Source: a virus. Taken from it: a stretch of DNA of 64,000 nt. This document shows, piece by piece, positions 1-64,000 of this stretch; positions within the stretch are counted from its first letter, which is position 1, and the number at the start of each line of letters is the position of its first letter. The translations under genes were made by a program, and so were the position numbers. The notes under the pieces are model-generated. The model did no database searches. It was not told the origin of the DNA and saw only the letters and a list, made by a program, of their open reading frames with translations. The stretch is from positions 1 through 64,000 of the IMG/VR virus record IMGVR_UViG_3300032047_000006; one strand, written 5' to 3'.

Positions 1-1
1 C

Positions 2-30
2 TTGACTTCTACATCAAGAGTTGCTATTGT
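2..30 (+). promoter_or_regulatory. sigma70-type early promoter
   Basis: TTGACT-N17-TATTGT with TG upstream of the -10, followed by leader GTGGTTGGGAGA. Confidence 0.75.
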
Positions 31-75
31 GTATATGTGGTTGGGAGAGAGCCACTTAACAAAAAGGAAAGAATC

Positions 76-576
76 ATGAAGCGAACAACATTTCTTAAAA
101 AAGCAAAGAAGCTAGGACTTGAAGTTGAAGAGAATGAGCGTCGGTGTTATATCCGCCACAACGGAACAATAGCTTCTTGGTTCTGGCAAGAGAACTGGCA
201 GACTAAAGAACTAGAAGGCACTAACTGGCATACAAAGGGTGAGCATCAAGAAAGCGATCCTTACACTGACTATTACCCAGGAACATTCTGGAGCAATGCT
301 AGTCAAATGCTTAATCGTCTAGTTCCTCCTGGTTCTAAGCACAAGGTTGGCGCTCTTCTGAGATGTAAAGAGAATAAGCGCAATGGACGCTATAATCGTG
401 TTGCTCGAATGGGCTTGATGATTGATGCCGGACAGAAGCAAGCAAAGATTCAGTGGTTGACACCTACTGCTGGTGAGCTTCGAATGCAAGAACTTTACCC
501 CAATACTTACGGCAGAGGCGGCGTTTACACTGAGTGGGTTCAGGATAATGACTTGGAAGTTGTTAGTGCTGCATAA
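76..576 (+). CDS. Hypothetical early protein with C-terminal KOW/SH3-like region
   Basis: ORF; ATG at 76 after RBS AAAGGAAA (the track's GTG at 37 is the leader motif); 'KHKVGALLRC' motif. Confidence 0.8.
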   Translation: MKRTTFLKKAKKLGLEVEENERRCYIRHNGTIASWFWQENWQTKELEGTNWHTKGEHQESDPYTDYYPGTFWSNASQMLNRLVPPGSKHKVGALLRCKENKRNGRYNRVARMGLMIDAGQKQAKIQWLTPTAGELRMQELYPNTYGRGGVYTEWVQDNDLEVVSAA

Positions 577-602
577 AAAAGTAAATTAATTGCGTTTTTT
601 AC

Positions 603-631
603 TTGCTATTTAGATTAGAGTATGAGATAGT
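603..631 (+). promoter_or_regulatory. sigma70-type early promoter
   Basis: TTGCTA-N17-GATAGT followed by GTGGTTGGGAG. Confidence 0.65.
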
Positions 632-695
632 GATCATGTGGTTGGGAGTTGTGGTGATTCCCGAGAGAAAGAAAGAAAAAAAGGAAAAGTAGAAA

Positions 696-1787
696 ATGTC
701 AGTTGATTTTGAAACATTTATTAAAGTTGCTCCTCACGTCACTGCTGTTAAGAAGCCTGTGCTTCTCAGAGGACGTCACGGCATAGGCAAGTCCTGTGTT
801 GTTTATCAAACTGCTGCTGGGCTTAATCTTCCAGTTGTCGAGCGTCGTGCAAGTCAGATGACTGAAGGTGACTTGGTTGGTTTGCCTGTCATAGACGGCG
901 AATGCACTCGCTTTAACCCACCAGACTGGTTCCACCAAGCTTGCAATGAGCCTGTTGTTCTCTTCCTAGACGAAGTTGATCGTGCTACCATCGAGGTTCG
1001 TCAAGGTATTTTCGAGTTAACAGACTCTAGAAAGCTTAATGGGCATGTTCTTCATCCTAATACTCTTATCTTTGCTGCTGTAAATGGTGGTGAGCACGGT
1101 GAGCAGTACCAAGTAGGGGAAATGGATCCTGCTGAGTTGGATCGTTGGACAGTGTTCGATGTTGAACCTACTGTTGAAGACTGGTTAACTTGGGCTAAAG
1201 AAAACGTTGACAGCGTTATTTGGAATTTCATTAATCAGAATCGCAATCACTTGGAACATACAAGTGAGTTCGAGCCTAACAAGGTTTATCCAAGTCGACG
1301 TTCTTGGGATCGTTTGAATGAATGTCTTGTCAATGCTTCTTTCATCTCTGATGAGAATCGCAAAGAGTCACTTGGCATGATTTATGAGTTGACAACTGCT
1401 TTCGTTGGTTTCGAAGCTGCTGTTGCTTTCCGTGACTTCTGTGACAAGTACGAGAGTCAAGTACTTATCGAAGACATTCTTGATAACGGTGAGTTAGAAA
1501 AGGTTAAAGACTTCTCCATCAATGATCACTCGGCGATGGTAGAGAAAATGGAATCAGCAGGTACCTTCGAAGAAGAGCTGACTGAAGCCCAGGTTCAAAA
1601 CCTTGTTGACTACTTTGTAATGTTGCCAAGTGAAGTTGCAATGAAGCTCTTCACAGTTATCGGTAACGCTGGTGAGGCTGGACAACAGAACGTTATCAAG
1701 CTTCACAAATCACATGCTTCGGTTGATGGACGCCAGTTCTCTCGAATCATCGTTGAATTAATCACTGGTTCCGACCCGGAAGCCTAA
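696..1787 (+). CDS. MoxR-family AAA+ ATPase
   Basis: Walker A GRHGIGKS, Walker B LFLDE, sensor-1 AAVN, arginine finger DPAELDR, PSRRSW motif; next to a VWA gene. Confidence 0.92.
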   Translation: MSVDFETFIKVAPHVTAVKKPVLLRGRHGIGKSCVVYQTAAGLNLPVVERRASQMTEGDLVGLPVIDGECTRFNPPDWFHQACNEPVVLFLDEVDRATIEVRQGIFELTDSRKLNGHVLHPNTLIFAAVNGGEHGEQYQVGEMDPAELDRWTVFDVEPTVEDWLTWAKENVDSVIWNFINQNRNHLEHTSEFEPNKVYPSRRSWDRLNECLVNASFISDENRKESLGMIYELTTAFVGFEAAVAFRDFCDKYESQVLIEDILDNGELEKVKDFSINDHSAMVEKMESAGTFEEELTEAQVQNLVDYFVMLPSEVAMKLFTVIGNAGEAGQQNVIKLHKSHASVDGRQFSRIIVELITGSDPEA

Positions 1788-1796
1788 AGTATCCTT

Positions 1797-1856
1797 CCCT
1801 TCCTGCGTAGTTCTCTCACCACCTACTTTCCTTTTTCTACGCAGGAAGGGTTTTTT
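1797..1856 (+). terminator. Intrinsic terminator with perfect 14-bp stem and 26-nt loop
   Basis: CCCTTCCTGCGTAG (1797-1810) / CTACGCAGGAAGGG (1837-1850) followed by T6. Confidence 0.8.
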
Positions 1857-1859
1857 CTC

Positions 1860-1888
1860 TTGACATTCGGTGAGAAATTTGGGATACT
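1860..1888 (+). promoter_or_regulatory. sigma70-type early promoter
   Basis: TTGACA-N17-GATACT followed by GTGGTTAGGAGA. Confidence 0.75.
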
Positions 1889-1918
1889 CTAAGAGTGGTT
1901 AGGAGATTAGGAAAGATT

Positions 1919-3139
1919 ATGACTTTTGATTTAAACAAACATACTGCTCGACTCCTCAGAGATGAGCCGTTCTTCGCCGCTCTGTCCAGAAAGATAGACA
2001 AGCGAGCTTCCACTGCTATTCCTACAGCAGGCGTTAGAGTCAACCCTGACTCTGGCTATTTCGAGATGCTTTACAATCCAGAGTTCTTCGAAGGGTTAAC
2101 CGACTCTCACAAGCAAGGTGTTCTCATGCATGAGTTCTACCACCTTGTCTTTGAACATGTTACTGGGCGTTTGCCTGAAGGTGGCATGTCCATGATTTGG
2201 AACCAAGCTACTGACTTGGCTATCAACTCTCATTTGATGGGTAAACTTCCTAAGGGCGCTCTGATTCCTGGTGAAGGTTACTTCGAAGGCTTTCCTGTCG
2301 GCGCTACTGCTGATCAATACTTGGAGCTTTTAAAACAAAAAAAGCAAGAACAAGAAGAGAACGGCGAAGGTAAAGGTGGAGAAGGAGAGGGCGAAGGAGA
2401 AGAAGGTAACGGTTCAGGCTCTGGTTCCGGCTCTGGCAATGGACATTCTGATCCTGGTGCCTGGGATGATCACTCTGGTTGGGGCGAGACTGATAACACT
2501 ACTAATGAGATTGCTAAAGAACGTTTAAAAGAAGCTGTAAAGAAAGCAGCTGAAGAAGCTAGTAAAGGTTCTGGTTGGGGTTCAGTCTCTTCAAAGTGTC
2601 GACAAGACATCATTGATTCAGTAACTACTAAGGTTTGCTGGCGTAAAGTCTTGCGATACTTCATTAAGACGTCTCAGAAGGCGAACAAGCGCTCTACAAT
2701 CAAGCGAGTTAACAAACGTTACGCCTATATCCACCCAGGCAAGAAAGTCCAGCGACAAGCCAAGATTGCCATCGCAATTGATCAATCTGGTTCTGTCGAC
2801 AATACAATGCTTACAAAGTTCTTCTCTGAGTTGAACAACTTAGCAAAATTAGCAGAGTTCACAATCATTCCTTTCGATCACGAAGTTGATGAGAATAAAA
2901 TCTACGTCTGGAAGAAAGGTGAACGACGGAAAACAGAGCGTGTATTGACTGGCGGTACTTGCTTCGATGCTCCTACTGATTATGTTAATCGTCATAACTT
3001 TGACGGTGTCATTATCTTGACAGATATGTATGCTCCCAAGCCAAAGAACTGCAAGGCACAGCGAATGTGGATGACTGATGCATCCTGCGCTGCGCATCCT
3101 TATTTCACCACACGAGAACGTGTAATTGTTATCGATTAA
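1919..3139 (+). CDS. Metallopeptidase + VWA domain protein (DUF2201-like), MoxR partner
   Basis: HEFYH zincin motif, 'WNQATDLAINS', G/E/S-rich linker, MIDAS DQSGS..GGT..TD; ATG at 1919. Confidence 0.9.
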   Translation: MTFDLNKHTARLLRDEPFFAALSRKIDKRASTAIPTAGVRVNPDSGYFEMLYNPEFFEGLTDSHKQGVLMHEFYHLVFEHVTGRLPEGGMSMIWNQATDLAINSHLMGKLPKGALIPGEGYFEGFPVGATADQYLELLKQKKQEQEENGEGKGGEGEGEGEEGNGSGSGSGSGNGHSDPGAWDDHSGWGETDNTTNEIAKERLKEAVKKAAEEASKGSGWGSVSSKCRQDIIDSVTTKVCWRKVLRYFIKTSQKANKRSTIKRVNKRYAYIHPGKKVQRQAKIAIAIDQSGSVDNTMLTKFFSELNNLAKLAEFTIIPFDHEVDENKIYVWKKGERRKTERVLTGGTCFDAPTDYVNRHNFDGVIILTDMYAPKPKNCKAQRMWMTDASCAAHPYFTTRERVIVID

Positions 3140-3172
3140 TCCGAGAACAAAAGAAATAAAATAACTAATTAA

Positions 3173-3347
3173 TTGACTGAGAATATAAGGTGTGGTATAG
3201 CCATTGTCTCAGTCAGAGTAGGGTAAGCACTATATACTGGAATGACTTCAGCCGGATACAAGGCATGCACGATGAAGTAAACATAGTTAACCAATTGGGT
3301 TGTTGGTGTGAAGAAGGGAAGGCTTGGCTCAAGTACTTCCCTTTTTT
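3173..3347 (+). ncRNA. Candidate structured non-coding RNA (~175 nt)
   Basis: No ORF; late motif CTAATTA at 3165-3171; stems TGACTGAGA/TCTCAGTCA and ACTTCA/TGAAGT; ends in an intrinsic terminator. Confidence 0.5.
3314..3347 (+). terminator. Intrinsic terminator
   Basis: AAGGGAAG-GCTTG..CAAGT-A-CTTCCCTT followed by a T-tract. Confidence 0.75.
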
Positions 3348-3359
3348 ATTATAAAAGAC

Positions 3360-3389
3360 TTGACAATAGCTAATAAGGTATGGTATATA
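3360..3389 (+). promoter_or_regulatory. sigma70-type promoter
   Basis: TTGACA followed by extended -10 TGgTATATA. Confidence 0.5.
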
Positions 3390-3390
3390 T

Positions 3391-3545
3391 AGGGGTAGGT
3401 AGGGGAGCCCCCTCCCCCTCCGGGATCTAAGTCCCTAGGGGATCTACCCCCTCCCCAGGTGAAGCTAGGTACATTCACGATCACACGGCAAAATTTGGAG
3501 ACTTAGGGTATTCCCCCTAAAGACAAGCTTAAAATACCCCCGTAT
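3391..3545. repeat. G/C-run palindromic non-coding block
   Basis: GGGGTAG/CTACCCC, GGGATCTAAGTCCC, TTAGGG/CCCTAA and GTGAA/TTCAC inverted repeats; CCCCCTCCCC twice. Confidence 0.6.
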
Positions 3546-3601
3546 AAAAATTTGAGATTCTATTGGACTACTTAGAGTAGAACATAGGAGGGTATTGGAG
3601 G

Positions 3602-3946
3602 ATGGGTTCACCAGAAGAGGTTATAAAGGCAACAGAAGGGATTATATCGGGCTTGCTTGGGCACTATGGGTGGATGTTTATCGCAGCCTTCGCAATCCTC
3701 CTATTCAAGAACATTGTATCGAACGCACTTGATGGCATACTCTTTATGTTTGGGCACGACTTCGATGTGGATGACATCGTTTATATAGGGGGCACGAAGA
3801 AGGCGAGAATCATCCGCCAAACCCCCACCAAAACGGTATTCCACCTTATAGAGTCGGATAGAAAACTTATTGTGCCTAATGGGGCGCTTTACTCTCTAAG
3901 AATAGAAAAGGTTCTTCCTGGCTCTAAGGGCGGAAAAGAGATTTAG
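3602..3946 (+). CDS. Small membrane protein with MscS-like beta domain
   Basis: Hydrophobic helix then 'FDVDDIVYIG..ARII..TVF..LIVPN..L' pattern; RBS GGAGG; late motif at 3568. Confidence 0.6.
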   Translation: MGSPEEVIKATEGIISGLLGHYGWMFIAAFAILLFKNIVSNALDGILFMFGHDFDVDDIVYIGGTKKARIIRQTPTKTVFHLIESDRKLIVPNGALYSLRIEKVLPGSKGGKEI

Positions 3947-3949
3947 AAA

Positions 3950-3958
3950 CTACTTATA
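3950..3958 (+). promoter_or_regulatory. Putative late promoter (CTAHTTA)
   Basis: CTACTTATA upstream of 3995. Confidence 0.65.
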
Positions 3959-3994
3959 GAGGACTGGAAACGACAATTCACCTGGAGCACCATA

Positions 3995-4288
3995 ATGAAA
4001 ATCAAAAAAGAAGAATTATTAAAGATTATTAAAGAAGAAACCAAAAGGGTTTTGAGCGAAGGGCGCTATCATTTTGCGAACTCTTTCGGCGAACTTAACG
4101 TTTCGGAAGATCCAAGAGCGCAAGCATTTGAGCAGTGCATAAAGATTCTTAACGAATTAACCTACGACTCCCTAGAAGACGAGGTTGCTTCTATGGCTGA
4201 TGAAGCTGCTCGTGCGTTATGGAAAGCAGCAGAAGAATTAGATTATAAAAGAAATCAAGTTGGAAATCTTGAAGAAGGAGAAAAGTAA
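3995..4288 (+). CDS. Putative internal head protein
   Basis: N-terminal 'LLKIIKEETKRVLSE' helix; late motif at 3950. Confidence 0.7.
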   Translation: MKIKKEELLKIIKEETKRVLSEGRYHFANSFGELNVSEDPRAQAFEQCIKILNELTYDSLEDEVASMADEAARALWKAAEELDYKRNQVGNLEEGEK

Positions 4289-5196
4289 TGTCTAAGGTAA
4301 CAAAAACGGAAAAGATTTTGCGTAAGGCAACAGGTAAATGGGAAAAATTTCTCGCAGAAGGTGCTTTCAATCAAGCGCAAACACAAGAGCCCATCGACGA
4401 AGCAAGAATGGGTGAATACGGCAAGATTGATGCTCAGGACGGAAACCCTCCTACAAAGATTGGTCGAGGCAACGAAGAATACATGGCAGCTTATAACGCT
4501 GTGCTTCAAGCTAGAGGCGAAGAACCTCTTGACATTCAGAAGCCAGACCAAGCCTACCTTGACGCACTTCAGCAAGGCAGAATGAAACCTTCCGACCATA
4601 GCTATAACTTGGAAGAACAGGAAAAAAAAAGTTTTAAAGTAGGCGAGTTCGTCTATGTTGTTAATGGTTCACTTAAAGGTGCCAGCGGCAAGATTCTAGA
4701 ACCAATTACTACTTCAACTGGTGAAGAAGGTTTTGTTATTGAACTCTATTCCGACGCCAAGATGAAAGTCTTCGGCAAAAGAGGCGACGAAGTTATTGTT
4801 CTTCCAGGAGACTTAGAGTCAGGTGGTACAAGCGACGACATGGAACTCTACGACATCGACGAGCGTTCAGAAGACGACGAGCGTGATTTGGAAGAACCTG
4901 TAAAGTATGGCTCTGGTGCAGAGCTAGAGTGGGATGCTAAAGCGCAAAAGCACTACGATAGAAAGCGTGATATGTATATCGACGATAAGGAAGAAGAAGA
5001 CAATCTTACAAAGGAAGGTGCTGGACACGATGAATCTATCGCTCAAGCACAAAACCAAGGCGTTGCTTTTATTCGTGGCAGAGATGATAGAGCAGCAGGT
5101 AAGGAAAGAGATCCTAGTTTCTCTGAAGAAAGTGGACGTAATCCTTTAGAGGTTCTTTTTTATAATGCAGGATATGGCGATGAAAAAACTATTTGA
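4288..5196 (+). CDS. Acidic modular putative head protein (KOW motif, two Rmf-like motifs)
   Basis: KOW 'FKVGEFVYVVNGSLKGASGKI'; repeated [LI]xE sites. Confidence 0.7.
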   Translation: MSKVTKTEKILRKATGKWEKFLAEGAFNQAQTQEPIDEARMGEYGKIDAQDGNPPTKIGRGNEEYMAAYNAVLQARGEEPLDIQKPDQAYLDALQQGRMKPSDHSYNLEEQEKKSFKVGEFVYVVNGSLKGASGKILEPITTSTGEEGFVIELYSDAKMKVFGKRGDEVIVLPGDLESGGTSDDMELYDIDERSEDDERDLEEPVKYGSGAELEWDAKAQKHYDRKRDMYIDDKEEEDNLTKEGAGHDESIAQAQNQGVAFIRGRDDRAAGKERDPSFSEESGRNPLEVLFYNAGYGDEKTI

Positions 5197-5857
5197 AAAC
5201 TGGCGTAAGTGGAATAAGACTCTTAATGAAGATTGGTATTCCGATGAGCACGAAACACGTGCAGACAAGGAATTCGCTGATTCTATGGATACTGGTGCTA
5301 CACATAGTTCTTACTCAGAAGATCCGGAATTTGATCAGATTCATGACATCTCTCTGGATTCTCTTGAGTCTGGTCCTATGGGAAGAAACTCCAACTTAGA
5401 TATTTCAGATATCGCACGACGGCTTGAAGCTCAGTCTTTTGATGTTGAGATTAATGCCGCCGGATTGGACATCGACGGCAAGTATCAAATCGGGCTTATG
5501 CGGGACTTACCTCCCCATAGCCGTAGACAGATTTCTAATACCCCTTTCGGCTTGTCATACATCCAAGATGGCGCTCCTGATGCGCTTCCTAAGCAGTCTG
5601 GTATGGGTAGAGCTGTTAACGAAGGTGCCATGGCTCCTTATAGAATTACGTTTAACGACAAAGTCGACTTAAATACAGTTCAAGAACTGTCGCTTGAAGT
5701 CATCGGTGTCGATGAAAAAATCTCTGACAACTCTAAAGAGGGTTTCGCTGAGATCGCAGCCACTCCAAAAGGAATCAAGCGAGTCGTTGACATTTTTAAG
5801 AAAAATGGTTTGCCAACAGACGTCATTACCAACGCCAAGGGCGAAAATATCCTATAA
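5180..5857 (+). CDS. Putative internal head protein
   Basis: N-terminus MKKLFENWRKWNKTLNE; acidic; start 5174 or 5180. Confidence 0.7.
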   Translation: MKKLFENWRKWNKTLNEDWYSDEHETRADKEFADSMDTGATHSSYSEDPEFDQIHDISLDSLESGPMGRNSNLDISDIARRLEAQSFDVEINAAGLDIDGKYQIGLMRDLPPHSRRQISNTPFGLSYIQDGAPDALPKQSGMGRAVNEGAMAPYRITFNDKVDLNTVQELSLEVIGVDEKISDNSKEGFAEIAATPKGIKRVVDIFKKNGLPTDVITNAKGENIL

Positions 5858-6008
5858 CCCCCTACATAAACCTACCTTTGACATGCGGAAAAGTGTTCAA
5901 AGGTGGCACCCTCACCTACTCTTACCTACAAAAGATAAAAGTGTCAAGTTTCTGATACCTCTCATTTGCTGTCAAAATACTGACACATTATAATTGTTAT
6001 GACATAAA

Positions 6009-6017
6009 CTACTTATA
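6009..6017 (+). promoter_or_regulatory. Putative late promoter
   Basis: CTACTTATA upstream of 6061. Confidence 0.6.
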
Positions 6018-6060
6018 ATATACGAAAAATATATTTTCGCACCCCGAGGAGAACACTTTA

Positions 6061-6387
6061 ATGAATATTTCAATGGAAGAAATCCAAATATACGGATCTT
6101 TTATAGCCCTAATCGCCGCCATCGTATTTGCGGCAAGAGTTATGAGCAAGGGCACTCAAGAAGAAAAACTATCAAATTATAAAAATATTGCTTTGATGGC
6201 AAGCAATCTCGTGAACTGCAAAGTAGGAACGAGAAAGAAAGTCCTAACTGATTTATATTTAGATCCAGACTGGACTGAGAATGAAGTTGATGAACTTAAA
6301 GGTGTCCTTGAGGGCATGCTTAAAACACGACTCACAATCGATAAACCTGGCTTTGAAACAAAAGGGATTAAAACTATACAAGAATGA
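6061..6387 (+). CDS. Hypothetical membrane protein
   Basis: N-terminal TM helix; RBS GAGGAG; late motif at 6009. Confidence 0.75.
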   Translation: MNISMEEIQIYGSFIALIAAIVFAARVMSKGTQEEKLSNYKNIALMASNLVNCKVGTRKKVLTDLYLDPDWTENEVDELKGVLEGMLKTRLTIDKPGFETKGIKTIQE

Positions 6388-6752
6388 GTAATAGAGAAGA
6401 GCCATGGTGGGCAGGACTAAATGACTGTTGGTCCCAGGATAGGACAGTCTTCTTAACTTCTGGAGAAGGACTAGATCCAATGGATAATGAACACTGGCTA
6501 GGAGATTTAGTCTTTCATAGGTTCTTCTCATCCGACGATTATGATCCAAGAAATGTAAAAGTAGTATTAGTCGAGGCTAATAAATGGAACAAGTGGCAAA
6601 GATGGCTCGAAAAGCATAAAACTAAAAATACAATGACTCCCGTATACGTTCACCCTGTAGAGCAAGTCCTTATTTCCAGGAAATCCTTCAGGATAATTAA
6701 ATGGGTAGATGAGTATCGTCCGTTTGACTTTTTCGTAGATCCTATTATATAA
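6384..6752 (+). CDS. Hypothetical protein
   Basis: ORF coupled by ATGA overlap. Confidence 0.7.
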   Translation: MSNREEPWWAGLNDCWSQDRTVFLTSGEGLDPMDNEHWLGDLVFHRFFSSDDYDPRNVKVVLVEANKWNKWQRWLEKHKTKNTMTPVYVHPVEQVLISRKSFRIIKWVDEYRPFDFFVDPII

Positions 6753-6779
6753 TTCCTTAGTCTTGCCATAGTTACCCAT

Positions 6780-7106
6780 ATGGAAGACGAGCCAAAGAAG
6801 ATTCCCCTAGCAGTCCCTCCTAGCCCAATGCAGTCCAACGGGCTCCCCAACGTAGGGGATATAGTAGAATGGGTTAACCTTTTAGAAGTATGGAGTAATG
6901 ATAAGTGGGTAGACGACGGTGGTCCTTACTTCGACATAAAGAATTGGGAAGACGATTTGGTTAGAACAGGATTGGTTATAGAAGAATCCTTAATAGATGA
7001 AGTATGGTATTGGACTGTTTGGCAATGGGGCACCGGCAGGTGTTATTGCATTACAAATGAAACGGAACAAATACGGATATTGTCCCGATGTGAAGATATA
7101 ATATAA
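6780..7106 (+). CDS. Hypothetical protein, KOW/SH3-like
   Basis: 'NVGDIVEW...TGLVIE' pattern. Confidence 0.65.
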   Translation: MEDEPKKIPLAVPPSPMQSNGLPNVGDIVEWVNLLEVWSNDKWVDDGGPYFDIKNWEDDLVRTGLVIEESLIDEVWYWTVWQWGTGRCYCITNETEQIRILSRCEDII

Positions 7107-7177
7107 AAAAAATAATTTTTTATCTCCTTTTTCTTCTACCTCCTTCTACTTTATTATGTGAAATAAAGGAAATCAAT

Positions 7178-7351
7178 ATGAATGACACTATAGATGAGAT
7201 TAGCGAAGAACTCTGGCAACTGATTGTTGAACTTCTAGAGAACAAGCTTCTCGAATTCGGTGTTACCGAAGAGAGAGAAGAGTGGACAAAGGCTGAAGTT
7301 TCCTCTAAGCTCCTTACTAAGTTAGAGAATGATTTACTTATTGAAAGTTGA
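7178..7351 (+). CDS. Small acidic hypothetical protein (57 aa, not in ORF track)
   Basis: RBS AAAGGAAA then ATG; MNDTIDEISEELWQLIVELLENKLLEFG...LLIES*. Confidence 0.7.
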   Translation: MNDTIDEISEELWQLIVELLENKLLEFGVTEEREEWTKAEVSSKLLTKLENDLLIES

Positions 7352-7416
7352 CTGTTGCTTTCTTGTCCTAAAAGGCAAGAAAAATTTTACGGCAGTCGTT
7401 TCAAGGAATTTTTATT

Positions 7417-7623
7417 ATGAAAAATATTACATGCCCTATTAGAATTGCTGACGACGTGGAGTTTGCACTCGAAGAGTCTATACAAGATCAAATGTCCTGG
7501 ACTGCAATGATGCCTCAAGGTGATTTGACAAAGCTAAAAAAGGTTTGCAAGCCAATCACCACCGTCAATGGTATGACGTTCTGGGTTCTTGATATTGACA
7601 AAGTTGATTTCATTCAAGAATAA
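7417..7623 (+). CDS. Hypothetical protein
   Basis: ORF with RBS AAGGA. Confidence 0.7.
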   Translation: MKNITCPIRIADDVEFALEESIQDQMSWTAMMPQGDLTKLKKVCKPITTVNGMTFWVLDIDKVDFIQE

Positions 7624-7836
7624 ACAGTAATTATCTCTCGCCGTTTAACGCTCTAAACGGCAGAAATTTTCTTTCGGAGTTCGTGGCAATGCCGACAAGC
7701 GTTAATTTTAAGTTAGGAGTTATTTCTCTATTCCTCGCCGTCGGACTCAAAATATATCACTCTAATCCCCACCTCTTTTAAAACCTTTACTTGTGCCGTT
7801 TCTTGTGCTATTATATCTTTTAGATCCTACTTATTA

Positions 7837-7968
7837 TTAAGGGTATGAGGAAACATAAATTACTTGGTTCAAAGTTGTCAACGAACCTTCGTCAAGAATA
7901 AGGAGTATTACTTCTAGGACACATTAAAGGACAACTAGCACGACGGAGCAAAAGAAGTCAGCCCTTAA
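7837..7968 (+). ncRNA. Candidate structured non-coding RNA (~130 nt)
   Basis: Starts right after late motif CTACTTA (7827); closing stem TTAAGGG/CCCTTAA with several internal hairpins; no ORF. Confidence 0.4.
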
Positions 7969-7976
7969 CAAACTGC

Positions 7977-8005
7977 TTGACTTTCAAGTAAAAGTGTAGT
8001 ACATT
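7977..8005 (+). promoter_or_regulatory. sigma70-type promoter
   Basis: TTGACT-N17-TACATT. Confidence 0.65.
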
Positions 8006-8035
8006 ACACTAGTGATATAAAGAGGAGAATTGATT

Positions 8036-8269
8036 ATGAACAGCAGAGCGCAACATTTTATCGAAGCAATTAAAACTGCATCATCCTCAACGGAAGTTGT
8101 TCGACTTTGGACAGAAGCTGCCAAGGGGAAAGATCTCACTATGAAGGACATTATCAATATTCACCAAGCCTGCGGCAGGATCCTGCTAGAGGCAGTCTAC
8201 GAATCCCACGGTGAAGATTCTGATGCAGTCACCTCCAATCCAGAGTTTAAGACTCAAGCCAAAAAATAA
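8036..8269 (+). CDS. Hypothetical protein
   Basis: ORF; RBS GAGGAG; start 8030 (TTG) or 8036 (ATG). Confidence 0.75.
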   Translation: MNSRAQHFIEAIKTASSSTEVVRLWTEAAKGKDLTMKDIINIHQACGRILLEAVYESHGEDSDAVTSNPEFKTQAKK

Positions 8270-8289
8270 AATAAAAAAGGCTAAAAGTC

Positions 8290-8793
8290 ATGCAGACACA
8301 TTCCGATGCATTCAGCATAGGTAAATTAATAACGGACATAGCAAAACACTTTAATATCAAGAAGAGCGACATCTGGAAGAGGCAATTCGAACTCTTATCT
8401 ATGTGGCTTGGCGAACGGGGATTCAAGGTTACCCTATCCAAGGATTGTGAAGATATAATTAAATGGGATGAGATGTTAGTTATGATAGACTCAGCCCCTC
8501 AATGGGAAAATAGGTACTACGCTCTTCTTCACGAATGTGGGCATATCATCATATCTGAGAATCCAGAGAACTTTGAATATAACTATCCATATTATATACG
8601 AGAGTCTGATGAACGGCGGAGACGTTCTGATGCTTATAAGATTTCTCTCTTGGGAGAGGAAATAGAGGCATGGAAACTTGGGAGAAATCTTGGAGACAAC
8701 ATATTGAATCACTTTATAGATCATAAAAAGTTTGATAAAATGATGACGGAGTGCATGATGAGTTATGTGTTTTGGATTACAGAGGAAGAATAA
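8290..8793 (+). CDS. Zincin-like metallopeptidase (ImmA/IrrE-like)
   Basis: LLHECGH plus downstream EEIEAW third-ligand motif. Confidence 0.7.
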   Translation: MQTHSDAFSIGKLITDIAKHFNIKKSDIWKRQFELLSMWLGERGFKVTLSKDCEDIIKWDEMLVMIDSAPQWENRYYALLHECGHIIISENPENFEYNYPYYIRESDERRRRSDAYKISLLGEEIEAWKLGRNLGDNILNHFIDHKKFDKMMTECMMSYVFWITEEE

Positions 8794-9387
8794 ATGATAC
8801 TAACAGTTTTAGATACAGAGACGACGGGGCTTGATCCCGACATTCACGAGATTATTCAGATAGCAGCGATAACTTATGTTCTCGACGCAGAAGGTAATCG
8901 TTATGTAATGAAGAAGTGGGAAAAGAAAATAAATCCACAACAACTTCACACTGCTTCGGAAAAAGCACTTCAAGTAAATGGTTTTACTATTGAAGAGTGG
9001 ATTGGCTCACCGAACGCACTAGAGGTTATGCCAGAAGTCAAAGAGATTATCGAAGGTTCAGATGTCCTGCTCGGACAGAACCTTATTTTTGATTTAAATT
9101 TTATTCACGAGATTTGTTCTCGCAATGATCTAGAGGTTCCAAGCTTTCCTCCTTATATTGACACAAAGTCCATAGCTGACAGGCTCGTAAGGGCATCCTG
9201 GCTGCAACGTTCGGGCATGGATTATCTCGTGGAGCATTATAAGGTAAACGTCCAAGGGAGGGCTCACACGGCGCTCGTAGACTGCGAAAGAACAATGCTC
9301 GTATTTGATGAACTCATGCGAGACGTCAACGAAGAATATGAAATGTTTACTTTTGAAGAACCTTATCAACGACGACGAAGGAAATAA
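8794..9387 (+). CDS. DEDDh 3'-5' exonuclease (DnaQ/RNase T-like)
   Basis: ExoI LDTETTG, ExoII QNLIFD, ExoIII HTALVD. Confidence 0.92.
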   Translation: MILTVLDTETTGLDPDIHEIIQIAAITYVLDAEGNRYVMKKWEKKINPQQLHTASEKALQVNGFTIEEWIGSPNALEVMPEVKEIIEGSDVLLGQNLIFDLNFIHEICSRNDLEVPSFPPYIDTKSIADRLVRASWLQRSGMDYLVEHYKVNVQGRAHTALVDCERTMLVFDELMRDVNEEYEMFTFEEPYQRRRRK

Positions 9388-9389
9388 AA

Positions 9390-9617
9390 TTGATAAAGCA
9401 AGGATCTTTAGTTAAAAATAAAGTATTCCATCATCAAGATGAAAAACCTGTCACTCGTGTTGGGATCGCAATTCATGAGATTTTTAACAACCCTTATTTA
9501 AAAGGTTGTTGGAGAGTTGCATGGGTGCCGACAAAAGAACACCCAGTCTCTAATAATAAGGATTCTCTATATTTTGATCACGTAAAAAAACAAAACTTAA
9601 TTTTATTATCTTCTTGA
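9390..9617 (+). CDS. Small KOW/SH3-like hypothetical protein
   Basis: 'IKQGSLVK..VGIAI..VAW' pattern; TTG start. Confidence 0.6.
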   Translation: MIKQGSLVKNKVFHHQDEKPVTRVGIAIHEIFNNPYLKGCWRVAWVPTKEHPVSNNKDSLYFDHVKKQNLILLSS

Positions 9618-9642
9618 CTCTTAATGGTGCTTATGCTATAGT
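9614..9642 (+). promoter_or_regulatory. sigma70-type promoter
   Basis: TTGACT-N17-TATAGT with extended TG. Confidence 0.75.
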
Positions 9643-9673
9643 ATTGTTGTGAGTTGGTGGTGAAGGAGTTCTT

Positions 9674-9862
9674 ATGAAAGTCGGTGCGTTAGTTCGTTGT
9701 CGTGAGTTCAGTCAGTTCCCGAAAGAAAGAGAAGAAAACCCATTCAACATTCAGGGTGTTCTTGTCGAATACAATAAATTAATGAAAACAGCAACAGTGT
9801 TGATCAATGGACAGACTCGTAAGTTTCGTGCTCACGACGTTCAGTTGGTAAAAAATCCATAA
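9674..9862 (+). CDS. Small KOW/SH3-like hypothetical protein
   Basis: MKVGALVR..GVLVEY..; RBS AAGGAG. Confidence 0.75.
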   Translation: MKVGALVRCREFSQFPKEREENPFNIQGVLVEYNKLMKTATVLINGQTRKFRAHDVQLVKNP

Positions 9863-9878
9863 TGAATGTCGTTTATGC

Positions 9879-9907
9879 TTGACTTTCACTGCTCTATCTA
9901 TTATATT
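9879..9907 (+). promoter_or_regulatory. sigma70-type promoter
   Basis: TTGACT-N17-TATATT followed by GTGGTTGTTAAGGAG. Confidence 0.7.
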
Positions 9908-9939
9908 ATATATGTAGCGTGGTTGTTAAGGAGAAACCA

Positions 9940-10521
9940 ATGAGAAATGTTTTTTGTGATATGGATGGAGTCCTTGTTGACTTCATCGGTGGGGCTGTCC
10001 CACGAGTTAATGAGGTTTTAAATAACCCACCTCCCGAGCTTGCCCAGTTAGCTCAAGAGGTTAAAGAAGAAGTCGGACGTGACTACGTTGTTGAGGGTGA
10101 CTTAGAAAAGTATACTCCAACTGGTAGCAAGAAAGCTTCTGAGTTTATGTATCTTGTTGTTCATAACGACAAAGAGTTCTGGGCTAACTTAGAATGGAAT
10201 CCTGCTGGACGTGAACTTTGGGAAGGCATCAAAGGTTACAATGTTACTATCCTCACCAGCCCTATGGATAAAAGAGGAGCCCAAGAAAGTCTAGAAGGCA
10301 AGCGAATTTGGTTAGAAAATAATCTTGGACTATGTAATATTAGAGAGGTAATCTTTGAGCACGAAAAGTTTCTTCACGCTACAACAGAGGGTGAGGGTAA
10401 TGTTCTCTTTGATGACTTTATGAGCAAGATTTGCCCTTGGCGTGAAAATGGAGGCTTGGGTTTTCATTTCCAAAACAACGCTCAAGAGGCTCTTGCTTTC
10501 TTGGAGGAAGTTAATGGATGA
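9940..10521 (+). CDS. HAD-family 5'(3')-deoxyribonucleotidase-like protein
   Basis: Motif I DMDGV, motif II ILTSP, conserved K, motif IV LFDD; ATG at 9940 after AAGGAG. Confidence 0.85.
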   Translation: MRNVFCDMDGVLVDFIGGAVPRVNEVLNNPPPELAQLAQEVKEEVGRDYVVEGDLEKYTPTGSKKASEFMYLVVHNDKEFWANLEWNPAGRELWEGIKGYNVTILTSPMDKRGAQESLEGKRIWLENNLGLCNIREVIFEHEKFLHATTEGEGNVLFDDFMSKICPWRENGGLGFHFQNNAQEALAFLEEVNG

Positions 10522-10681
10522 TATAGACGTTCTTATTTCAGCCGAAGAGTCACTCCTAGAGCAGTGGGAACCAGAACCGCTTTATATTTCTGTTCCCCAA
10601 CCTCTCTACGAAGAGCGTGAGGAGGAAGATGAGGAAGGCGGCTGCGTCATCATTATCGACATAGCAGGTGAAGAAGAATAA
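10514..10681 (+). CDS. Small acidic hypothetical protein
   Basis: RBS GGAGG; ATG at 10514; ends ..GCVIIIDIAGEEE. Confidence 0.65.
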   Translation: MDDIDVLISAEESLLEQWEPEPLYISVPQPLYEEREEEDEEGGCVIIIDIAGEEE

Positions 10682-10982
10682 AGATATATTTCAAAAACTC
10701 ATACTTGGCACGTTCATTCTCAATATTGCCGATGCTCTATTTTCCTACCATTATATCTCAAAGTTAAGACTCCTTCAGGAGGCAAACCCACTTTGGATAC
10801 CCCTAATATACACACACCCAATGAGCTTTGTCGTTTTAAAGATTTTATTAGGTGGCTCTTGTTGTTTCTTTTTATACAAAACATCAAATTCTAAGACTTC
10901 TCAATGGGGCTCTGTTGTCTGTTTTATTGTATACAGCCTCATAATCGGATCATTTCTAAGTTTCGCTTTTTGTGAAAACTAG
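10668..10982 (+). CDS. DUF5658-like membrane protein
   Basis: 'NIADALFS..QEANPL..F..LK' pattern; three hydrophobic helices. Confidence 0.7.
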   Translation: MKKNKDIFQKLILGTFILNIADALFSYHYISKLRLLQEANPLWIPLIYTHPMSFVVLKILLGGSCCFFLYKTSNSKTSQWGSVVCFIVYSLIIGSFLSFAFCEN

Positions 10983-11002
10983 GATATTTACTCTAAATAA
11001 TA

Positions 11003-11011
11003 CTATTTATA
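11003..11011 (+). promoter_or_regulatory. Putative late promoter
   Basis: CTATTTATA upstream of 11031. Confidence 0.7.
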
Positions 11012-11030
11012 GACGAAAGGAGACTTAACC

Positions 11031-11207
11031 ATGATTATAGAAAAATTCGAACAAATCATAAAAGACTTGACTCTGGCACAAGAGGACGCTGAAAAGTGTA
11101 ATAAGGGAAATGCTTCTGCCGGACGGAGACTAAGGAAGGTATCTCTTGATGCCATGAAGTCTCTTAAAGAGTTAAGGGCAATAATTATGGAGGAGATTAA
11201 GAAATGA
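11031..11207 (+). CDS. Histone H1-like protein, Hc1 family (58 aa, not in ORF track)
   Basis: MIIEKFEQIIKDLTLAQEDAEKCNKGNASAGRRLRKVSLDAMKSLKELRAIIMEEIKK; EKxxKGNxxAGxRxR signature; RBS AAGGAG; late motif at 11003. Confidence 0.85.
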   Translation: MIIEKFEQIIKDLTLAQEDAEKCNKGNASAGRRLRKVSLDAMKSLKELRAIIMEEIKK

Positions 11208-11548
11208 ACATTTCTGGACAACTGTTAAAAAAGATCATTTTAGAAGAAGTCAAAAAAGCACTCTCTGAGAAGCCTGAAACTGCTCCTCCTGCTGGAGCGG
11301 GTTCTGACGCTGCTGGTACTGGCGTGGGCGTGGGAAGAGGCGTTGCTAAAGCCGCAGGCGTCAAGACAGATGTCGAGAACGCTTTTGAAATTATGTTAAA
11401 TGATAAGAAGCTTGCACCCCTAATGTCAAAGATAAATGATACTAGAGAGAAGGCTCAATTAATTGCCCTCTTAGTTAATCAATTCGATGATAAAAAAGAC
11501 GCCAGACAAGCTCTTACCTTGGCGCTCAAACTTATAAGTAAAAAATAA
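11204..11548 (+). CDS. Putative internal head protein
   Basis: 'LLKKIILEEVKKALSE' N-terminal helix; ATGA overlap. Confidence 0.7.
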   Translation: MNISGQLLKKIILEEVKKALSEKPETAPPAGAGSDAAGTGVGVGRGVAKAAGVKTDVENAFEIMLNDKKLAPLMSKINDTREKAQLIALLVNQFDDKKDARQALTLALKLISKK

Positions 11549-11549
11549 A

Positions 11550-13133
11550 ATGGAAAGTGAATTTCAAAAACTCCTAGCACATTTTTATAATTTTGCAAAA
11601 CAGAGGATTGGATTTTCCACGGACGCTACGATTCAGTTCATCAGCGATCCTGAAAATGCAATTAGCGTATTAGGTAAGACTGCTTATTATGATCCCTCAA
11701 GTATGAACGTTGCCGTTTACACAGATGGAAGGCATCCTAAGGATATTTTAAGATCTATTGCACACGAATTAGTTCATCACCGTCAAAATTGTGACGGCAA
11801 GATGGATAACCTAGCGCCCACCAAACCGGGATATGCCCAATCCGATGAAGTCCTTCGAGGCTTGGAAGCGGAGGCTTACCTACAAGGCAACATGTGCTTT
11901 AGGGATTGGGAAGACAACTATAAGTCAAATCCAAAAGTTCAAACTATTTATGAGAGTGTTAGAAAAAGCTTTATTAAGGAGAAATTACAAATGAGCACTA
12001 AAGGCGATTTAAGAAATATTGTAAAGGAGGCGGTTACTAAGGTTCTTAAAGAGAATCGTCTTGAGGAGATGGGATACGATGATCATGATGATTATGATGA
12101 TGATCCTTATATGAATGATTTGGAGAAGGAATTTCCTTTTTTGAAGGATAACCCACGAGGCAGGGCTTCAGACGCTCCCGCAGACATTCAACGTGATATG
12201 GATGATGAGTTCGGTGCCGACGAAGACGAAGACGAAATGATGGAAGGCATGTGTGCCTCCTGTGGAGAGTCTCCTTGTGGTTGTCCTATGGAAGAAGAGG
12301 TTGTCGCAGAAGGCGACGAGATGTCCAGAACAATTACACAGATTGAAAAAATCGGTGCTGAAATTTCTCAAATCGCAAAAATGTCCATTGATCCTGCTGT
12401 AGTTGAACGAATCGAAATGATTGATGACATGGTTACCGACGTTCTCGCACAAATGCAAGGTGTGGAACCTGGGTTTGACGCTGATGGATATAGTAAGATG
12501 CCAGGGCAGCGCCCGATGGAAGAAAAAACCACAGACAAGCACAACGACAATCCAGCACTTACAGGCGATCAGAAAGACGAACTTCCAGATCACCTTCAGA
12601 AAGCAATTATTGATTCCGAAGAAGAAGTAGACGAGGAAAAGTTATCTGCTTTTCAAAGAGATCTTCGCAGACGACAAGCAATGAAAGATGCTTACGACGA
12701 GCGAATGAGAAAAGAGAAAGAAGAACAAGAAGCAAACGAAGCTATTGAAGACGACATTACTTCTTCAGAAGACAGATATGGCGACATGAAGCACATCATC
12801 CCTGGTGTTCGTTTTACTGGCGACATCGAAACTGACGTTCGAGCAATGGAAGAAAACGAGGAACTTGCTGACTGGCTTTACGGCGAGTTAGGTTCTGGCG
12901 ACGTTGTTACTGATTCAGAAGGCAGAGTAGAATATACTGGTGCTGATGTTCAGGATTATCTTGACACAAGCGACGTAGAACTTCCAGACATTGCCGAGAC
13001 ACAAGAAGACTTCTATGCTCAAATGAGAACAGACGCAAGAACTCTTTCAGAAGATTGGAATAAAAGCATTCGCAATAAACGTTCTTCCCTTTTGAACGAA
13101 AGACTTATGAAGGCTTGGAACTTCAATAAATAA
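11550..13133 (+). CDS. Zincin metallopeptidase domain fused to acidic head-protein region; internal start at 11991
   Basis: AHELVHH..LEAEAY; acidic C-terminal part with many [LIM]xE sites. Confidence 0.8.
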   Translation: MESEFQKLLAHFYNFAKQRIGFSTDATIQFISDPENAISVLGKTAYYDPSSMNVAVYTDGRHPKDILRSIAHELVHHRQNCDGKMDNLAPTKPGYAQSDEVLRGLEAEAYLQGNMCFRDWEDNYKSNPKVQTIYESVRKSFIKEKLQMSTKGDLRNIVKEAVTKVLKENRLEEMGYDDHDDYDDDPYMNDLEKEFPFLKDNPRGRASDAPADIQRDMDDEFGADEDEDEMMEGMCASCGESPCGCPMEEEVVAEGDEMSRTITQIEKIGAEISQIAKMSIDPAVVERIEMIDDMVTDVLAQMQGVEPGFDADGYSKMPGQRPMEEKTTDKHNDNPALTGDQKDELPDHLQKAIIDSEEEVDEEKLSAFQRDLRRRQAMKDAYDERMRKEKEEQEANEAIEDDITSSEDRYGDMKHIIPGVRFTGDIETDVRAMEENEELADWLYGELGSGDVVTDSEGRVEYTGADVQDYLDTSDVELPDIAETQEDFYAQMRTDARTLSEDWNKSIRNKRSSLLNERLMKAWNFNK

Positions 13134-13155
13134 AAGATAAATAATTTATCTCAAT

Positions 13156-13184
13156 AAGCCTCCACCTTGTGTGGAGGCTTTTTT
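13156..13184 (+). terminator. Intrinsic terminator
   Basis: AAGCCTCCAC-cttgt-GTGGAGGCTT followed by TTTT. Confidence 0.9.
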
Positions 13185-13193
13185 GTTTGTTTT

Positions 13194-13202
13194 CTATTTA
13201 TA
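13194..13202 (+). promoter_or_regulatory. Putative late promoter
   Basis: CTATTTATA just after a terminator, upstream of 13228. Confidence 0.75.
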
Positions 13203-13227
13203 GTGTAATAGAATACGGAGATAAAAA

Positions 13228-15408
13228 ATGTCAATTGGGTTTGATGCATCATATGTCGGTGTCGGAATAACTGGTAGAGATTTTTCTACTGGTGGATTTA
13301 ATGCTCCTTTTTCTTGGTTTCCAGCTACAGATCACCACGAATTATATGCAGTCATATCTTCAGATGCTTCTTCAAGCACCTCTACACATAGTTACGGCGT
13401 AGTTGATTCCAATACCGCTAGTTTATCGCCTTTTCCTAGTAATTCTTGGAGTGTTACTGGTTTAGACTTTTCGGCTCATGATCCAGGTAATCCAGAAACG
13501 CCTGTCGTTTTTACAATAACACTTTACAGTATTTTAAATGACGGTGATTCACCAGTTCAGCTTTTTCAGGATACGGGAACGGTTCTAGGATTAAAAAAAA
13601 TCCCTCCCGTATATAATGCCTCTGTTTCGGTTTCTGAAATCTCGGGTAATCAAAGATATAGTTTTAATTTTGACTATTATGGATATTACCAAATAAGTGA
13701 AAACAGCAACTGGACTCAGGCAGAAGAGGATAATTTATCAGTTCCTCAAACTATAAAATATAAAATTATTAAAGAAGTTGGCTCAACAACTTCTACAGCA
13801 GTTGATGAGACTTATGATCTTATGGGTGGTGTTAATGGTGCCACTACTACAAAATATTATACAGAATCATTACCGTCGGCACCTGAAGATGTTATCTTTA
13901 AGATAAGAACTTATTATGTTTCTAGTGGTGCAGAAGTTTTTGATTCTTCAGAAGATGTGTCCCTCTCTATAACAAGCCTCAGTGCTTTGCCTGATATCTC
14001 TATTACTTCTATTAACTATGACGCAAGTAGCCAGAATATAAATATAACAACTGATAATAGAGTACAAGAAGTTGGAGATATTTCTTGTTTATTTAAAATA
14101 TATGAATATAATTTAACACATCCTGACGCCTCTCAAGTTGAGGCTGATTTTTCTAGTTCTTATTCAAGAATAAAGAGTCTCTCTCAAACTACAGAAACAG
14201 ATAATGGCGACGGGACTTTTCAGTATGCCATACCTTATTCAAATCTGGCTTCGCCAAATGTTAGTGCGCCTGAATATTGTGGCTATGATAAAAAAGTCAA
14301 AGTTATGATCGACAGGAATAGCCCTACTAAATCAGTCACTGATTCTAATTTTTCTAATATAATTGATGTTAGGCTTTTGTGCCCAGTGAGTCTCTCCACC
14401 CTTCCGAGCATTCCTCTTTCTGGATATAGTGAAATGGAGGTTTCCAAAACTAATGTGTTTGGACAGTATGTTGTTAAATTTGCATATCATCGCAGTGTTA
14501 ACGGTTCTGGCTATCTTTCAGGACTCTCCAATTCAGCAGAGTCTTATAGAATATATAGGGAAATAAAGCAGGGCTCCTCTGTAATTTATGCCAAATCAGT
14601 GGTAGCTAGTGGATCAATCTATTCTCTTTCCGAAACAGATCACATCGCAGATAAATCTTGGTTTTCTCATACAGATACTGTCGATGTCTCTTCCCTTAGC
14701 TTTGATGTGACATCAAGTGTGGATGTCATTTATTATGTTGAAGTGGGTGTTGTGGTAGGGGAGGACTCTGGTAACAAGGAATATTGGCAAGATTCTTCGG
14801 AGGCTAAAAGTAGGACGACTCCAGACAGTCTCTCTCAATTGACATTGATAAGCGATCTCTCTTGCTCTCGAACCTCCGAAACTGATATATCCCTTAATTG
14901 GACTTGCTCTACAGATACTTTTGACGAAGTAATTTCTTCTGGTGGTACAGTCAGGTTTGATCTATATGAAATGGTAACTTCGACTGCTCTTGAATTTGAC
15001 GAAAACGATGATTATCTTTTTGAGACTACAAAAGATCTTGAGTGGAAACACATCAGATCTATTCCTGTCTCTGATTCAGACACCAATCCTTTTTCCTACA
15101 ACTATACATTCCCGCATCACAAGCAGCATTATTATACCAACTTTGCAATATTGGTTGTGGTGACTGGTGGCTTGAGCTATCTATCTCAAGTTGAATCTGA
15201 TTTGTCTCTGAAAAATTCTCCAAGAATTTTTATAAAATCAAACGATGCAAGGAATTTTAAATCAATCAAAGAGAAGATGGGAACGATAGATATGTATTCG
15301 AGAAGATCTCTTGAATATGATAAATCAGTCGAGCAAACCCCTTTTTCTGTCTTGAGAAAATCCGCACGCCTTCGAAACTCTGGTGTTCCTTACAAAGTTA
15401 CCAGATAA
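13228..15408 (+). CDS. Ser/Thr-rich beta-sandwich (Ig/FN3-like) putative virion surface protein
   Basis: S/T/Y/V-rich; FN3-like 'ISLNWTC'; basic C-terminal tail; late motif at 13194. Confidence 0.6.
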   Translation: MSIGFDASYVGVGITGRDFSTGGFNAPFSWFPATDHHELYAVISSDASSSTSTHSYGVVDSNTASLSPFPSNSWSVTGLDFSAHDPGNPETPVVFTITLYSILNDGDSPVQLFQDTGTVLGLKKIPPVYNASVSVSEISGNQRYSFNFDYYGYYQISENSNWTQAEEDNLSVPQTIKYKIIKEVGSTTSTAVDETYDLMGGVNGATTTKYYTESLPSAPEDVIFKIRTYYVSSGAEVFDSSEDVSLSITSLSALPDISITSINYDASSQNINITTDNRVQEVGDISCLFKIYEYNLTHPDASQVEADFSSSYSRIKSLSQTTETDNGDGTFQYAIPYSNLASPNVSAPEYCGYDKKVKVMIDRNSPTKSVTDSNFSNIIDVRLLCPVSLSTLPSIPLSGYSEMEVSKTNVFGQYVVKFAYHRSVNGSGYLSGLSNSAESYRIYREIKQGSSVIYAKSVVASGSIYSLSETDHIADKSWFSHTDTVDVSSLSFDVTSSVDVIYYVEVGVVVGEDSGNKEYWQDSSEAKSRTTPDSLSQLTLISDLSCSRTSETDISLNWTCSTDTFDEVISSGGTVRFDLYEMVTSTALEFDENDDYLFETTKDLEWKHIRSIPVSDSDTNPFSYNYTFPHHKQHYYTNFAILVVVTGGLSYLSQVESDLSLKNSPRIFIKSNDARNFKSIKEKMGTIDMYSRRSLEYDKSVEQTPFSVLRKSARLRNSGVPYKVTR

Positions 15409-15435
15409 TTTATCATCTCTTTATCCCTCAAAAGA

Positions 15436-15444
15436 CTAATTATA
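15436..15444 (+). promoter_or_regulatory. Putative late promoter
   Basis: CTAATTATA upstream of 15496. Confidence 0.65.
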
Positions 15445-15495
15445 AATGTTATTTTATAAATAAAGTACTATTATACTTGACTTTGGAGGACTGTT

Positions 15496-15765
15496 ATGTT
15501 AGATTTAAGAACAATGACGAAGAGGTTCATTATGAACGAGGGTGCTAAAAAACTCGTTGACTGGAAGTCTCTAGTTCAGTCTATCGACGAAGCCCTATCT
15601 TTGCTCAATCCAAAATCGCTCCGAGACTCACGCAGAATTGAGTTGGCGAGACACAATTTAAAAGAAGTAAAAAGTCACCTACGAAGAGCGAACGAGAGAG
15701 TCGCAACGCTAGAAGAGCAGCTTCGTGTTTTAGAAGAGAACGTAAAAGGAAAGAAGGATAAGTAA
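15496..15765 (+). CDS. Coiled-coil hypothetical protein (putative head-associated)
   Basis: Heptad-rich; RBS GGAGG; late motif at 15436. Confidence 0.75.
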   Translation: MLDLRTMTKRFIMNEGAKKLVDWKSLVQSIDEALSLLNPKSLRDSRRIELARHNLKEVKSHLRRANERVATLEEQLRVLEENVKGKKDK

Positions 15766-18726
15766 ATGGGTGGATTAGGCGGACACGTAGATCATCTTTA
15801 TGACAATCCAGATTTATCATTCACGGATATGATAAAGATAATGCAAGCTGCTTCCAACGGTGAGATCACTGGTGGTGAAAAGCTCGATGGACAAAACCTC
15901 TTTGTTTCTTATTCTGTAAAGGACGGCAAAGCAAAAGCTGCACGAAATGTAGGTAATGTAAAGAAGGGTGGGATGGATGCAGAAGCACTCGCTGCTAAAT
16001 TTGCTGGACGTGGGACATTAGAGAAAGCATTCAATGGTGCCTTTGAAGCATTCGTTGATGCAGTCCAGCAATTATCAGACGACGTGAAAATAAAGGTTTT
16101 TGGTGCTGATGCTAACATATTTTATAATGCAGAAGTTATGGATCCCGATAATCCTAATATTATTAACTACAATTCTAAAAATCTTATTATCCATAGAGAT
16201 GGGCACGGCGAATATGATCGTGAATCAGGTAAAGTAACCGATAGAGATGTTTCTGCTGAAGCTAACTTACTCGGCAAAGCTCTGAAGAAAATCCAAAAGT
16301 CAGACAAAGAGGATTCTTTTGGCGTTGAAATGAAAGCAGTAGAACGTCTTCGTGCTCTTTCGGATGATAAAGCTCTCACAACAGCAGTTAGTAGGCTTAA
16401 AAAATTACTCGCTGCCTCACAAGTGGGTGAGGGCGCTACTGTTGGGGAGTATATTATCTCCAAATTGGATGCCCTTGTTGAAAGAATGTTTCCAGACTTA
16501 GAAGAAACTACTAAAAAGATGCTTCTTCAAAGAATGTTTGGCGTAAAAGGCGTTACTGCAACACAAATATATAAAACTATCAAGGATCCAGAGGTTAAAA
16601 TTGCTGTTAAGTCCTTTATTAAAGATGATAAGAGAGTCCGAAAGGAAATTATTTATCCTCTCGAAGATATTGTTCATGACTTTGCAGTCGAAATGCTCGA
16701 TGGTTTGAAGTCAAGATTTGTTCTTTCTCACAAGGATGAGATAAATCGGATGGCAGACAGACTTGAACAAGCCATTTCAGATATTGAGTCCGCCGGTGAT
16801 GATACAAAGATACAAAAATTGAAAGCGGGGCTTGGCAAGTTAAAGAGTTTGGACAAAATCTCCTCTTCTATGGAAGGTTTTGTGTTCGCTTTCAATGGAC
16901 ACACTTATAAATTAACGGGATCATTCGCCCCTGTTAATCAAATTATGGGATTGTTGCCGTGGGAAGATAAAAAAGGCTCCGACTTAAACGAAGAATCTTC
17001 TGGTGGCAAGCGAATTGGGCTTTTTCCTGGCAAATTCAAGCCACCACACGCAGGACACTTCCTCGGTGCGAAAGAAATGATTGATTCTTACGATGCAGAT
17101 GTAGTCTTTATTATTATCTCCAAGAAATCTGTCAAAAGAGAGACTGAGGGCGGGCTATTTATTGTTTCGCCTGAAGTTTCCGAGAAGATGTGGAATACAT
17201 ATATCGATGAGAATGGGTATAATGGTAAGATCGTCCCGATCACGTCTAAATATCCCTCTCCCATTGTGGATACCTACGAAATGTTGAAAGAATTTAGCCC
17301 AGGGACATCAGTTTTGGTTTCAAAGGGAGAAAAAGATGGCGCAGACGCTCGATTTGATAGAATGGAGAAGTTTATTGCAAAAAACAACCTACCTGTGAAG
17401 GCTGTCCAAGTAGATGGCTCGATGTCGGACACTGGTGCGACTGGTACTTTACTTGGAAACGCTATTGCCAACCGTGATATCGAATCTTTTAAGAAAATGG
17501 TGCCTCTTTCAGGATCTTCAGCTATGAAGCTTTGGGAAGAAATCGTCAGCCAGGTTATAGACGAAGATTTTGACTTATATTCTCAGCCCGAGACTGCCGT
17601 TTTGAGTGAAGTTTGGAGAATGATTGATGAAGCACTCGAAATAGATGCAAAAGACACTCCGAGTGGACAACTCGGCGGTCCAGCGTCTGTTGATATTGAT
17701 GATGCCAGTGGTGACGATGAACAGGACGCAAATATTATTAAGAAAGGGGGTGATAATTCATCGACTGAAGTCGAGATTGTTACTAAAACTGTTGTTTCTG
17801 TCGACGTCACCACTGGTAAAGCTACCGTTGTCAACAAAGTAGAGGAATCTGAGGATTCTTCTAAAGAGATTATGCGTGAAGTCGATGCTAACGCAGACAG
17901 AGGCATCATCAACCTAGAAGATGGGCTAGGTATTTCTAGAAATGAGCTTCCTCAAATTAAGTCCGCCGATGTTTCAGAATTTATTGAGTGGTTGGACGGA
18001 CAAGGGATGGATAGTTTCAGTACTTCATTCCCAGTGGGTGGATTGAAGCCTGTTCAAAAAGAAATTAATTTAGAAAAAGTCTTTTCCATGGCTGAAAAAC
18101 ACCAGGCTGGTGAAATAGATCTTTCTAAAGGTAAGCCCTTAATGACTTCTAGTGACGAATATATTATAGATGGACATCATAGATGGTATGCTCTCCGTGA
18201 ATTAGATCCAAAGAACGAAATTGATATTATTATGATTGATGCTTCTGCAAGAAAGCTTATTGAGTTTATGAAAGAGTTTCCAAAGACTTCCTATAAGCAA
18301 ACTACTGATGAAAACCTTTATGAATCATCTTATGGTAAAGTAGGTGGTGAAAAAGAAGTTGTTAACGTCGGAAAGATGAAAATAGTTATTGATATAGAAA
18401 ACATGGATCTCGAACCTTCCAAGCATGGAGAAGAAAGAAGGTTTCGTCACGGAAAAGGTAAAACTATTTCAAAAGATGCTATCTTGCAAGCAGCCGAACG
18501 TGGCTTGGGCTTGATTATTCAAGATTATGCGAACGGTGAAATATCAAATGGGGAAGCTTTCGTTATTAGGCACAAAGCAAATGCTAAAACACCTGCATTG
18601 AATTTGGTTGGTGCTTTAGAAATGAGGAAGGGTCCTGATACAATGAAAATTATTACTGTAATGAGAAAAGATGATTTCAAAACCGATAACTTCGGTGGCG
18701 GACAACAAAAAACTTATAATATTTGA
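15766..18726 (+). CDS. Multidomain protein: ligase-like nucleotidyltransferase + HIGH-family nucleotidyltransferase + ParB/Srx-like domain + small C-terminal RNase-like domain
   Basis: EKLDG / EGFVF / YKLTG; FPGKFKPPHAGH; IIDGHHRW; SKHGEERRFRH..ITVMRK. Confidence 0.75.
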   Translation: MGGLGGHVDHLYDNPDLSFTDMIKIMQAASNGEITGGEKLDGQNLFVSYSVKDGKAKAARNVGNVKKGGMDAEALAAKFAGRGTLEKAFNGAFEAFVDAVQQLSDDVKIKVFGADANIFYNAEVMDPDNPNIINYNSKNLIIHRDGHGEYDRESGKVTDRDVSAEANLLGKALKKIQKSDKEDSFGVEMKAVERLRALSDDKALTTAVSRLKKLLAASQVGEGATVGEYIISKLDALVERMFPDLEETTKKMLLQRMFGVKGVTATQIYKTIKDPEVKIAVKSFIKDDKRVRKEIIYPLEDIVHDFAVEMLDGLKSRFVLSHKDEINRMADRLEQAISDIESAGDDTKIQKLKAGLGKLKSLDKISSSMEGFVFAFNGHTYKLTGSFAPVNQIMGLLPWEDKKGSDLNEESSGGKRIGLFPGKFKPPHAGHFLGAKEMIDSYDADVVFIIISKKSVKRETEGGLFIVSPEVSEKMWNTYIDENGYNGKIVPITSKYPSPIVDTYEMLKEFSPGTSVLVSKGEKDGADARFDRMEKFIAKNNLPVKAVQVDGSMSDTGATGTLLGNAIANRDIESFKKMVPLSGSSAMKLWEEIVSQVIDEDFDLYSQPETAVLSEVWRMIDEALEIDAKDTPSGQLGGPASVDIDDASGDDEQDANIIKKGGDNSSTEVEIVTKTVVSVDVTTGKATVVNKVEESEDSSKEIMREVDANADRGIINLEDGLGISRNELPQIKSADVSEFIEWLDGQGMDSFSTSFPVGGLKPVQKEINLEKVFSMAEKHQAGEIDLSKGKPLMTSSDEYIIDGHHRWYALRELDPKNEIDIIMIDASARKLIEFMKEFPKTSYKQTTDENLYESSYGKVGGEKEVVNVGKMKIVIDIENMDLEPSKHGEERRFRHGKGKTISKDAILQAAERGLGLIIQDYANGEISNGEAFVIRHKANAKTPALNLVGALEMRKGPDTMKIITVMRKDDFKTDNFGGGQQKTYNI

Positions 18727-18735
18727 GGGATAAAT

Positions 18736-19479
18736 ATGTTTGATAGAGAACAAATGATTGAAGAGATTAGAATCAGGGATATGGTGGCAAGAGCCGTCCG
18801 TGTTCGTGCGAAGAAATTAAGAGAAAGTATCGCCAAGGAAGAAAATGAACTTAGGAACATTATCAGAGGATTGATTCAAGAAGCATCTAGCGACAAGGTT
18901 CAACATCGTTCTACTGGTATCAACGTTCTAGAAGATCTTCTTAAAAAGATTATTCCTGTTTTAGAACAAGATTATAAAATGCTCACCACTGATGCCAAAC
19001 AGAGAAGATCCTTCTCTGCCCACATCGTGACTGCTGTGCAAAATTCTCTCTCTCCCCTGGATATTACAAAAGCTGCTAATTCAAAAGGCATGATCAGCGT
19101 CGACGAAATCTCAGACATCGATGAAATTGAAGTTGTTGTTGGAGATGACGAAGGCGCATTCATTGATATTGATGCCGACGGTGAAGAAACACCTTTTCAA
19201 GATCTAGAGGGCGAGGACAGGACAGGTAACAATTTTGCTCAAGCAACCTTTGATAAAATAGAGACTCAAATAAAGGATGCTTTCAGTCTTCTTGGAAATG
19301 AAGAGGATCAAGAATTATTTAGCACCTATTTGATTACAAACATTAAATTATATTTTGATATGTTCGAGGATGAGTTAAAGGATAGCATCGTCGAGCCATC
19401 TAATGACGAATACGAAGAAGAAAAGGCTTCTGATGAAGATACTAATGATGAATCTGACACAGAAGAGCTAGAACTATAA
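18736..19479 (+). CDS. Acidic putative prohead core/scaffold-type protein
   Basis: 'LRNIIRGLIQE' helix; very acidic C-terminus. Confidence 0.65.
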   Translation: MFDREQMIEEIRIRDMVARAVRVRAKKLRESIAKEENELRNIIRGLIQEASSDKVQHRSTGINVLEDLLKKIIPVLEQDYKMLTTDAKQRRSFSAHIVTAVQNSLSPLDITKAANSKGMISVDEISDIDEIEVVVGDDEGAFIDIDADGEETPFQDLEGEDRTGNNFAQATFDKIETQIKDAFSLLGNEEDQELFSTYLITNIKLYFDMFEDELKDSIVEPSNDEYEEEKASDEDTNDESDTEELEL

Positions 19480-19497
19480 CTTTTTCGTTTCTTATGA

Positions 19498-19520
19498 CTA
19501 TTTACAGATAACTATTTATG
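19498..19520 (+). promoter_or_regulatory. Tandem putative late promoters
   Basis: CTATTTACA and CTATTTATG upstream of 19539. Confidence 0.65.
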
Positions 19521-19538
19521 AACATGGAGGACATTTAA

Positions 19539-20303
19539 ATGTCAAAACAGAGAAGAATCAAAAAACTCGTTAAGGGGCACCTTAATTCTAAGGGTCCCGA
19601 CGGCGTACAGATTTATACAACTGCTCAACAAAAGATTGATCGTTTGGCAGTATTGGACGACATCGCTCAAACAAACGCAACGCAATTATTAGAAGCACTA
19701 ACTGGTACTACTGGTGGAGATAACGATGGCATAGCATTCGCTGCTGACGCATTCCCATTCGACGCTCGTGAATCGGCTGACGCTGATAATGACGGCATCG
19801 GTGACAACCAAGAAATTGTGACAATGTATAAGGCTATTCAAGCCCTCGCAGCAGACGTTCTAGCCCTGGGCGCTCCAACTACCGCTGCCGCTGCCGCTGC
19901 GCTTACACAGCTAGGTATCATGGAAACTCAAGACAAAAACAATGGTGATAATGACGAACTATATGATGGCGCAGAAGCCGCATACTTCGCTCAGAAATTA
20001 ATTGTCGACACCAATAAAGCTACTTCTGATGCTAAGATAGTCGAGGCTGAAGCTTTACAAGCGGCGATAGAAGCACTTCCGCTTCCCGGTGCCAACGTTA
20101 CAATCGAGGCACTCGGGGTGCGCTCGATTCATACTGCCGTCGGGGCGGCACCCGACAGTCTTGCTAAGACTGAAGTTGATCTACTAAAAACCAACGCAGC
20201 CGCCGTCGATACACAAGAAGCTCTATTTTCAGATCCCGGTGTCGCCGGTTACGAGACTCGCCGAGGTGTAACTGTGGATCCTAATGATGATACCCCTGCA
20301 TAA
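19539..20303 (+). CDS. Ala-rich putative virion protein with thrombospondin type-3-like Ca-binding motif
   Basis: DAFPFDARESADADNDGIGDN; RBS GGAGG; tandem late motifs at 19498 and 19512. Confidence 0.7.
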   Translation: MSKQRRIKKLVKGHLNSKGPDGVQIYTTAQQKIDRLAVLDDIAQTNATQLLEALTGTTGGDNDGIAFAADAFPFDARESADADNDGIGDNQEIVTMYKAIQALAADVLALGAPTTAAAAAALTQLGIMETQDKNNGDNDELYDGAEAAYFAQKLIVDTNKATSDAKIVEAEALQAAIEALPLPGANVTIEALGVRSIHTAVGAAPDSLAKTEVDLLKTNAAAVDTQEALFSDPGVAGYETRRGVTVDPNDDTPA

Positions 20304-20314
20304 CAGAGGTTTAG

Positions 20315-20656
20315 TTGCATAACCCCATCCCACGAAAACCCTACTCGGTTTCAAAGAAATTAAAATCTGAAAACAAGATTAATGACAACTTTGAGATTCA
20401 GCTTTCTAGCCTGAGTCTCGAAGAAGTCATTGCTTTGAAATTAGAAATCGCCACAAGAGAAACAAAAGGTAAGTTTTTTGGACTCCCTATCTGGCGCAGA
20501 TTACCCCTGATCATCAAAGACGCCTGTTTAAAAGCTGCTGTTTCTGCAACCTACACCCGTAGAGAAGCGGCTAGATTCCTCGGAATCTCATATTCACAGA
20601 TGAAGCTAAACCTTCGTAATTATGGCGTTTATAATTATTTTAAAAATAAACCTTAA
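20315..20656 (+). CDS. Fis-like HTH protein
   Basis: C-terminal 'TRREAARFLGISYSQMKLNLRNYGV'; TTG start after GAGG. Confidence 0.7.
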   Translation: MHNPIPRKPYSVSKKLKSENKINDNFEIQLSSLSLEEVIALKLEIATRETKGKFFGLPIWRRLPLIIKDACLKAAVSATYTRREAARFLGISYSQMKLNLRNYGVYNYFKNKP

Positions 20657-20841
20657 CAACAGAACTTTTCGCATATATATTAGTTAAGTCAGTTACTCAC
20701 TTCGTTCATAACTTCTCTAAGATTACTTAATATAAAAAGCTCAAGTCTGAGTCTAAGTAAATAAAAAAGAATCCTACCTTAATGGAGTAGTCTATTTAGA
20801 CTTCTTCTTCTATTTACCTTTAGTAACGTGAGGGTAATAAA

Positions 20842-21945
20842 TTGGAAATAAGTAAAAATGTAAAGATTGGTATAACTGCTCAATCTGATGAAAATCTATT
20901 TGGTAATGGACTGAAACAAAATGTTTGGTTTCTTTACCGTCTTCTTAAAAATGTCGGATATGACATTCACTTAGTCTCAGAGTCTGATAAACATTATGGA
21001 AAGCATTTATTAGGTGTCCCAGTTGAAAGACTAGACACCGTCTCTATATTAGAGTATAAAGTAATTCTTCAGTGTGCCAATTCTTTGACGGAAACTTGCA
21101 GAAAGATACTCAGAGGGCATGGAGGCAAAGTTGGCTCTTGTGAATATGGAAATAAAGTTCTTATTGATATGGGCACAATGATATATGGTGGTCCAGGTGA
21201 GGACGGCTTCACTTTACCAGATGTTGATTTCTATTGGACATCACCTCATTTTGCCAGAACTGCTAGTGCCTTATCAGCAATGTCAAAAGCACCAGTAAGT
21301 ATTTGTCCTTATATATGGTCGCCAGAAGTTATAGTCCAGTCTTATATGAGAGCAGGCTACAATCCTTACTTCGGTGATCATGTTAATCTTAAAAATGTAG
21401 CCATCCTAGAATCTAATCTATACATCGTAAAGACATGTGTTATCCCAATGCTAATTTCAGAGAAATTATATAATGAGGATAACGAGATGATCGATAATGT
21501 CTTTAATGTAGGTGCAGCAAGATTGAAAGAAAAAAATAACTTTGTTAGATTCTGTCAAAAGTTTGAGCTTGTAAAGGACAGTAAAATGTCTTTCGAGGGA
21601 AGGTGGGCTTTAAATTTCTTGTTACACAAAGGTTATGCTGGAACAATCGTTTCACATCAGTGGTGTAATGAATTAAATTACCTTCAGCTTGAAGCAATGT
21701 TTCTTAATCTTCCTTTTGTACATAATAGTCCTACATTCGAGGAGCATGGTTATTATTATCCAGACTTTGACGTAGACAAAGGAGCAGAGGCTCTTAAAGA
21801 AGCTATTAATGAACATCCAAAGCGTTACTTGGAAGAACGTCCAAAGAACGAAGAGATGATGTGGAGATACAACCCAAACAATAAAAAGAATGTAGACGGT
21901 TACATTGAATTATTAGAAGAGGTAATTCAGACAGACTATTCTTAG
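20842..21945 (+). CDS. DUF2827-family (glycosyltransferase-like) protein
   Basis: 'KIGIT..FGNGLKQNVWFL', 'VSHQWCNELNY..PFVHNS..GYYYPDFD'. Confidence 0.75.
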   Translation: MEISKNVKIGITAQSDENLFGNGLKQNVWFLYRLLKNVGYDIHLVSESDKHYGKHLLGVPVERLDTVSILEYKVILQCANSLTETCRKILRGHGGKVGSCEYGNKVLIDMGTMIYGGPGEDGFTLPDVDFYWTSPHFARTASALSAMSKAPVSICPYIWSPEVIVQSYMRAGYNPYFGDHVNLKNVAILESNLYIVKTCVIPMLISEKLYNEDNEMIDNVFNVGAARLKEKNNFVRFCQKFELVKDSKMSFEGRWALNFLLHKGYAGTIVSHQWCNELNYLQLEAMFLNLPFVHNSPTFEEHGYYYPDFDVDKGAEALKEAINEHPKRYLEERPKNEEMMWRYNPNNKKNVDGYIELLEEVIQTDYS

Positions 21946-21953
21946 GAGCTATT

Positions 21954-22472
21954 TTGAATAACTGGAGAGTATTAAAATTAGATAGCTCATACCGCCCGAT
22001 ACAGGTTATCTCATGGCAGGAAGCTTTTACTATGGTATTCCTTGGTAGGGCTACACTCGTGGAGGTAAGAAAAGATGCCTTCGTCCGTTCTGTGGGACAG
22101 AAGTTTGAAGTACCGTCAGTTATAGCAATAAACAGATATGTCAATAAAGCTAGAATTAGTCTAAGGGTTTCCCGTAAAAATGTTTTTTGGAGAGATGGGT
22201 ACATTTGCCAATATTGCGCAAAGAGATTCCCAAAACTTGAGTTGACTATAGATCATGTCACACCTAAATGTGCAGGCGGACCGAAGACATGGGAGAATAT
22301 TGTAGCTGCTTGTAAAAAGTGCAATCAGAAGAAGGGTTCTAAGCTTCCAAGGGAGGCTGGTATGATACCCCTGAGAGCGCCACAGTCCCCCTCTCCTGCC
22401 ATGTTCTGTGATTTACCCGATAAGGTTGTGGATGAAACTTGGAAAAAATATTTAGAGCCATATTCTAACTAA
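21954..22472 (+). CDS. HNH endonuclease (McrA-like)
   Basis: RDGYICQYC..TIDHVTP..GG..WENIVAACKKCNQKKG. Confidence 0.93.
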   Translation: MNNWRVLKLDSSYRPIQVISWQEAFTMVFLGRATLVEVRKDAFVRSVGQKFEVPSVIAINRYVNKARISLRVSRKNVFWRDGYICQYCAKRFPKLELTIDHVTPKCAGGPKTWENIVAACKKCNQKKGSKLPREAGMIPLRAPQSPSPAMFCDLPDKVVDETWKKYLEPYSN

Positions 22473-23339
22473 TTATTTCTTACCAAATGTGATTCCTTCA
22501 CCTCTCTTGATGGCTGCAATGGCAGCGGATATTGCATCGCTTACTTGTTCTCTCGTAGCGCCATAACTTACAGCACTCATACACCCTGGATTAAATACCG
22601 GGCAGAATCTGGCATCTATGGAATGTATCATTCCTATTAACTCCCCATTCATATTTAAAACAGGAGAACCACTTGAACCTGGAGCAGCAATAATTGTATA
22701 CATAGAAAATGCCCTACCTTTTACTAACTCAACCTGTCCAGTATAAAATCCTTCTGTATAATATACTCCACCTCCACTTACGTTTCCTTGAAACACTCCT
22801 TTTGGAGCAGCAACATTTAATGTCTTCTGTCCATATTCTGGCTTTGAACCAAGGGTAAGGGCTTTCCCATTCATAGAGGTTTCTATTACGCAAGTATCAG
22901 CAGATATATTTTGTATCCAAGGTGGGTTTTTAACAGGGAATGTCTCACCATAGGAATTCACAACTTCCATGCTACCTGTTGCCTTTAAAGTTACTTTATC
23001 TTTAAATTTGAGAGTCTCTCTAATATGAATCATCATCCTCGGATCAAAATCTGAAAATTTATATTCACCATCATCACAAACATGTTGAGCCGTCAGAACA
23101 AGAGTTCTAGGGTTTTTAATAAGCGCTTTTTTATTTAGTACAATCGCTCCTGATCCAATAGAGTTCATGTCCATCAATTTTTTACACTGTTCAACGCCAT
23201 CAATTTTCCCACAGACGTCTAGTTTAATGCTCTTTTTTACCATTACAAAAGAATCTCTAATTGATGTCGGATGTTGTATATGTTTGGTACAGCCTCCAAT
23301 TGTTATTAAAAATAAAAATAAAAATAATCTTTGAAACAT
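22473..23339 (-). CDS. Trypsin-like serine protease, probable lipoprotein
   Basis: Catalytic triad LTAQHVC, ADTC, PGSSGSP; signal peptide ending IGGC; RBS GGAGG; late motif on - strand at 23375-23383. Confidence 0.88.
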   Translation of the reverse strand: MFQRLFLFLFLITIGGCTKHIQHPTSIRDSFVMVKKSIKLDVCGKIDGVEQCKKLMDMNSIGSGAIVLNKKALIKNPRTLVLTAQHVCDDGEYKFSDFDPRMMIHIRETLKFKDKVTLKATGSMEVVNSYGETFPVKNPPWIQNISADTCVIETSMNGKALTLGSKPEYGQKTLNVAAPKGVFQGNVSGGGVYYTEGFYTGQVELVKGRAFSMYTIIAAPGSSGSPVLNMNGELIGMIHSIDARFCPVFNPGCMSAVSYGATREQVSDAISAAIAAIKRGEGITFGKK

Positions 23340-23374
23340 ATTTCAATCCTCCACGAGCACTTTTTGCTTACATA

Positions 23375-23419
23375 TGTAAGTAGCCAAGGGCGAATAAAAA
23401 GAGTTTAAGCCTATTTACC
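23375..23419. promoter_or_regulatory. Divergent pair of putative late promoters
   Basis: CTACTTACA on - strand (23383-23375) facing the protease; CTATTTACC on + strand (23411-23419) facing phoH. Confidence 0.65.
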
Positions 23420-23437
23420 ACTAGAAAGGAACATATA

Positions 23438-24778
23438 ATGACTAAGAAAATTTATGTTATCGACACTAGCGTTTATCTAACCGACTTCTCATCCCTCAAG
23501 GCATTTGAGGATAACGATGTTATCATACCATTCAAAGTCCTGGAAGAGATAGATAAGCATAAGAAACGCCAGGATTCCGTCGGCTCAAATGCAAGAAGTA
23601 TTATTAGAACTCTCGACGAACTGAGACAACTAGGTTCTCTCCATGAAGGAGTTTCTATGGGTGAAGAATACGGAGTTGTCACAGCAAGAGGACATGATCC
23701 AGAACTACTCCCAGCAGATTGGGACAGGGAAGATCCAGACAATCAAATCATCGCAACCGCACTCACTGTAAAGAAAGAAAATCCTGATTGCAAGGTAACT
23801 CTTGTTTCTCGGGATATTAATCTGAGAGTAAAATGTGATTCAATAGGATTATTAACGGACGATTATCAAGCATCTCAAGTAATAGAATCTTTAGACGAGA
23901 TATATTCAGGATATCGAGATATAATTGTTTCCGATAGAATGGTTGATGATTTTTATTTAGGAGTGGATACAATTCTGCCTGAGAGTGAGAATTCAGAAGA
24001 GCCCCCTATCAACGGTAATGAATGTGTTACTTTAATATCAGAGATAAGTGATAAAAAAACAGCCTTAGCTAGATTCAAAAATCATTCGACACCGCTCATA
24101 AAAATACCTACCAAGCGCAGAGTGTGGGGAATTAAACCAAGAAACAAAGAGCAATCATATGCGATAGATTTATTGATGGATCCTCAAGTATCGCTTGTAA
24201 CTCTCGTTGGAAAAGCAGGCTCAGGAAAGACTCTCTGCGCCATCGCCGCAGGACTTGAGCAATCCGTAGATGATCACCACTTGAGTACACAGAGATCTAT
24301 CTACACGAGGCTTATCGTCTCACGTCCCGTAGAACCGCTTGGTAAAGACATTGGATTCCTACCTGGAACAATGGAAGAGAAAATGGCACCCTGGCTTAAA
24401 CCAATTCAAGATAATTTGAAATTTTTGATGATGGACGACGCTGTAACGCTACAGGAATATATGGAAATAGGCAAAATAGAGGTTGAAGCACTCACTTATA
24501 TTAGAGGGCGCTCTATTGCTAATGCCTTTATTATTATTGACGAAGCGCAGAACCTTACAAAGCACGAACTCAAAACTATTGTAACTCGTGTTGGCGAAGG
24601 AACAAAACTTGTCTTAACCGGCGACGTCGAACAAATTGATAATATCTATATCGACGAAAGAACGAATGGGTTGACGTATGCTGTTGAAAAAATGAAATCA
24701 CATGGAATTACAGGACATGTGACTCTAAAGAAGGGCGAGAGATCTGCCATCGCAACACTAGCGTCCAAGATATTATAA
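23438..24778 (+). CDS. phoH: PIN-PhoH (PhoH2/YlaK-type) ATPase
   Basis: PIN motifs IDTSV..EEID..DNQII..SRD.NLR; GKAGSGKT; IGFLPG; YIRGRS; IDEAQN; TRVGE; GDVEQID. Confidence 0.95.
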   Translation: MTKKIYVIDTSVYLTDFSSLKAFEDNDVIIPFKVLEEIDKHKKRQDSVGSNARSIIRTLDELRQLGSLHEGVSMGEEYGVVTARGHDPELLPADWDREDPDNQIIATALTVKKENPDCKVTLVSRDINLRVKCDSIGLLTDDYQASQVIESLDEIYSGYRDIIVSDRMVDDFYLGVDTILPESENSEEPPINGNECVTLISEISDKKTALARFKNHSTPLIKIPTKRRVWGIKPRNKEQSYAIDLLMDPQVSLVTLVGKAGSGKTLCAIAAGLEQSVDDHHLSTQRSIYTRLIVSRPVEPLGKDIGFLPGTMEEKMAPWLKPIQDNLKFLMMDDAVTLQEYMEIGKIEVEALTYIRGRSIANAFIIIDEAQNLTKHELKTIVTRVGEGTKLVLTGDVEQIDNIYIDERTNGLTYAVEKMKSHGITGHVTLKKGERSAIATLASKIL

Positions 24779-24779
24779 T

Positions 24780-24808
24780 TTTACATATTAGTAATAGTAT
24801 GTTATTAT
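24780..24808 (+). promoter_or_regulatory. sigma70-type promoter
   Basis: TTTACA-N17-TATTAT with extended TG. Confidence 0.6.
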
Positions 24809-24835
24809 ACAAGAATCATATAGAAGGGAAAAAAT

Positions 24836-25132
24836 ATGAAAGATAAAACATTACCAACGGCAGATACAAAAATTATTGAAAATGAGACTTTAGAAAAAGA
24901 AGTCGAACTGGATAATCCATTGAAGTCCTGGTTAGTTAATTATGTGGGAGAGAAAGTCTCACCTGAAGATGATGTCGTTAGAGTCGAGCACGTTGTGGAA
25001 GTGTTAGCTAAAGAGTTCCCAGAATTCTTAATGGTTGTAGCAGAAGAAAATTGGCTACGAGGATACCGACAGGGTATTGATGATGTGGAAAAGGGGATGT
25101 CACTCGCAAAGTCCCAAGGGCACGAGGTATAA
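24836..25132 (+). CDS. Hypothetical protein
   Basis: ORF; 'KEFPEFLMVVAEENWLRGYRQG'. Confidence 0.8.
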   Translation: MKDKTLPTADTKIIENETLEKEVELDNPLKSWLVNYVGEKVSPEDDVVRVEHVVEVLAKEFPEFLMVVAEENWLRGYRQGIDDVEKGMSLAKSQGHEV

Positions 25133-25821
25133 TGTCTTCTAGTTATATTAAGACTGCACATACAAAGAATTTAACTGAAAGAAAAGAGTTCTTACTGTAC
25201 GGCAACATAAATATCTTCATAAAGGATCCACTACCAGAGGACGTGGGTATGACAAGTGTTATACAGGATATAGAAGATACAATACCCAGGCGTCTTCTCC
25301 ATGAAGTCGAAACCATAATTATAGGACAATTCTCTGAATTGAATGACAGAGGCGTCCGAGCCGTATATATGGACGGCGGTATTTATGTTACAAATGAGCA
25401 GCCCTCAGAAGAACAACTGTTTGAAGATATTGTCCACGAGATCGCACACGCAGTTGAGAAGATGTATGAATACGAATTATATGCGGATAAAAAGATTGAA
25501 TCAGAATACCTTTCAAAAAAGAAAAGATTCTTAGACACTTTGACTGCAAATGGGATTAAGGTTCCAAATAGAATCCGAGTCGGTACTGAATATTCTAAAA
25601 TGTTTGATGAATTTCTATATTACGAACTTGGCTATGAAAAAGCTACGAATCACACAATAGGATTATTTTTATCACCTTACTCAGCAGTATCTATTTCAGA
25701 ATATTTCGCAACAGCTTTCGAACACTATTTTGTACAAGAAGGGCAATCTTTTCTAAAACAATTATGCCCAGTATTATATTCAAAACTTGAATATATTTCT
25801 GATGAAGCAGAAGGAGAATAA
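25132..25821 (+). CDS. Zincin-like metallopeptidase (lethal-factor/MtfA-like)
   Basis: VHEIAHAV..Y....SEYFATAFEHY. Confidence 0.75.
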   Translation: MSSSYIKTAHTKNLTERKEFLLYGNINIFIKDPLPEDVGMTSVIQDIEDTIPRRLLHEVETIIIGQFSELNDRGVRAVYMDGGIYVTNEQPSEEQLFEDIVHEIAHAVEKMYEYELYADKKIESEYLSKKKRFLDTLTANGIKVPNRIRVGTEYSKMFDEFLYYELGYEKATNHTIGLFLSPYSAVSISEYFATAFEHYFVQEGQSFLKQLCPVLYSKLEYISDEAEGE

Positions 25822-25822
25822 T

Positions 25823-26155
25823 ATGAACACCGTTAGAGAAAAAATAGAAAATATTAATTTCATTCCTAATAAAAAAAGAATATTTGTAAGTGTGAAGAAA
25901 GGCGAGAGCCTTTCGGAATCGATGATTCGAGGATACTTGTTATCTGAGGGAGTCGACTTAGGTGATACGGTAGCAGTTTCAACCAACACATCGTCTGTAT
26001 TTATTTTTAAAATAGGAGATGGAATTCCAGTAAAAGGTACACAACCAAAAACAAAAACAACGCCTGCTCCACGCAGAAAGGCTTCAGCCAAGGCTCCAAG
26101 AACTAGAAAACCAAGAGCCAAGAAAACCCCCACCAATAGTGATTCAAATAAATAA
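25823..26155 (+). CDS. Hypothetical protein with basic K/R/P/A-rich C-terminal tail
   Basis: RBS AAGGAG; ATG at 25823. Confidence 0.7.
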   Translation: MNTVREKIENINFIPNKKRIFVSVKKGESLSESMIRGYLLSEGVDLGDTVAVSTNTSSVFIFKIGDGIPVKGTQPKTKTTPAPRRKASAKAPRTRKPRAKKTPTNSDSNK

Positions 26156-26160
26156 AGTAC

Positions 26161-26189
26161 TTGACTAAACCTACTTTTTATGTCATAAT
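26161..26189 (+). promoter_or_regulatory. sigma70-type promoter of the nuclease-GT-GT-sigma operon
   Basis: TTGACT-N17-CATAAT with extended TG. Confidence 0.7.
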
Positions 26190-26216
26190 AAGGTGTAACA
26201 AAGGATAGAGGTTTAT

Positions 26217-26990
26217 ATGCAACACGTTTCATTTTCTGCTTTAAAGAATTGGAATCAATGCCCTTATTATTATAAGATAACTTATGTTGATAAGATAAAG
26301 AAGTTCGTGGGAAACCACTACACAGCTTTTGGAACAGCCCTTCACGAGGTTTGTGAAAAGCGCATTGAAGATGATTCAATAACAAACGAACCAGAAATGT
26401 TTGAGCTTGCATTCTTAAAAGAGTTGCAATCCCTTCCAGAAGAAGTTCGCTCAACTTTTAAAGCCAAAGACATTTCGGATATGAGAGAACAAGGTAAACG
26501 CCTATCAACAGTTGCTATCCCTGCTCTTCGTGAACACTTCGGTGAGTTCGAACTTGTCTCAACAGAAGAAGACATCTATGAGTCCATCGAGGGGTTCGAA
26601 GATTATAATTTTAAAGGCTTCATTGATTTAGTAATAAAAACTCCCGACGGAAAAATCCATATCATTGACTGGAAGACTTGTTCGTGGGGCTGGAATATGC
26701 AACGAAAATCAGATCCAATGACAACTTATCAGCTTACATATTATAAACATTATTATGCCCGAAAACACGGAGTCGAAATGAAAGACATCGAGACTCATTT
26801 TGGACTTCTTAAAAGAACAGCTAAAAACGATGCCGTGGAAATTTTTAGAGTCACATCGGGAGCAAAAAAAGTAGATAATGCTATGAAGCTATTAAACAGA
26901 GCCCTCTACAATATTCAGAGTGGTAAATTCATAAAAAATAAATTATCTTGCAGTAAATGCGAATTCAAGAATACAGCAGAGTGTCCATAG
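26217..26990 (+). CDS. PD-(D/E)XK nuclease, Cas4/RecB/AddB-like
   Basis: SFS..QCP, FGTALH, E..GFIDL..IIDWKT, YQLTYY, C-terminal CxxC..C (1+3 Cys). Confidence 0.9.
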   Translation: MQHVSFSALKNWNQCPYYYKITYVDKIKKFVGNHYTAFGTALHEVCEKRIEDDSITNEPEMFELAFLKELQSLPEEVRSTFKAKDISDMREQGKRLSTVAIPALREHFGEFELVSTEEDIYESIEGFEDYNFKGFIDLVIKTPDGKIHIIDWKTCSWGWNMQRKSDPMTTYQLTYYKHYYARKHGVEMKDIETHFGLLKRTAKNDAVEIFRVTSGAKKVDNAMKLLNRALYNIQSGKFIKNKLSCSKCEFKNTAECP

Positions 26991-26998
26991 GAGAACAC

Positions 26999-28249
26999 AT
27001 GACAAAGAAAATAAAAATATTAACTCTCAGCGATCACCCACTCTTTCATACTGGCGTAGCTATTCAGACAAAACTCTTTATAGAGGCAATGCTTAAAACT
27101 GACAAGTTTGAGTTTGTTTCACTAGCTGGAGCAGCAAGACATTCAGATATGTCACCAGTTAAGACTGAGCAGTACGGAGACAGTTGGAAAATATTCCCAG
27201 TAAATGGGTACGGAGATCCCGAAACGATGAGATCTGTGATGCGTACTGAGCGCCCAGACATCGTCTGGCTGATGACAGATCCAAGATACTGGGATTGGTT
27301 GTGGGAAATAGAGGATGAGATAAGAGCCCAGGCACCTATGGTATATTATCACGTATGGGATAATCACCCTGCACCACATTACAATAAAAAATATTATGAC
27401 TCTAATGATTTAGTTGTATCTATCTCTAAATTAACTGAAGATGTGGTAAATGAGGTGGGAACTAAGGCTACTCATATCAGAATACCACATACCATTGATG
27501 CAAGTATTTATAAAATATTTCCAGAGAACGAGGTTCAGGAATTTAAAAATGAGCACTTCGGAGCGGACTCTAAATTTTTATTCTTTTGGAATAATAGAAA
27601 CGCACCTCGAAAAAATGTTACATCTCTATTATGGTGGTTTAAAGAATTTTTAGATGAAGTCGGTAACGAATCTGCTGCCCTTCTGATTCATACAGATCCT
27701 GAAGATCCAGCAGGCACAGACTTGGAAGCAAACTTGAATCAACTGGGCTTGAATGATGGACAAGTAATGTTATCCCCTTTGAAATACCCAGCAGACAGAA
27801 TGGCAATGCTTTATAATATTGCTGACTGCACAATTAATATTTCTGATGCAGAAGGATTTGGACTCTCAACATTGGAATCACTCGCCTGCGGAACTCCAAT
27901 AATTGTTAATAATACAGGTGGATTGCAAGAACAAGTGTCTGACGGCACAAATAAATTCGGAGTTGCTATTGAACCAGCCACTAGGACAATAATTGGCTCA
28001 CACAAGGTTCCATATATTTATCAAGATCGTGTCGCTAAGAAAGATTTTGTTGCTGCTTTAAAAGAAATGTATAATTTGTCCGAAGAGGATAGAGTCCGCA
28101 TGGGGCAACTCGGATATAACCACGTTGTCAAAAATTATAATAGTGCTACTTTTTCAAAGAAATGGGAAGAAGCTTTAATAAAACTTAATAAAGAATTAGG
28201 CTCGTGGAAGAGTCGTAAGCACCAGAACTGGGAGATTGTTGAACTATGA
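26999..28249 (+). CDS. GT-B glycosyltransferase (GT4-like)
   Basis: NRNAPRK; EGFGLSTLESLACGTP. Confidence 0.9.
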   Translation: MTKKIKILTLSDHPLFHTGVAIQTKLFIEAMLKTDKFEFVSLAGAARHSDMSPVKTEQYGDSWKIFPVNGYGDPETMRSVMRTERPDIVWLMTDPRYWDWLWEIEDEIRAQAPMVYYHVWDNHPAPHYNKKYYDSNDLVVSISKLTEDVVNEVGTKATHIRIPHTIDASIYKIFPENEVQEFKNEHFGADSKFLFFWNNRNAPRKNVTSLLWWFKEFLDEVGNESAALLIHTDPEDPAGTDLEANLNQLGLNDGQVMLSPLKYPADRMAMLYNIADCTINISDAEGFGLSTLESLACGTPIIVNNTGGLQEQVSDGTNKFGVAIEPATRTIIGSHKVPYIYQDRVAKKDFVAALKEMYNLSEEDRVRMGQLGYNHVVKNYNSATFSKKWEEALIKLNKELGSWKSRKHQNWEIVEL

Positions 28250-29403
28250 GTAGGAAAATTTTAGTAAGAGGACCAGCGTTATCCCGTTCAGGCTACGGAG
28301 AGCATTGCCGATCGGTGTTGAGATCTTTACGCTCAAATGATATGAACGATATTTATTTATTGAATGTCGGCTGGGGCGCATCTGGGTGGCTATGTGAAGA
28401 TAGTGAAGAGAGAGCCTGGATAGATGAGATTATAATGAAAACTGCAAAGAAAGTTCACTCCGGCGATTTGGATTTTGATGTATCAATGCAGGTGCAACTC
28501 CCAACGGAGTGGCAAGAGTTGTGTAAGAAGAATATTGGAGTCACGGCAGGCGTTGAAACTACGAGAGCACCGCAATCCTGGACATTGGCATGCAAAGGCA
28601 TGGACGCAGTGATTGTCCCGTCAGAGCATTCTAGGAAGTGTTTTGAGTTGGAAGAAGGTATAGAGGTAATAAACTTTCCAGCAAGGAACCTCCGCTCAAA
28701 AAAGATAAACGTTGAGTTAGATACAGATTTTAATTTTCTTACAGTGGCTCAATGGAACCCAAGAAAAAATTTAGAACAATTGGTTACATCTTTTGTAGAG
28801 GAATTTCAAAATGAAGAGGTGGGCATGTTAATGAAGCTCTCTATCAAGGGTGGTTCTCATATTGACAGAGATCATGTTACTAATCAGATGAAGCGACTAC
28901 TACAAACACTTCCTCAAGATAGAAAATGTAAAATTCACCTTCTTCACGGAACTTTATCTGACGAGGAAATGGTTTCTCTTTATAAAAATAAAAACATCTC
29001 TGCCTATATTACAACTTCTCACGGAGAAGGTTATGGTTTGCCTGTATTTGAGGCAGCGCAACACGGAGTTCCTGTTATTGCTCCAAACTGGGGAGGAATT
29101 AGAGATTTTTCAAATAACTCTATTGTAGAGATTAATTATGAAGAGAAAAATCTTGAAAAACATCATTCTTGGGAAGGAGTCTTGGAGGAAACTTCAAGTT
29201 GGTGTTTCCCAGACACTAATTCCGTCCGATCTCAAATGCGTGAAGTTTATAACAATTTATCAAAGTATAAAAAGCAAGCAAAAATTCTTCAAGCTCACAT
29301 AAAAGAAAACTTTACTGAACAACAAATAAATTTGTGCTATAATAGTATTGTAGATAAAGTTCTACAGACAACAAAAGAAGGAGAAGCAAATGAAATTAAG
29401 TGA
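28246..29403 (+). CDS. GT-B glycosyltransferase (GT4-like)
   Basis: SRSGYG; NPRKN; GEGYGLPVFEAAQHGVP. Confidence 0.9.
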   Translation: MSRKILVRGPALSRSGYGEHCRSVLRSLRSNDMNDIYLLNVGWGASGWLCEDSEERAWIDEIIMKTAKKVHSGDLDFDVSMQVQLPTEWQELCKKNIGVTAGVETTRAPQSWTLACKGMDAVIVPSEHSRKCFELEEGIEVINFPARNLRSKKINVELDTDFNFLTVAQWNPRKNLEQLVTSFVEEFQNEEVGMLMKLSIKGGSHIDRDHVTNQMKRLLQTLPQDRKCKIHLLHGTLSDEEMVSLYKNKNISAYITTSHGEGYGLPVFEAAQHGVPVIAPNWGGIRDFSNNSIVEINYEEKNLEKHHSWEGVLEETSSWCFPDTNSVRSQMREVYNNLSKYKKQAKILQAHIKENFTEQQINLCYNSIVDKVLQTTKEGEANEIK

Positions 29404-29593
29404 TCAGGCATTAGGAGCTATTATGATGGCTCTACAGAAGAGCCTACTTGAACAAACAGATATTGTTCCTGTTTTAAAGTCTATGGACTTTACCAAGGAT
29501 GAGGAAACCAAGCGTTGGGGAACCAAAGCAGGCGAACTCATTGTAACTAACCCACCTACATTCCAACTAAACCAAGCTGATGGCGATACCTAG
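29390..29593 (+). CDS. Hypothetical protein
   Basis: ORF; RBS AAGGAG. Confidence 0.8.
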   Translation: MKLSDQALGAIMMALQKSLLEQTDIVPVLKSMDFTKDEETKRWGTKAGELIVTNPPTFQLNQADGDT

Positions 29594-29847
29594 TGCCCCG
29601 CTACCGCTATAGATGCCTTGAGTGTGAGGAATTATCCAACATCACTCATGGAATGTTCGAAGAGCCTGTTGAGTGCCCCCATTGTCATGCTCCCGTAACT
29701 GCACTTGTAAAAGTTATTGGAAAAATAAATGTTAAAAAAACCACACCAACAAGTTCTTCCGCCGCCTCAAGAGTAAAAGAGTTTATAGAAGATTCAAGAG
29801 AGGTGCTTGAACAACAAAAGGCTGAATCGAAGGTTAATCATGATTGA
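29593..29847 (+). CDS. FmdB-family zinc-ribbon protein
   Basis: MPRYRYRCLEC...ECPHC. Confidence 0.85.
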   Translation: MPRYRYRCLECEELSNITHGMFEEPVECPHCHAPVTALVKVIGKINVKKTTPTSSSAASRVKEFIEDSREVLEQQKAESKVNHD

Positions 29848-30136
29848 ATTAATTATAATTTATTTTTTATTTCCTGCTGCGGTTATATCTAGTGCAATTT
29901 TGTCCTGGTATATCAAGAAGCTCCTCATGGTTATTGAAGAGAATTCCGTAGAAATGAAAGAAAGGTTCAGCGCCTTTCATAATTTTTTAGATGAAACATA
30001 TAAGATGGATCTATTCTACGGAGAGCCCCGCCTTAATGAGCTTTTGGAGGTTATAAGAGATTTCGACAATTGGGCATCGGACTTTGAGGGAAGGGTAATT
30101 ACGGAAGAAGAAAATGACAGAACAACAGAAGATTAA
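29840..30136 (+). CDS. Hypothetical membrane-anchored protein
   Basis: N-terminal TM helix from ATG at 29840. Confidence 0.7.
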   Translation: MIELIIIYFLFPAAVISSAILSWYIKKLLMVIEENSVEMKERFSAFHNFLDETYKMDLFYGEPRLNELLEVIRDFDNWASDFEGRVITEEENDRTTED

Positions 30137-30872
30137 AAGAAAAAGACGCAAAAGAACAAAACGACTCTATTTTACGCATGTCCACGAGGAGGCAATAGTT
30201 CAATATTGTTCCACGGCAGATCGTGAAGAGAGAGAGAAGCTCTATCGTGGATTAATTCAACCCGCTATGGATGAAATGGTTGATAAAATTGTTTACACTT
30301 ACAAATTTACAACATTGCCAAATATTGACGAACTGAGGGCTGAGTGTAAAATATGGCTAACGACAATCTTAGAAAAATTTGATCCATCGAAAGGCTCAAA
30401 AGCGTTTTCTTATTTTTCAGTTATTACCAAGAATTGGTTTATACACAAGGTAAAAAAGCACTCAACTCAGCGCCAACGGGAAATACAGTATGACTATATC
30501 CCTAGAAGTATTGAAGAAAAATATCTATCTACCGAAAATCCATTTGAAAAAGCTCTAGAACAAAAACAATTCTGGACTGCACTCTGGGCGGAAATTAGCA
30601 AGTGGGGTGAAATGCCCATGAAGCCCACCGAAGAAAGGGTATATAAGGCAGTGAAGATACTCTTAGAGCAACCCGATGATATTGAAATTTTTAACAAGAA
30701 GGCTATTTATCTATACCTGAGGGAGTTGACTGGTTTAAACACGAAACAGGTTGTAAACAACTTAAATAAGCTAAGAGTCAAATATCGCTCCTTTAAGAAA
30801 GATTGGAATGAGGGTAAAATAACCCACATCGAGGAGCCTTCTAATGTCGAAAAAGAAAAACCAGACTCTTGA
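30114..30872 (+). CDS. Phage RNA polymerase sigma factor (T4 gp55-like late sigma)
   Basis: Region-2-like 'EKFDPSKGSKAFSYFSVITKNWFI'; 'YF...EEAIVQY'. Confidence 0.8.
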   Translation: MTEQQKIKRKRRKRTKRLYFTHVHEEAIVQYCSTADREEREKLYRGLIQPAMDEMVDKIVYTYKFTTLPNIDELRAECKIWLTTILEKFDPSKGSKAFSYFSVITKNWFIHKVKKHSTQRQREIQYDYIPRSIEEKYLSTENPFEKALEQKQFWTALWAEISKWGEMPMKPTEERVYKAVKILLEQPDDIEIFNKKAIYLYLRELTGLNTKQVVNNLNKLRVKYRSFKKDWNEGKITHIEEPSNVEKEKPDS

Positions 30873-31161
30873 GGACTTCCTCGGAGAAGCTATAGAAAAT
30901 ATTCGCTCAGACAGAGCAATAACATCCCACCTATTAACAGAGCTTGTTCAGGAGATGAACAAGCAAAGCTCTATATCCACTATTCAGCAGTGCGGCATGA
31001 TTGCCTCAAAATATGTGGAAACACTTCAGAGATCAAACGAACAACTTGTAAAAATATCTTCTCTTATTCAAAAGAAGGAGGGCAAACAAGATGGGCTCAC
31101 TTCTGACGAAAAGGAAGAAATATACGATATTTTAAATAGTTCGAACGAGGAAGAGGAATGA
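30844..31161 (+). CDS. Hypothetical helical protein
   Basis: ORF with RBS GAGGAG. Confidence 0.75.
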   Translation: MSKKKNQTLEDFLGEAIENIRSDRAITSHLLTELVQEMNKQSSISTIQQCGMIASKYVETLQRSNEQLVKISSLIQKKEGKQDGLTSDEKEEIYDILNSSNEEEE

Positions 31162-32540
31162 AAGTTACCGTAAATGGAGAGGAGCGAAAAGTTTCAAATT
31201 CTTACGGTGACTTGAATACTTTAACAAGCCCAGACACTTCAGATTATTATGAATCTGAGAATATGTCAGGCATCGACGCAATAAAGAAAACAGTAATAAG
31301 TCATTACTCGAATAGAAAGATACATTCAGGACCATATAAGGGCATAGTACTTAGGGTTATGGAGGTATCACAAAAGAGGGGATGGTGGGATCTCTTTGCT
31401 GGAGATCCATTGGTTTCGTACAAAATAAGAGTTCCTGAGTTGGATGCCCACCTGCCGGAACCGCAACAACTTGAACCGGAAGAAAACTCTGTTGATTTTA
31501 AAATCATAGATTCACACTCTACTTTTATATCGAGATCTAAAAACGTATCAGAAATGGAGTCAGCCACTCCAGGTGATTTAGTGTGGGTGGATTATGAAAA
31601 TGGCGAAGCTATTTATTTGGGTTTAATCGATAACAAATCTGGCGAAGGCTCCGGCGGTTCCGGTGGTTCCGGCGGCGGCGACTATTCCGGCGGCGGAGAT
31701 GCAGTAAATTTGCCACCAAGCTCTTATAGCTCAAAGGGTGCTTTTAATCAAGGCGGCGGCTCATCAAGAGTTCTTAATGAGCAATTAAAGATAGTGAGAT
31801 ACGATAAAAAAGATCCTCCCAAAGTTAACAATTGGACTTCTAGAAAATACAAGACTCCAAAATACTTAAAAGTAAGAGAAGACATGGCAGCAAAAATGAC
31901 TCATATATATAATATTTGTCACAAACTCGGAGGACATGCAGTGTTTTACTCTTCATATCGATGGCCAAATGCAGCAAGAAAATCAGGACCAGCAGCATCT
32001 TTTCACTTCACTGCTACTGCAAACGATCTACATACATCCACGGTGACAATGAGACAGCCACATAAGGAGGATTTTATCCTTGAAGCAGATAATAGATATA
32101 AATATAAGAGATTTATTCTGTGGCTAAAAGTTCCAACCCCAATGTCAATACAGTACGAGGGGAAAACGTGGACAGCGGAGAGGAGAACTTTGAATGCACT
32201 AGTTACAAAGCACCGCACTCCAGTGAAGACAAGAAAAATGACAGCAGTGGTGGTAAACTTCACAGAGCTTTTTGAGTATTACGGTGCCCAGGGTGTGCCC
32301 CCACAAAAGCGAAAGCAATTTTGGGCAACATCAAAATGTTATGAGGACGGCGTTTATAGCGAAGCGTGGCATTACGACTTGAGACATGGATTAGGACTAG
32401 TCCCGGGCCAGACAACTTGGGAAGATCATCTTGCGACAGTGGATTGGAAAGGAAGCTTGGGACATAAAGGTGACATCAGAAAAACAAAAATATGGAAAGC
32501 TAGAAAAAGACGATGGCGAGGCGGATACTTCGGATTGTGA
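31158..32540 (+). CDS. Baseplate hub/gp5-like OB-fold protein fused to an M15-type zinc peptidase
   Basis: 'YKIRVPELD..PGDLVWVDY'; Gly-Ser linker; SYR..SFHFTATAND..EAWHYD. Confidence 0.7.
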   Translation: MKVTVNGEERKVSNSYGDLNTLTSPDTSDYYESENMSGIDAIKKTVISHYSNRKIHSGPYKGIVLRVMEVSQKRGWWDLFAGDPLVSYKIRVPELDAHLPEPQQLEPEENSVDFKIIDSHSTFISRSKNVSEMESATPGDLVWVDYENGEAIYLGLIDNKSGEGSGGSGGSGGGDYSGGGDAVNLPPSSYSSKGAFNQGGGSSRVLNEQLKIVRYDKKDPPKVNNWTSRKYKTPKYLKVREDMAAKMTHIYNICHKLGGHAVFYSSYRWPNAARKSGPAASFHFTATANDLHTSTVTMRQPHKEDFILEADNRYKYKRFILWLKVPTPMSIQYEGKTWTAERRTLNALVTKHRTPVKTRKMTAVVVNFTELFEYYGAQGVPPQKRKQFWATSKCYEDGVYSEAWHYDLRHGLGLVPGQTTWEDHLATVDWKGSLGHKGDIRKTKIWKARKRRWRGGYFGL

Positions 32541-32552
32541 CAGGAATTAAAA

Positions 32553-33455
32553 ATGAAAAAGAAATCAATAGATAAAAATAATTTATCCGTTAGTAAGGCA
32601 ACAGATCAAGAAGATCGTTTGGCAACACTTCGTGACGGCGCATTTTGCTCTGAACTGACAGAACCTACTCCTACTTTTGTAAAGGCTGCTTGCGAAGCCA
32701 TATATTCGGGAAAGAACAATAATTATATTGTAATGGGTAGAGATCGCCCAGGTAAAAGATCTTCAGGTTATGGAGGTTCTGGGGATACCCAGGCTTCAAT
32801 GATAGACGTAGTTGTGGGAAGAATGTCTTATATTCCAATGGACGACGTATATGTGGATCCAGATTTTATTAATGATTCTGCAAGAATATATATCTCTCAA
32901 AAAACAGATATTGATGCCAACTTTAATATAACAGAAGGAAATGTCGGTAATTCAACGGCAAGATCTGCCATTGGCATGAAGGCAGATTCAGTTCGCATTC
33001 TTGCAAGGGAAGGGATAAAACTAGTTACAAGAATGGATGAGACTAATTCTCAAGGAGCTAATATTTCAGACACGGCATATGGGATCGATTTGATAGCAGG
33101 TAACGACGGAGATTCCCTCCAGCCGATTCCGAAGGGTACGAATCTGGTGGCAGCTTTAAAGAAGTTGACATTACACGTCCACAAGCTGAACGGAATTGTC
33201 CAAGGACTTATGACATCCCAAGATAAATTAAATAAGGCTTTAAAAGATCACTGGCATATGTCTCCTTTCAATGGTAAGAGAACCTCATCATCTCCCTCTG
33301 TTAAATTGGTAGCAGCGCAAACTATATTGAGGACACTTAATAAATCAACAGTATCTCTTAGGCTACATCGCACCAACCTAGAAAACTTCGAAAAACACTA
33401 TTTAAGTAGTAGTGGGGCACAGTATATAAACAGCACTTATAACAAGGTTAATTAA
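32553..33455 (+). CDS. Putative baseplate central spike protein
   Basis: Short beta-repeat segments (ADSVRILAREGIKLVT); C-terminal HWH motif; position in the baseplate cluster. Confidence 0.6.
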   Translation: MKKKSIDKNNLSVSKATDQEDRLATLRDGAFCSELTEPTPTFVKAACEAIYSGKNNNYIVMGRDRPGKRSSGYGGSGDTQASMIDVVVGRMSYIPMDDVYVDPDFINDSARIYISQKTDIDANFNITEGNVGNSTARSAIGMKADSVRILAREGIKLVTRMDETNSQGANISDTAYGIDLIAGNDGDSLQPIPKGTNLVAALKKLTLHVHKLNGIVQGLMTSQDKLNKALKDHWHMSPFNGKRTSSSPSVKLVAAQTILRTLNKSTVSLRLHRTNLENFEKHYLSSSGAQYINSTYNKVN

Positions 33456-33459
33456 TTTA

Positions 33460-36400
33460 ATGTCTTTCAAATTTACCCAAGAGCATGCAGCGCTTTCGGA
33501 TCAGATAGCAATGCAGCAACATTCAGAGAGAACAGGGTACGATTATGGAAGCTCTAATTATACATTTCTCAGGAACTATGCTGAATCACAGGCTCAGTTT
33601 GAGGACTTTGCTCAAACTGGACGCCCGCTAGGGAAATTAATCCCTAGAGTGGGCACAATAACTCTAAATGGACTCCAAGCAGAAATAAGCCAGGCAGACA
33701 TTGATGCCTATTCCGCTGCCCACCCGCAAAACGTCGTCACTGGGCAAACAAGAATAAAATATGTAGAAATGCTTCAGGCAGGAAACTCGCCAACAACTTC
33801 AAACTCTAGTCCATCAACCGAGCAAGATGAAACTAAAGGTGCCGCAATCCGCATCAGGGTTATAGAAATTAATACAGGTAAATTTATAAAAAAGGAAGGT
33901 TTCAAAACAAACGAAGAGTATCAGAAGTGGGTTGAAGAATCTCCAGTTCAAGCAATATCAGCATCCCAGACTGAAGGTTTTGACTATGACGTAACTTTTC
34001 CAATACAGCTCGATCAGGAAGAAGCCACGGCAGAAGGCGCAGCATCACCACCGGCAACTGTTACTCCCTCTTATCCACCAGAACCGTCAGCGCTAACACA
34101 TAAGGTTAGCGAGATAAGCACTCATGTTCGAACAGAGCCAAGTTCAACAGCTTCAATTATAGACTCTCTTCTTCTTGAAACGGAAGTTACGGTATATGAC
34201 GAAAGTGTCGGAAAAAACGGTGATTGGGCAAAAGTATCAAGAGTATACAGGGGTTCTAGCGAGATCGGCGTCGGATATATATTATCATCGGAACTTGAAA
34301 GAAAAGAAGGAATTATACCAGCCCCGATAAATTCAGAAGACGATAAATCATTTAGAAAGTCTGAAATAAGTCAAATTTGGACAAGCAAGTCTGATGGCAT
34401 CCCCTATTATGACTCTTCCGACGCAAAATACAAAGTGTCTATCACTACTGATAAAAAAGATGTAAATGTAGGCATTCAAAAAATATACGAAGAGTTCCTA
34501 CCAAAGGGTGTAGGCTTGATTCTTGATCAAGAGGGAAAGGAGAATACTGAAGAAATAATAAATTCTTTAATAAATACAGAGTCTTATGATAATATTGCTA
34601 GAGCAGAAGAATTCTTTTTAGAGCCACGCTCATCTTCCTTTGTTAAGATACTTGTCACTGTCCCACATAAGCATCTAAGCTTGCTTGAGGATAAGGATTT
34701 AGATAAAGACAACTTTTATACATATCATGAATATGATCTTGAAAAGTTCAGAGAAAATATATCAAAAATAATAAAGAAAATAGACAAGGTAGGCACATCC
34801 GTAAAAAGATTTAAAGGGGAGGTAAAAGAGTTCGACTCGAAAGAGGAATCGTTAAGAATGTCGATGTTGTACGACAATTTCCGAAATCTTTTAAAATCAA
34901 ACGATGTAAAATTTGCTCCTGAGCATAAAGGGGAGATCCTTGCCATCGGATGGGATAGAACAGATAAGGTTATTTTCGTCTCTCACACAGATCCGGAATC
35001 AAACGAAATCATCGCAACAAAGGAATATCTTTCATTAAATGCAAAAACCGAGATGAGCAGCAGAAGAACCCAGTTTTTACTACAGAATATGAAAGAACTG
35101 GTTTCAGAGGGCATAGGCTTACCTTGGAAAGAGTTCTTAGAGACTCACGTTGGGTTTGATAAAGTAACAATAGTTCCTAAAGCGGATCCTCCAAAGAATT
35201 CCAAATCTTCCGAAGCTGAGGGTCCAACGGCGATGACAAGGGCACAGTTTTTAGCAGAGGAAAAATTCTATCTCAACAAAGAGAGAAGAATTGAGAAGAT
35301 AAAAGAAAGAATTAAGCAAAGAGATTTCGTTGGAAGTGTATCTAAGCAGGACAACTATAAAAAGCTTAAAAAAGAATTGAACTCGCCCCTAGAAGACATC
35401 TATGAAAATGTTTTATCTAGAATAGACTTAAAGAGCCTACTGGTATCAGCATTACAGTGCGCCCCAATGCATGGACAGTTAGATATTTTAAATCTTCCAG
35501 ATTTGATAAAAGACATAGACAAAATAATTGACGAGGCAAAGAAACTATTTCACGAGCTTCCGACAATGTTTTTTGATGTGGATTTCCCAACAGACGACAT
35601 TTCCGCCTCGTTTGTCAAGGATCTTAAAAACTTTATAACGGATATGATCACTGCATTAATAGCATCCCTTGTACAATCAGTATTTTCATCATTGATAGAT
35701 TTCTGTCCAGACGTCTCTGGTAATGAAGATTCGCCGATGGATCCTGAAAGGTTGGACTTGTCAGCCCTCCAGGCTGCACTCGATGACATGCTCGGCGATG
35801 GCATCAGAGAAAATATAGATGTAGACTCTATGATGAATTTCATAGAGGATTTGGCATCGATGTTATCGTTGCAAGAGTATTGTGATTTAGTATCTGGAAA
35901 TCCGAGTGATAAGGCGCTCGACATCGTAATGAATTTAATAAGGGTTGAATATTGCCACCTGGGATTAGACACCAAGGCTAAAGTAATAGAATTCTTTAAA
36001 CTATTGGCAGGAACAGGTAAATTTGATATTTGTGATGAATTGAATGAAATCCTTCCACCGCCTAGTAGTTTATCTCCAAACGAAGATCCATGTGAACCCG
36101 ATAATTTACGAAGAAGAATTTTAATAAACAAAGGTATGTCAGACGAACAGGTTCAGGAGCAAATTAGGCGAGAACGAGAAAGAACTGCAAAGCTCGCACG
36201 CCAGTTAATGGACGCCATGGCAGGACAGCCATTTCAAGCTCCAAACCTATTTTGTCAAAAAGATGCAGAAGGAAATATTATACCAGGCGCAACCCCCTTC
36301 ATGGACGAGACATTTTCAGTTATGATGAGGGAGACAGTAGAATCACTCTTCGGTCCAGTGTATACCACCTTTCAGTCAGACGGACAATCCTATTCGGATA

Positions 36401-39400
36401 GTCTTATGGAAGAGGTGGATGCCACGAGAATAGTGATTACAGGGTATGAGAAGGATGATGATGATAATCCTGTTCTCACGAAACCTATTAAAACAACCGT
36501 TGATATAAAGGAGAAAGTACCTGTAAGTTCTCTAAAAAGTTCTCATGATTCATATCAAATAAATGAGAGTTCGGAAATTAAGATTCCTTTATCATCTCCA
36601 TCCGCCGAGGCAAGTGAAATATCGGCAATTTTACAAAAGAATAAGGATGATAAAGAAGGAATTCTCACAGAAGCCGAGACAATCGTCGAGTCAGCACAAC
36701 ACATGTACGATTCCGTTTCAGAATCCGCCCTCAATAATGCGAGAGAGTTAGTGAGATGGAACAATTCACAAGTCAAGTTTGCCAAAGAAGCTGTGGAGCA
36801 GGCTATAAAAGATGTCAAAGCAGAAAATATCACCAACGAGGGACTCAACAAAGTTCGAGAAGACACAGGGCAAGAAGGCGGCTTCATCGTGTACAAGACA
36901 CCACAAGACAGCCCCCAAGTCAAAGCCGCCGAAGCCAAGCTATCGGATGCTGAACAAAAGGAACAAGAAGCCATCGGCGCATTGGAAAGAGCTGAACGGG
37001 CATTGATAGAAGACAGAGAGAGGCTTTTAAGGGAACTCTCGGAAGCAAAGTCGTCAAGGGATGAGGCACAATCAGATTATGACACCGCCGCAGAGAGTAC
37101 TGAGCGAATAAAGCAACTGGAGTCTAATCTTGCAGAATTAAATAAATTTGCGATTTACAAGGAACTCACTCCGAGAGAGGTTGCGGAAAGAGAAGAGGCA
37201 GAACGACAACTCCACAGGGATCGACAGTTATTAGCTGAACAGCTTCTTTCTCCTCCTCCATCTATAGGACTTCCCAAGGAAGCGGAGTATGTTCCACTTG
37301 AAGAAGAGGGTTGTGTCCCAGAGTTTTCACCTATGCCCTCCCCAACCCAGGGACTTAAAGGTATTTTTCAAGATCGCCCACCAGCACCAGAAGAAACTAC
37401 GGCTGAACCATCGCAGCCGCTCTACAGTACTGCCCCTCCGCCTCCTTTTTTGGATGACACTCCATCGGTATATGATGTTGACGTGAGACCAGTCACAGGA
37501 CAATCAATGCTTATTGGAGGTAAAGAATATTTTACAAAAAGGAGAGTACCCGAAGATATTATGCAATTCATGTCAACTTCAACAATGGAGGAGAGATATT
37601 CTGGAGTGTCTTTCTTTACTCAGCTTCTAAAAGATTCATATCCACAGGGTTTTAATGATGAGCAGAAAAAAATTATTCCTATCATATATAAGGATTTGAA
37701 ACATGAAATAATTGAAAATCTTTTTCGAATAGTTGCAAAAGGAAAGTATTTTGAGACATATGAGGGCACCGATGCTCTTGGGTATTTTGTAGAACTTATT
37801 AACTTAGGTCCAGCCGTTACAGACACTTGCGATCCACATTTGCTGAAATTAAAAAAACTTGTTGATGAAGTTTTAGAAGAATTTCAAGATGATTTTTGTT
37901 TAGACATGGAGGCTGAAAAATCAAACGGAGAAATAAGGAAGACTCCGCTTGAGGCATCGATGATGAAGGCTTGCGTGAAGGCGACACTCCGAGCATACTT
38001 GATAGACAATCTCTCAAGGGGGATATTCACCACAGCCGCCTTTGCCGAGACAGACTCTTTATTGAACTACAAGATGCTCTATATTATAGATAGAATTTCT
38101 GATGAACTCCGCCAGTATGGAGAGGATTATTATATGCTCTTTATGAAAGAAGTATCAGAATTAGATAAAGATAGGGCACCAGGAGAAACAGTTACGAATT
38201 CATTTGCAAGGCTTTTGAAAGGGGAATACAATGAGGTGTCAAGAGGTTTTCTGGAGGCTATATTTATAGATAGCTCTCAGCAAGCAAGTATAAAAGAAAA
38301 ATTATTCCTTTCATTACCTTCTCTCACGATGTCGGAAAATAAACTCCATATAGATATTGGAGAAACTGAAAAAGATTTAATAATACCCAGCCGAGACTAT
38401 AATGACAGGAAAACCCTTCAAAACAACCTGGTATGGACACATCAGTATAAAATTGAGGACAAGTATTATTCAAGAGAAGATGCCGAAGAGCTTCAGAACA
38501 CTTCACAGAAGAAGATTGAAGGGATAAAAACTAGCCTTTGTTGTCTAATCGAACCCGCCGCCGCCGACATGTTTTTGCTGCCCAATCATAACACTCCTCT
38601 GTCTACAGGCGTCAACGGCATGTGGAGAAATGTAGCACCCGTGTTTGATCAAATTGGAACCCAAGATTTATCAAGGAATGTATATATTCTCCCAATAACA
38701 TCTTATGGCTGGAACGTTGAAAATAAATCAGGTGAAGATTTAGAGATACGTTCAATAAGAAAAATGATGAACACAATTAAAATGAGAACTCTTTTTGACT
38801 GGGCTTTTCCACTGGAAGATTATCAATCTTTAATTTCATTACACGAAATGGCTCAATTATCAACAATACAAAAGGTAAACACCGTGTTCGGAGAGTCTAG
38901 AGATGAACTCCACAGTCTATTTTTCTCTGTGTTACCCGAGTCTGATGATTGGAAGAAAAACCCGAATGCACTGAACAATGTCGGCGGCATGGATAATTTG
39001 ACAGCAATTTTTGATTATAATTTTGGACTCAAGGGTGTTCCATGTACAAATTTGAAGTGGAATATGGGATTGGGTGTAGAATGGGGCAACCCCTTTAAAG
39101 GACTCAGTCTCACTTTCGCACTCAAGGCGATACTTAACACGTCCCTAATGCTATTCAAGGGGCATGTGGAAAGAATGGATCCAAATGTAATCTTGGCTAA
39201 CCGGCTGTCCTTCTTATCTTCACTAGTGTGTCTAAATATTCCACCTACGGCATATTCTACACTCTTAATGATCCCATGGCCAGGCAATCCTTATATGCCC
39301 AACCAACTGAATGTCCTTTATAATGCTCTTGGGCTCGGACTTTTCGATGCTAGTAAACAAGCAGAATCGACAGATAAGAAAAAGGTTAAAAAAGCATTGG

Positions 39401-39504
39401 AGAATAACGGTTTCGCTATGCCTGAGTATTGCGATGTAAGGGAAGAGCAGGAAGAACAAGCTACCACAGCATATTCAGAAGACACACTTCCGAGCTACGA
39501 ATAA
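33460..39504 (+). CDS. Large baseplate/tail protein with SH3b-like domain and coiled coil
   Basis: 2014 aa; 'HVRTEPSSTASIIDSL..EVTV....GDWAKV'; directly upstream of gp25. Confidence 0.65.
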   Translation: MSFKFTQEHAALSDQIAMQQHSERTGYDYGSSNYTFLRNYAESQAQFEDFAQTGRPLGKLIPRVGTITLNGLQAEISQADIDAYSAAHPQNVVTGQTRIKYVEMLQAGNSPTTSNSSPSTEQDETKGAAIRIRVIEINTGKFIKKEGFKTNEEYQKWVEESPVQAISASQTEGFDYDVTFPIQLDQEEATAEGAASPPATVTPSYPPEPSALTHKVSEISTHVRTEPSSTASIIDSLLLETEVTVYDESVGKNGDWAKVSRVYRGSSEIGVGYILSSELERKEGIIPAPINSEDDKSFRKSEISQIWTSKSDGIPYYDSSDAKYKVSITTDKKDVNVGIQKIYEEFLPKGVGLILDQEGKENTEEIINSLINTESYDNIARAEEFFLEPRSSSFVKILVTVPHKHLSLLEDKDLDKDNFYTYHEYDLEKFRENISKIIKKIDKVGTSVKRFKGEVKEFDSKEESLRMSMLYDNFRNLLKSNDVKFAPEHKGEILAIGWDRTDKVIFVSHTDPESNEIIATKEYLSLNAKTEMSSRRTQFLLQNMKELVSEGIGLPWKEFLETHVGFDKVTIVPKADPPKNSKSSEAEGPTAMTRAQFLAEEKFYLNKERRIEKIKERIKQRDFVGSVSKQDNYKKLKKELNSPLEDIYENVLSRIDLKSLLVSALQCAPMHGQLDILNLPDLIKDIDKIIDEAKKLFHELPTMFFDVDFPTDDISASFVKDLKNFITDMITALIASLVQSVFSSLIDFCPDVSGNEDSPMDPERLDLSALQAALDDMLGDGIRENIDVDSMMNFIEDLASMLSLQEYCDLVSGNPSDKALDIVMNLIRVEYCHLGLDTKAKVIEFFKLLAGTGKFDICDELNEILPPPSSLSPNEDPCEPDNLRRRILINKGMSDEQVQEQIRRERERTAKLARQLMDAMAGQPFQAPNLFCQKDAEGNIIPGATPFMDETFSVMMRETVESLFGPVYTTFQSDGQSYSDSLMEEVDATRIVITGYEKDDDDNPVLTKPIKTTVDIKEKVPVSSLKSSHDSYQINESSEIKIPLSSPSAEASEISAILQKNKDDKEGILTEAETIVESAQHMYDSVSESALNNARELVRWNNSQVKFAKEAVEQAIKDVKAENITNEGLNKVREDTGQEGGFIVYKTPQDSPQVKAAEAKLSDAEQKEQEAIGALERAERALIEDRERLLRELSEAKSSRDEAQSDYDTAAESTERIKQLESNLAELNKFAIYKELTPREVAEREEAERQLHRDRQLLAEQLLSPPPSIGLPKEAEYVPLEEEGCVPEFSPMPSPTQGLKGIFQDRPPAPEETTAEPSQPLYSTAPPPPFLDDTPSVYDVDVRPVTGQSMLIGGKEYFTKRRVPEDIMQFMSTSTMEERYSGVSFFTQLLKDSYPQGFNDEQKKIIPIIYKDLKHEIIENLFRIVAKGKYFETYEGTDALGYFVELINLGPAVTDTCDPHLLKLKKLVDEVLEEFQDDFCLDMEAEKSNGEIRKTPLEASMMKACVKATLRAYLIDNLSRGIFTTAAFAETDSLLNYKMLYIIDRISDELRQYGEDYYMLFMKEVSELDKDRAPGETVTNSFARLLKGEYNEVSRGFLEAIFIDSSQQASIKEKLFLSLPSLTMSENKLHIDIGETEKDLIIPSRDYNDRKTLQNNLVWTHQYKIEDKYYSREDAEELQNTSQKKIEGIKTSLCCLIEPAAADMFLLPNHNTPLSTGVNGMWRNVAPVFDQIGTQDLSRNVYILPITSYGWNVENKSGEDLEIRSIRKMMNTIKMRTLFDWAFPLEDYQSLISLHEMAQLSTIQKVNTVFGESRDELHSLFFSVLPESDDWKKNPNALNNVGGMDNLTAIFDYNFGLKGVPCTNLKWNMGLGVEWGNPFKGLSLTFALKAILNTSLMLFKGHVERMDPNVILANRLSFLSSLVCLNIPPTAYSTLLMIPWPGNPYMPNQLNVLYNALGLGLFDASKQAESTDKKKVKKALENNGFAMPEYCDVREEQEEQATTAYSEDTLPSYE

Positions 39505-39532
39505 TTAAATACATAAAAAGAACGAGTTAAAT

Positions 39533-39541
39533 CTAATTATG
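39533..39541 (+). promoter_or_regulatory. Putative late promoter
   Basis: CTAATTATG upstream of the gp25-like gene. Confidence 0.65.
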
Positions 39542-39561
39542 TGAGAGAAGGAGATTAATTT

Positions 39562-39960
39562 ATGGCATTCGGGCTATCACCAAAGTTACCACTACTGAGA
39601 GATCCACAAGACGGGTATACTCTGAATAAGAGTTATTCTGAAATGATCATTCAAAATTTAAAAATGTTGATATTAACAATCCAGGGCGAGAGAATAATGG
39701 ATCCTGAATTTGGAGTAGGTCTTCGTAAGTACCTTTTTAGAAATAACACACCTTCGGTTCATTCAGAAATAAAATCACAAATAAGAAGTCAAATAGGAAA
39801 ATATATGCCATTTATAGAAGTGGTGGAAATACAAGTTTCAGACACCAGTGAGGGTTATTCTGATGTCAACGGCTCTAATTCAATTTCTGTAAAAATGGAA
39901 TTTATTATCACACCCCTTGAGTCTTATGGCACGTTGGAAATAAATGAATCAGTCAACTAA
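39562..39960 (+). CDS. Baseplate wedge protein, gp25-like
   Basis: QNLKMLILTIQGERIMDPEFGVGLRKYLF signature. Confidence 0.92.
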   Translation: MAFGLSPKLPLLRDPQDGYTLNKSYSEMIIQNLKMLILTIQGERIMDPEFGVGLRKYLFRNNTPSVHSEIKSQIRSQIGKYMPFIEVVEIQVSDTSEGYSDVNGSNSISVKMEFIITPLESYGTLEINESVN

Positions 39961-39965
39961 TTATA
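39957..39965 (+). promoter_or_regulatory. Putative late promoter
   Basis: CTAATTATA upstream of the gp6-like gene. Confidence 0.6.
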
Positions 39966-39984
39966 TTGCCACTGAGGAAGCATA

Positions 39985-41823
39985 ATGAGTAAAAAGAGAA
40001 CAGTATCTATTAAATATACGAGCAGAGAATTCGATACTATCAAGGCAGACTTGGTTGAATATATAAAAAGGTATTACCCAAATTCATATAAAGACTTTAA
40101 CGAAGCGTCTTTTGGCTCCTTGATGATTGATACTGTGTCTTATGTCGGAGATATTCTTTCGTTCTACATAGACTATCAAGCGAACGAAACCTACCTCAGT
40201 ACTGCTACAGAATTCGATAACCTCCTCAAGATAGGAAAACAGGCAGGATACAAATTTTCAGGAACACCGTCTTCCGTTGGACTTGCTTCTTTTTATGTAA
40301 TGGTTCCTGCGACAACATCAGGCATCGGTCCTGACACAAAATATATCCCTGTCTTAAAGAAAGGCGCATCAGTGTCGACTAAGTCTGGAAATTCGTTCAT
40401 ACTCAGTCACGATGTTCACTTTGGATCTAATAACAATGAAATTAGAGTTGCTAGAGTTGATCCAAATTCAGGTGATCCGACTTATTATGTAATAAAGGCG
40501 TTCGGAGAAGTTGTTTCAGGAGTTATAGATACTGAGTTTGTCACTGTAGGTTCATTCGAGAAGTTTAAAAAAGTAAGGTTGGAATCATTGGATATATCTG
40601 AGGTAATTTCTGTCAAAGACGCCGAGGGAAATGAATATTATGAAGTAGACTTCCTATCGCAAAATATTATATACAAGGGTGTTACAAACAGAAGCAAAAC
40701 TCTAGGAAATCAGTCACTTGATTATAATACAGGAGATCAGTCTTCAGAAATACTGAAGCCCGTAGTTGTTCCACGAAGATTTGTTACCGATCGCTCAAGA
40801 AGAAGGACTGAATTAACTTTTGGAGCGTCATCTGATTATATTATGCCAAACGATATGATATCAGAACCCCAGTCTACAGTTTTGGAAGTTCACGGAAGAA
40901 ATTATATACAAGACACCTCGTTTGATCCTACGAATTTGATAAAAAGTGATAAGTTTGGAATTAGTCCTTCTGATACCATACTTACGGTAGAGTACAGGAG
41001 AAACTCTGCACAAAATGTAAATTGCAGCACTAATCAGTTGACACAGACTGGAGACTATGAGATGGAATTTACAGATATTACGACACTCAACAGTGCTCAG
41101 ATGACATTTATATCTACATCTCTGGAAGTAGACAATGAAGAGCCTATCATTGGCGATGTGACAATCCCAAATTCTGAAGAACTACGCCACAGGATAATGG
41201 GAACATTTCCTACTCAAAACAGAGCGGTAACACAACAAGATTATGAATCTTTGATTTACCAAATGCCACCACGTTTCGGAGCAGTTAAGAGATGTCGAGT
41301 AATAAGAGACAATGATTCATTAAAGAGAAATATAAACATATATATGATTTCGGAAAACGCCTCAGGTACACTTACAGAAGCAAATTCTGTATTAAAAAGG
41401 AACGTAAGGACTTGGATCCAAAAGAATAAGATGATAAATGATACAGTCGATATTCTTAACGCAAAGGTGGTTAATTTAACTATCGATTTTGTTGCAGTCG
41501 CCTCAATCGAGTCCTCCAAGTATGATGTCCTCGCCGCCGCAAAAACAGCTTTAGCAAGAAGATTCACAAGGCATCCTGACATCGGCGAACCATTCTTCAT
41601 AACGGACGTTTATAAAGAATTGAGGAAAGTAGACGGCATTATTGATGTGTCGGACGTTAAGATAAATCAAAAAAATGGCATGACATCTGAAGGAAATTAT
41701 TCTACAATAAGATTTGACATTAATAGAGCAATGTCAGCCGACGGCAGATATATTGAACTGCCCAAGAATTTGATATACGAATTAAAATATCCAATTTTGG
41801 ATATTAATGGGGTGATAGTATAA
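39985..41823 (+). CDS. Baseplate wedge protein, T4 gp6/baseplate-J-like
   Basis: YTSREFDTIKADL..DFNEAS; NETYLSTA; TQNRAVTQQDYE. Confidence 0.9.
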   Translation: MSKKRTVSIKYTSREFDTIKADLVEYIKRYYPNSYKDFNEASFGSLMIDTVSYVGDILSFYIDYQANETYLSTATEFDNLLKIGKQAGYKFSGTPSSVGLASFYVMVPATTSGIGPDTKYIPVLKKGASVSTKSGNSFILSHDVHFGSNNNEIRVARVDPNSGDPTYYVIKAFGEVVSGVIDTEFVTVGSFEKFKKVRLESLDISEVISVKDAEGNEYYEVDFLSQNIIYKGVTNRSKTLGNQSLDYNTGDQSSEILKPVVVPRRFVTDRSRRRTELTFGASSDYIMPNDMISEPQSTVLEVHGRNYIQDTSFDPTNLIKSDKFGISPSDTILTVEYRRNSAQNVNCSTNQLTQTGDYEMEFTDITTLNSAQMTFISTSLEVDNEEPIIGDVTIPNSEELRHRIMGTFPTQNRAVTQQDYESLIYQMPPRFGAVKRCRVIRDNDSLKRNINIYMISENASGTLTEANSVLKRNVRTWIQKNKMINDTVDILNAKVVNLTIDFVAVASIESSKYDVLAAAKTALARRFTRHPDIGEPFFITDVYKELRKVDGIIDVSDVKINQKNGMTSEGNYSTIRFDINRAMSADGRYIELPKNLIYELKYPILDINGVIV

Positions 41824-43229
41824 TGTCTATAAAAAAGTTTCAAATAACCGCCGACACAACGATATACAATGCCTTCAAAGAAAACCTAAAGGATAGAGGT
41901 ACAGAGGCGAACACAGGACTTTCGGACTCACTAGAGACTTTCTTCATATATGGGCAAACTCCAGATCCCAACGCCGCTGCCTCAGACAAGGTGGAAGAAG
42001 CCAGAATACTTTTGAAGCCTGATTTCCAAGGAATATTGGACACATATACTAATTTCCCATCTGACACTAAATTTATCCTGAGGTTGTTCAATGCCGAACA
42101 CCCATTCACCCTGCCTAAAAATTTTACATTAAACCTTTTTTCAATCGTTGATAGTTGGCTTGAAGGTTCGGGGTTAGACATGGAGTCATACAGAGATGTG
42201 GGCACTCCAAATTGGTTGAAAAAGGACGCAACCACCACCTGGGCGACATCTGGTGCAATAGATACATCAACTGCGCCTGTAATCACGTCTCAGACATTTA
42301 GTGAAGGTACCGAGGACATGTCACTAGACATAACCTCGTTCATGCAGGCAAACTGGGCAAACCTATCAGATCACTCTTTCGTGGTTTCCTTTCCGTCTTC
42401 AATAACAGACGGTGTAACGCAGACTTTAAATTTTTACACAAAGAAATTCTTTTCTCGCTCATCAGAATTCTTCTTTAAGCGCCCCGTTGTTGAAGCTAGA
42501 AAAGCAAGTTTTACTGGAGACGACAGAGGCAGATTATATAAGTCTTCACCACTGACTACCAATAACGAACAAAACTTATATTTATATAACACCGTTTCTG
42601 GAGTTAGAGAAAATATAACAGGTGACGTTAAATTGGAGCTATTTTCAGATTCAACACTGGAGACATCAATCGTTGCAGCAGTTGACGCCACCCGCCCCGA
42701 TACAGGCGTCTATAAGGCTGTGATCACTGTACCTGACACTGTTACGGTGGAAACCATATACGAAAAATGGACAGCAGGAGCCACGACTATAAAGACGGGT
42801 TCAATAAAGCTTCTAACAAGAGAGCCCGCCACTAATAACTCTGAAATTAATTATGTAACAGACATCACAAATATCAAGCCCTCCTATGCACCCACGGAGC
42901 AGGCAAGATTCAGGATTTACACGAGACAAAAAGATTGGAATCCAACTATTTATACAGTAGCGAGCGAAGAATTAGAGAACTTGATTGTTGACAAAATGTA
43001 TTATAAGATTATTCGTTTAATCGACGGCGAAACTGTCATGGACTATGGCATCGGCACACTTAATAATAACAAAGAACACACACTCATCTCTTATGACGCT
43101 CAAGGTAGTTATTTTGATTTTGATATATCGTCCCTCGAAAGTGGATATATGTATGGAATCAAATTGATGTTCTCCGTAGCTGGAGAACTAAAGGAACAAC
43201 CAAATACTTTTAAGTTTAGGGTGGATTGA
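41823..43229 (+). CDS. Baseplate/tail structural protein
   Basis: Translationally coupled to gp6; beta-rich; 'KFFSRSSEFFFKRPVVEAR'. Confidence 0.7.
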   Translation: MSIKKFQITADTTIYNAFKENLKDRGTEANTGLSDSLETFFIYGQTPDPNAAASDKVEEARILLKPDFQGILDTYTNFPSDTKFILRLFNAEHPFTLPKNFTLNLFSIVDSWLEGSGLDMESYRDVGTPNWLKKDATTTWATSGAIDTSTAPVITSQTFSEGTEDMSLDITSFMQANWANLSDHSFVVSFPSSITDGVTQTLNFYTKKFFSRSSEFFFKRPVVEARKASFTGDDRGRLYKSSPLTTNNEQNLYLYNTVSGVRENITGDVKLELFSDSTLETSIVAAVDATRPDTGVYKAVITVPDTVTVETIYEKWTAGATTIKTGSIKLLTREPATNNSEINYVTDITNIKPSYAPTEQARFRIYTRQKDWNPTIYTVASEELENLIVDKMYYKIIRLIDGETVMDYGIGTLNNNKEHTLISYDAQGSYFDFDISSLESGYMYGIKLMFSVAGELKEQPNTFKFRVD

Positions 43230-46200
43230 TGAGTACCAAGGATTTATTCAATAAAAACAATAAAATACTAACAAAATCTGAAGCAAATAAGGTTAAGAAG
43301 GATATAGAGTCTTTTGAACTAGTAAACGATATATCAGAAGCTCGCACATCCCTACGTCCACGTGTTGATTATTCCAAGCCCGAGAATTTTGCAAAATACG
43401 GATCTGCGAAGAAATATTACGAAGATTCATTTCAAAGGATACATAGGACATTTCCATACGATGGTTCTAATTCAGAAATCCAGAAATGGTTAAATACATC
43501 GACTGGGCTAGACTTATGGATATATGAAAATATCTATCCTCGCTCCACAGGACATATTAAGTTACTTAATAACCAGTCCGTCACAGCCCAGGGCGGTCCC
43601 AATAAACAGCCCGGCATCACCGAAGGCGAGCAGCACGAACTGTCAAAACAGTTTCCCTCGAAGCAAGGCAATTCGAATATATGGGATACTTCTGTTTATA
43701 GAAATTCAAACTTATATATGGCACCAGCCATTGGCAATACGATCGAATTCTGGGCAAAAGTAGATGCCTCAGTTAATTCACCATTTACTGTCTTTAACTT
43801 AATAAGTGAAAATCAAGTATCGTCATTAATCTCGATGACATATGATCCATCTACAGGGAATGTAACCTATAAATATAAAGATGATGCGGACAACGGCTTT
43901 TCATCCAATTCTGTATCCATCCCTGGCTTAATCTCAACTTCTTGGAATCATATAGCTATATCTTTTCAAAGTGTGAGCGATAAAGTTAATGTTGAAATAT
44001 ATAAAAACGGGCTAAGAATCCACGATGTTTCGGTAGGGGATGCAATGACTACTGTATCCCAGTCAGAACTTTTCTTAAATATAAACGGCACATCCAATTC
44101 GAACAATTCTGCAAATGGACTTTATATCGACGAATTCAGATTTTGGAAGCTCCGAAGAACAGAAGAACAGATCGCCAGACATTGGTTTACTAATGTCTAC
44201 GGTGGCACAAACACTGACGACAATAAATATAGTACGGAAACTAGAAACGTTGATATAGGTGTATATTATAAGTTTAACGAAGGAATAGTTTCTGACGCTA
44301 CCATCGATGCAACTGTACTAGATTATTCTGGAAGAATTTCTAACGGCACAATCGTTAACTACACAGAAACAGTAAGATCAACTTTATCCGCCATTGATGA
44401 GTCTTCGCATACAACGGAATCGGAGGAAAAAGATCCGATAATATATCCATCCCATCCGTCCTATATTTCTTCTCTTGACAGATATTCAAACGCCGGAAAC
44501 AATTACGATATATCAAACAACGCATCTGTATTTCACACGATGCCTGCTTGGATAATTGAGGAAGATGATGAACGGGGCAGTCTGAAAGAGTTGACACAAG
44601 TAATAAGTAGTTATTTTGACAACACTCATTTACAAATTCAGGAATTAACAGAGTTAAAAAAACCAGAATACTATAGTGCCACGTCCCCAGAAGATAGAGC
44701 ATCTTATCTGGTAAAGACAGGAATCGAATCTTCTGGATTAACCATACCAGATCTGTTTACAGAAGCCACAGCTCTAGAGGACATCCTTAGTCGCAACGAG
44801 AAAAGTCTCTTTGAAGAGAAGCTTCACGATATAAAGAACACGATATATCAAAACATTTACAACAACTTGTCCTATATTTATAAATCTAAGGGAACAGAGA
44901 AAGCGTTCAGGAACCTGATAAGATGTTTTGGCATCGATGACGAACTTGTTCGTGTTAATTTGTATTCTGACAACACAGATTATCTACTAGAAGATACAAG
45001 AAGAGTCGGCTCTACAAAGAAAAATTTTCTTGACTTTAATTCGTCTACACGAGATCAGGCATTCGTAGAAACAACACAGGATTCTTTGAATCAATCGTCC
45101 ACCGTATCATATATCAAGGGCGCAAGAACAAACTGGAAAAACCTTTCAGCAACATTTGAAACAGAGCTGATGTTCCCAGGTTATATGGGAACTACACATC
45201 CTGAATATGCACCACCAACAAACACAGTTGAAAATATAGCATCCATAGGCGTATATTCCTCAGGATATACTTCCACGGAACTGTGGAACCTGACAGCCAT
45301 TAAGGAAGATAATAACCCTTATTCAAAAAATCTTAAATTCAGATTAGAGATGGAGGGGCAGACGCTAGATACACCTTATTTCAAAGATGTGTATGGTAAT
45401 TCAAAGTGGAATGTTGCAGTTAGAGTAAAACCTAAGTCAAGTCTACCACTCGGCACCCAAGCATCTTCACTGGAATATGGTATTGAGTTGTATTGCCTAA
45501 GAACTACAGCCGACACGATAGAAGAGGAGATCTTGGTATCCGCCACCGTCACCACCTCTGGCTCATATTTAAGTTCTGATAAATATTTGAGGCTAGGAAA
45601 GGTTGTCGCTGATACCTCAAAATCTCTGAAGGTATCTTCAACATTATTCTGGTATGATTATCTGTCAAACGATGAAATAAAAGCCCACGCATCTGACAGT
45701 TCAAATTACGGTAGATTGAATCCTACAGAAAGGGTATATTCCCACTTAACGACTTTAGAGGGAATTCCACTAACAAGAATGGACACCTTGGCGCTACACT
45801 GGGATTTCAACAATATCACAACTAGTGACGGATCCGGACAAGCTCTCGTTCAAGATCTATCGGAGGGAATTCCATCAACGTCATTGCCGCTAAATAGTAA
45901 AGCAATTCAATTCGACGGCGATATCACAGCCGGACAGACAGATCATGTCTTAGTATCAGACAGTGACGACTTCAGTTTCACATCTGGAGCAGGCACAGAT
46001 ACTCAGTTTTCCATCTCTGCATGGGTATATGTAGACGATATCGCCACAGATAACGGACCTTTCGTATCAAAGGCACTTGTGCAGGGAGCAGGAGTTGATA
46101 TTACAGAATACATCTTTAAACATGTTAACGGTAAGCTAAGAACATTCCTGTATAATCCAGACGGCACTGGCAAAAGAATAACGCTGGATTGCAACTCTGC

Positions 46201-49200
46201 TGTCCTATCGAGCCAAACCTGGCATCATGTTGCCCTGACATATGATGCATCAAAGAATTCATCAGGATTATCTTTTTATGTGGACGGAGTAGAAATAGTT
46301 GCAACGAATACAAACCTAAATTCAGGCGTATACACAGGAATGTCAAGCACTTCGCATCCTCTTATCATCGGCAAGACAGTAAATGATCCTCCCACCGCAG
46401 GGCAAGCGTTCGAAGATAAGATGGCAGATGTGTGCATTTTTAGCAAAGAGCTTTCTTCGGAAGAGGTAGTTGAATTATATAATTCTGGCTCGGTTAAAAA
46501 CATGGAAGATCACTCTGCTTATGCAGATATAATCTCCTGGTGGAAGATGGGAGATGATCAGGACACTACTGGTGCCGACGGAATAAAGGATTACGTCGGA
46601 ACTCACCATGGCACGCTCACAAATGGGGCAACTATCGTAGATGAGGTTAATCTTCCTACGGATAATTTAGTATCTGGCAGATTTGGATGGTTCACGGGAC
46701 TCATTTCAAAGCAAGTGTCCGGGCTCGCTCAATCTTTTAACTCTAACGATAATCAAATAATAAATAAGGAATACATATATTCTGCAAAACACAGGACACC
46801 TGAGGTAATAAATTCAGAGGATCTTGTACATATAAAGAGAGACGATGAGGAGCCTTTTACTAGAGATACACGCCCTGTGAGGCACTTCTTTTCAGCTGAA
46901 AAGGGAATGTATCAGATTATCAACGACGACATCATTAATTTATTTGCGACAGTGAAGGAGTTCAATAACCTTATAGGGCAACCTGTGAATAGGTACAGAA
47001 TGTCCTATAAATCACTCAGAAATTTCAATCAAAAGTATTTTGAAAAGGTAAAGAATGTTCCAAGTTTGGAGAAGTATGTAGAATACTATAAATGGATTGA
47101 CTCGTCTATTGGATTGATGCTTCGAGATTTAATTCCCATATCCAGTAACTTCTCATCATCTCTGAGAACAATGGTTGAGTCACACGTACTGGAGAGAAAT
47201 AAATATTGGACTAAATTTCCAACATTGGAAATGTCTGGAACGCCACCCGAGGGGCAAATAAGAGGCATTAATGAATTAACATACAATTGGAACCTTGGGC
47301 ACGCACCATTGCCAGGACAACCAGAATCCGAGTCGTGTGTTTGGATAGATCAGAGAGTTGAGAGAACGGACGCAATTGTAGCTCATTCTGGTGTCAACGG
47401 ACTGACTAGCGTCATTGACACAACGAGAGAAATGATCAGGGGCGTTCAAGCTAGGGTTACGAAGGGATTAGCGAGAGTCGTCGAGCGAAACGGAATTAAT
47501 GTTGAAGAAACATTGCCAATTCTTCGGGACAACGCAGGTGCGGTATATGAGGGCAACACCCATACCACACAGGCACTCTCAAAGCCTTATAAGTTTGTAG
47601 TTGAAAGCGTAGCAACTATTCACGCAGGCGCAAATTCCACGACTACTGGTGATCCAATCGCATTCATTCGATCGGCAACTAAAATAACAACTGGGACTTC
47701 TGGAATTATCCTAACCTCCAATGCCGCAACGCCAACATGTCCATCAGATAGCATTTTGCAAAAAGATAAAAGAAGTCAGGTTATTACAATAACTGATTCC
47801 GAGGCAGGCACGTCCTCATCGATGACTGGACTCCGTGGAATTTATCCTCATTACAGTTCATCCGCAGGTTCTGAGCTTACCAATATTCACGGCGATACAT
47901 ACGGCGATGACGCAGAGATACCGATGCAGGGTATGTTTACAGAGACGCACGTCGGCGGAAACCAGCACAGACACACACATTTTACAGAGCAAACTCCATC
48001 GGACAGACCAGAATTTTATTTGAATGATGCAGGCACACTCAGACACCCACAAGAGGTTAATTCTGATTACCCAGCAGCCCGATATACAAGAGACGAGGTA
48101 GCCAAGCGCCCTGTAAATATTAGAAACATCAAGAGCACTACCATTAATAATACCCCTCTGGGCAATTACCAAAGAAATTACGAAGTAGTACAAACATCAG
48201 GCAGAACCCAGAATAACAGATTCTTTGTAAAGAACGAAGGAGTCTCCCAAAATTCAGTAAATTCTGCTTTTATTTCTGGCACCGCCGATTTTACTCTCCC
48301 TGATAGAACACAGACATCTAGCGGAGCCTCTATCGGAAGGACAGAACATGTCTTTGTAGAAAGGTTTTCAGCACCAGGAGATCCGCTCACGTTGTCTCGT
48401 GGTTATCTTGATCCATTCGCAGAAGAATACAGTGTGTATAATTCAATGAACTTTCGAAATTTAGATGAGAGGTTGGAACATCACAAGAGACTTTACACCC
48501 ACAGCGGGCTTTATAACGGATCTCAGGGATATGAAGATACTACAAACGGAGTCCCTTCAATTCACAAGATAAATAGAAACAGTTATTATCACCCAAGACT
48601 TACGCATAATAGTGAATCTGGAAGCTACTTTTGCGAATTTGATCACGATAATGCATATATATCACATCAGATTCCAAGATCTGATATGCAGTACGCATTC
48701 GCCCACGGATCCGTCGATAAGACGGCTTATGAGGGCACTGAGGTTTTAAATTGTGATGGTGTAACGACACCGGCAAGATTTAGCGGTTATTACGACGATG
48801 TGGTTGTTATGAAGGGTGATGAGTTGCACGATGCGCCATACTCAGACTATCAAGCAGCAGGCTGGAGATTCATAAGAAATGGAGAAAAGGCAGAAGTAGC
48901 TAGAACCAGAAGACAAAACACAATATCGGTATTGGACAGAGCCCCTGCCACTGTATTCAGGGCGCACACCACATCAAGTCATATTGAGCCAGCCGTTGTG
49001 TGGCATAAGCCACTGAGACATGACGTAACTACTTCTGGAGAAGTTATAGCTCAAATAGATGAAGATAATTTTAGAAATACAGATTCTAGGTTGAATGATC
49101 GTCAACTTCGTTTTGCTTTTGCCCTGGGCAACAAGAGAATAACGCACACATATTCTAACAACCTAGAGATATTCTCAAATCCGAATCTTATGAGCAAATT

Positions 49201-52200
49201 AGACTTGAAGAAGAGTCAAGTACAGTATCTAGACGAGATACTTGAAGAGATCCGTCGTGGGGACACCTTATATCAAAAAATCACAATGACTGAGTTAATA
49301 TATCCAAAAAGACGCAACGTCGGACTTGCTAAAACACGGGATCGAAAAATGTTCGACTCCTATAAAGTGTTTTGGAGAGACAAATTTTTTGATAGAGTAA
49401 AAAAGAAGAATATTGATACCACCAAGCTTGGATTTAAAATATCAGACGATTTTAGAAAAATGTTCCAGCAACAATACTCTGTTGATTCGATGGACAACTT
49501 CTTTTATAAACAGGAACAAGGTGGCACAGAGACAACATTTCAAACGATAGGAGATTTACAGTCTGTCGGAGAGCAGCGTCACCGATATATGATAACCCGC
49601 TCAGACGTAGCACCATTAAATTCCTATGCTGGAAGTAGGACAGGATTGGAGGGCTTTAGCACTGTATCTGGTGCAGCCAACCCTCCTTTATACCCGTCTG
49701 AAGTAGTACAGAATAAAGCCCCTATACCATCGATACAATTATATTATAGTTCACACTCTTTTGCTAAAAAACAGAGCCAAGGGTGGTTAAATAGAAAGCC
49801 AAAATTGTCTCAAGCTCCGACGTATGACAATTATTATGATTTTTCAGAAGACAACAAGCTCGCCGGACAAAACTATGGAATTGTTTCGGAGTTTCGAGCA
49901 AGCGAGCACATGGATAAGTATATCTTCGAGAACGGCGGCGACTTCACTGTAAAGAATTATAATTTTCTCACTCTTGACGGCGCATCTCACGACGGAACTA
50001 CTCATACTAGGACAAGTGGGTTGTCGGACACCGAAACAGCCGTTTTTTATTCGATCTCACCGAATAATAAGTCCCTTGAAGTTACGTCATATCCGACGAG
50101 CACCTCTGATAATTCAATAAGTGCAAATAGGGTTGTGAATAACTCTCCAGCTTTTTCAGAGTTTAATAAAATATTTACGCCATCTACAGTCCAGGTGCCG
50201 AGCACTTTTGATATATCTAATAGTATAAACACGGAAATAGAAATAATTCAAGATCCTTCGGCAATAATACCAGTATCTCCGATGATCACGGGTAAATCTG
50301 CCGCAGGCATTTTCAACAGAGTCAATACTGACAACGACTTCTTGGTGATTGAAGTTGATAATTTCTCTTCATCTGCTGAAGCACCCATAGCAGATGACAC
50401 AGAGATAAAACTAATCTCCTCTGCCGATACCGATTCTGACGGACTACCGAATGGATATGTCTCTGATCCCTTTACAATGTCGATATGGGCACAACCAGAG
50501 GCATCAAACCAAGTAGGAGACTTCGATGGAATATTCTCAATGGGACGAAAGCTTGGCAACGGCTCGGTAAGCGAGAGCATAAACCTTCTTTCAAGATATA
50601 CTCTTGCAAACGCCCAAAGTGGCTATGGTAATCTCGGACTTACTTTTGTTGCTTCCACTTCGAATACGGATGGATTTACTACATTCGAATCTGCCCCAGG
50701 CGAAGCAGATGAAGTGGGAAATACATGTGCATATACATTTTTTAAGGCAGATGGATCACCAGCAACCTTAATAGATGAGCAATTTAATCATGTCGTCCTA
50801 CAGATTATACCACCAGCACTCCGTGTTGCAACAACTCAGCATCTTATAAGAATTTGGCTTAATGGGGAACAATTATATGGGGTGCCCGTGTTGGAGCTAT
50901 TAAGCTCAAGATGGGCGACTCGCCAGGGTCCCGCAATTCAAAAGGAACTTAATGCTTATAATCCTTGCCCTATTGGCAGGAATACAGCCAGTAGCGGCGA
51001 TGAGCATCCATGGCTGTTGGACTATGATCACCATACTAATGGCGATTCGGGCATTTATGGCATCACTTTCATCAATCGTGTAATCCTTGGTAATGCAAAC
51101 TTTCATGACTCGATCGATGCTGTAGACAACTTCCCCACCCCAGGAACTTTTGATAAGAAGTTTCACGGACTTTTGGACGAGTTTAATATTTTCAGAGGTA
51201 TTTTAAATAGAGAATCGATTAAGCAGTTATATGGAGAAGGGAAACCGTCTAATACAGCAGAACAAGTATCTGAGTTTTCAGGAAACACTCTCGTTAATTC
51301 AGTAGATACTGGCGAATTTTCGTTTCTTCCTCCGTTGGTGAAGCACGACTATACAAATACGCCCCACCATGATCCTAATGATAATCTTGCGGCTACGATT
51401 CAGAATAGATTTCTTGATTATTATAATACAAATACAGACGATCAAAACGGTCCAAAAATAGTAAAGTATACCTCTGGCTTCGGTTTAATCATATCCCAAA
51501 TCGGGCTCGTGGGAACCAAGACGCCTCATAATAGTGTGGTAGATCCCCCTGGTTCAGCGGGAAATTATTATCGATGGGTTGAGTTGGAAGAATCATTTGA
51601 AGAAGACATTAGCGTTGCATATAGTATATATGCAGGCGATGCCGCATCGCCCTGGGCAGATCTCAGTGACACACCAGCCAACAGTGAAGTTTTAAGGCTT
51701 CAATATAAGTTGGACGACGGTAATTGGACGACATCGTCGACTTATTCTGTACAAGACATTTCCAACCCGATAAACACACAAGTCGCAAAAATATCTGATA
51801 TTTCAGTAGGACAGACACCGGACAACAAGGTGAAGTTGAGATGGATTTCAGAGTCATCTAATGTCGTAGGCGATTCACACTGGGGGATAGATAACGTAAG
51901 AATTCAATCTATCTCTGAAGGAGTTATTGTCTTGGACAGTACCCCAACTTTCGCCCCTATAATAGAGGGAACTTTATTTAAAGAGAATTGGACAGTAGCA
52001 ATGCAACAGTCCCATTCAGACGAAGCCTCGCTACCAGTCTGGCATCGAATTGGCATTCCAAGCTATGATAATATAGAAGGCAAATGTGAATCATGGGACG
52101 ACGAATTTTTTAATTCCTATGTTCACACAAATCATATTCCTTTTATTGAAGAGGTTACTCATAAACAATCTTCATTAGGAGTTTGTAATACAACTCAGCG

Positions 52201-54754
52201 TGTGAGACTCCGTGTGAATGCTAAAAAGAAACTGCTTCCATACGAGGGGTTTTACCCGCAAGACAGAACAGTTCAAATAGCAGAACTTTTTGTTAAAAAG
52301 ATAAAAGATGAAACACCAGGCGAGGAAAAGGCAAATAAAAATCAGTCAATTCAGGCGATAATGCAGCACTTTTTCGCACCAGGGATCCTTTATAATTCAT
52401 TAAAGGCGGGCATTGCTTGCGACTGGGCATCTTTTACTAACGAATCGGGACTGGAGCCGTCCTATTATGGAGACACTATTCAGGCAACTAGCAGTAGTGC
52501 AGAGGTAGAGTTATATTTAGACTCTCCAGCACCATATTGGTATCAGGCTAATATGAGCGAGACTACTATGAACCCTCTCTCTTCGATTCAGATTCCGGCT
52601 CAAACAGCTCCATCTAGAGTATCAACAAGCCCGATACACAACAACAATACTAGCAGTTTGAATAATCTTCTAGGTGCCTCCGCAGTGGATCCTTTGTTTG
52701 CTAGTCCACTTGCTAAACACAAATATGTGTATAATTTCATGATAGCTCAGAATCCCACAAAAAGGTTACCATTTGAGGCAATACTAGATCCAGTAAATTA
52801 TCTAAAGTCTACGACTTCTGAAGAAACTCATTCCATCGGAGCTTATAGCGTAGCGAAAAAGCCAGATCAATATTTTCTCATGACACCTGAGTATTACTCG
52901 TTGTCCGGCTCTTTCAGTATTGATATAGTGAATAATCCTGGTACGGCAGCTTGGCAACAAAATGGTTTAACCAACTATGATAAGTACGTTTACCCTTCTT
53001 TTGACGCAAGCCAAATGACAACTGCTGATTCGAGATATGAAATGGCAATACATAATTTTATGGCAGAGATACCGAGATTTTTCCTAAAGAATAAAACTTT
53101 AAATACTTTTACTTCTGATGAAGAAAAAAACTTTAAGAATATGTCATCTGGAACCACATACTATATGGATGTCGTTGTGGGGAAGACAAAGCAGGGATTC
53201 TCACCAGTCTATAGTCCGTCAGACTCAGGTGCATCTTATTTCGGACCGGCAACCAAGTGGAAGGAAGACTTAGATGGTATATCCGATCTTACTGCGGATC
53301 CCGCTTATGCGCCATATGTCCCTCCTTATTTCTACGGCTCATCGGTAGCGAGAATAAAATTTGTACCACCATTATCAGGAAGCAATAAGTACACTTTGCA
53401 GGATATACTTGATAATTCGACAGTGGAGACGGCTTCTGAAGCTAAGACAACTTTTCAGAGAGAGGCGGGAAATACAGCATTCGAAAATTCACCTTCGTGG
53501 GAATCTATGATGCCGGTTTCATCTAGCATTAATTTATTCTCTACTACAAACAAGAGGCAAGTGGCATTCGCAGCTAACTCAGGCGTCCCACTCACAGTTA
53601 CGGATTCAACAACCTCCGATAGTTCAGTCTGGGCAATATACCCAAGGTTCGAGTGTCCAATTTTGAACTTCTTGTCAGAGGAGAATACCTCAACGAATTC
53701 GAACCTTGAAATATTAAATTTCGACAATACTTTACAGGAAACTACAACCGCCTCAGGTTTTAGCTATTCGGCGTCTTATTTGGATACGACAAATGATGCT
53801 CGCTGGACTAGCGATTACCGTACAGGAGCAGGCTTATGGGCAGGCATCGGAGAGCAACGCCAGGGCGTAGGAGCATTTCTGACAATAAAGGAAAGTTTTG
53901 CAGAAGGTACGGAGAATATAGGTTCTCTAATAGATGTCTGCGGCTTCCAGCCTGAAACAAGACAATTGGGCGTGATTGCTGATGAACGAGAAATAAAAGA
54001 AGCGGTAGTTATGATTCCGTTCTTAGATAAGGCTTTAATTGAAAATAGATCATCAACCTCTGAGAGTGTACCAACAACACCAGCCTCAGAAGTTCCTGTT
54101 ACTATAAAAGTTGACGATAGACATTTTATTAGGGTAGATAGAGCGGAGTATGATGAACAAAAGAGAAGACTTGATGCAGGAATTGATATTGAAAATCCAG
54201 CATACGAACTAAAAGATATTCCAGGCAAGTTAGATCAGAAGTTCATGTCTTCTTCAATTACAAAGATGATAACAGGTATGAGGGAATATAATCTACCCCC
54301 TCGATATGATTTTGAGATGTATGAGCAGGCTCCATTCGCAATGTATTTCTTTGAGTTTACTCACACTCTGGATAAGGAAGATTTACAGAATATTTGGCAG
54401 GGCATGCCTCCCAAGATAGCTAAGAGGATGACACATGATTTCGTCGAGGTTGAGCATGACATTAACGAGCACGAATTATTCGGACACTTGAACGAGGTTC
54501 CAAAAGATATTAGATGGATGGTTTTTAAGGTGAAGAAGAAGGCGGCACAAAATTATTATGAGTTGACTGCCGACTCTACCGACGATACAAAATTTAAATT
54601 CAACTTCGACGTGGGAGAAAAGCCCCCTGAGTATAGTTATAACTATCCATACGATTTTTTCACAATGTTAGAGAGAATACAAGTTGAAGCAAAGCCTGAA
54701 GTAGTTGGAGATCCTGTCCAACAATTCAAGAAAAAGTACAGGGACGATAGATAA
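43229..54754 (+). CDS. Giant baseplate/tail-appendage protein with multiple LamG (concanavalin A-like) domains
   Basis: ~3840 aa; 'TIEFW..WNHIAIS..YIDEFRFW', 'SISAWV..WHHVALTYD..MADVCIF', 'TMSIW..GLLDEFNIF'; gp7-like 'IYKSKGTEKAFRNLIRCFG'. Confidence 0.8.
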   Translation: MSTKDLFNKNNKILTKSEANKVKKDIESFELVNDISEARTSLRPRVDYSKPENFAKYGSAKKYYEDSFQRIHRTFPYDGSNSEIQKWLNTSTGLDLWIYENIYPRSTGHIKLLNNQSVTAQGGPNKQPGITEGEQHELSKQFPSKQGNSNIWDTSVYRNSNLYMAPAIGNTIEFWAKVDASVNSPFTVFNLISENQVSSLISMTYDPSTGNVTYKYKDDADNGFSSNSVSIPGLISTSWNHIAISFQSVSDKVNVEIYKNGLRIHDVSVGDAMTTVSQSELFLNINGTSNSNNSANGLYIDEFRFWKLRRTEEQIARHWFTNVYGGTNTDDNKYSTETRNVDIGVYYKFNEGIVSDATIDATVLDYSGRISNGTIVNYTETVRSTLSAIDESSHTTESEEKDPIIYPSHPSYISSLDRYSNAGNNYDISNNASVFHTMPAWIIEEDDERGSLKELTQVISSYFDNTHLQIQELTELKKPEYYSATSPEDRASYLVKTGIESSGLTIPDLFTEATALEDILSRNEKSLFEEKLHDIKNTIYQNIYNNLSYIYKSKGTEKAFRNLIRCFGIDDELVRVNLYSDNTDYLLEDTRRVGSTKKNFLDFNSSTRDQAFVETTQDSLNQSSTVSYIKGARTNWKNLSATFETELMFPGYMGTTHPEYAPPTNTVENIASIGVYSSGYTSTELWNLTAIKEDNNPYSKNLKFRLEMEGQTLDTPYFKDVYGNSKWNVAVRVKPKSSLPLGTQASSLEYGIELYCLRTTADTIEEEILVSATVTTSGSYLSSDKYLRLGKVVADTSKSLKVSSTLFWYDYLSNDEIKAHASDSSNYGRLNPTERVYSHLTTLEGIPLTRMDTLALHWDFNNITTSDGSGQALVQDLSEGIPSTSLPLNSKAIQFDGDITAGQTDHVLVSDSDDFSFTSGAGTDTQFSISAWVYVDDIATDNGPFVSKALVQGAGVDITEYIFKHVNGKLRTFLYNPDGTGKRITLDCNSAVLSSQTWHHVALTYDASKNSSGLSFYVDGVEIVATNTNLNSGVYTGMSSTSHPLIIGKTVNDPPTAGQAFEDKMADVCIFSKELSSEEVVELYNSGSVKNMEDHSAYADIISWWKMGDDQDTTGADGIKDYVGTHHGTLTNGATIVDEVNLPTDNLVSGRFGWFTGLISKQVSGLAQSFNSNDNQIINKEYIYSAKHRTPEVINSEDLVHIKRDDEEPFTRDTRPVRHFFSAEKGMYQIINDDIINLFATVKEFNNLIGQPVNRYRMSYKSLRNFNQKYFEKVKNVPSLEKYVEYYKWIDSSIGLMLRDLIPISSNFSSSLRTMVESHVLERNKYWTKFPTLEMSGTPPEGQIRGINELTYNWNLGHAPLPGQPESESCVWIDQRVERTDAIVAHSGVNGLTSVIDTTREMIRGVQARVTKGLARVVERNGINVEETLPILRDNAGAVYEGNTHTTQALSKPYKFVVESVATIHAGANSTTTGDPIAFIRSATKITTGTSGIILTSNAATPTCPSDSILQKDKRSQVITITDSEAGTSSSMTGLRGIYPHYSSSAGSELTNIHGDTYGDDAEIPMQGMFTETHVGGNQHRHTHFTEQTPSDRPEFYLNDAGTLRHPQEVNSDYPAARYTRDEVAKRPVNIRNIKSTTINNTPLGNYQRNYEVVQTSGRTQNNRFFVKNEGVSQNSVNSAFISGTADFTLPDRTQTSSGASIGRTEHVFVERFSAPGDPLTLSRGYLDPFAEEYSVYNSMNFRNLDERLEHHKRLYTHSGLYNGSQGYEDTTNGVPSIHKINRNSYYHPRLTHNSESGSYFCEFDHDNAYISHQIPRSDMQYAFAHGSVDKTAYEGTEVLNCDGVTTPARFSGYYDDVVVMKGDELHDAPYSDYQAAGWRFIRNGEKAEVARTRRQNTISVLDRAPATVFRAHTTSSHIEPAVVWHKPLRHDVTTSGEVIAQIDEDNFRNTDSRLNDRQLRFAFALGNKRITHTYSNNLEIFSNPNLMSKLDLKKSQVQYLDEILEEIRRGDTLYQKITMTELIYPKRRNVGLAKTRDRKMFDSYKVFWRDKFFDRVKKKNIDTTKLGFKISDDFRKMFQQQYSVDSMDNFFYKQEQGGTETTFQTIGDLQSVGEQRHRYMITRSDVAPLNSYAGSRTGLEGFSTVSGAANPPLYPSEVVQNKAPIPSIQLYYSSHSFAKKQSQGWLNRKPKLSQAPTYDNYYDFSEDNKLAGQNYGIVSEFRASEHMDKYIFENGGDFTVKNYNFLTLDGASHDGTTHTRTSGLSDTETAVFYSISPNNKSLEVTSYPTSTSDNSISANRVVNNSPAFSEFNKIFTPSTVQVPSTFDISNSINTEIEIIQDPSAIIPVSPMITGKSAAGIFNRVNTDNDFLVIEVDNFSSSAEAPIADDTEIKLISSADTDSDGLPNGYVSDPFTMSIWAQPEASNQVGDFDGIFSMGRKLGNGSVSESINLLSRYTLANAQSGYGNLGLTFVASTSNTDGFTTFESAPGEADEVGNTCAYTFFKADGSPATLIDEQFNHVVLQIIPPALRVATTQHLIRIWLNGEQLYGVPVLELLSSRWATRQGPAIQKELNAYNPCPIGRNTASSGDEHPWLLDYDHHTNGDSGIYGITFINRVILGNANFHDSIDAVDNFPTPGTFDKKFHGLLDEFNIFRGILNRESIKQLYGEGKPSNTAEQVSEFSGNTLVNSVDTGEFSFLPPLVKHDYTNTPHHDPNDNLAATIQNRFLDYYNTNTDDQNGPKIVKYTSGFGLIISQIGLVGTKTPHNSVVDPPGSAGNYYRWVELEESFEEDISVAYSIYAGDAASPWADLSDTPANSEVLRLQYKLDDGNWTTSSTYSVQDISNPINTQVAKISDISVGQTPDNKVKLRWISESSNVVGDSHWGIDNVRIQSISEGVIVLDSTPTFAPIIEGTLFKENWTVAMQQSHSDEASLPVWHRIGIPSYDNIEGKCESWDDEFFNSYVHTNHIPFIEEVTHKQSSLGVCNTTQRVRLRVNAKKKLLPYEGFYPQDRTVQIAELFVKKIKDETPGEEKANKNQSIQAIMQHFFAPGILYNSLKAGIACDWASFTNESGLEPSYYGDTIQATSSSAEVELYLDSPAPYWYQANMSETTMNPLSSIQIPAQTAPSRVSTSPIHNNNTSSLNNLLGASAVDPLFASPLAKHKYVYNFMIAQNPTKRLPFEAILDPVNYLKSTTSEETHSIGAYSVAKKPDQYFLMTPEYYSLSGSFSIDIVNNPGTAAWQQNGLTNYDKYVYPSFDASQMTTADSRYEMAIHNFMAEIPRFFLKNKTLNTFTSDEEKNFKNMSSGTTYYMDVVVGKTKQGFSPVYSPSDSGASYFGPATKWKEDLDGISDLTADPAYAPYVPPYFYGSSVARIKFVPPLSGSNKYTLQDILDNSTVETASEAKTTFQREAGNTAFENSPSWESMMPVSSSINLFSTTNKRQVAFAANSGVPLTVTDSTTSDSSVWAIYPRFECPILNFLSEENTSTNSNLEILNFDNTLQETTTASGFSYSASYLDTTNDARWTSDYRTGAGLWAGIGEQRQGVGAFLTIKESFAEGTENIGSLIDVCGFQPETRQLGVIADEREIKEAVVMIPFLDKALIENRSSTSESVPTTPASEVPVTIKVDDRHFIRVDRAEYDEQKRRLDAGIDIENPAYELKDIPGKLDQKFMSSSITKMITGMREYNLPPRYDFEMYEQAPFAMYFFEFTHTLDKEDLQNIWQGMPPKIAKRMTHDFVEVEHDINEHELFGHLNEVPKDIRWMVFKVKKKAAQNYYELTADSTDDTKFKFNFDVGEKPPEYSYNYPYDFFTMLERIQVEAKPEVVGDPVQQFKKKYRDDR

Positions 54755-54756
54755 TT

Positions 54757-55779
54757 ATGTCATTTAAAGATAAGAAAGAAGAAGTATTAGAGATAGAGAT
54801 GACATCCTTTGGAAAGAGTCTACTCTCAAAGGGCAAGTTCAAGCCTGCGTTTTATGCATTCTTCGATGACGATATTATGTATGATATAGAATATTCGGCA
54901 GATACCGAGAGTCAAAACGAAACACAGGGCAGAATATTAGAGAAAACTCCGTCACTTGCAGTTCAAACATCTTTTCACAGTATTGAAGACGAGGTAGCAG
55001 AGCAGGTTGAGTTAGCTCGAAAAAACGGAACGAAAACTATGTCTCAAAACACGGCAGAACGAGAATATGCTCTCCCTATGCCATTGGGAAAATCTCAAGT
55101 TTCCTCAAATAGTGTGCCATCGTGGGACATAACGTCATATGGGGTGAATTTTTCAAGTAAAGAGAGGGTTCTTCAAGGTGCTCATCCAAATTTGAAGATA
55201 CCACAATTGGATATAGAAGATATAAAATATTATACATCAATTATACAAGAAGACGAAATAAGAGTGGAGTCTGAAACTGGATATAAACCAGGCGACGCCC
55301 ACGCTGGACACGCATTCCCTGCTAGTGGATTTAATGAAATATTTGACGACGGCAGGGCAATTCAAATCGACGAGAACTATCTTATTTTGGAGATAGACGA
55401 GTTAAATACCGAACCCTTGAGAGAAAATTACGACATAGAAGTGTTCATCGTGGAAGAAGACGATTCTGTGGAAAAATTAATTCCCCTCTCCTTCAAGAAA
55501 GAGCATAGCAATATTGTTAACGGAATATACACAGAAGATCAAAGCCCTCAAGATTCTGAATATAAAGAGTTGGACGAAACCTGCGCCGAATATTACTTTA
55601 ATGTGTATGTGGACGAAGAAATAAATAAAGACTTGCTGTGTAAGCTTGGATATAGAACAGATTTTAGCAAGAGAGGTGCAATCCGTGTCACCTGCTCGGA
55701 CGAGAAAGATGCATCTCAAATGGATAGAGTTTACGATCCATTTGGAGAGCCCACAGGACCGTATGGAGATGAATGCTAA
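54757..55779 (+). CDS. Virion structural protein, paralog of 61975..62946
   Basis: N-terminal 'MTSFGKSLLSKGKFKPAFYAFFDDDIMYD'. Confidence 0.65.
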   Translation: MSFKDKKEEVLEIEMTSFGKSLLSKGKFKPAFYAFFDDDIMYDIEYSADTESQNETQGRILEKTPSLAVQTSFHSIEDEVAEQVELARKNGTKTMSQNTAEREYALPMPLGKSQVSSNSVPSWDITSYGVNFSSKERVLQGAHPNLKIPQLDIEDIKYYTSIIQEDEIRVESETGYKPGDAHAGHAFPASGFNEIFDDGRAIQIDENYLILEIDELNTEPLRENYDIEVFIVEEDDSVEKLIPLSFKKEHSNIVNGIYTEDQSPQDSEYKELDETCAEYYFNVYVDEEINKDLLCKLGYRTDFSKRGAIRVTCSDEKDASQMDRVYDPFGEPTGPYGDEC

Positions 55780-58700
55780 TGGCGCTTACTGAAAAAGAAA
55801 TTTTAGACTCAATCGTTCCCAATATCGAGATAGACAAGATAACATTGGAGTCACCAAAGGATGAAGATTCAGATGGGCTCTTGGTTACTGCAAGTTTTGT
55901 AGTATACGATGTTGTTGATAAAGACGATATAAGCATGTTCTTTGCAGCAGAAGAGTTCGAGAAATACACCAATATTAATATCGAGCGATCATTTGGGCAC
56001 CACATGCTCAGTCGGAAGCGAAACCACACATCGAGCCTAAGTGAAGTTTTTACAGAAGAGAACCATTATGAGACAACTCCCTTATCAGATGGGAGAACGT
56101 TGAAGAAGTTCAAGTTCACAAGAATATTTAACTTCGATAAAGCCCCACTAGAACTAGTCATAACGGCACGCTCATATATAAATACGGCACAGATAGAGGA
56201 AGATATGGGCTTGACACCCGATACATTCAAGCTCCCACTGTCGGCATCTATAAAAGAAGAAAAACAAGTTGTGTTGAAAAAAGGGCAGGTAATTTCAACT
56301 ACCACTTCCTATATTTACTATGACGCAAATGGCAGAGAAATAAAGTGGAATGGCACTCGCCACGAGATGCTCGACACCCAGGGCAATGTAATAGGTTATA
56401 TGACAGGGGCAAATCACACAGAAGAATCATTTGACTTGCAAGAAAAGGTGGAAAGAAACGACAAAATTCAAGACTTTAGGGCGAGAGGCTCTTTGTCAAG
56501 GTTTGAATTTGATAGCTCTAGCCTGATGACTGAATTATCAAATATCGAACACCAAGCTTTACGCCGTGTATCTGAATTAGAAGCTGAATCAAATAATGTC
56601 ACGACAGAGTTGTGGACAACAAGAGGTATATCAGGAGATGCCAGGTTTATGATGGCTCTAGACATAAAAGAATTGATAAGAAAGAAAAGCGAATACCGCC
56701 GCTACCACGATTCTTTTAGTCCCGAAGTCTTTGATCAGCTCGCTTCCAGCGCCGAAGTTAGATATGTGAAGGTGCGAAGAAAGAGGGTAAAGACAACGAG
56801 GACTCCGTCAGGGATTCTAGTTTCAGATTTTTCAGATAGATCCGAAGATAAAATAATTGTGGAAACTTTTAAAAAACCCAATCAACCTTTCCAGGAAATA
56901 AGAAATGAATCCGCAGGAATAAAACAGGTGGACATAGAACAAGATGATTTAGTTTTTCTAACAGGCACAGACTTTGAAATGTCAGAGATCACTGACGGGT
57001 TATATTCCTATGGCTACGAGATTAGCGTAATTGATCCAACAAAGAGTTATATTGAGAACGAAATAATTGAGCTTCAAAGTTATCTAAGTGTGCTGGAATC
57101 TTTTTATGAAAAATCCATCTCTCCAAGAAACTACGACAGAATGACAAACAGGTATACAAATAAGTATTCGAGAGAAATGCAAGGTATGATGCATGTACAG
57201 TTCGATGGTGATGAACTAAGAACAGAAGAGTTCATGAAGGCTTCAGCTATCAAGTATTTAACAGTATTCCGCATGTTCGCAAGTGAATATTTTAAAAACC
57301 CTTCAGCAGCTTGGTCGCTTTCCTCAGGACTATTGGGTATAGCAAGATCAACAACGACATCTCCAGAACCAGTTCAATTCCTCATAGATATTTATAATTC
57401 TCTCATTAATCGCTTGTCATCGATTGTAGGACTAAAAAGGAGCACTATCGCAGGCACAGAGAGAGATTCATCGACATATAGTTTTAAATCATCTATGGAG
57501 CTTGAGTTGACGTCTTCAAGATTTTACGAAGAGCTAGACTCACTATTTGACTCGAACGTTCCAAAGAGAAGCGGAGTAGATTATCTTCACGATCCAAGTA
57601 TTGAATTTGAAGAAGCGAGAGAATTGTCCCAAGAATCACAAACGATCGGACTTAGAGATATATCAGGAGCCCAGTGGGAGCCACGGCAGAGAGCCGAGAT
57701 AAGTAGATTCTTTTCGTCAGCCACCCCGGAGATAAGAATTCCATATATTGCAACTGAGAATAACCCCTTGCCCTTTTCTATGTCAGCAGCAGGCACTGAA
57801 GTATTGACACCAACAGTTTTTTTACAAAACTCAAACGTCCTTCAGAACAATGTAGAGTCACCAGTAATGACTGAGAGAATAACCGAGGTATATGCCCAAG
57901 CAATGGATCATGTTTCAGGCATGAGATTGCCAGGAGAACAGGTACCACCGCTACGGGCATCATCTTCTCCATCAACACCATCATTTGCAAATTTGTTCTC
58001 CACATTCAATGTGACGTTTGACAACACGCACCAACTCACATCAATATTGGAGCAAAATCCGATATCAGCATCCCTTGAGAAAGTATTCGAATCTTGCCTG
58101 ACAAAGCAACTCCTCGATGAGATAGATCCTTTGCATGGGTGGGAGAAAGATTCAGAAACGGGAGAGAGATTAACTACGCCAGAGCCTGATAGAGAAGTTG
58201 CCATAGATTTCGATATATCCCGCCATGCCTTCAGGAGAATTAGAACTAGCCTATTTAATCAATCAAACGCCCGAAGAGCCGGTATGCCATTGCCCCCCAT
58301 GCCCCACATCCGTCCTGATCTTGAAGATCCAGGTTATATGAGAAGCCCCTTCGAAAGATTTAATCTTGCCCCCGAGTCCGCACAAAACTCTTATATTTCA
58401 GACGTCCCTGCCGCTCAACAGCAAGAGTACTTTCAATCATTGCCTACTCAAATAAAAGCTATATTTGCAGCAACATTGCCAAATCAACAGGAATCAGTCG
58501 TTAAGAGTTTTAGATTCCTTGAGAACAACAACACCTCGGGGCACTATGAAGTTAATCTTGGGTTTATGGCAAGTATTGAATATCTATCCTCTTTCGATCG
58601 CATTAGTTCGAAAAAATCAAACCTCTTTTCTGGACAAGCTAATACCAGTCCAAGAAAGCCGAATCTCAAAAAGCCAAGATGGAGTCCGCTGACTATAGAC

Positions 58701-59543
58701 GCCTATGCTGAAAATAGGGAAAAGAAGCTTATATGTAGAATAAAGAGGGCACATTACGAAGATCTAGGAATAAGAACCAGCGACTTCGGCATACCTATTT
58801 ATAATGAATATTTTTTGATAACCCCTCCAAGAAATTATAGATTACCTGAATCAGCATACCGCAGCGTCGCAACGTCACGAAGACAGCAGCAGACGGAGGA
58901 TAGAATACTTGCAGAATCACTATCGAGGATAGATACAGAGCAAGAGGTGACACAAGAGAGAGCTAGGATTCATAGAGAACTGGCACGCCTACGCTCGTTA
59001 CTGCTTGAGCTTAAATCAGACAGAGAAAGATTTATCATACAGAGGGATCAAGCATCAAATTATTTATCCATTCTTCGCCAGAATGTAACGAGCTTTGAAA
59101 ACAGAAGGGAGATAAGCAGGACAGAGACGGAGCTTGAAAATTTTAAAACATTGATTGCAAATATTGAACCAGACATTGAAGAGACGGAAGATATGATTAA
59201 TGCAATTGAAAGCTCCTTATCAGAAGCTACACTGACATCTATTGAAACCTTAGAGGAGTTGTCAGAGCCAGTTCGGGAGCTACAGTCAGAGCGCCAGCGA
59301 TTGAGAGAAGAGATTGACAGCGAATCGAGAAGCATAGCTCGTCTTGAGGATTTAAGACGTGAAATATTTAATGATCCAGGTAGTCATGTGCGGAGAGACA
59401 CCACTTTAAGACTGACAGACGATGCTCAATTTCAATATGATTATCACTATTCTGAGATCCGCCGCATCACCGACGAAGAGATTGTTCCCCGTCAACGCCG
59501 GGTTTTGGAGATAAGCAGGATACTTGATGATGGAATGGCATGA
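55773..59543 (+). CDS. Large putative structural protein with C-terminal coiled coil
   Basis: 1256-aa ORF in the structural operon (start 55773 or 55779). Confidence 0.65.
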   Translation: MLMALTEKEILDSIVPNIEIDKITLESPKDEDSDGLLVTASFVVYDVVDKDDISMFFAAEEFEKYTNINIERSFGHHMLSRKRNHTSSLSEVFTEENHYETTPLSDGRTLKKFKFTRIFNFDKAPLELVITARSYINTAQIEEDMGLTPDTFKLPLSASIKEEKQVVLKKGQVISTTTSYIYYDANGREIKWNGTRHEMLDTQGNVIGYMTGANHTEESFDLQEKVERNDKIQDFRARGSLSRFEFDSSSLMTELSNIEHQALRRVSELEAESNNVTTELWTTRGISGDARFMMALDIKELIRKKSEYRRYHDSFSPEVFDQLASSAEVRYVKVRRKRVKTTRTPSGILVSDFSDRSEDKIIVETFKKPNQPFQEIRNESAGIKQVDIEQDDLVFLTGTDFEMSEITDGLYSYGYEISVIDPTKSYIENEIIELQSYLSVLESFYEKSISPRNYDRMTNRYTNKYSREMQGMMHVQFDGDELRTEEFMKASAIKYLTVFRMFASEYFKNPSAAWSLSSGLLGIARSTTTSPEPVQFLIDIYNSLINRLSSIVGLKRSTIAGTERDSSTYSFKSSMELELTSSRFYEELDSLFDSNVPKRSGVDYLHDPSIEFEEARELSQESQTIGLRDISGAQWEPRQRAEISRFFSSATPEIRIPYIATENNPLPFSMSAAGTEVLTPTVFLQNSNVLQNNVESPVMTERITEVYAQAMDHVSGMRLPGEQVPPLRASSSPSTPSFANLFSTFNVTFDNTHQLTSILEQNPISASLEKVFESCLTKQLLDEIDPLHGWEKDSETGERLTTPEPDREVAIDFDISRHAFRRIRTSLFNQSNARRAGMPLPPMPHIRPDLEDPGYMRSPFERFNLAPESAQNSYISDVPAAQQQEYFQSLPTQIKAIFAATLPNQQESVVKSFRFLENNNTSGHYEVNLGFMASIEYLSSFDRISSKKSNLFSGQANTSPRKPNLKKPRWSPLTIDAYAENREKKLICRIKRAHYEDLGIRTSDFGIPIYNEYFLITPPRNYRLPESAYRSVATSRRQQQTEDRILAESLSRIDTEQEVTQERARIHRELARLRSLLLELKSDRERFIIQRDQASNYLSILRQNVTSFENRREISRTETELENFKTLIANIEPDIEETEDMINAIESSLSEATLTSIETLEELSEPVRELQSERQRLREEIDSESRSIARLEDLRREIFNDPGSHVRRDTTLRLTDDAQFQYDYHYSEIRRITDEEIVPRQRRVLEISRILDDGMA

Positions 59544-59562
59544 GTCTATAATTTTCTTGAAC

Positions 59563-59571
59563 CTATTTATA
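59563..59571 (+). promoter_or_regulatory. Putative late promoter
   Basis: CTATTTATA upstream of 59601. Confidence 0.7.
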
Positions 59572-59600
59572 CTTAAAGAATCATCACGGATAAAGGTAAT

Positions 59601-61910
59601 ATGAAGAAGAAAGCCGACAAATCAGCAGACAAATTGTTCGTCGTAGAGCGAGAAAATTCATCAGCAGAAATAGACGATGGACAGCCACGTGATATGGTTC
59701 GACACCTTAACAATTCATATTGGACAAACCTTGATCCAAGAGCACAGTCAGCCGGTAGGAATGATTTGTATAAGAATTCCTATGGCTCACTCTTTAGAAG
59801 CAATTTTTCACCCGAAAACCCGGACGGCATAACTGAGATCGTGATGACGAAGCATCGTTTTTCTGATAAAACTGCATTCAACAAATCCAAAGCGAAGCTT
59901 AATCAATTTCTATCACTACACAACGGCGCAACATTTATGGATCATGCTGCTGAGTTTAATGTTTATGAATCGAGTAGTAATGAGCGGGAGAGTGCCATCG
60001 GCGTTCTAAATCTCTACGCCACCATCGAGCCAAGTTATAATTTTCTATCGGAGAGGTACGAAGACTTGTTGGCAGAACAGGAAGGAATACCAGATCACAC
60101 CCTTCCGAGTATTTATAACTTTTTATTAAATCAGGATACTCCCACCGCAGAAATACAGACGATATTAAGCCAAAACGGAAAAATAAAAGTACCATCTCAA
60201 CCTTCTAGCCCTGAAGGGCAACAATTTGCACCGATAGATTCATACTATCAACAGTGGGCATTGAATTGGAGAGATTGGCGCAACAGCGGCGCATATAATC
60301 AGACTAAGCAAAAGATGAGATCTATATTCTTTACAAAAGATGATATGTCAAGATTAAATGATATTGCAAAATATAAGGAATTATTCCCAATGTTTGTGGA
60401 GATAGAGTTTAATACTGAGTTTGAGTCAGGGCTCGGAACGACACTCTCCGAAACAAAATACACGGAGTCTATAAAGAGTTATATGGAGTTTGAGCCACAT
60501 GCGAGCACTATAAACACATACGAGGTATCCAAGCTGATAAACGATGATGAATTAATAGAAGGCAACGACGTCGCCGCACGTGACAACTCCAGCATTGCAC
60601 TTGAGACAAGAAAATTTTACGATATTTCAGATCTGTTCGAAAACTCTTCGAATTTAAACGCTCAAATCGGTAGTAGCCACTATTTCTCAGATAATGTTAG
60701 GCAACCATTTTCAGATTATAAAGCTTATTATACTATGATGGCTATCATAACAAAAGCGAAAACTGAAGCGATTATAAGAAATAACCAAAGAACTTTTGAG
60801 GAAATCTTCAACGGAAAGTTGTGCCACTCAGAGACAGTAATGTACATCGTTAGGAAATATAACTCATCGGAGGAGTTGATTCAAACGTATCACTTTGCAA
60901 ATATCGAAGGTATGGATAAGATAAAGTTTATTGATACCCAGGTGAAATACGAGAAAGAGTATCGATATGACATATCGGCAGTCAAGATAGTACTCGGCGC
61001 AGAATATACTTATGAGAGGATCCCTGAAACCGGACTCCAACGGGGTACAACCCACCGCCCCCAGCAGCCATCCGATGAGGATATTCGCATAAGGGTTAGG
61101 AACAAGCCCTCAACAAAATTAATAGAGATCCCATTGATGAGTAAAGAAGTTAAGATAATGGACAGCCCACCACTGCCCCCTGCCTTTCTTCCAATACCAT
61201 TAAAGGGTATCAACAACCGAATGCGCTTTTTCTTAAATTCCGCCCCCGGCAGAGCGTTTCTTAAACCCCTGCCCCTGACAGAATTAGAGTCGGCTAGAAT
61301 CGACTTCATAAAGAATGCAAAGGACAATTCAAGTGAAGAGGTGTATTTTGAAACTGATGATACAGTGGATACATTCTTTATCTATAGGCTAGAGTCACCG
61401 CCTTCGTCCTACAAAGACTTCATTACTGGTGGGAAAGAAATGAAGATTAAGACGTCACTAGGCGGAACATCTTCAAGCTCGGGAGCTATTGAGGACAAGC
61501 TCATTCCTAATAAACGATACTATTATATGGCACGATGCAGAGACATTCACGAGAATTATTCAAACCCGACAGAAGTATACGAAATCGAATTGGTAGATGA
61601 CGCAGGTTCAACATACCCTGTAATCCGACAATTCGAGTTTAAAACTGTCGAAAATAGAACACCAGTTAAACCGGCAAAGAGATTCATACACATATCTCCT
61701 ACGACATTCCAGTCCACGGTAAACATGGAGAAGTCCAATATAGCGTCTGATGATTCTCCAAAGATTAACCAAAACCTCGTTCTCGGCAATGAAGAAGAGT
61801 CTCTATGGGGTAAAAAGTTCAAAATAAGACTGACAAGTAAATCTACAGGGAAGAAGGTGGATTTTAACTTTACTTTTAGTCACGAGCCAAAGATACAAAC
61901 AGAAATATAA
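59601..61910 (+). CDS. Putative structural protein with FN3-like domains
   Basis: 'FIDTQVKYEKEYRYDISA', 'IEDKLIPNKRYYYMAR'; late motif at 59563. Confidence 0.65.
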   Translation: MKKKADKSADKLFVVERENSSAEIDDGQPRDMVRHLNNSYWTNLDPRAQSAGRNDLYKNSYGSLFRSNFSPENPDGITEIVMTKHRFSDKTAFNKSKAKLNQFLSLHNGATFMDHAAEFNVYESSSNERESAIGVLNLYATIEPSYNFLSERYEDLLAEQEGIPDHTLPSIYNFLLNQDTPTAEIQTILSQNGKIKVPSQPSSPEGQQFAPIDSYYQQWALNWRDWRNSGAYNQTKQKMRSIFFTKDDMSRLNDIAKYKELFPMFVEIEFNTEFESGLGTTLSETKYTESIKSYMEFEPHASTINTYEVSKLINDDELIEGNDVAARDNSSIALETRKFYDISDLFENSSNLNAQIGSSHYFSDNVRQPFSDYKAYYTMMAIITKAKTEAIIRNNQRTFEEIFNGKLCHSETVMYIVRKYNSSEELIQTYHFANIEGMDKIKFIDTQVKYEKEYRYDISAVKIVLGAEYTYERIPETGLQRGTTHRPQQPSDEDIRIRVRNKPSTKLIEIPLMSKEVKIMDSPPLPPAFLPIPLKGINNRMRFFLNSAPGRAFLKPLPLTELESARIDFIKNAKDNSSEEVYFETDDTVDTFFIYRLESPPSSYKDFITGGKEMKIKTSLGGTSSSSGAIEDKLIPNKRYYYMARCRDIHENYSNPTEVYEIELVDDAGSTYPVIRQFEFKTVENRTPVKPAKRFIHISPTTFQSTVNMEKSNIASDDSPKINQNLVLGNEEESLWGKKFKIRLTSKSTGKKVDFNFTFSHEPKIQTEI

Positions 61911-61946
61911 TTTTTTTAGGTTTAAGGTTTTATTTCAATAATAAAA

Positions 61947-61955
61947 CTAATTATA
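61947..61955 (+). promoter_or_regulatory. Putative late promoter
   Basis: CTAATTATA upstream of 61975. Confidence 0.7.
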
Positions 61956-61974
61956 ATGCGGAGGATAGAACAAA

Positions 61975-62946
61975 ATGGCATTTTTAGACAATTCAGGCGA
62001 CATCATTCTTGACGCAGTTTTAACTGACACGGGCAGAATGAGATTAGCAAAAGGCGACGGTTCTTTTAGAGTGGTAAAGTTTGCACTCAGTGATGACGAG
62101 ATCGACTACGAACTTTTTAACAAATCACATCCTAGTGGTTCGGCTTATTACGACTTGGAGATCATGCAGACTCCTGTCTTGGAGGCATTTACTAATAATA
62201 CCTCCACAATGAAGCATAAACTGATGTCAATGCCACAGACTAACTTGATATATCTTCCTTCTATGAAACTAAACAATCAGGTAGAAGGTACTAAGTCCGC
62301 ACAGATTACGTTCCAGGCTGGATCTTCATCAGTCGTCCAAAACATCGACAACGCCACCGCCGCCGAAGGTGGAATTTTTATGGTTGCAGTCGATAAGAGC
62401 ACCTATGACGCCACCGGCCCCCAACCTGGGCTGATTGCTGGATCATTTGAACAAAATCAGCAGGGCAAGTCGATTAGAGTGGATCAGGGCTTGAACACCA
62501 CGGCTATCTCATCCCAATCACCACTGTCATCCGAATTGAGAGAGACACAATATATTGTCAGGCTAGACAGCAGATTCCTGTCACTTGCACCAGTTGGCTC
62601 TAATGAGCCAGCAAAGGTTTCATTTATTGATGATGATTCAGTTGCAACATATTACCTCTCTCTCAACACTGATACTGAATATGTGGCGAACATGAGCAGT
62701 GACGAGACAGAGAGTGTAATTTCCGGACCAAAGGGAAGTAATATTAAGTTTTCTCTCCTGTCATCTTTAGACTTGGAGACGAGTTCACACATGTTTACCA
62801 CGCTCGGCGGAAGCTCAAGTATGCAGATCACCACTGACGGCACCGCAAAGAATTACTACTATATCGATACAAATGTGAGAGTTACGGGCGCTACCACAGG
62901 AAGCACCGTTGACATTCCTGTTAGATTGATGAAGCACTATACATAA
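61975..62946 (+). CDS. Virion (baseplate/tail) structural protein
   Basis: MAFLDNSGDIILDAVLTDTGR..KFALSDDEIDY..TPVLEAF; RBS GGAGG; late motif at 61947. Confidence 0.75.
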   Translation: MAFLDNSGDIILDAVLTDTGRMRLAKGDGSFRVVKFALSDDEIDYELFNKSHPSGSAYYDLEIMQTPVLEAFTNNTSTMKHKLMSMPQTNLIYLPSMKLNNQVEGTKSAQITFQAGSSSVVQNIDNATAAEGGIFMVAVDKSTYDATGPQPGLIAGSFEQNQQGKSIRVDQGLNTTAISSQSPLSSELRETQYIVRLDSRFLSLAPVGSNEPAKVSFIDDDSVATYYLSLNTDTEYVANMSSDETESVISGPKGSNIKFSLLSSLDLETSSHMFTTLGGSSSMQITTDGTAKNYYYIDTNVRVTGATTGSTVDIPVRLMKHYT

Positions 62947-62966
62947 TATAAAGAGGATAATATAAA

Positions 62967-64000
62967 ATGGCATCAACATATAAAACGTTTTTAAGTGACG
63001 ACGTCGCATCAACAAGGACGCTACTGCACGAAGCAATTCCAATTACGGGATCTATCATCTATGGAACGTATGGCACCCTCGCTGCCAACAATGAGACTCA
63101 CGTAAAGAAATTTGGACACGGAATGTTTCAGTCAGTATATGATTATGCATATCAATCCTCTTCGGCAAATCACATCTTTGATTTAACACACGGACACAAT
63201 ACTGAATATGCTACTCAGGGAGTGACTAGCACTCAATCTGACGGAGCCAACTATGACGGTAACGCAAGCCTTGCAAATATAACCTCACACGATTATTTTT
63301 CTAAAAGAAAGAATGTGTATAATCAGATGGCACAGATCTTATCGGGACATAAAGTGGACGGCTCAATTCGTGACTTTGATAGAGACGGAGATCTCGTGGG
63401 CACTGCGGGTAATTATAACGCCCTAATTTTCATGAACTTCGCCAGGTTGCTAGGAAAAGACGAAATTAAGAAAGGCTCCTTTTCAATAGAGTTGGGCGCA
63501 ACTACCACATACGATGCAACCCATGCAAACATGCATGCTGATGTACTCACCATAACAGACGCACACGCCACTAGTGATTATAAAATAAATTCCCCAGCAG
63601 GTGAATATGGAATCTTAAAGGCATCATCCGGCGGCGCTCTTCATGCCAGTGCAAACGTGAACTGCGGATTGATATATTACCAAGCAGGCATTGTAGCATT
63701 AACCCCAGATGTCTTCATGGCATATGCAAACGGAACATATAATGAAGGTAAGCTTGATACAGGAGATGCTGGCATCTCAGGGAATGCTGAAATGACAGCT
63801 ACCCAGGACATCTTAGCCCTCATAAATAATAACACTAATGAGACTATGGATGAGGTATCTGACGCATTGAGACAAAGAATTAAGAACGTTTCTTTTAGCA
63901 ACACAACAGAGCTTAATTCAACTATTTATTTCTGTAGAGTCGGACACAATGACTTTAATTATAGTACAAACCCAACCTATCTTGAGGACAGCAAGATTCG
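62967..64000 (+). CDS. Virion structural protein, truncated at window end (not in ORF track)
   Basis: RBS GAGGA; MASTYKTFLSDDVASTRTLLHEAIPITG...; in frame with NTTELNSTIYFCRVGHNDFNYSTNPTY at the window end. Confidence 0.8.
   Translation, partial: MASTYKTFLSDDVASTRTLLHEAIPITGSIIYGTYGTLAANNETHVKKFGHGMFQSVYDYAYQSSSANHIFDLTHGHNTEYATQGVTSTQSDGANYDGNASLANITSHDYFSKRKNVYNQMAQILSGHKVDGSIRDFDRDGDLVGTAGNYNALIFMNFARLLGKDEIKKGSFSIELGATTTYDATHANMHADVLTITDAHATSDYKINSPAGEYGILKASSGGALHASANVNCGLIYYQAGIVALTPDVFMAYANGTYNEGKLDTGDAGISGNAEMTATQDILALINNNTNETMDEVSDALRQRIKNVSFSNTTELNSTIYFCRVGHNDFNYSTNPTYLEDSKI

Follow-up and report, generated by a model that had tools for sequence, protein, structure and literature searches.

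A 3'UTR terminator loop matching the ribosome-binding site of its own MoxR-like ATPase gene in marine phages: a probable built-in RNA brake on translation

In the hok mRNA, pairing of a 3'-terminal element with the 5' end holds the full-length transcript in a translationally inactive state, an arrangement with phylogenetic support. In phages P1 and P7, transcription of a single unit yields both the c4 antisense RNA and its target, whose ribosome-binding site (RBS) region c4 complements. For icaR of Staphylococcus aureus, a C/U-rich anti-Shine-Dalgarno (anti-SD) motif in the 3'UTR pairs with the SD of its own mRNA, and a block of initiation has been proposed (PMC3868564). The C/U-rich terminator loop of LhrC pairs with the translation-initiation region of its target (PMC4132741), and terminator-loop nucleotides of OxyS kiss the fhlA translation-initiation region, as summarised in PMC11979758.

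The DNA analysed here, called the window, is a stretch of 64,000 nucleotides that forms the first 64 kb of an 81-kb IMG/VR contig (CheckV: 45% complete). The source is a large uncultured marine tailed phage, presumably lytic; a search for near-identical phage records returned none, and no close cultured relative was found. Matches of the ATPase and an ORF of 3842 aa had suggested an N4-like identity. The ATPase proved only 24-28% identical to those of N4-like and other phages, and the contig has genes for a baseplate wedge protein, PhoH and glycosyltransferases, which rules this identity out; the genome context likewise does not fit an N4-like early/middle unit of a gp24-like ATPase and a gp25-like vWFA protein. 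The giant ORFs at 33460-39504 (2014 aa) and 43226-54754 (3842 aa) adjoin a baseplate-wedge-like gene at 39985-41823 and may code for structural proteins or fibres, not for a virion RNA polymerase of the N4 type. The features of the region discussed below are as follows.

60-72 (+): RBS tag belonging to the first small gene, whose ATG is at 76; sibling RBSs in relatives have the same tag
603-631 (+): sigma70-type promoter of the MoxR gene, TTGCTA-17-GATAGT; promoter and leader are kept in relatives
637-695 (+): 5' leader of the MoxR mRNA, with a 5' hairpin followed by an unstructured A-rich RBS region in the predicted fold
677-693 (+): RBS region of the MoxR gene, which the 3' half of the terminator loop complements
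696-1787 (+): MoxR-like AAA+ ATPase gene (AAA_5; phrog_1297)
1788-1796 (+): short C/U-rich 3'UTR flank, from stop codon to stem
1797-1810 (+): 5' arm of the terminator stem, CCCTTCCTGCGTAG; co-varies with the 3' arm in relatives
1811-1822 (+): 5' half of the loop, anti-leader motif TTCTCTCACCAC; CTCTCAC is kept in relatives, and TCACCAC faces GTGGTGA
1822-1836 (+): 3' half of the loop, anti-RBS CCTACTTTCCTTTTT
1837-1850 (+): 3' arm of the terminator stem; co-varies with the 5' arm in relatives
1851-1856 (+): U-tract of the intrinsic terminator, TTTTTT
1860-1888 (+): next sigma70-type promoter, near-consensus TTGACA-17-GATACT with TG, four bases past the U-tract
1919-3139 (+): downstream partner gene, with DUF2201_N metallopeptidase-like and DUF2201 VWA-like domains

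Like icaR, this locus has a 3'UTR motif complementary to the RBS of the same mRNA (1822-1836 against 677-693). Unlike icaR, the phage motif lies inside the terminator loop, or just 5' of it in relatives, within a 70-nt 3'UTR; moreover, the phage match runs past the SD core into lineage-specific flanks, and sibling genes share the target. With LhrC and OxyS, the locus shares exposed nucleotides in the loop of a Rho-independent terminator and redundant C/U-rich sites in flank and loop. Those two are dedicated sRNAs with ordinary loops, whereas the phage element is a 19-29-nt loop of a protein-coding mRNA's own terminator and has that same mRNA as its prime target.

The comparison with hok rests on a 3'-terminal element facing the 5' end of the same mRNA; hok, however, is a toxin-antitoxin system activated by 3' processing, and the phage gives no sign of processing or of a toxin. 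As with c4, the phage-encoded RNA comes from the target's own transcription unit and is anti-RBS, but c4 lies upstream of its target and serves temperate-phage immunity, whereas the present element occupies the 3' end of the gene that it would regulate, and its phage is presumably lytic. Our literature search turned up neither a report of 5'-3' UTR pairing in lytic phages nor a family that keeps a 3'UTR anti-SD principle through several architectures. The principle is known from bacteria, as a 3'UTR or terminator-loop anti-SD.

The hairpin begins 9 nt past the TAA stop codon of the MoxR gene. Its arms (1797-1810 and 1837-1850) are 100% complementary over 14 bp with 26 nt between them, and the C/U-rich loop at 1811-1836 reads TTCTCTCACCACCTACTTTCCTTTTT. 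The predicted RNA fold has an MFE of -26.3 kcal/mol (z = -6.7) with the loop entirely unpaired, and the 64-kb window contains no other perfect inverted repeat with a long stem and a large loop. A G+C-rich stem followed by a U-tract and placed 3' of a stop codon has the make-up of an intrinsic terminator. The apical loop does not: intrinsic terminators typically have 3-8 nt there, against 26 nt here and 19-29 nt in 21 relatives. The perfect stem and the unusually large loop described in the earlier note were both confirmed. Since our terminator scan admits only loops of 3-8 nt, the hairpin was absent from its list.

The next promoter (1860-1888) serves the DUF2201/VWA partner gene, and its position directly after the hairpin identifies the latter as terminating a monocistronic unit driven by the promoter at 603-631. 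The first small gene ends in a weak A/T-rich terminator-like palindrome (574-601) with an ordinary short centre and without an anti-RBS loop, which makes the oversized loop a peculiarity of the MoxR unit. A search of loci L001 and L072 with the Rfam 15 covariance models gave no relevant match at E <= 1; the single match listed was a chance one to a miRNA model, at 22 bits against a gathering score of 55.5.

At the other end of the message, a conserved GTGGTTGGGAG begins 6 nt past the -10 box of the MoxR promoter. The 5' hairpin of the leader has a predicted stem at 644-647/659-662, and its loop carries GTGGTGA at 651-657; in relatives the corresponding loops carry GTGAGAG or variants of it. 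Several sigma70-type promoters have GTGGTTRGGAG 6 nt past the -10 box, and their transcripts are presumed to be early. Transcripts of this type begin with GTGGTTGGGAG-type sequence at 37-55, 638-662 and 1895-1905 and in the leaders of L073-L151. Such 5' ends are predicted to fold into a small 5'-terminal hairpin with a purine-rich loop (GAGAG or GTGAGAG), which is kept over a very wide family of marine phages. A locus of the same phage population that covers the DNA just upstream of window position 1 (L072:1545-1790) has a promoter TTGACT-17-TATAGT with a GTGGTTGGGAGAGG leader. After this leader come about 190 nt free of ORFs, then a hairpin and a T-run, which makes the stretch a candidate for a non-coding RNA under a promoter of the same class; it has no Rfam match.

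We then compared the loop with the leaders of the window. Positions 1822-1836, the 3' half of the loop, pair with the MoxR RBS (677-693) through 10 + 4 bp around one bulged A (-14.3 kcal/mol), and positions 1825-1836 pair with the RBS of the gene at 76 (60-72) through 11 contiguous bp (-12.1 kcal/mol), so that both RBS matches claimed in the earlier note, including the extra A in the first, were reproduced. In predictions on the window sequence, the MoxR RBS is unstructured and the terminator loop accessible. The further claim that the loop resembles a complement of the leaders held in part: TCACCAC in the 5' half complements GTGGTGA (651-657) in the MoxR leader hairpin, but pairing with the leader of the VWA gene (GTGGT..GAGA at 1895) was at shuffle level (p 0.63).

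Pairing no stronger than that of shuffled loops had been named beforehand as a result that would speak against the idea, and in the window alone the loop did not rise above its shuffles. Against 1000 dinucleotide-shuffled loops, the five sigma70-type leaders gave p = 0.11, 0.15, 0.63, 0.075 and 0.065, and their sum gave p = 0.12. The + strand of the window is purine-rich, and any C/U-rich loop therefore finds many partners on it. In a genome-wide scan of about 2000 windows, the leaders at 9648 and 631 ranked 6th and 14th, and the top complement of the loop was a coding site (18335-18348), not a leader. This site, AAAGTAGGTGGTGA in ORF 15766-18726, encodes GKVGGE and is a 14-nt exact complement of loop positions 1819-1832; no other site in the 81-kb contig is predicted to pair better with the loop (-28 kcal/mol), and about 0.01 such matches would be expected by chance on a rough base-frequency estimate. 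The match may be coincidental or may mark an internal target. Another candidate, an anti-RBS site at 67915, was dropped because it lies inside coding sequence.

These results bring in one rival explanation, that the C/U-rich loop serves another purpose, for example as a platform for S1, a cold-shock protein or Rho, and that its complementarity to leaders is a by-product of composition. The window-only shuffles agree with it, as do the high background duplex energies that come with a purine-rich + strand. Taken by itself, the sequence of the window would not sustain the idea of leader pairing, and the signal beyond chance comes from relatives.

A query with the MoxR protein yielded 70 viral loci, to which we added the best 80 of 565 metagenomic stretches encoding a relative. 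About 30 loci (77-100% protein identity), representing 21 distinct hairpins, have the same element directly 3' of the stop codon. In all 21 relatives, loops of 19-29 nt stand on stems of 12-15 bp. The stems co-vary: 11 of 12 pairs show compensatory changes and 97% of cells are paired, while 0 of 500 shuffles match this and slid registers fall far below it. The loop keeps (T)CTCTC(TC)AC on its 5' side and CTTTCC(T) or a lineage-specific variant on its 3' side. Since the loop sequence is kept while the stems change, the loop is under selection and the stem is constrained only to pair. In about 90 kb of relative loci, CTCTCAC is confined almost wholly to the terminator loop, and GTGAGAG/GAGAGAG lies almost wholly in leaders and in the spacer of the next promoter. 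The equivalent of the flank at 1788-1796 is CCTTTCCTT in relatives, a second anti-RBS copy. In a distant relative with 52% MoxR identity (L064:4175-4260), a putative tRNA-like sequence replaces the VWA gene after the MoxR terminator.

The 3' half of the loop follows the RBS of its own gene from lineage to lineage, with the loop and RBS pairs AACTCCTTT and AAAGGAGTT, CCTATCTCC and GGAGATAGG, ACTTTTCCTTT and AAAGGAAAAGT, and AACTTTCCTT with the RBS AAGGAAAGTT. Matches to the cognate RBS averaged 8.0 nt, compared with 6.9 nt for non-cognate ones (p = 2e-4). The 5' half matches the purine loop of the 5'-terminal leader hairpin over 7-10 nt per lineage, and one lineage has a 5' half that complements the leader's 5' end perfectly over 16 nt. 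The variable middle of the loop co-varies weakly with leader 5' ends (p 0.015-0.03, uncorrected). Duplex energies in the loop-bearing clade did not distinguish cognate from non-cognate MoxR leaders (p = 0.21); for the VWA leader the difference gave p = 0.004, uncorrected for relatedness, and the shuffled-loop controls were mostly at p > 0.05. Because such energies are too noisy against the purine/pyrimidine bias, we adopted exact-match statistics with a sense-strand control.

More distant clades without the big loop have four other 3'UTR designs, each with 10-15 nt complementary to the MoxR leader or RBS. One is a single-stranded GTCTCTCTCA just 5' of an ordinary terminator, which complements TGAGAGAGAC in the leader. 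Another is a mini-hairpin, TCCTTGGGGAAGGA, that complements the RBS hairpin CCTTCCCCAAGGA(G) over 13-15 nt, with CCTTCCCCAAGG/CCTTGGGGAAGG as a sequence pair of the same design. In the remaining two, TTTCACTCCGGT complements ACCGGAGTGAAA over 12 nt and TCTTTCTCGAT complements ATCGAGAAAGA over 11 nt. Exact matches between 3'UTR and RBS in relatives span 10-16 nt. None of the designs without the loop is a pyrimidine tract, so base composition is no explanation for them.

In a comparison of 117 distinct loci, the longest exact antisense match averaged 7.8 nt between a 3'UTR and its gene's own leader and 6.4 nt between a 3'UTR and the leaders of other loci (p = 5e-5), while the sense-strand control on the same loci showed no effect (5.7 and 5.8). 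The position of the best match within each locus of 2-7 kb pointed the same way: in 27 of 67 family loci it fell in the gene's own leader, although the 62-nt MoxR leader makes up about 1.4% of the locus. Another 12 of the 67 had their best match upstream of another ORF, all such windows together covering 7.4% of the locus. With one random representative per clade, the cognate advantage gave a median p of 0.0015 for 11 clades, p <= 0.0005 for 19 clades and p 0.06 for 5 clades, and the sense control gave p ~0.99. In edge-disjoint sister pairs on the MoxR tree, the cognate match was the better one in 8 cases and the worse in 6 (p = 0.4) and so held no advantage, since sisters have a single design in common; what carries the co-variation is a small number of deep changes of design. 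At the level of clades and designs it is real, with roughly five to ten independent switches suggested by the sequences; at fine scale it did not show. The check on conservation and covariation proposed in the earlier note thus came out in favour on three points, the kept loop, the co-varying stem and the clade-level tracking (p ~0.0015), and not for sister lineages.

The null sister-pair tests also accord with the protein-platform explanation, as does the behaviour of the CTCTCAC and CTTTCC cores, which are conserved rather than co-varying within the loop-bearing clade. We nevertheless regard that explanation as improbable, given that TCCTTGGGGAAGGA, TTTCACTCCGGT and TCTTTCTCGAT are non-pyrimidine designs and exact complements of their cognate RBS, that the sense strand is without a cognate effect, and that so many loci place their best match in their own leader.

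The reading that we prefer, with a probability of roughly 55%, is that the loop is a 3'UTR anti-RBS and anti-leader element that would occlude translation initiation in cis and possibly act on sibling early mRNAs in trans as well. The hairpin would be both the intrinsic terminator and the 3'-end structure of the MoxR-like mRNA, with a loop enlarged to display a single-stranded antisense. The 3' half of this loop would pair with the gene's own A/G-rich RBS tag, common to the sibling gene at 76, and the 5' half (CUCUCAC/UCACCAC) would form a kissing contact with the purine loop in the hairpin at the leader's 5' terminus. After transcription of the 3' end, such pairing would cover the RBS and limit further initiation. 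Acting in cis, the finished mRNA would be closed by pairing of its 5'UTR and 3'UTR, as in icaR; action in trans, on sibling early mRNAs with the same tag, would be possible too. Pairing in vivo, repression of translation as its effect, and the choice of cis or trans are what we infer from the conserved complementarity. Because the order of the two loop halves is 'parallel' to that of the leader elements opposite them, one continuous duplex is impossible; the contacts would therefore be two separate helices joined by a leader linker of about 25 nt, or alternative partners, and a two-helix arrangement would be topologically feasible. The earlier note had proposed 3'-to-5' looping of the mRNA or a 3'UTR-derived antisense, and from these an RNA feedback circuit for the early regulon, which would be a further step. 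The looping or antisense proposal gains from complementarity kept across clades and architectures, and loses by the window-only shuffles, the VWA leader and the sister lineages.

Because the RBS tags are common to sibling early genes, a stable 3' hairpin could also act in trans. A second rival explanation makes this the whole function: a terminated or processed fragment, consisting of the hairpin and its U-tail, would be an antisense RNA that shuts off presumed-early sigma70-driven mRNAs through the shared RBS tag or the 5' hairpin. The loop has a seed for several targets, and its 11-bp match to the gene-76 RBS is longer than its contiguous match to the MoxR RBS. RBS tags on sibling genes in relatives match the 3'UTR as well; in the mini-hairpin clade copies of the tag lie 860-1050 nt upstream of the MoxR start codon, and the first gene of L104 carries it. 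In several loci, the best match of the 3'UTR is the leader of another small early gene, and the genome-wide ranks of the leaders at 9648 and 631 are in keeping with trans targets. The C/U-rich terminator loops of LhrC and OxyS work in this way.

A scan for sigma70-like promoters on the + strand just upstream of the hairpin found none, so that a free fragment would have to arise by RNA processing. For some leaders, that of the VWA gene among them, pairing stays at shuffle level. We examined 4 of 10 marine RNA runs that contain parts of the region, as Logan contigs and partly from oligo-dT libraries. No small RNA was seen among these contigs, which are short and of low depth, with unreadable starts, ends and strand and with possible DNA carry-over. 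A purely trans-acting regulator would not have to lie in the 3'UTR of the gene that it matches, and here the element always does. This constant position is why action in cis is favoured, and we consider a trans-acting RNA a possible but rather unlikely sole function.

A third rival explanation starts from GGTGAGA at 1868-1874, in the spacer of the promoter at 1860-1888; these seven nucleotides, GTGAGAG in relatives, again complement the loop's 5' half. The loop CTCTCAC and the spacer GTGAGAG/GGTGAGA could be an operator pair for a DNA-binding regulator, or could form a pseudoknot in read-through transcripts that controls the VWA gene. The spacer 7-mer is kept in many lineages though promoter spacers normally drift, it keeps its place 16-18 nt past the stem in L100-L104 too, whose promoter is further downstream, and RNA-library contigs (1754-2015 and 1785-2053) bridge the terminator. 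The spacing of the 7-mers, however, varies continuously over 51-57 bp and is not helically phased, which leaves the operator reading as a minor rival only. A sub-clade (L085-L088, L091 and L096-L099) keeps the loop without the spacer motif, and the anti-RBS half of the loop and the other 3'UTR designs are left unexplained. We regard an operator pair or pseudoknot as very improbable.

On the comparison of related loci, the match between the 3' end and the 5' end of the ATPase message probably serves as an RNA brake on translation that the message carries in itself. Little has been mapped of the regulation that runs through 3'UTRs in bacteria and phages, and the five natural designs with the same logic are ready-made compensatory variants and a testable model of how the pairing of mRNA ends limits translation. 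A terminator loop of unusual size can serve to display a functional element, which matters for the annotation of terminators and sRNAs in viral metagenomes. As a more tentative and rather doubtful extension, this marine phage family may make 'self-closing' early mRNAs, in which a 3'UTR module, re-invented in the 3'UTR of the same gene in at least five designs, among them the terminator loop, the single-stranded flank and a kissing mini-hairpin, would snap onto the message's own or sibling RBS tags; translation would then occur only during transcription, as a transcription-completion timer. Phages might in this way time or dose their early proteins without protein regulators.

Follow-up and report, generated by a model that had tools for sequence, protein, structure and literature searches.

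What lies in the 460-nt gap between a VWA-type gene and the gene that follows it in the genome of an uncultured marine phage? A first-pass annotation of the window, that is, the whole 64,000-nt stretch of DNA analyzed here, had placed in this gap a structured RNA candidate bounded by a promoter and a terminator. Here, we provide evidence that this element (3165-3347, plus strand), whose 183 bases would give an RNA of ~180 nt, is a real, conserved and structured RNA family outside Rfam. To our knowledge, very few phage regulatory RNAs are known apart from those of several model phages, and uncultured phages, which prevail in the ocean, have contributed hardly any.

The locus and the boundaries of the element

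The window belongs to a phage record of 81 kb, judged ~45% complete, that encodes PhoH, an exonuclease, glycosyltransferases, giant proteins of 2014 and 3842 residues and, at 39985-41823, a baseplate wedge protein of the T4 type. The VWA-type gene (1895/1919-3139; Pfam DUF2201_N and DUF2201; phrog_1314) is separated by the gap from the next gene (3602-3946), and the element lies inside this gap, 3' of the VWA-type gene. Stretches near-identical to positions 3000-3700 of the window are found in sequencing runs from 15 studies, and many contigs of the phage group have an end no more than a few kb from the locus, which may mark a physical genome end.

The segment between the VWA stop codon and the element (3140-3164) carries a CCGAGRG box followed by an A-rich run, and a similar CCCGAGAGAAAG.. 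sequence is located upstream of the ATPase start (~660-690). In distant relatives, TTTTGCGGGAAG and an A-rich stretch lie directly 3' of the VWA stop, ahead of a small ORF, while in one subgroup the VWA stop codon is inside a perfect hairpin (UCGACUA-GAAA-UAGUCGA). The terminator of the ATPase gene (1793-1850) has a large loop; comparison of the equivalent place in 25 relatives found CUCUCAC-type and CUUUCC-type motifs in this loop in nearly all of the relatives shown. Ribosome-binding sites are of the AGGAAAG type at three early genes (76, 696 and 1919), and of the GGAG/GGAGG type at genes with an upstream CTAHTTA.

The 5' boundary of the element is marked by CTAATTA at 3165-3171 on the plus strand, a copy of this promoter-like CTAHTTA motif that the first-pass annotation had called a late motif and that we read at the same position. 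C1, T2, A3, T6 and A7 of the motif are invariant (CTAnnTA) in all 32 copies of the element that we collected. In the window, CTAHTTA occurs 29 times on the plus strand and 9 times on the minus strand; about two thirds of the plus-strand occurrences sit in short gaps, 20-35 nt ahead of start codons, and the sole minus-strand gene has its motif on the minus strand (23377-23383), 38 nt before its start. This gene-oriented behavior fits that of a putative phage-specific promoter, and the motif may instead be an RNA-processing site. Pfam and PHROGs recognized no sigma factor or RNA polymerase matching the motif in the proteins tested. P1, the first helix of the element, begins to pair 3-6 nt downstream of the motif in all subgroups. 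Therefore, if the whole helix is part of the RNA, the 5' end must lie at or just after the motif.

At the other end, the plus-strand intrinsic terminator P4 (3314-3347) consists of an interrupted 13-bp stem followed by U6, and is the terminator reported previously. We place its stem at ~3314-3343 (GGGAAGG..CTTCCC) and T6 at 3342-3347. A simple terminator scan overlooked P4 on account of the interruption in the stem. The lower part of the stem, GGGAAGG/CUUCCC, hardly varies across copies, whereas two upper pairs covary, with UA replaced by CG in 16 copies and CG by UA in 11. The U-run is present in 32 of 32 copies, as T6 in 31 and as TATTTT in one.

The element is bounded on its 3' side by the next sigma70-type promoter, which lies outside the RNA on the plus strand (3360-3389: TTGACA, an 18-nt spacer and TATATA, with TG). 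Its TTGAC box follows the U-run by 12-14 nt in 24 copies and by 1-2 nt in 7, and none was found in one. The TTGACA promoter, a G/C-run block and a box like GTGCTAAGTACATTCACAACGG..AATTTTTCCAGATTT (together 3360-3560) are also present in many distant relatives that lack the RNA, indicating that this block is older and more widespread than the RNA itself.

The order of promoter, structured RNA, terminator and long same-strand gene block is the one expected of a cis-acting leader such as the lambda PR' 6S RNA, put RNA or a riboswitch, in which polymerase starting at the motif would either stop at the terminator or, after modification by the RNA or a P3-bound factor, continue into the downstream genes. 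A sigma70 promoter 1-14 nt after the U-run and a CTAHTTA for each downstream gene would nevertheless make read-through unneeded. Given that this strong promoter box lies just past the U-run in 31 of the 32 copies, that the downstream genes have their own CTAHTTA, that no conserved alternative pairing extends over the terminator and that no known aptamer in Rfam matches, we regard a cis-acting leader as quite improbable.

Distribution, fold and conservation of the RNA

A protein-anchored search identified 19 viral-contig loci with the VWA gene, of which only the closest, at 76% identity, has kept the element, and a third copy came from searching with the downstream gene. We used the 20-base core common to these first three copies, with its two variable positions left free, as a search pattern. 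Scanning metagenome contigs with this core yielded 41 loci, from which we left out five chance matches devoid of the flanking RNA features and one locus truncated by the contig end. Together with the window and the viral contigs, the remaining loci amount to 32 distinct copies of 149-187 nt, all of which start 23-50 nt 3' of the stop codon of a VWA/DUF2201 gene. A covariance model built from 12 copies recovers and aligns the full set of copies (E <= 1e-15) and detects one copy of the element per genome.

The same covariance model found no element in the 90-odd loci searched from more distant relatives, where VWA protein identity is 55-65% and, at most of the loci, small ORFs occupy the position of the element. 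Another candidate late-promoter RNA in the window (7827-7968) is unrelated, the model giving a single match in the window and in the whole record. A comparison of the region with 50,697 phage records for cultured relatives gave no blastn match, and a tblastn search with the VWA protein returned only distant matches in Bacillus jumbo phages and one match in an Erwinia phage. The RNA belongs to one clade of uncultured marine phages with a T4-type baseplate protein. Among relatives without the RNA, some (L003, L005 and L017) show, ~40-70 nt past the VWA stop codon, a brief non-coding segment in which a AYAGGAGAGAGTMACA box is conserved; this box recalls the GGAGAGAG box in the linker of the RNA.

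The minimum-energy fold of 3165-3352 has a free energy of -57 kcal/mol (z = -3.4) and contains the helices of P1, P2 and P4; none of 200 dinucleotide shuffles folds as well. Single-sequence folds agree on the succession of P1, a purine-rich linker, P2, a short linker, P3 and P4. We assessed covariation on a model-fitted alignment (A3), with alignments that were shuffled or slid by 1-3 columns as controls. Standard pairs form in 91.8% of the cells, compared with 74% after shuffling and 36-48% after sliding. Both sides have changed in 29 of the 43 pairs, compared with 22 in shuffled and 9-13 in slid alignments, and the covariation score is 0.457, compared with 0.167 and at most 0.068, respectively. 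Since A3 is fitted to the model, we also counted double-change pairs in a MAFFT alignment of 12 copies made without the model, and found 14, against 6.3 in shuffled and at most 6 in slid controls. Covarying homologs, whose absence would have spoken against the RNA as it was first described, therefore exist: across the 32 copies, 29 of the 43 pairs have changed in a compensatory way. Conservation of the primary sequence is uneven, with a mean pairwise identity among copies of 41% (minimum 20%) in the 5' part, 94% in the P3 box and 80% in the terminator. Collectively, we show that P1 and P2 are under selection for pairing and not for sequence, and that the P3 box, the GGAA of the linker and the lower terminator stem are under selection for sequence.

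P1 is a 5' hairpin on the plus strand (3174-3215) with a 24-nt loop in the minimum-energy fold, in which the 9-bp stem noted previously, TGACTGAGA (3174-3182) with TCTCAGTCA (3207-3215), pairs as described. A hairpin of ~6-14 bp occupies this position in nearly all copies, built from at least six unrelated stem sequences, and 10 of 11 P1 pairs show double changes. Within the window's own subgroup, L058 and L063 have 3-4 inner P1 pairs altered with pairing kept. The P1 loop of 16 copies contains CUCAC(A/G)CC, which is similar to the motifs in the ATPase terminator loop.

In the window, the P1 region also contains a sigma70-like promoter on the plus strand (3173-3201) that is lineage-specific and had escaped the first-pass annotation: a -35 box TTGACT at 3173-3178, a 17-nt spacer and an extended -10 box, TGgTATAGC, ending at 3201, so that the promoter spans the 5' arm and the loop of P1. 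The loop matches the core of the downstream promoter (3360-3389) at 15 of 16 bases, and the pattern TTGACW..TGGTATA has two matches in the window against 0.03 expected. It is thus conceivable that the window feature acts mainly at the DNA level, as a second sigma70 promoter copied from 3360, and that the 9-bp stem is incidental. The promoter boxes and their near-identity to the downstream core would be accounted for in this way. A plausible, usable -10 box is however present in only 2 of the 32 copies, the window and L060; L058 has CATACC and L063 has CATGCC in its place, and the other 28 copies are devoid of a P1-overlapping sigma70-like promoter. The stem, by contrast, is kept everywhere with unrelated sequences, and we consider a primarily DNA-level role very improbable.

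P2, the second domain (3245-3278, plus strand), is likewise part of the minimum-energy fold. As reported before, ACTTCA (3245-3250) pairs with TGAAGT (3273-3278) and encloses GCC (3251-3253) paired with GGC (3262-3264). In relatives, P2 is a stem in two parts, bulged on its 5' side (YWWAC) and with a small hairpin inside, and all 13 modelled pairs show double changes. For the window's own version of P2 the support comes only from position, since the stem in L060 is identical.

P1 and P2 are connected by the purine-rich linker (3216-3244, plus strand), which is unpaired in single-sequence folds and contains a GGAA (3239-3242) that is invariant or nearly so in alignment A1. In most relatives the linker reads GGAGAGAG..AAAGGAAGG and resembles a Shine-Dalgarno site; no start codon follows the AGGAAGG box in the copies checked. 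This single-stranded AAAGGAAGG/GGAGAGAG linker might be a bait, in which case the RNA would be a decoy for whatever binds the ribosome-binding leaders of early genes, with the 30S subunit, a translational repressor and the anti-RBS loop of the ATPase terminator as candidates. Such a role would agree with the resemblance of the linker box to the AGGAAAG sites of early genes and with the ~9 bp that it can form, when paired by hand, with the CUUUCC stretch in the loop of the ATPase terminator, a motif found there in most of the relatives shown. Nonetheless, the 5' part of the RNA is no closer to its own VWA leader than to shuffled or other leaders, GGA is not enriched, and the two linker boxes are in the wrong order to form one duplex with the loop. 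A decoy function therefore appears rather improbable.

The best-conserved part of the element was absent from the first-pass annotation. It is a 24-nt box (3286-3309, plus strand) containing the hairpin P3, ACCAG[UUGGGUUG]CUGGU, in which 3290-3295 pairs with 3302-3307 around the loop UGGGUU. The one variable pair of P3 is G-C in 28 copies; the remaining 4, which come from three P1/P2 subgroups, have A-U. No copy is half-changed, although the search pattern allowed it. Because 20 bases of the box served as the search pattern with which copies were collected, part of the near-invariance of P3 stems from the collection itself. Sequence 3' of P3 differs among copies. When 16 copies were folded together (alignment A4), RNAalifold preferred another fold of the box, in which GGUGU pairs with ACACC of the P1 loop and AGU-AACC pairs with GGUU-GCU. 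All 16 copies could form this alternative, which shows no covariation, and ACACC/GGUGU is missing in other subgroups, including that of the window. If it formed, the modelled alternative could possibly make the RNA a two-state switch.

The family matches nothing already described. An Rfam check of 2800-3900 of the window assigned no family, the matches at E <= 10 being at chance level and far below gathering scores; ten homologous loci (35 kb) had no match in Rfam 15 at E <= 1, and literature searches retrieved no description of the RNA. The earlier statement that the element resembles neither tRNA or tmRNA nor a CRISPR repeat is borne out: ARAGORN detected no tRNA or tmRNA gene in the whole 64-kb window, no Rfam CRISPR-DR model matched, and the P3 20-mer occurs only as single genomic copies. 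In one genome for each of 185,579 bacterial and archaeal species, the 20-mer was found as four single occurrences. Two of these are the hairpin alone and a third gives a weak, low-confidence alignment; one that we inspected lies in coding-looking DNA. None of these genomes contains a convincing full-length copy, and the covariance model recognizes at most the hairpin box. Four isolated single copies of the P3 core indicate that no host sRNA or CRISPR repeat has been copied.

We checked coding capacity explicitly because all three variable bases of the P3 box are third positions in one open frame, VNQLGCWC, which raises the question of whether the element encodes a small protein, for instance through the 54-codon frame at 3190-3354. 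There is, though, an in-frame stop directly before the P3 box in 10 copies and no start codon, the downstream peptides and C-termini are frameshifted among copies, and minus-strand frames are equally inconsistent, which makes a small protein extremely improbable. No ORF is conserved on either strand, in line with the absence of a meaningful ORF noted at the outset. With conserved boundaries, covariation, no conserved ORF and no known Rfam family, the original reading of an uncharacterized phage ncRNA stands.

Transcription and candidate functions

Since P1 and P2 are selected for shape, and P3, GGAA and the lower P4 stem for sequence, we read the element as a trans-acting RNA whose recognition surface is P3. 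Specifically, we propose, with a probability of about one half, that it is a separately transcribed, trans-acting phage RNA recognized through P3; its transcription, timing and function are those we infer from the sequence. The RNA would be transcribed alone from the CTAHTTA motif, starting at or just after it, and would end at the U-run. P3 would be the recognition element, through a kissing contact with a complementary RNA loop or through protein binding, with P1 and P2 serving as a scaffold and the terminator hairpin stabilizing the 3' end. In the window's lineage, the copied sigma70 promoter in P1 may additionally give an earlier form without the 5' arm.

We assessed expression from the assembled contigs of public runs. 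In one oligo-dT RNA library, a contig of 151 nt matches 3115-3265 exactly; its start lies 50 nt upstream of the motif, which suggests read-through from the VWA gene or DNA carry-over. No assembled contig of the RNA libraries covers 3266-3415. Separately, metatranscriptome contigs from two runs of one study (X19 and X20) cover 3601-3744 and 3858-4006, and they diverge from the window exactly upstream of 3601, indicating that those libraries contain a relative whose upstream region differs.

A sole RNA-library contig that runs unbroken through the VWA 3' end, the motif and P1 is what one would expect if the element were a structured 3' UTR of the ATPase-VWA operon, whose hairpins and terminator end and stabilize the mRNA and from which a small RNA would arise only by processing. 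The constant position of the element, 23-50 nt after the VWA stop, would fit as well, and 3'-UTR-derived sRNAs typically have conserved 3' parts and variable 5' parts. A 3' UTR nevertheless leaves unexplained the invariant CTAnnTA directly before P1 and the presence of the same motif, gene-oriented, before ~18 other genes. Moreover, a terminator alone needs neither three extra covarying helices nor a 24-nt sequence-conserved box, and sister clades have the same operon without the element. Overall, we regard the 3' UTR explanation as unlikely.

Regarding what a trans-acting RNA of this kind might recognize, the complement of the P3 loop, CAACCCAA, has four occurrences in 251 kb of DNA from related phages, where 3.8 are expected, and no plus-strand match in the phage's own 81-kb record. 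Likewise, 10-12-mer complementarity between any part of the RNA and phage-internal targets is at chance level. It is tempting to hypothesize, more tentatively, that the RNA is a host-takeover or anti-defence riboregulator of this abundant marine clade whose P3 binds a conserved host RNA or protein, or that it forms an RNP with the adjacent MoxR-ATPase/VWA pair, for which the Y RNAs with the VWA-containing Ro60 offer a model.

Three other candidates were not supported. For a CsrA sponge of the CsrB/RsmZ type, GGA occurs 3.56 times per RNA, compared with 3.53 in shuffles, and 1.7 of these are unpaired. For mimicry of the phage's own early (VWA) leader, the own-pair score is 13.6, compared with 12.5 +/- 2.1 for shuffled sequences and 13.4 for the leaders of other groups; the 5' part of the RNA resembles the early leader only in its purine-rich composition. 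For an RNA anti-CRISPR, that is, a solitary repeat mimic, no CRISPR-DR match was obtained in Rfam, and the P3 20-mer was found in bacterial and archaeal genomes only singly.

Whatever its function, the RNA comes in 32 distinct natural versions and has a well-supported fold, and its conserved P3 hairpin is sharply delimited and could serve as bait; the VWA protein encoded next to it has more than 5,000 relatives in public data. The RNA opens a concrete way to study how these phages regulate genes or manipulate their hosts, and could be submitted as a new RNA family.

Relationship to known small RNAs

The first-pass annotation had listed a packaging RNA among the possible identities of the element. 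Like the pRNA of phi29, it is a phage-encoded structured RNA of a size near ~170 nt that may lie near a genome end. A phi29-type packaging RNA is nonetheless unlikely: the two ends of the RNA do not pair with one another, the Rfam pRNA model has no match and the phage encodes a baseplate wedge protein. Where pRNA has its helix A, the 3' end here is a self-contained terminator hairpin, and the phage is not phi29-like. As for the loops of pRNA that are complementary between molecules, ACACC of the P1 loop is complementary to GGUGU just 3' of P3 in 16 copies, with no covariation, and the other subgroups, including that of the window, lack it.

The stable RNAs C and D of T4 (species 1 and 2) are encoded in the tRNA cluster and processed like tRNAs. 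Like the present element, they are small RNAs of a large tailed phage with no assigned function; in contrast, there are no tRNA genes in the 64 kb analyzed here. The lambda PR' 6S transcript and the put RNAs of HK022 are short, bounded by a promoter and a terminator, and located just ahead of later genes. Our element is similarly bounded by a motif and a terminator ahead of a gene block; in contrast to these RNAs, its downstream genes have their own promoters and its structure shows strong covariation.

In the antisense RNA pairs CopA/CopT, RNAI/RNAII and Sok/hok, hairpin loops with a YUNR U-turn recognize their targets. P3 is similarly a hairpin with a conserved loop sequence that begins with UUGG, which fits YUNR. 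Unlike in those pairs, neither 251 kb of DNA from related phages nor the phage's own record yielded a complementary loop.

Finally, ArcZ and 3'-UTR-derived sRNAs such as CpxQ combine a variable 5' part with an invariant 3' seed and a terminator. In contrast to these RNAs, the conserved segment here is a hairpin rather than a single strand, and no phage target was found. Simple seed-type sRNAs are usually devoid of helices held by covariation, whereas P1 and P2 covary. In other respects the element has the build of terminator-ended sRNAs, including a similar size, an own promoter or 3' UTR origin as far as the nucleotide sequence tells, a GC-rich terminator with U6, and a peak of conservation just before the terminator.
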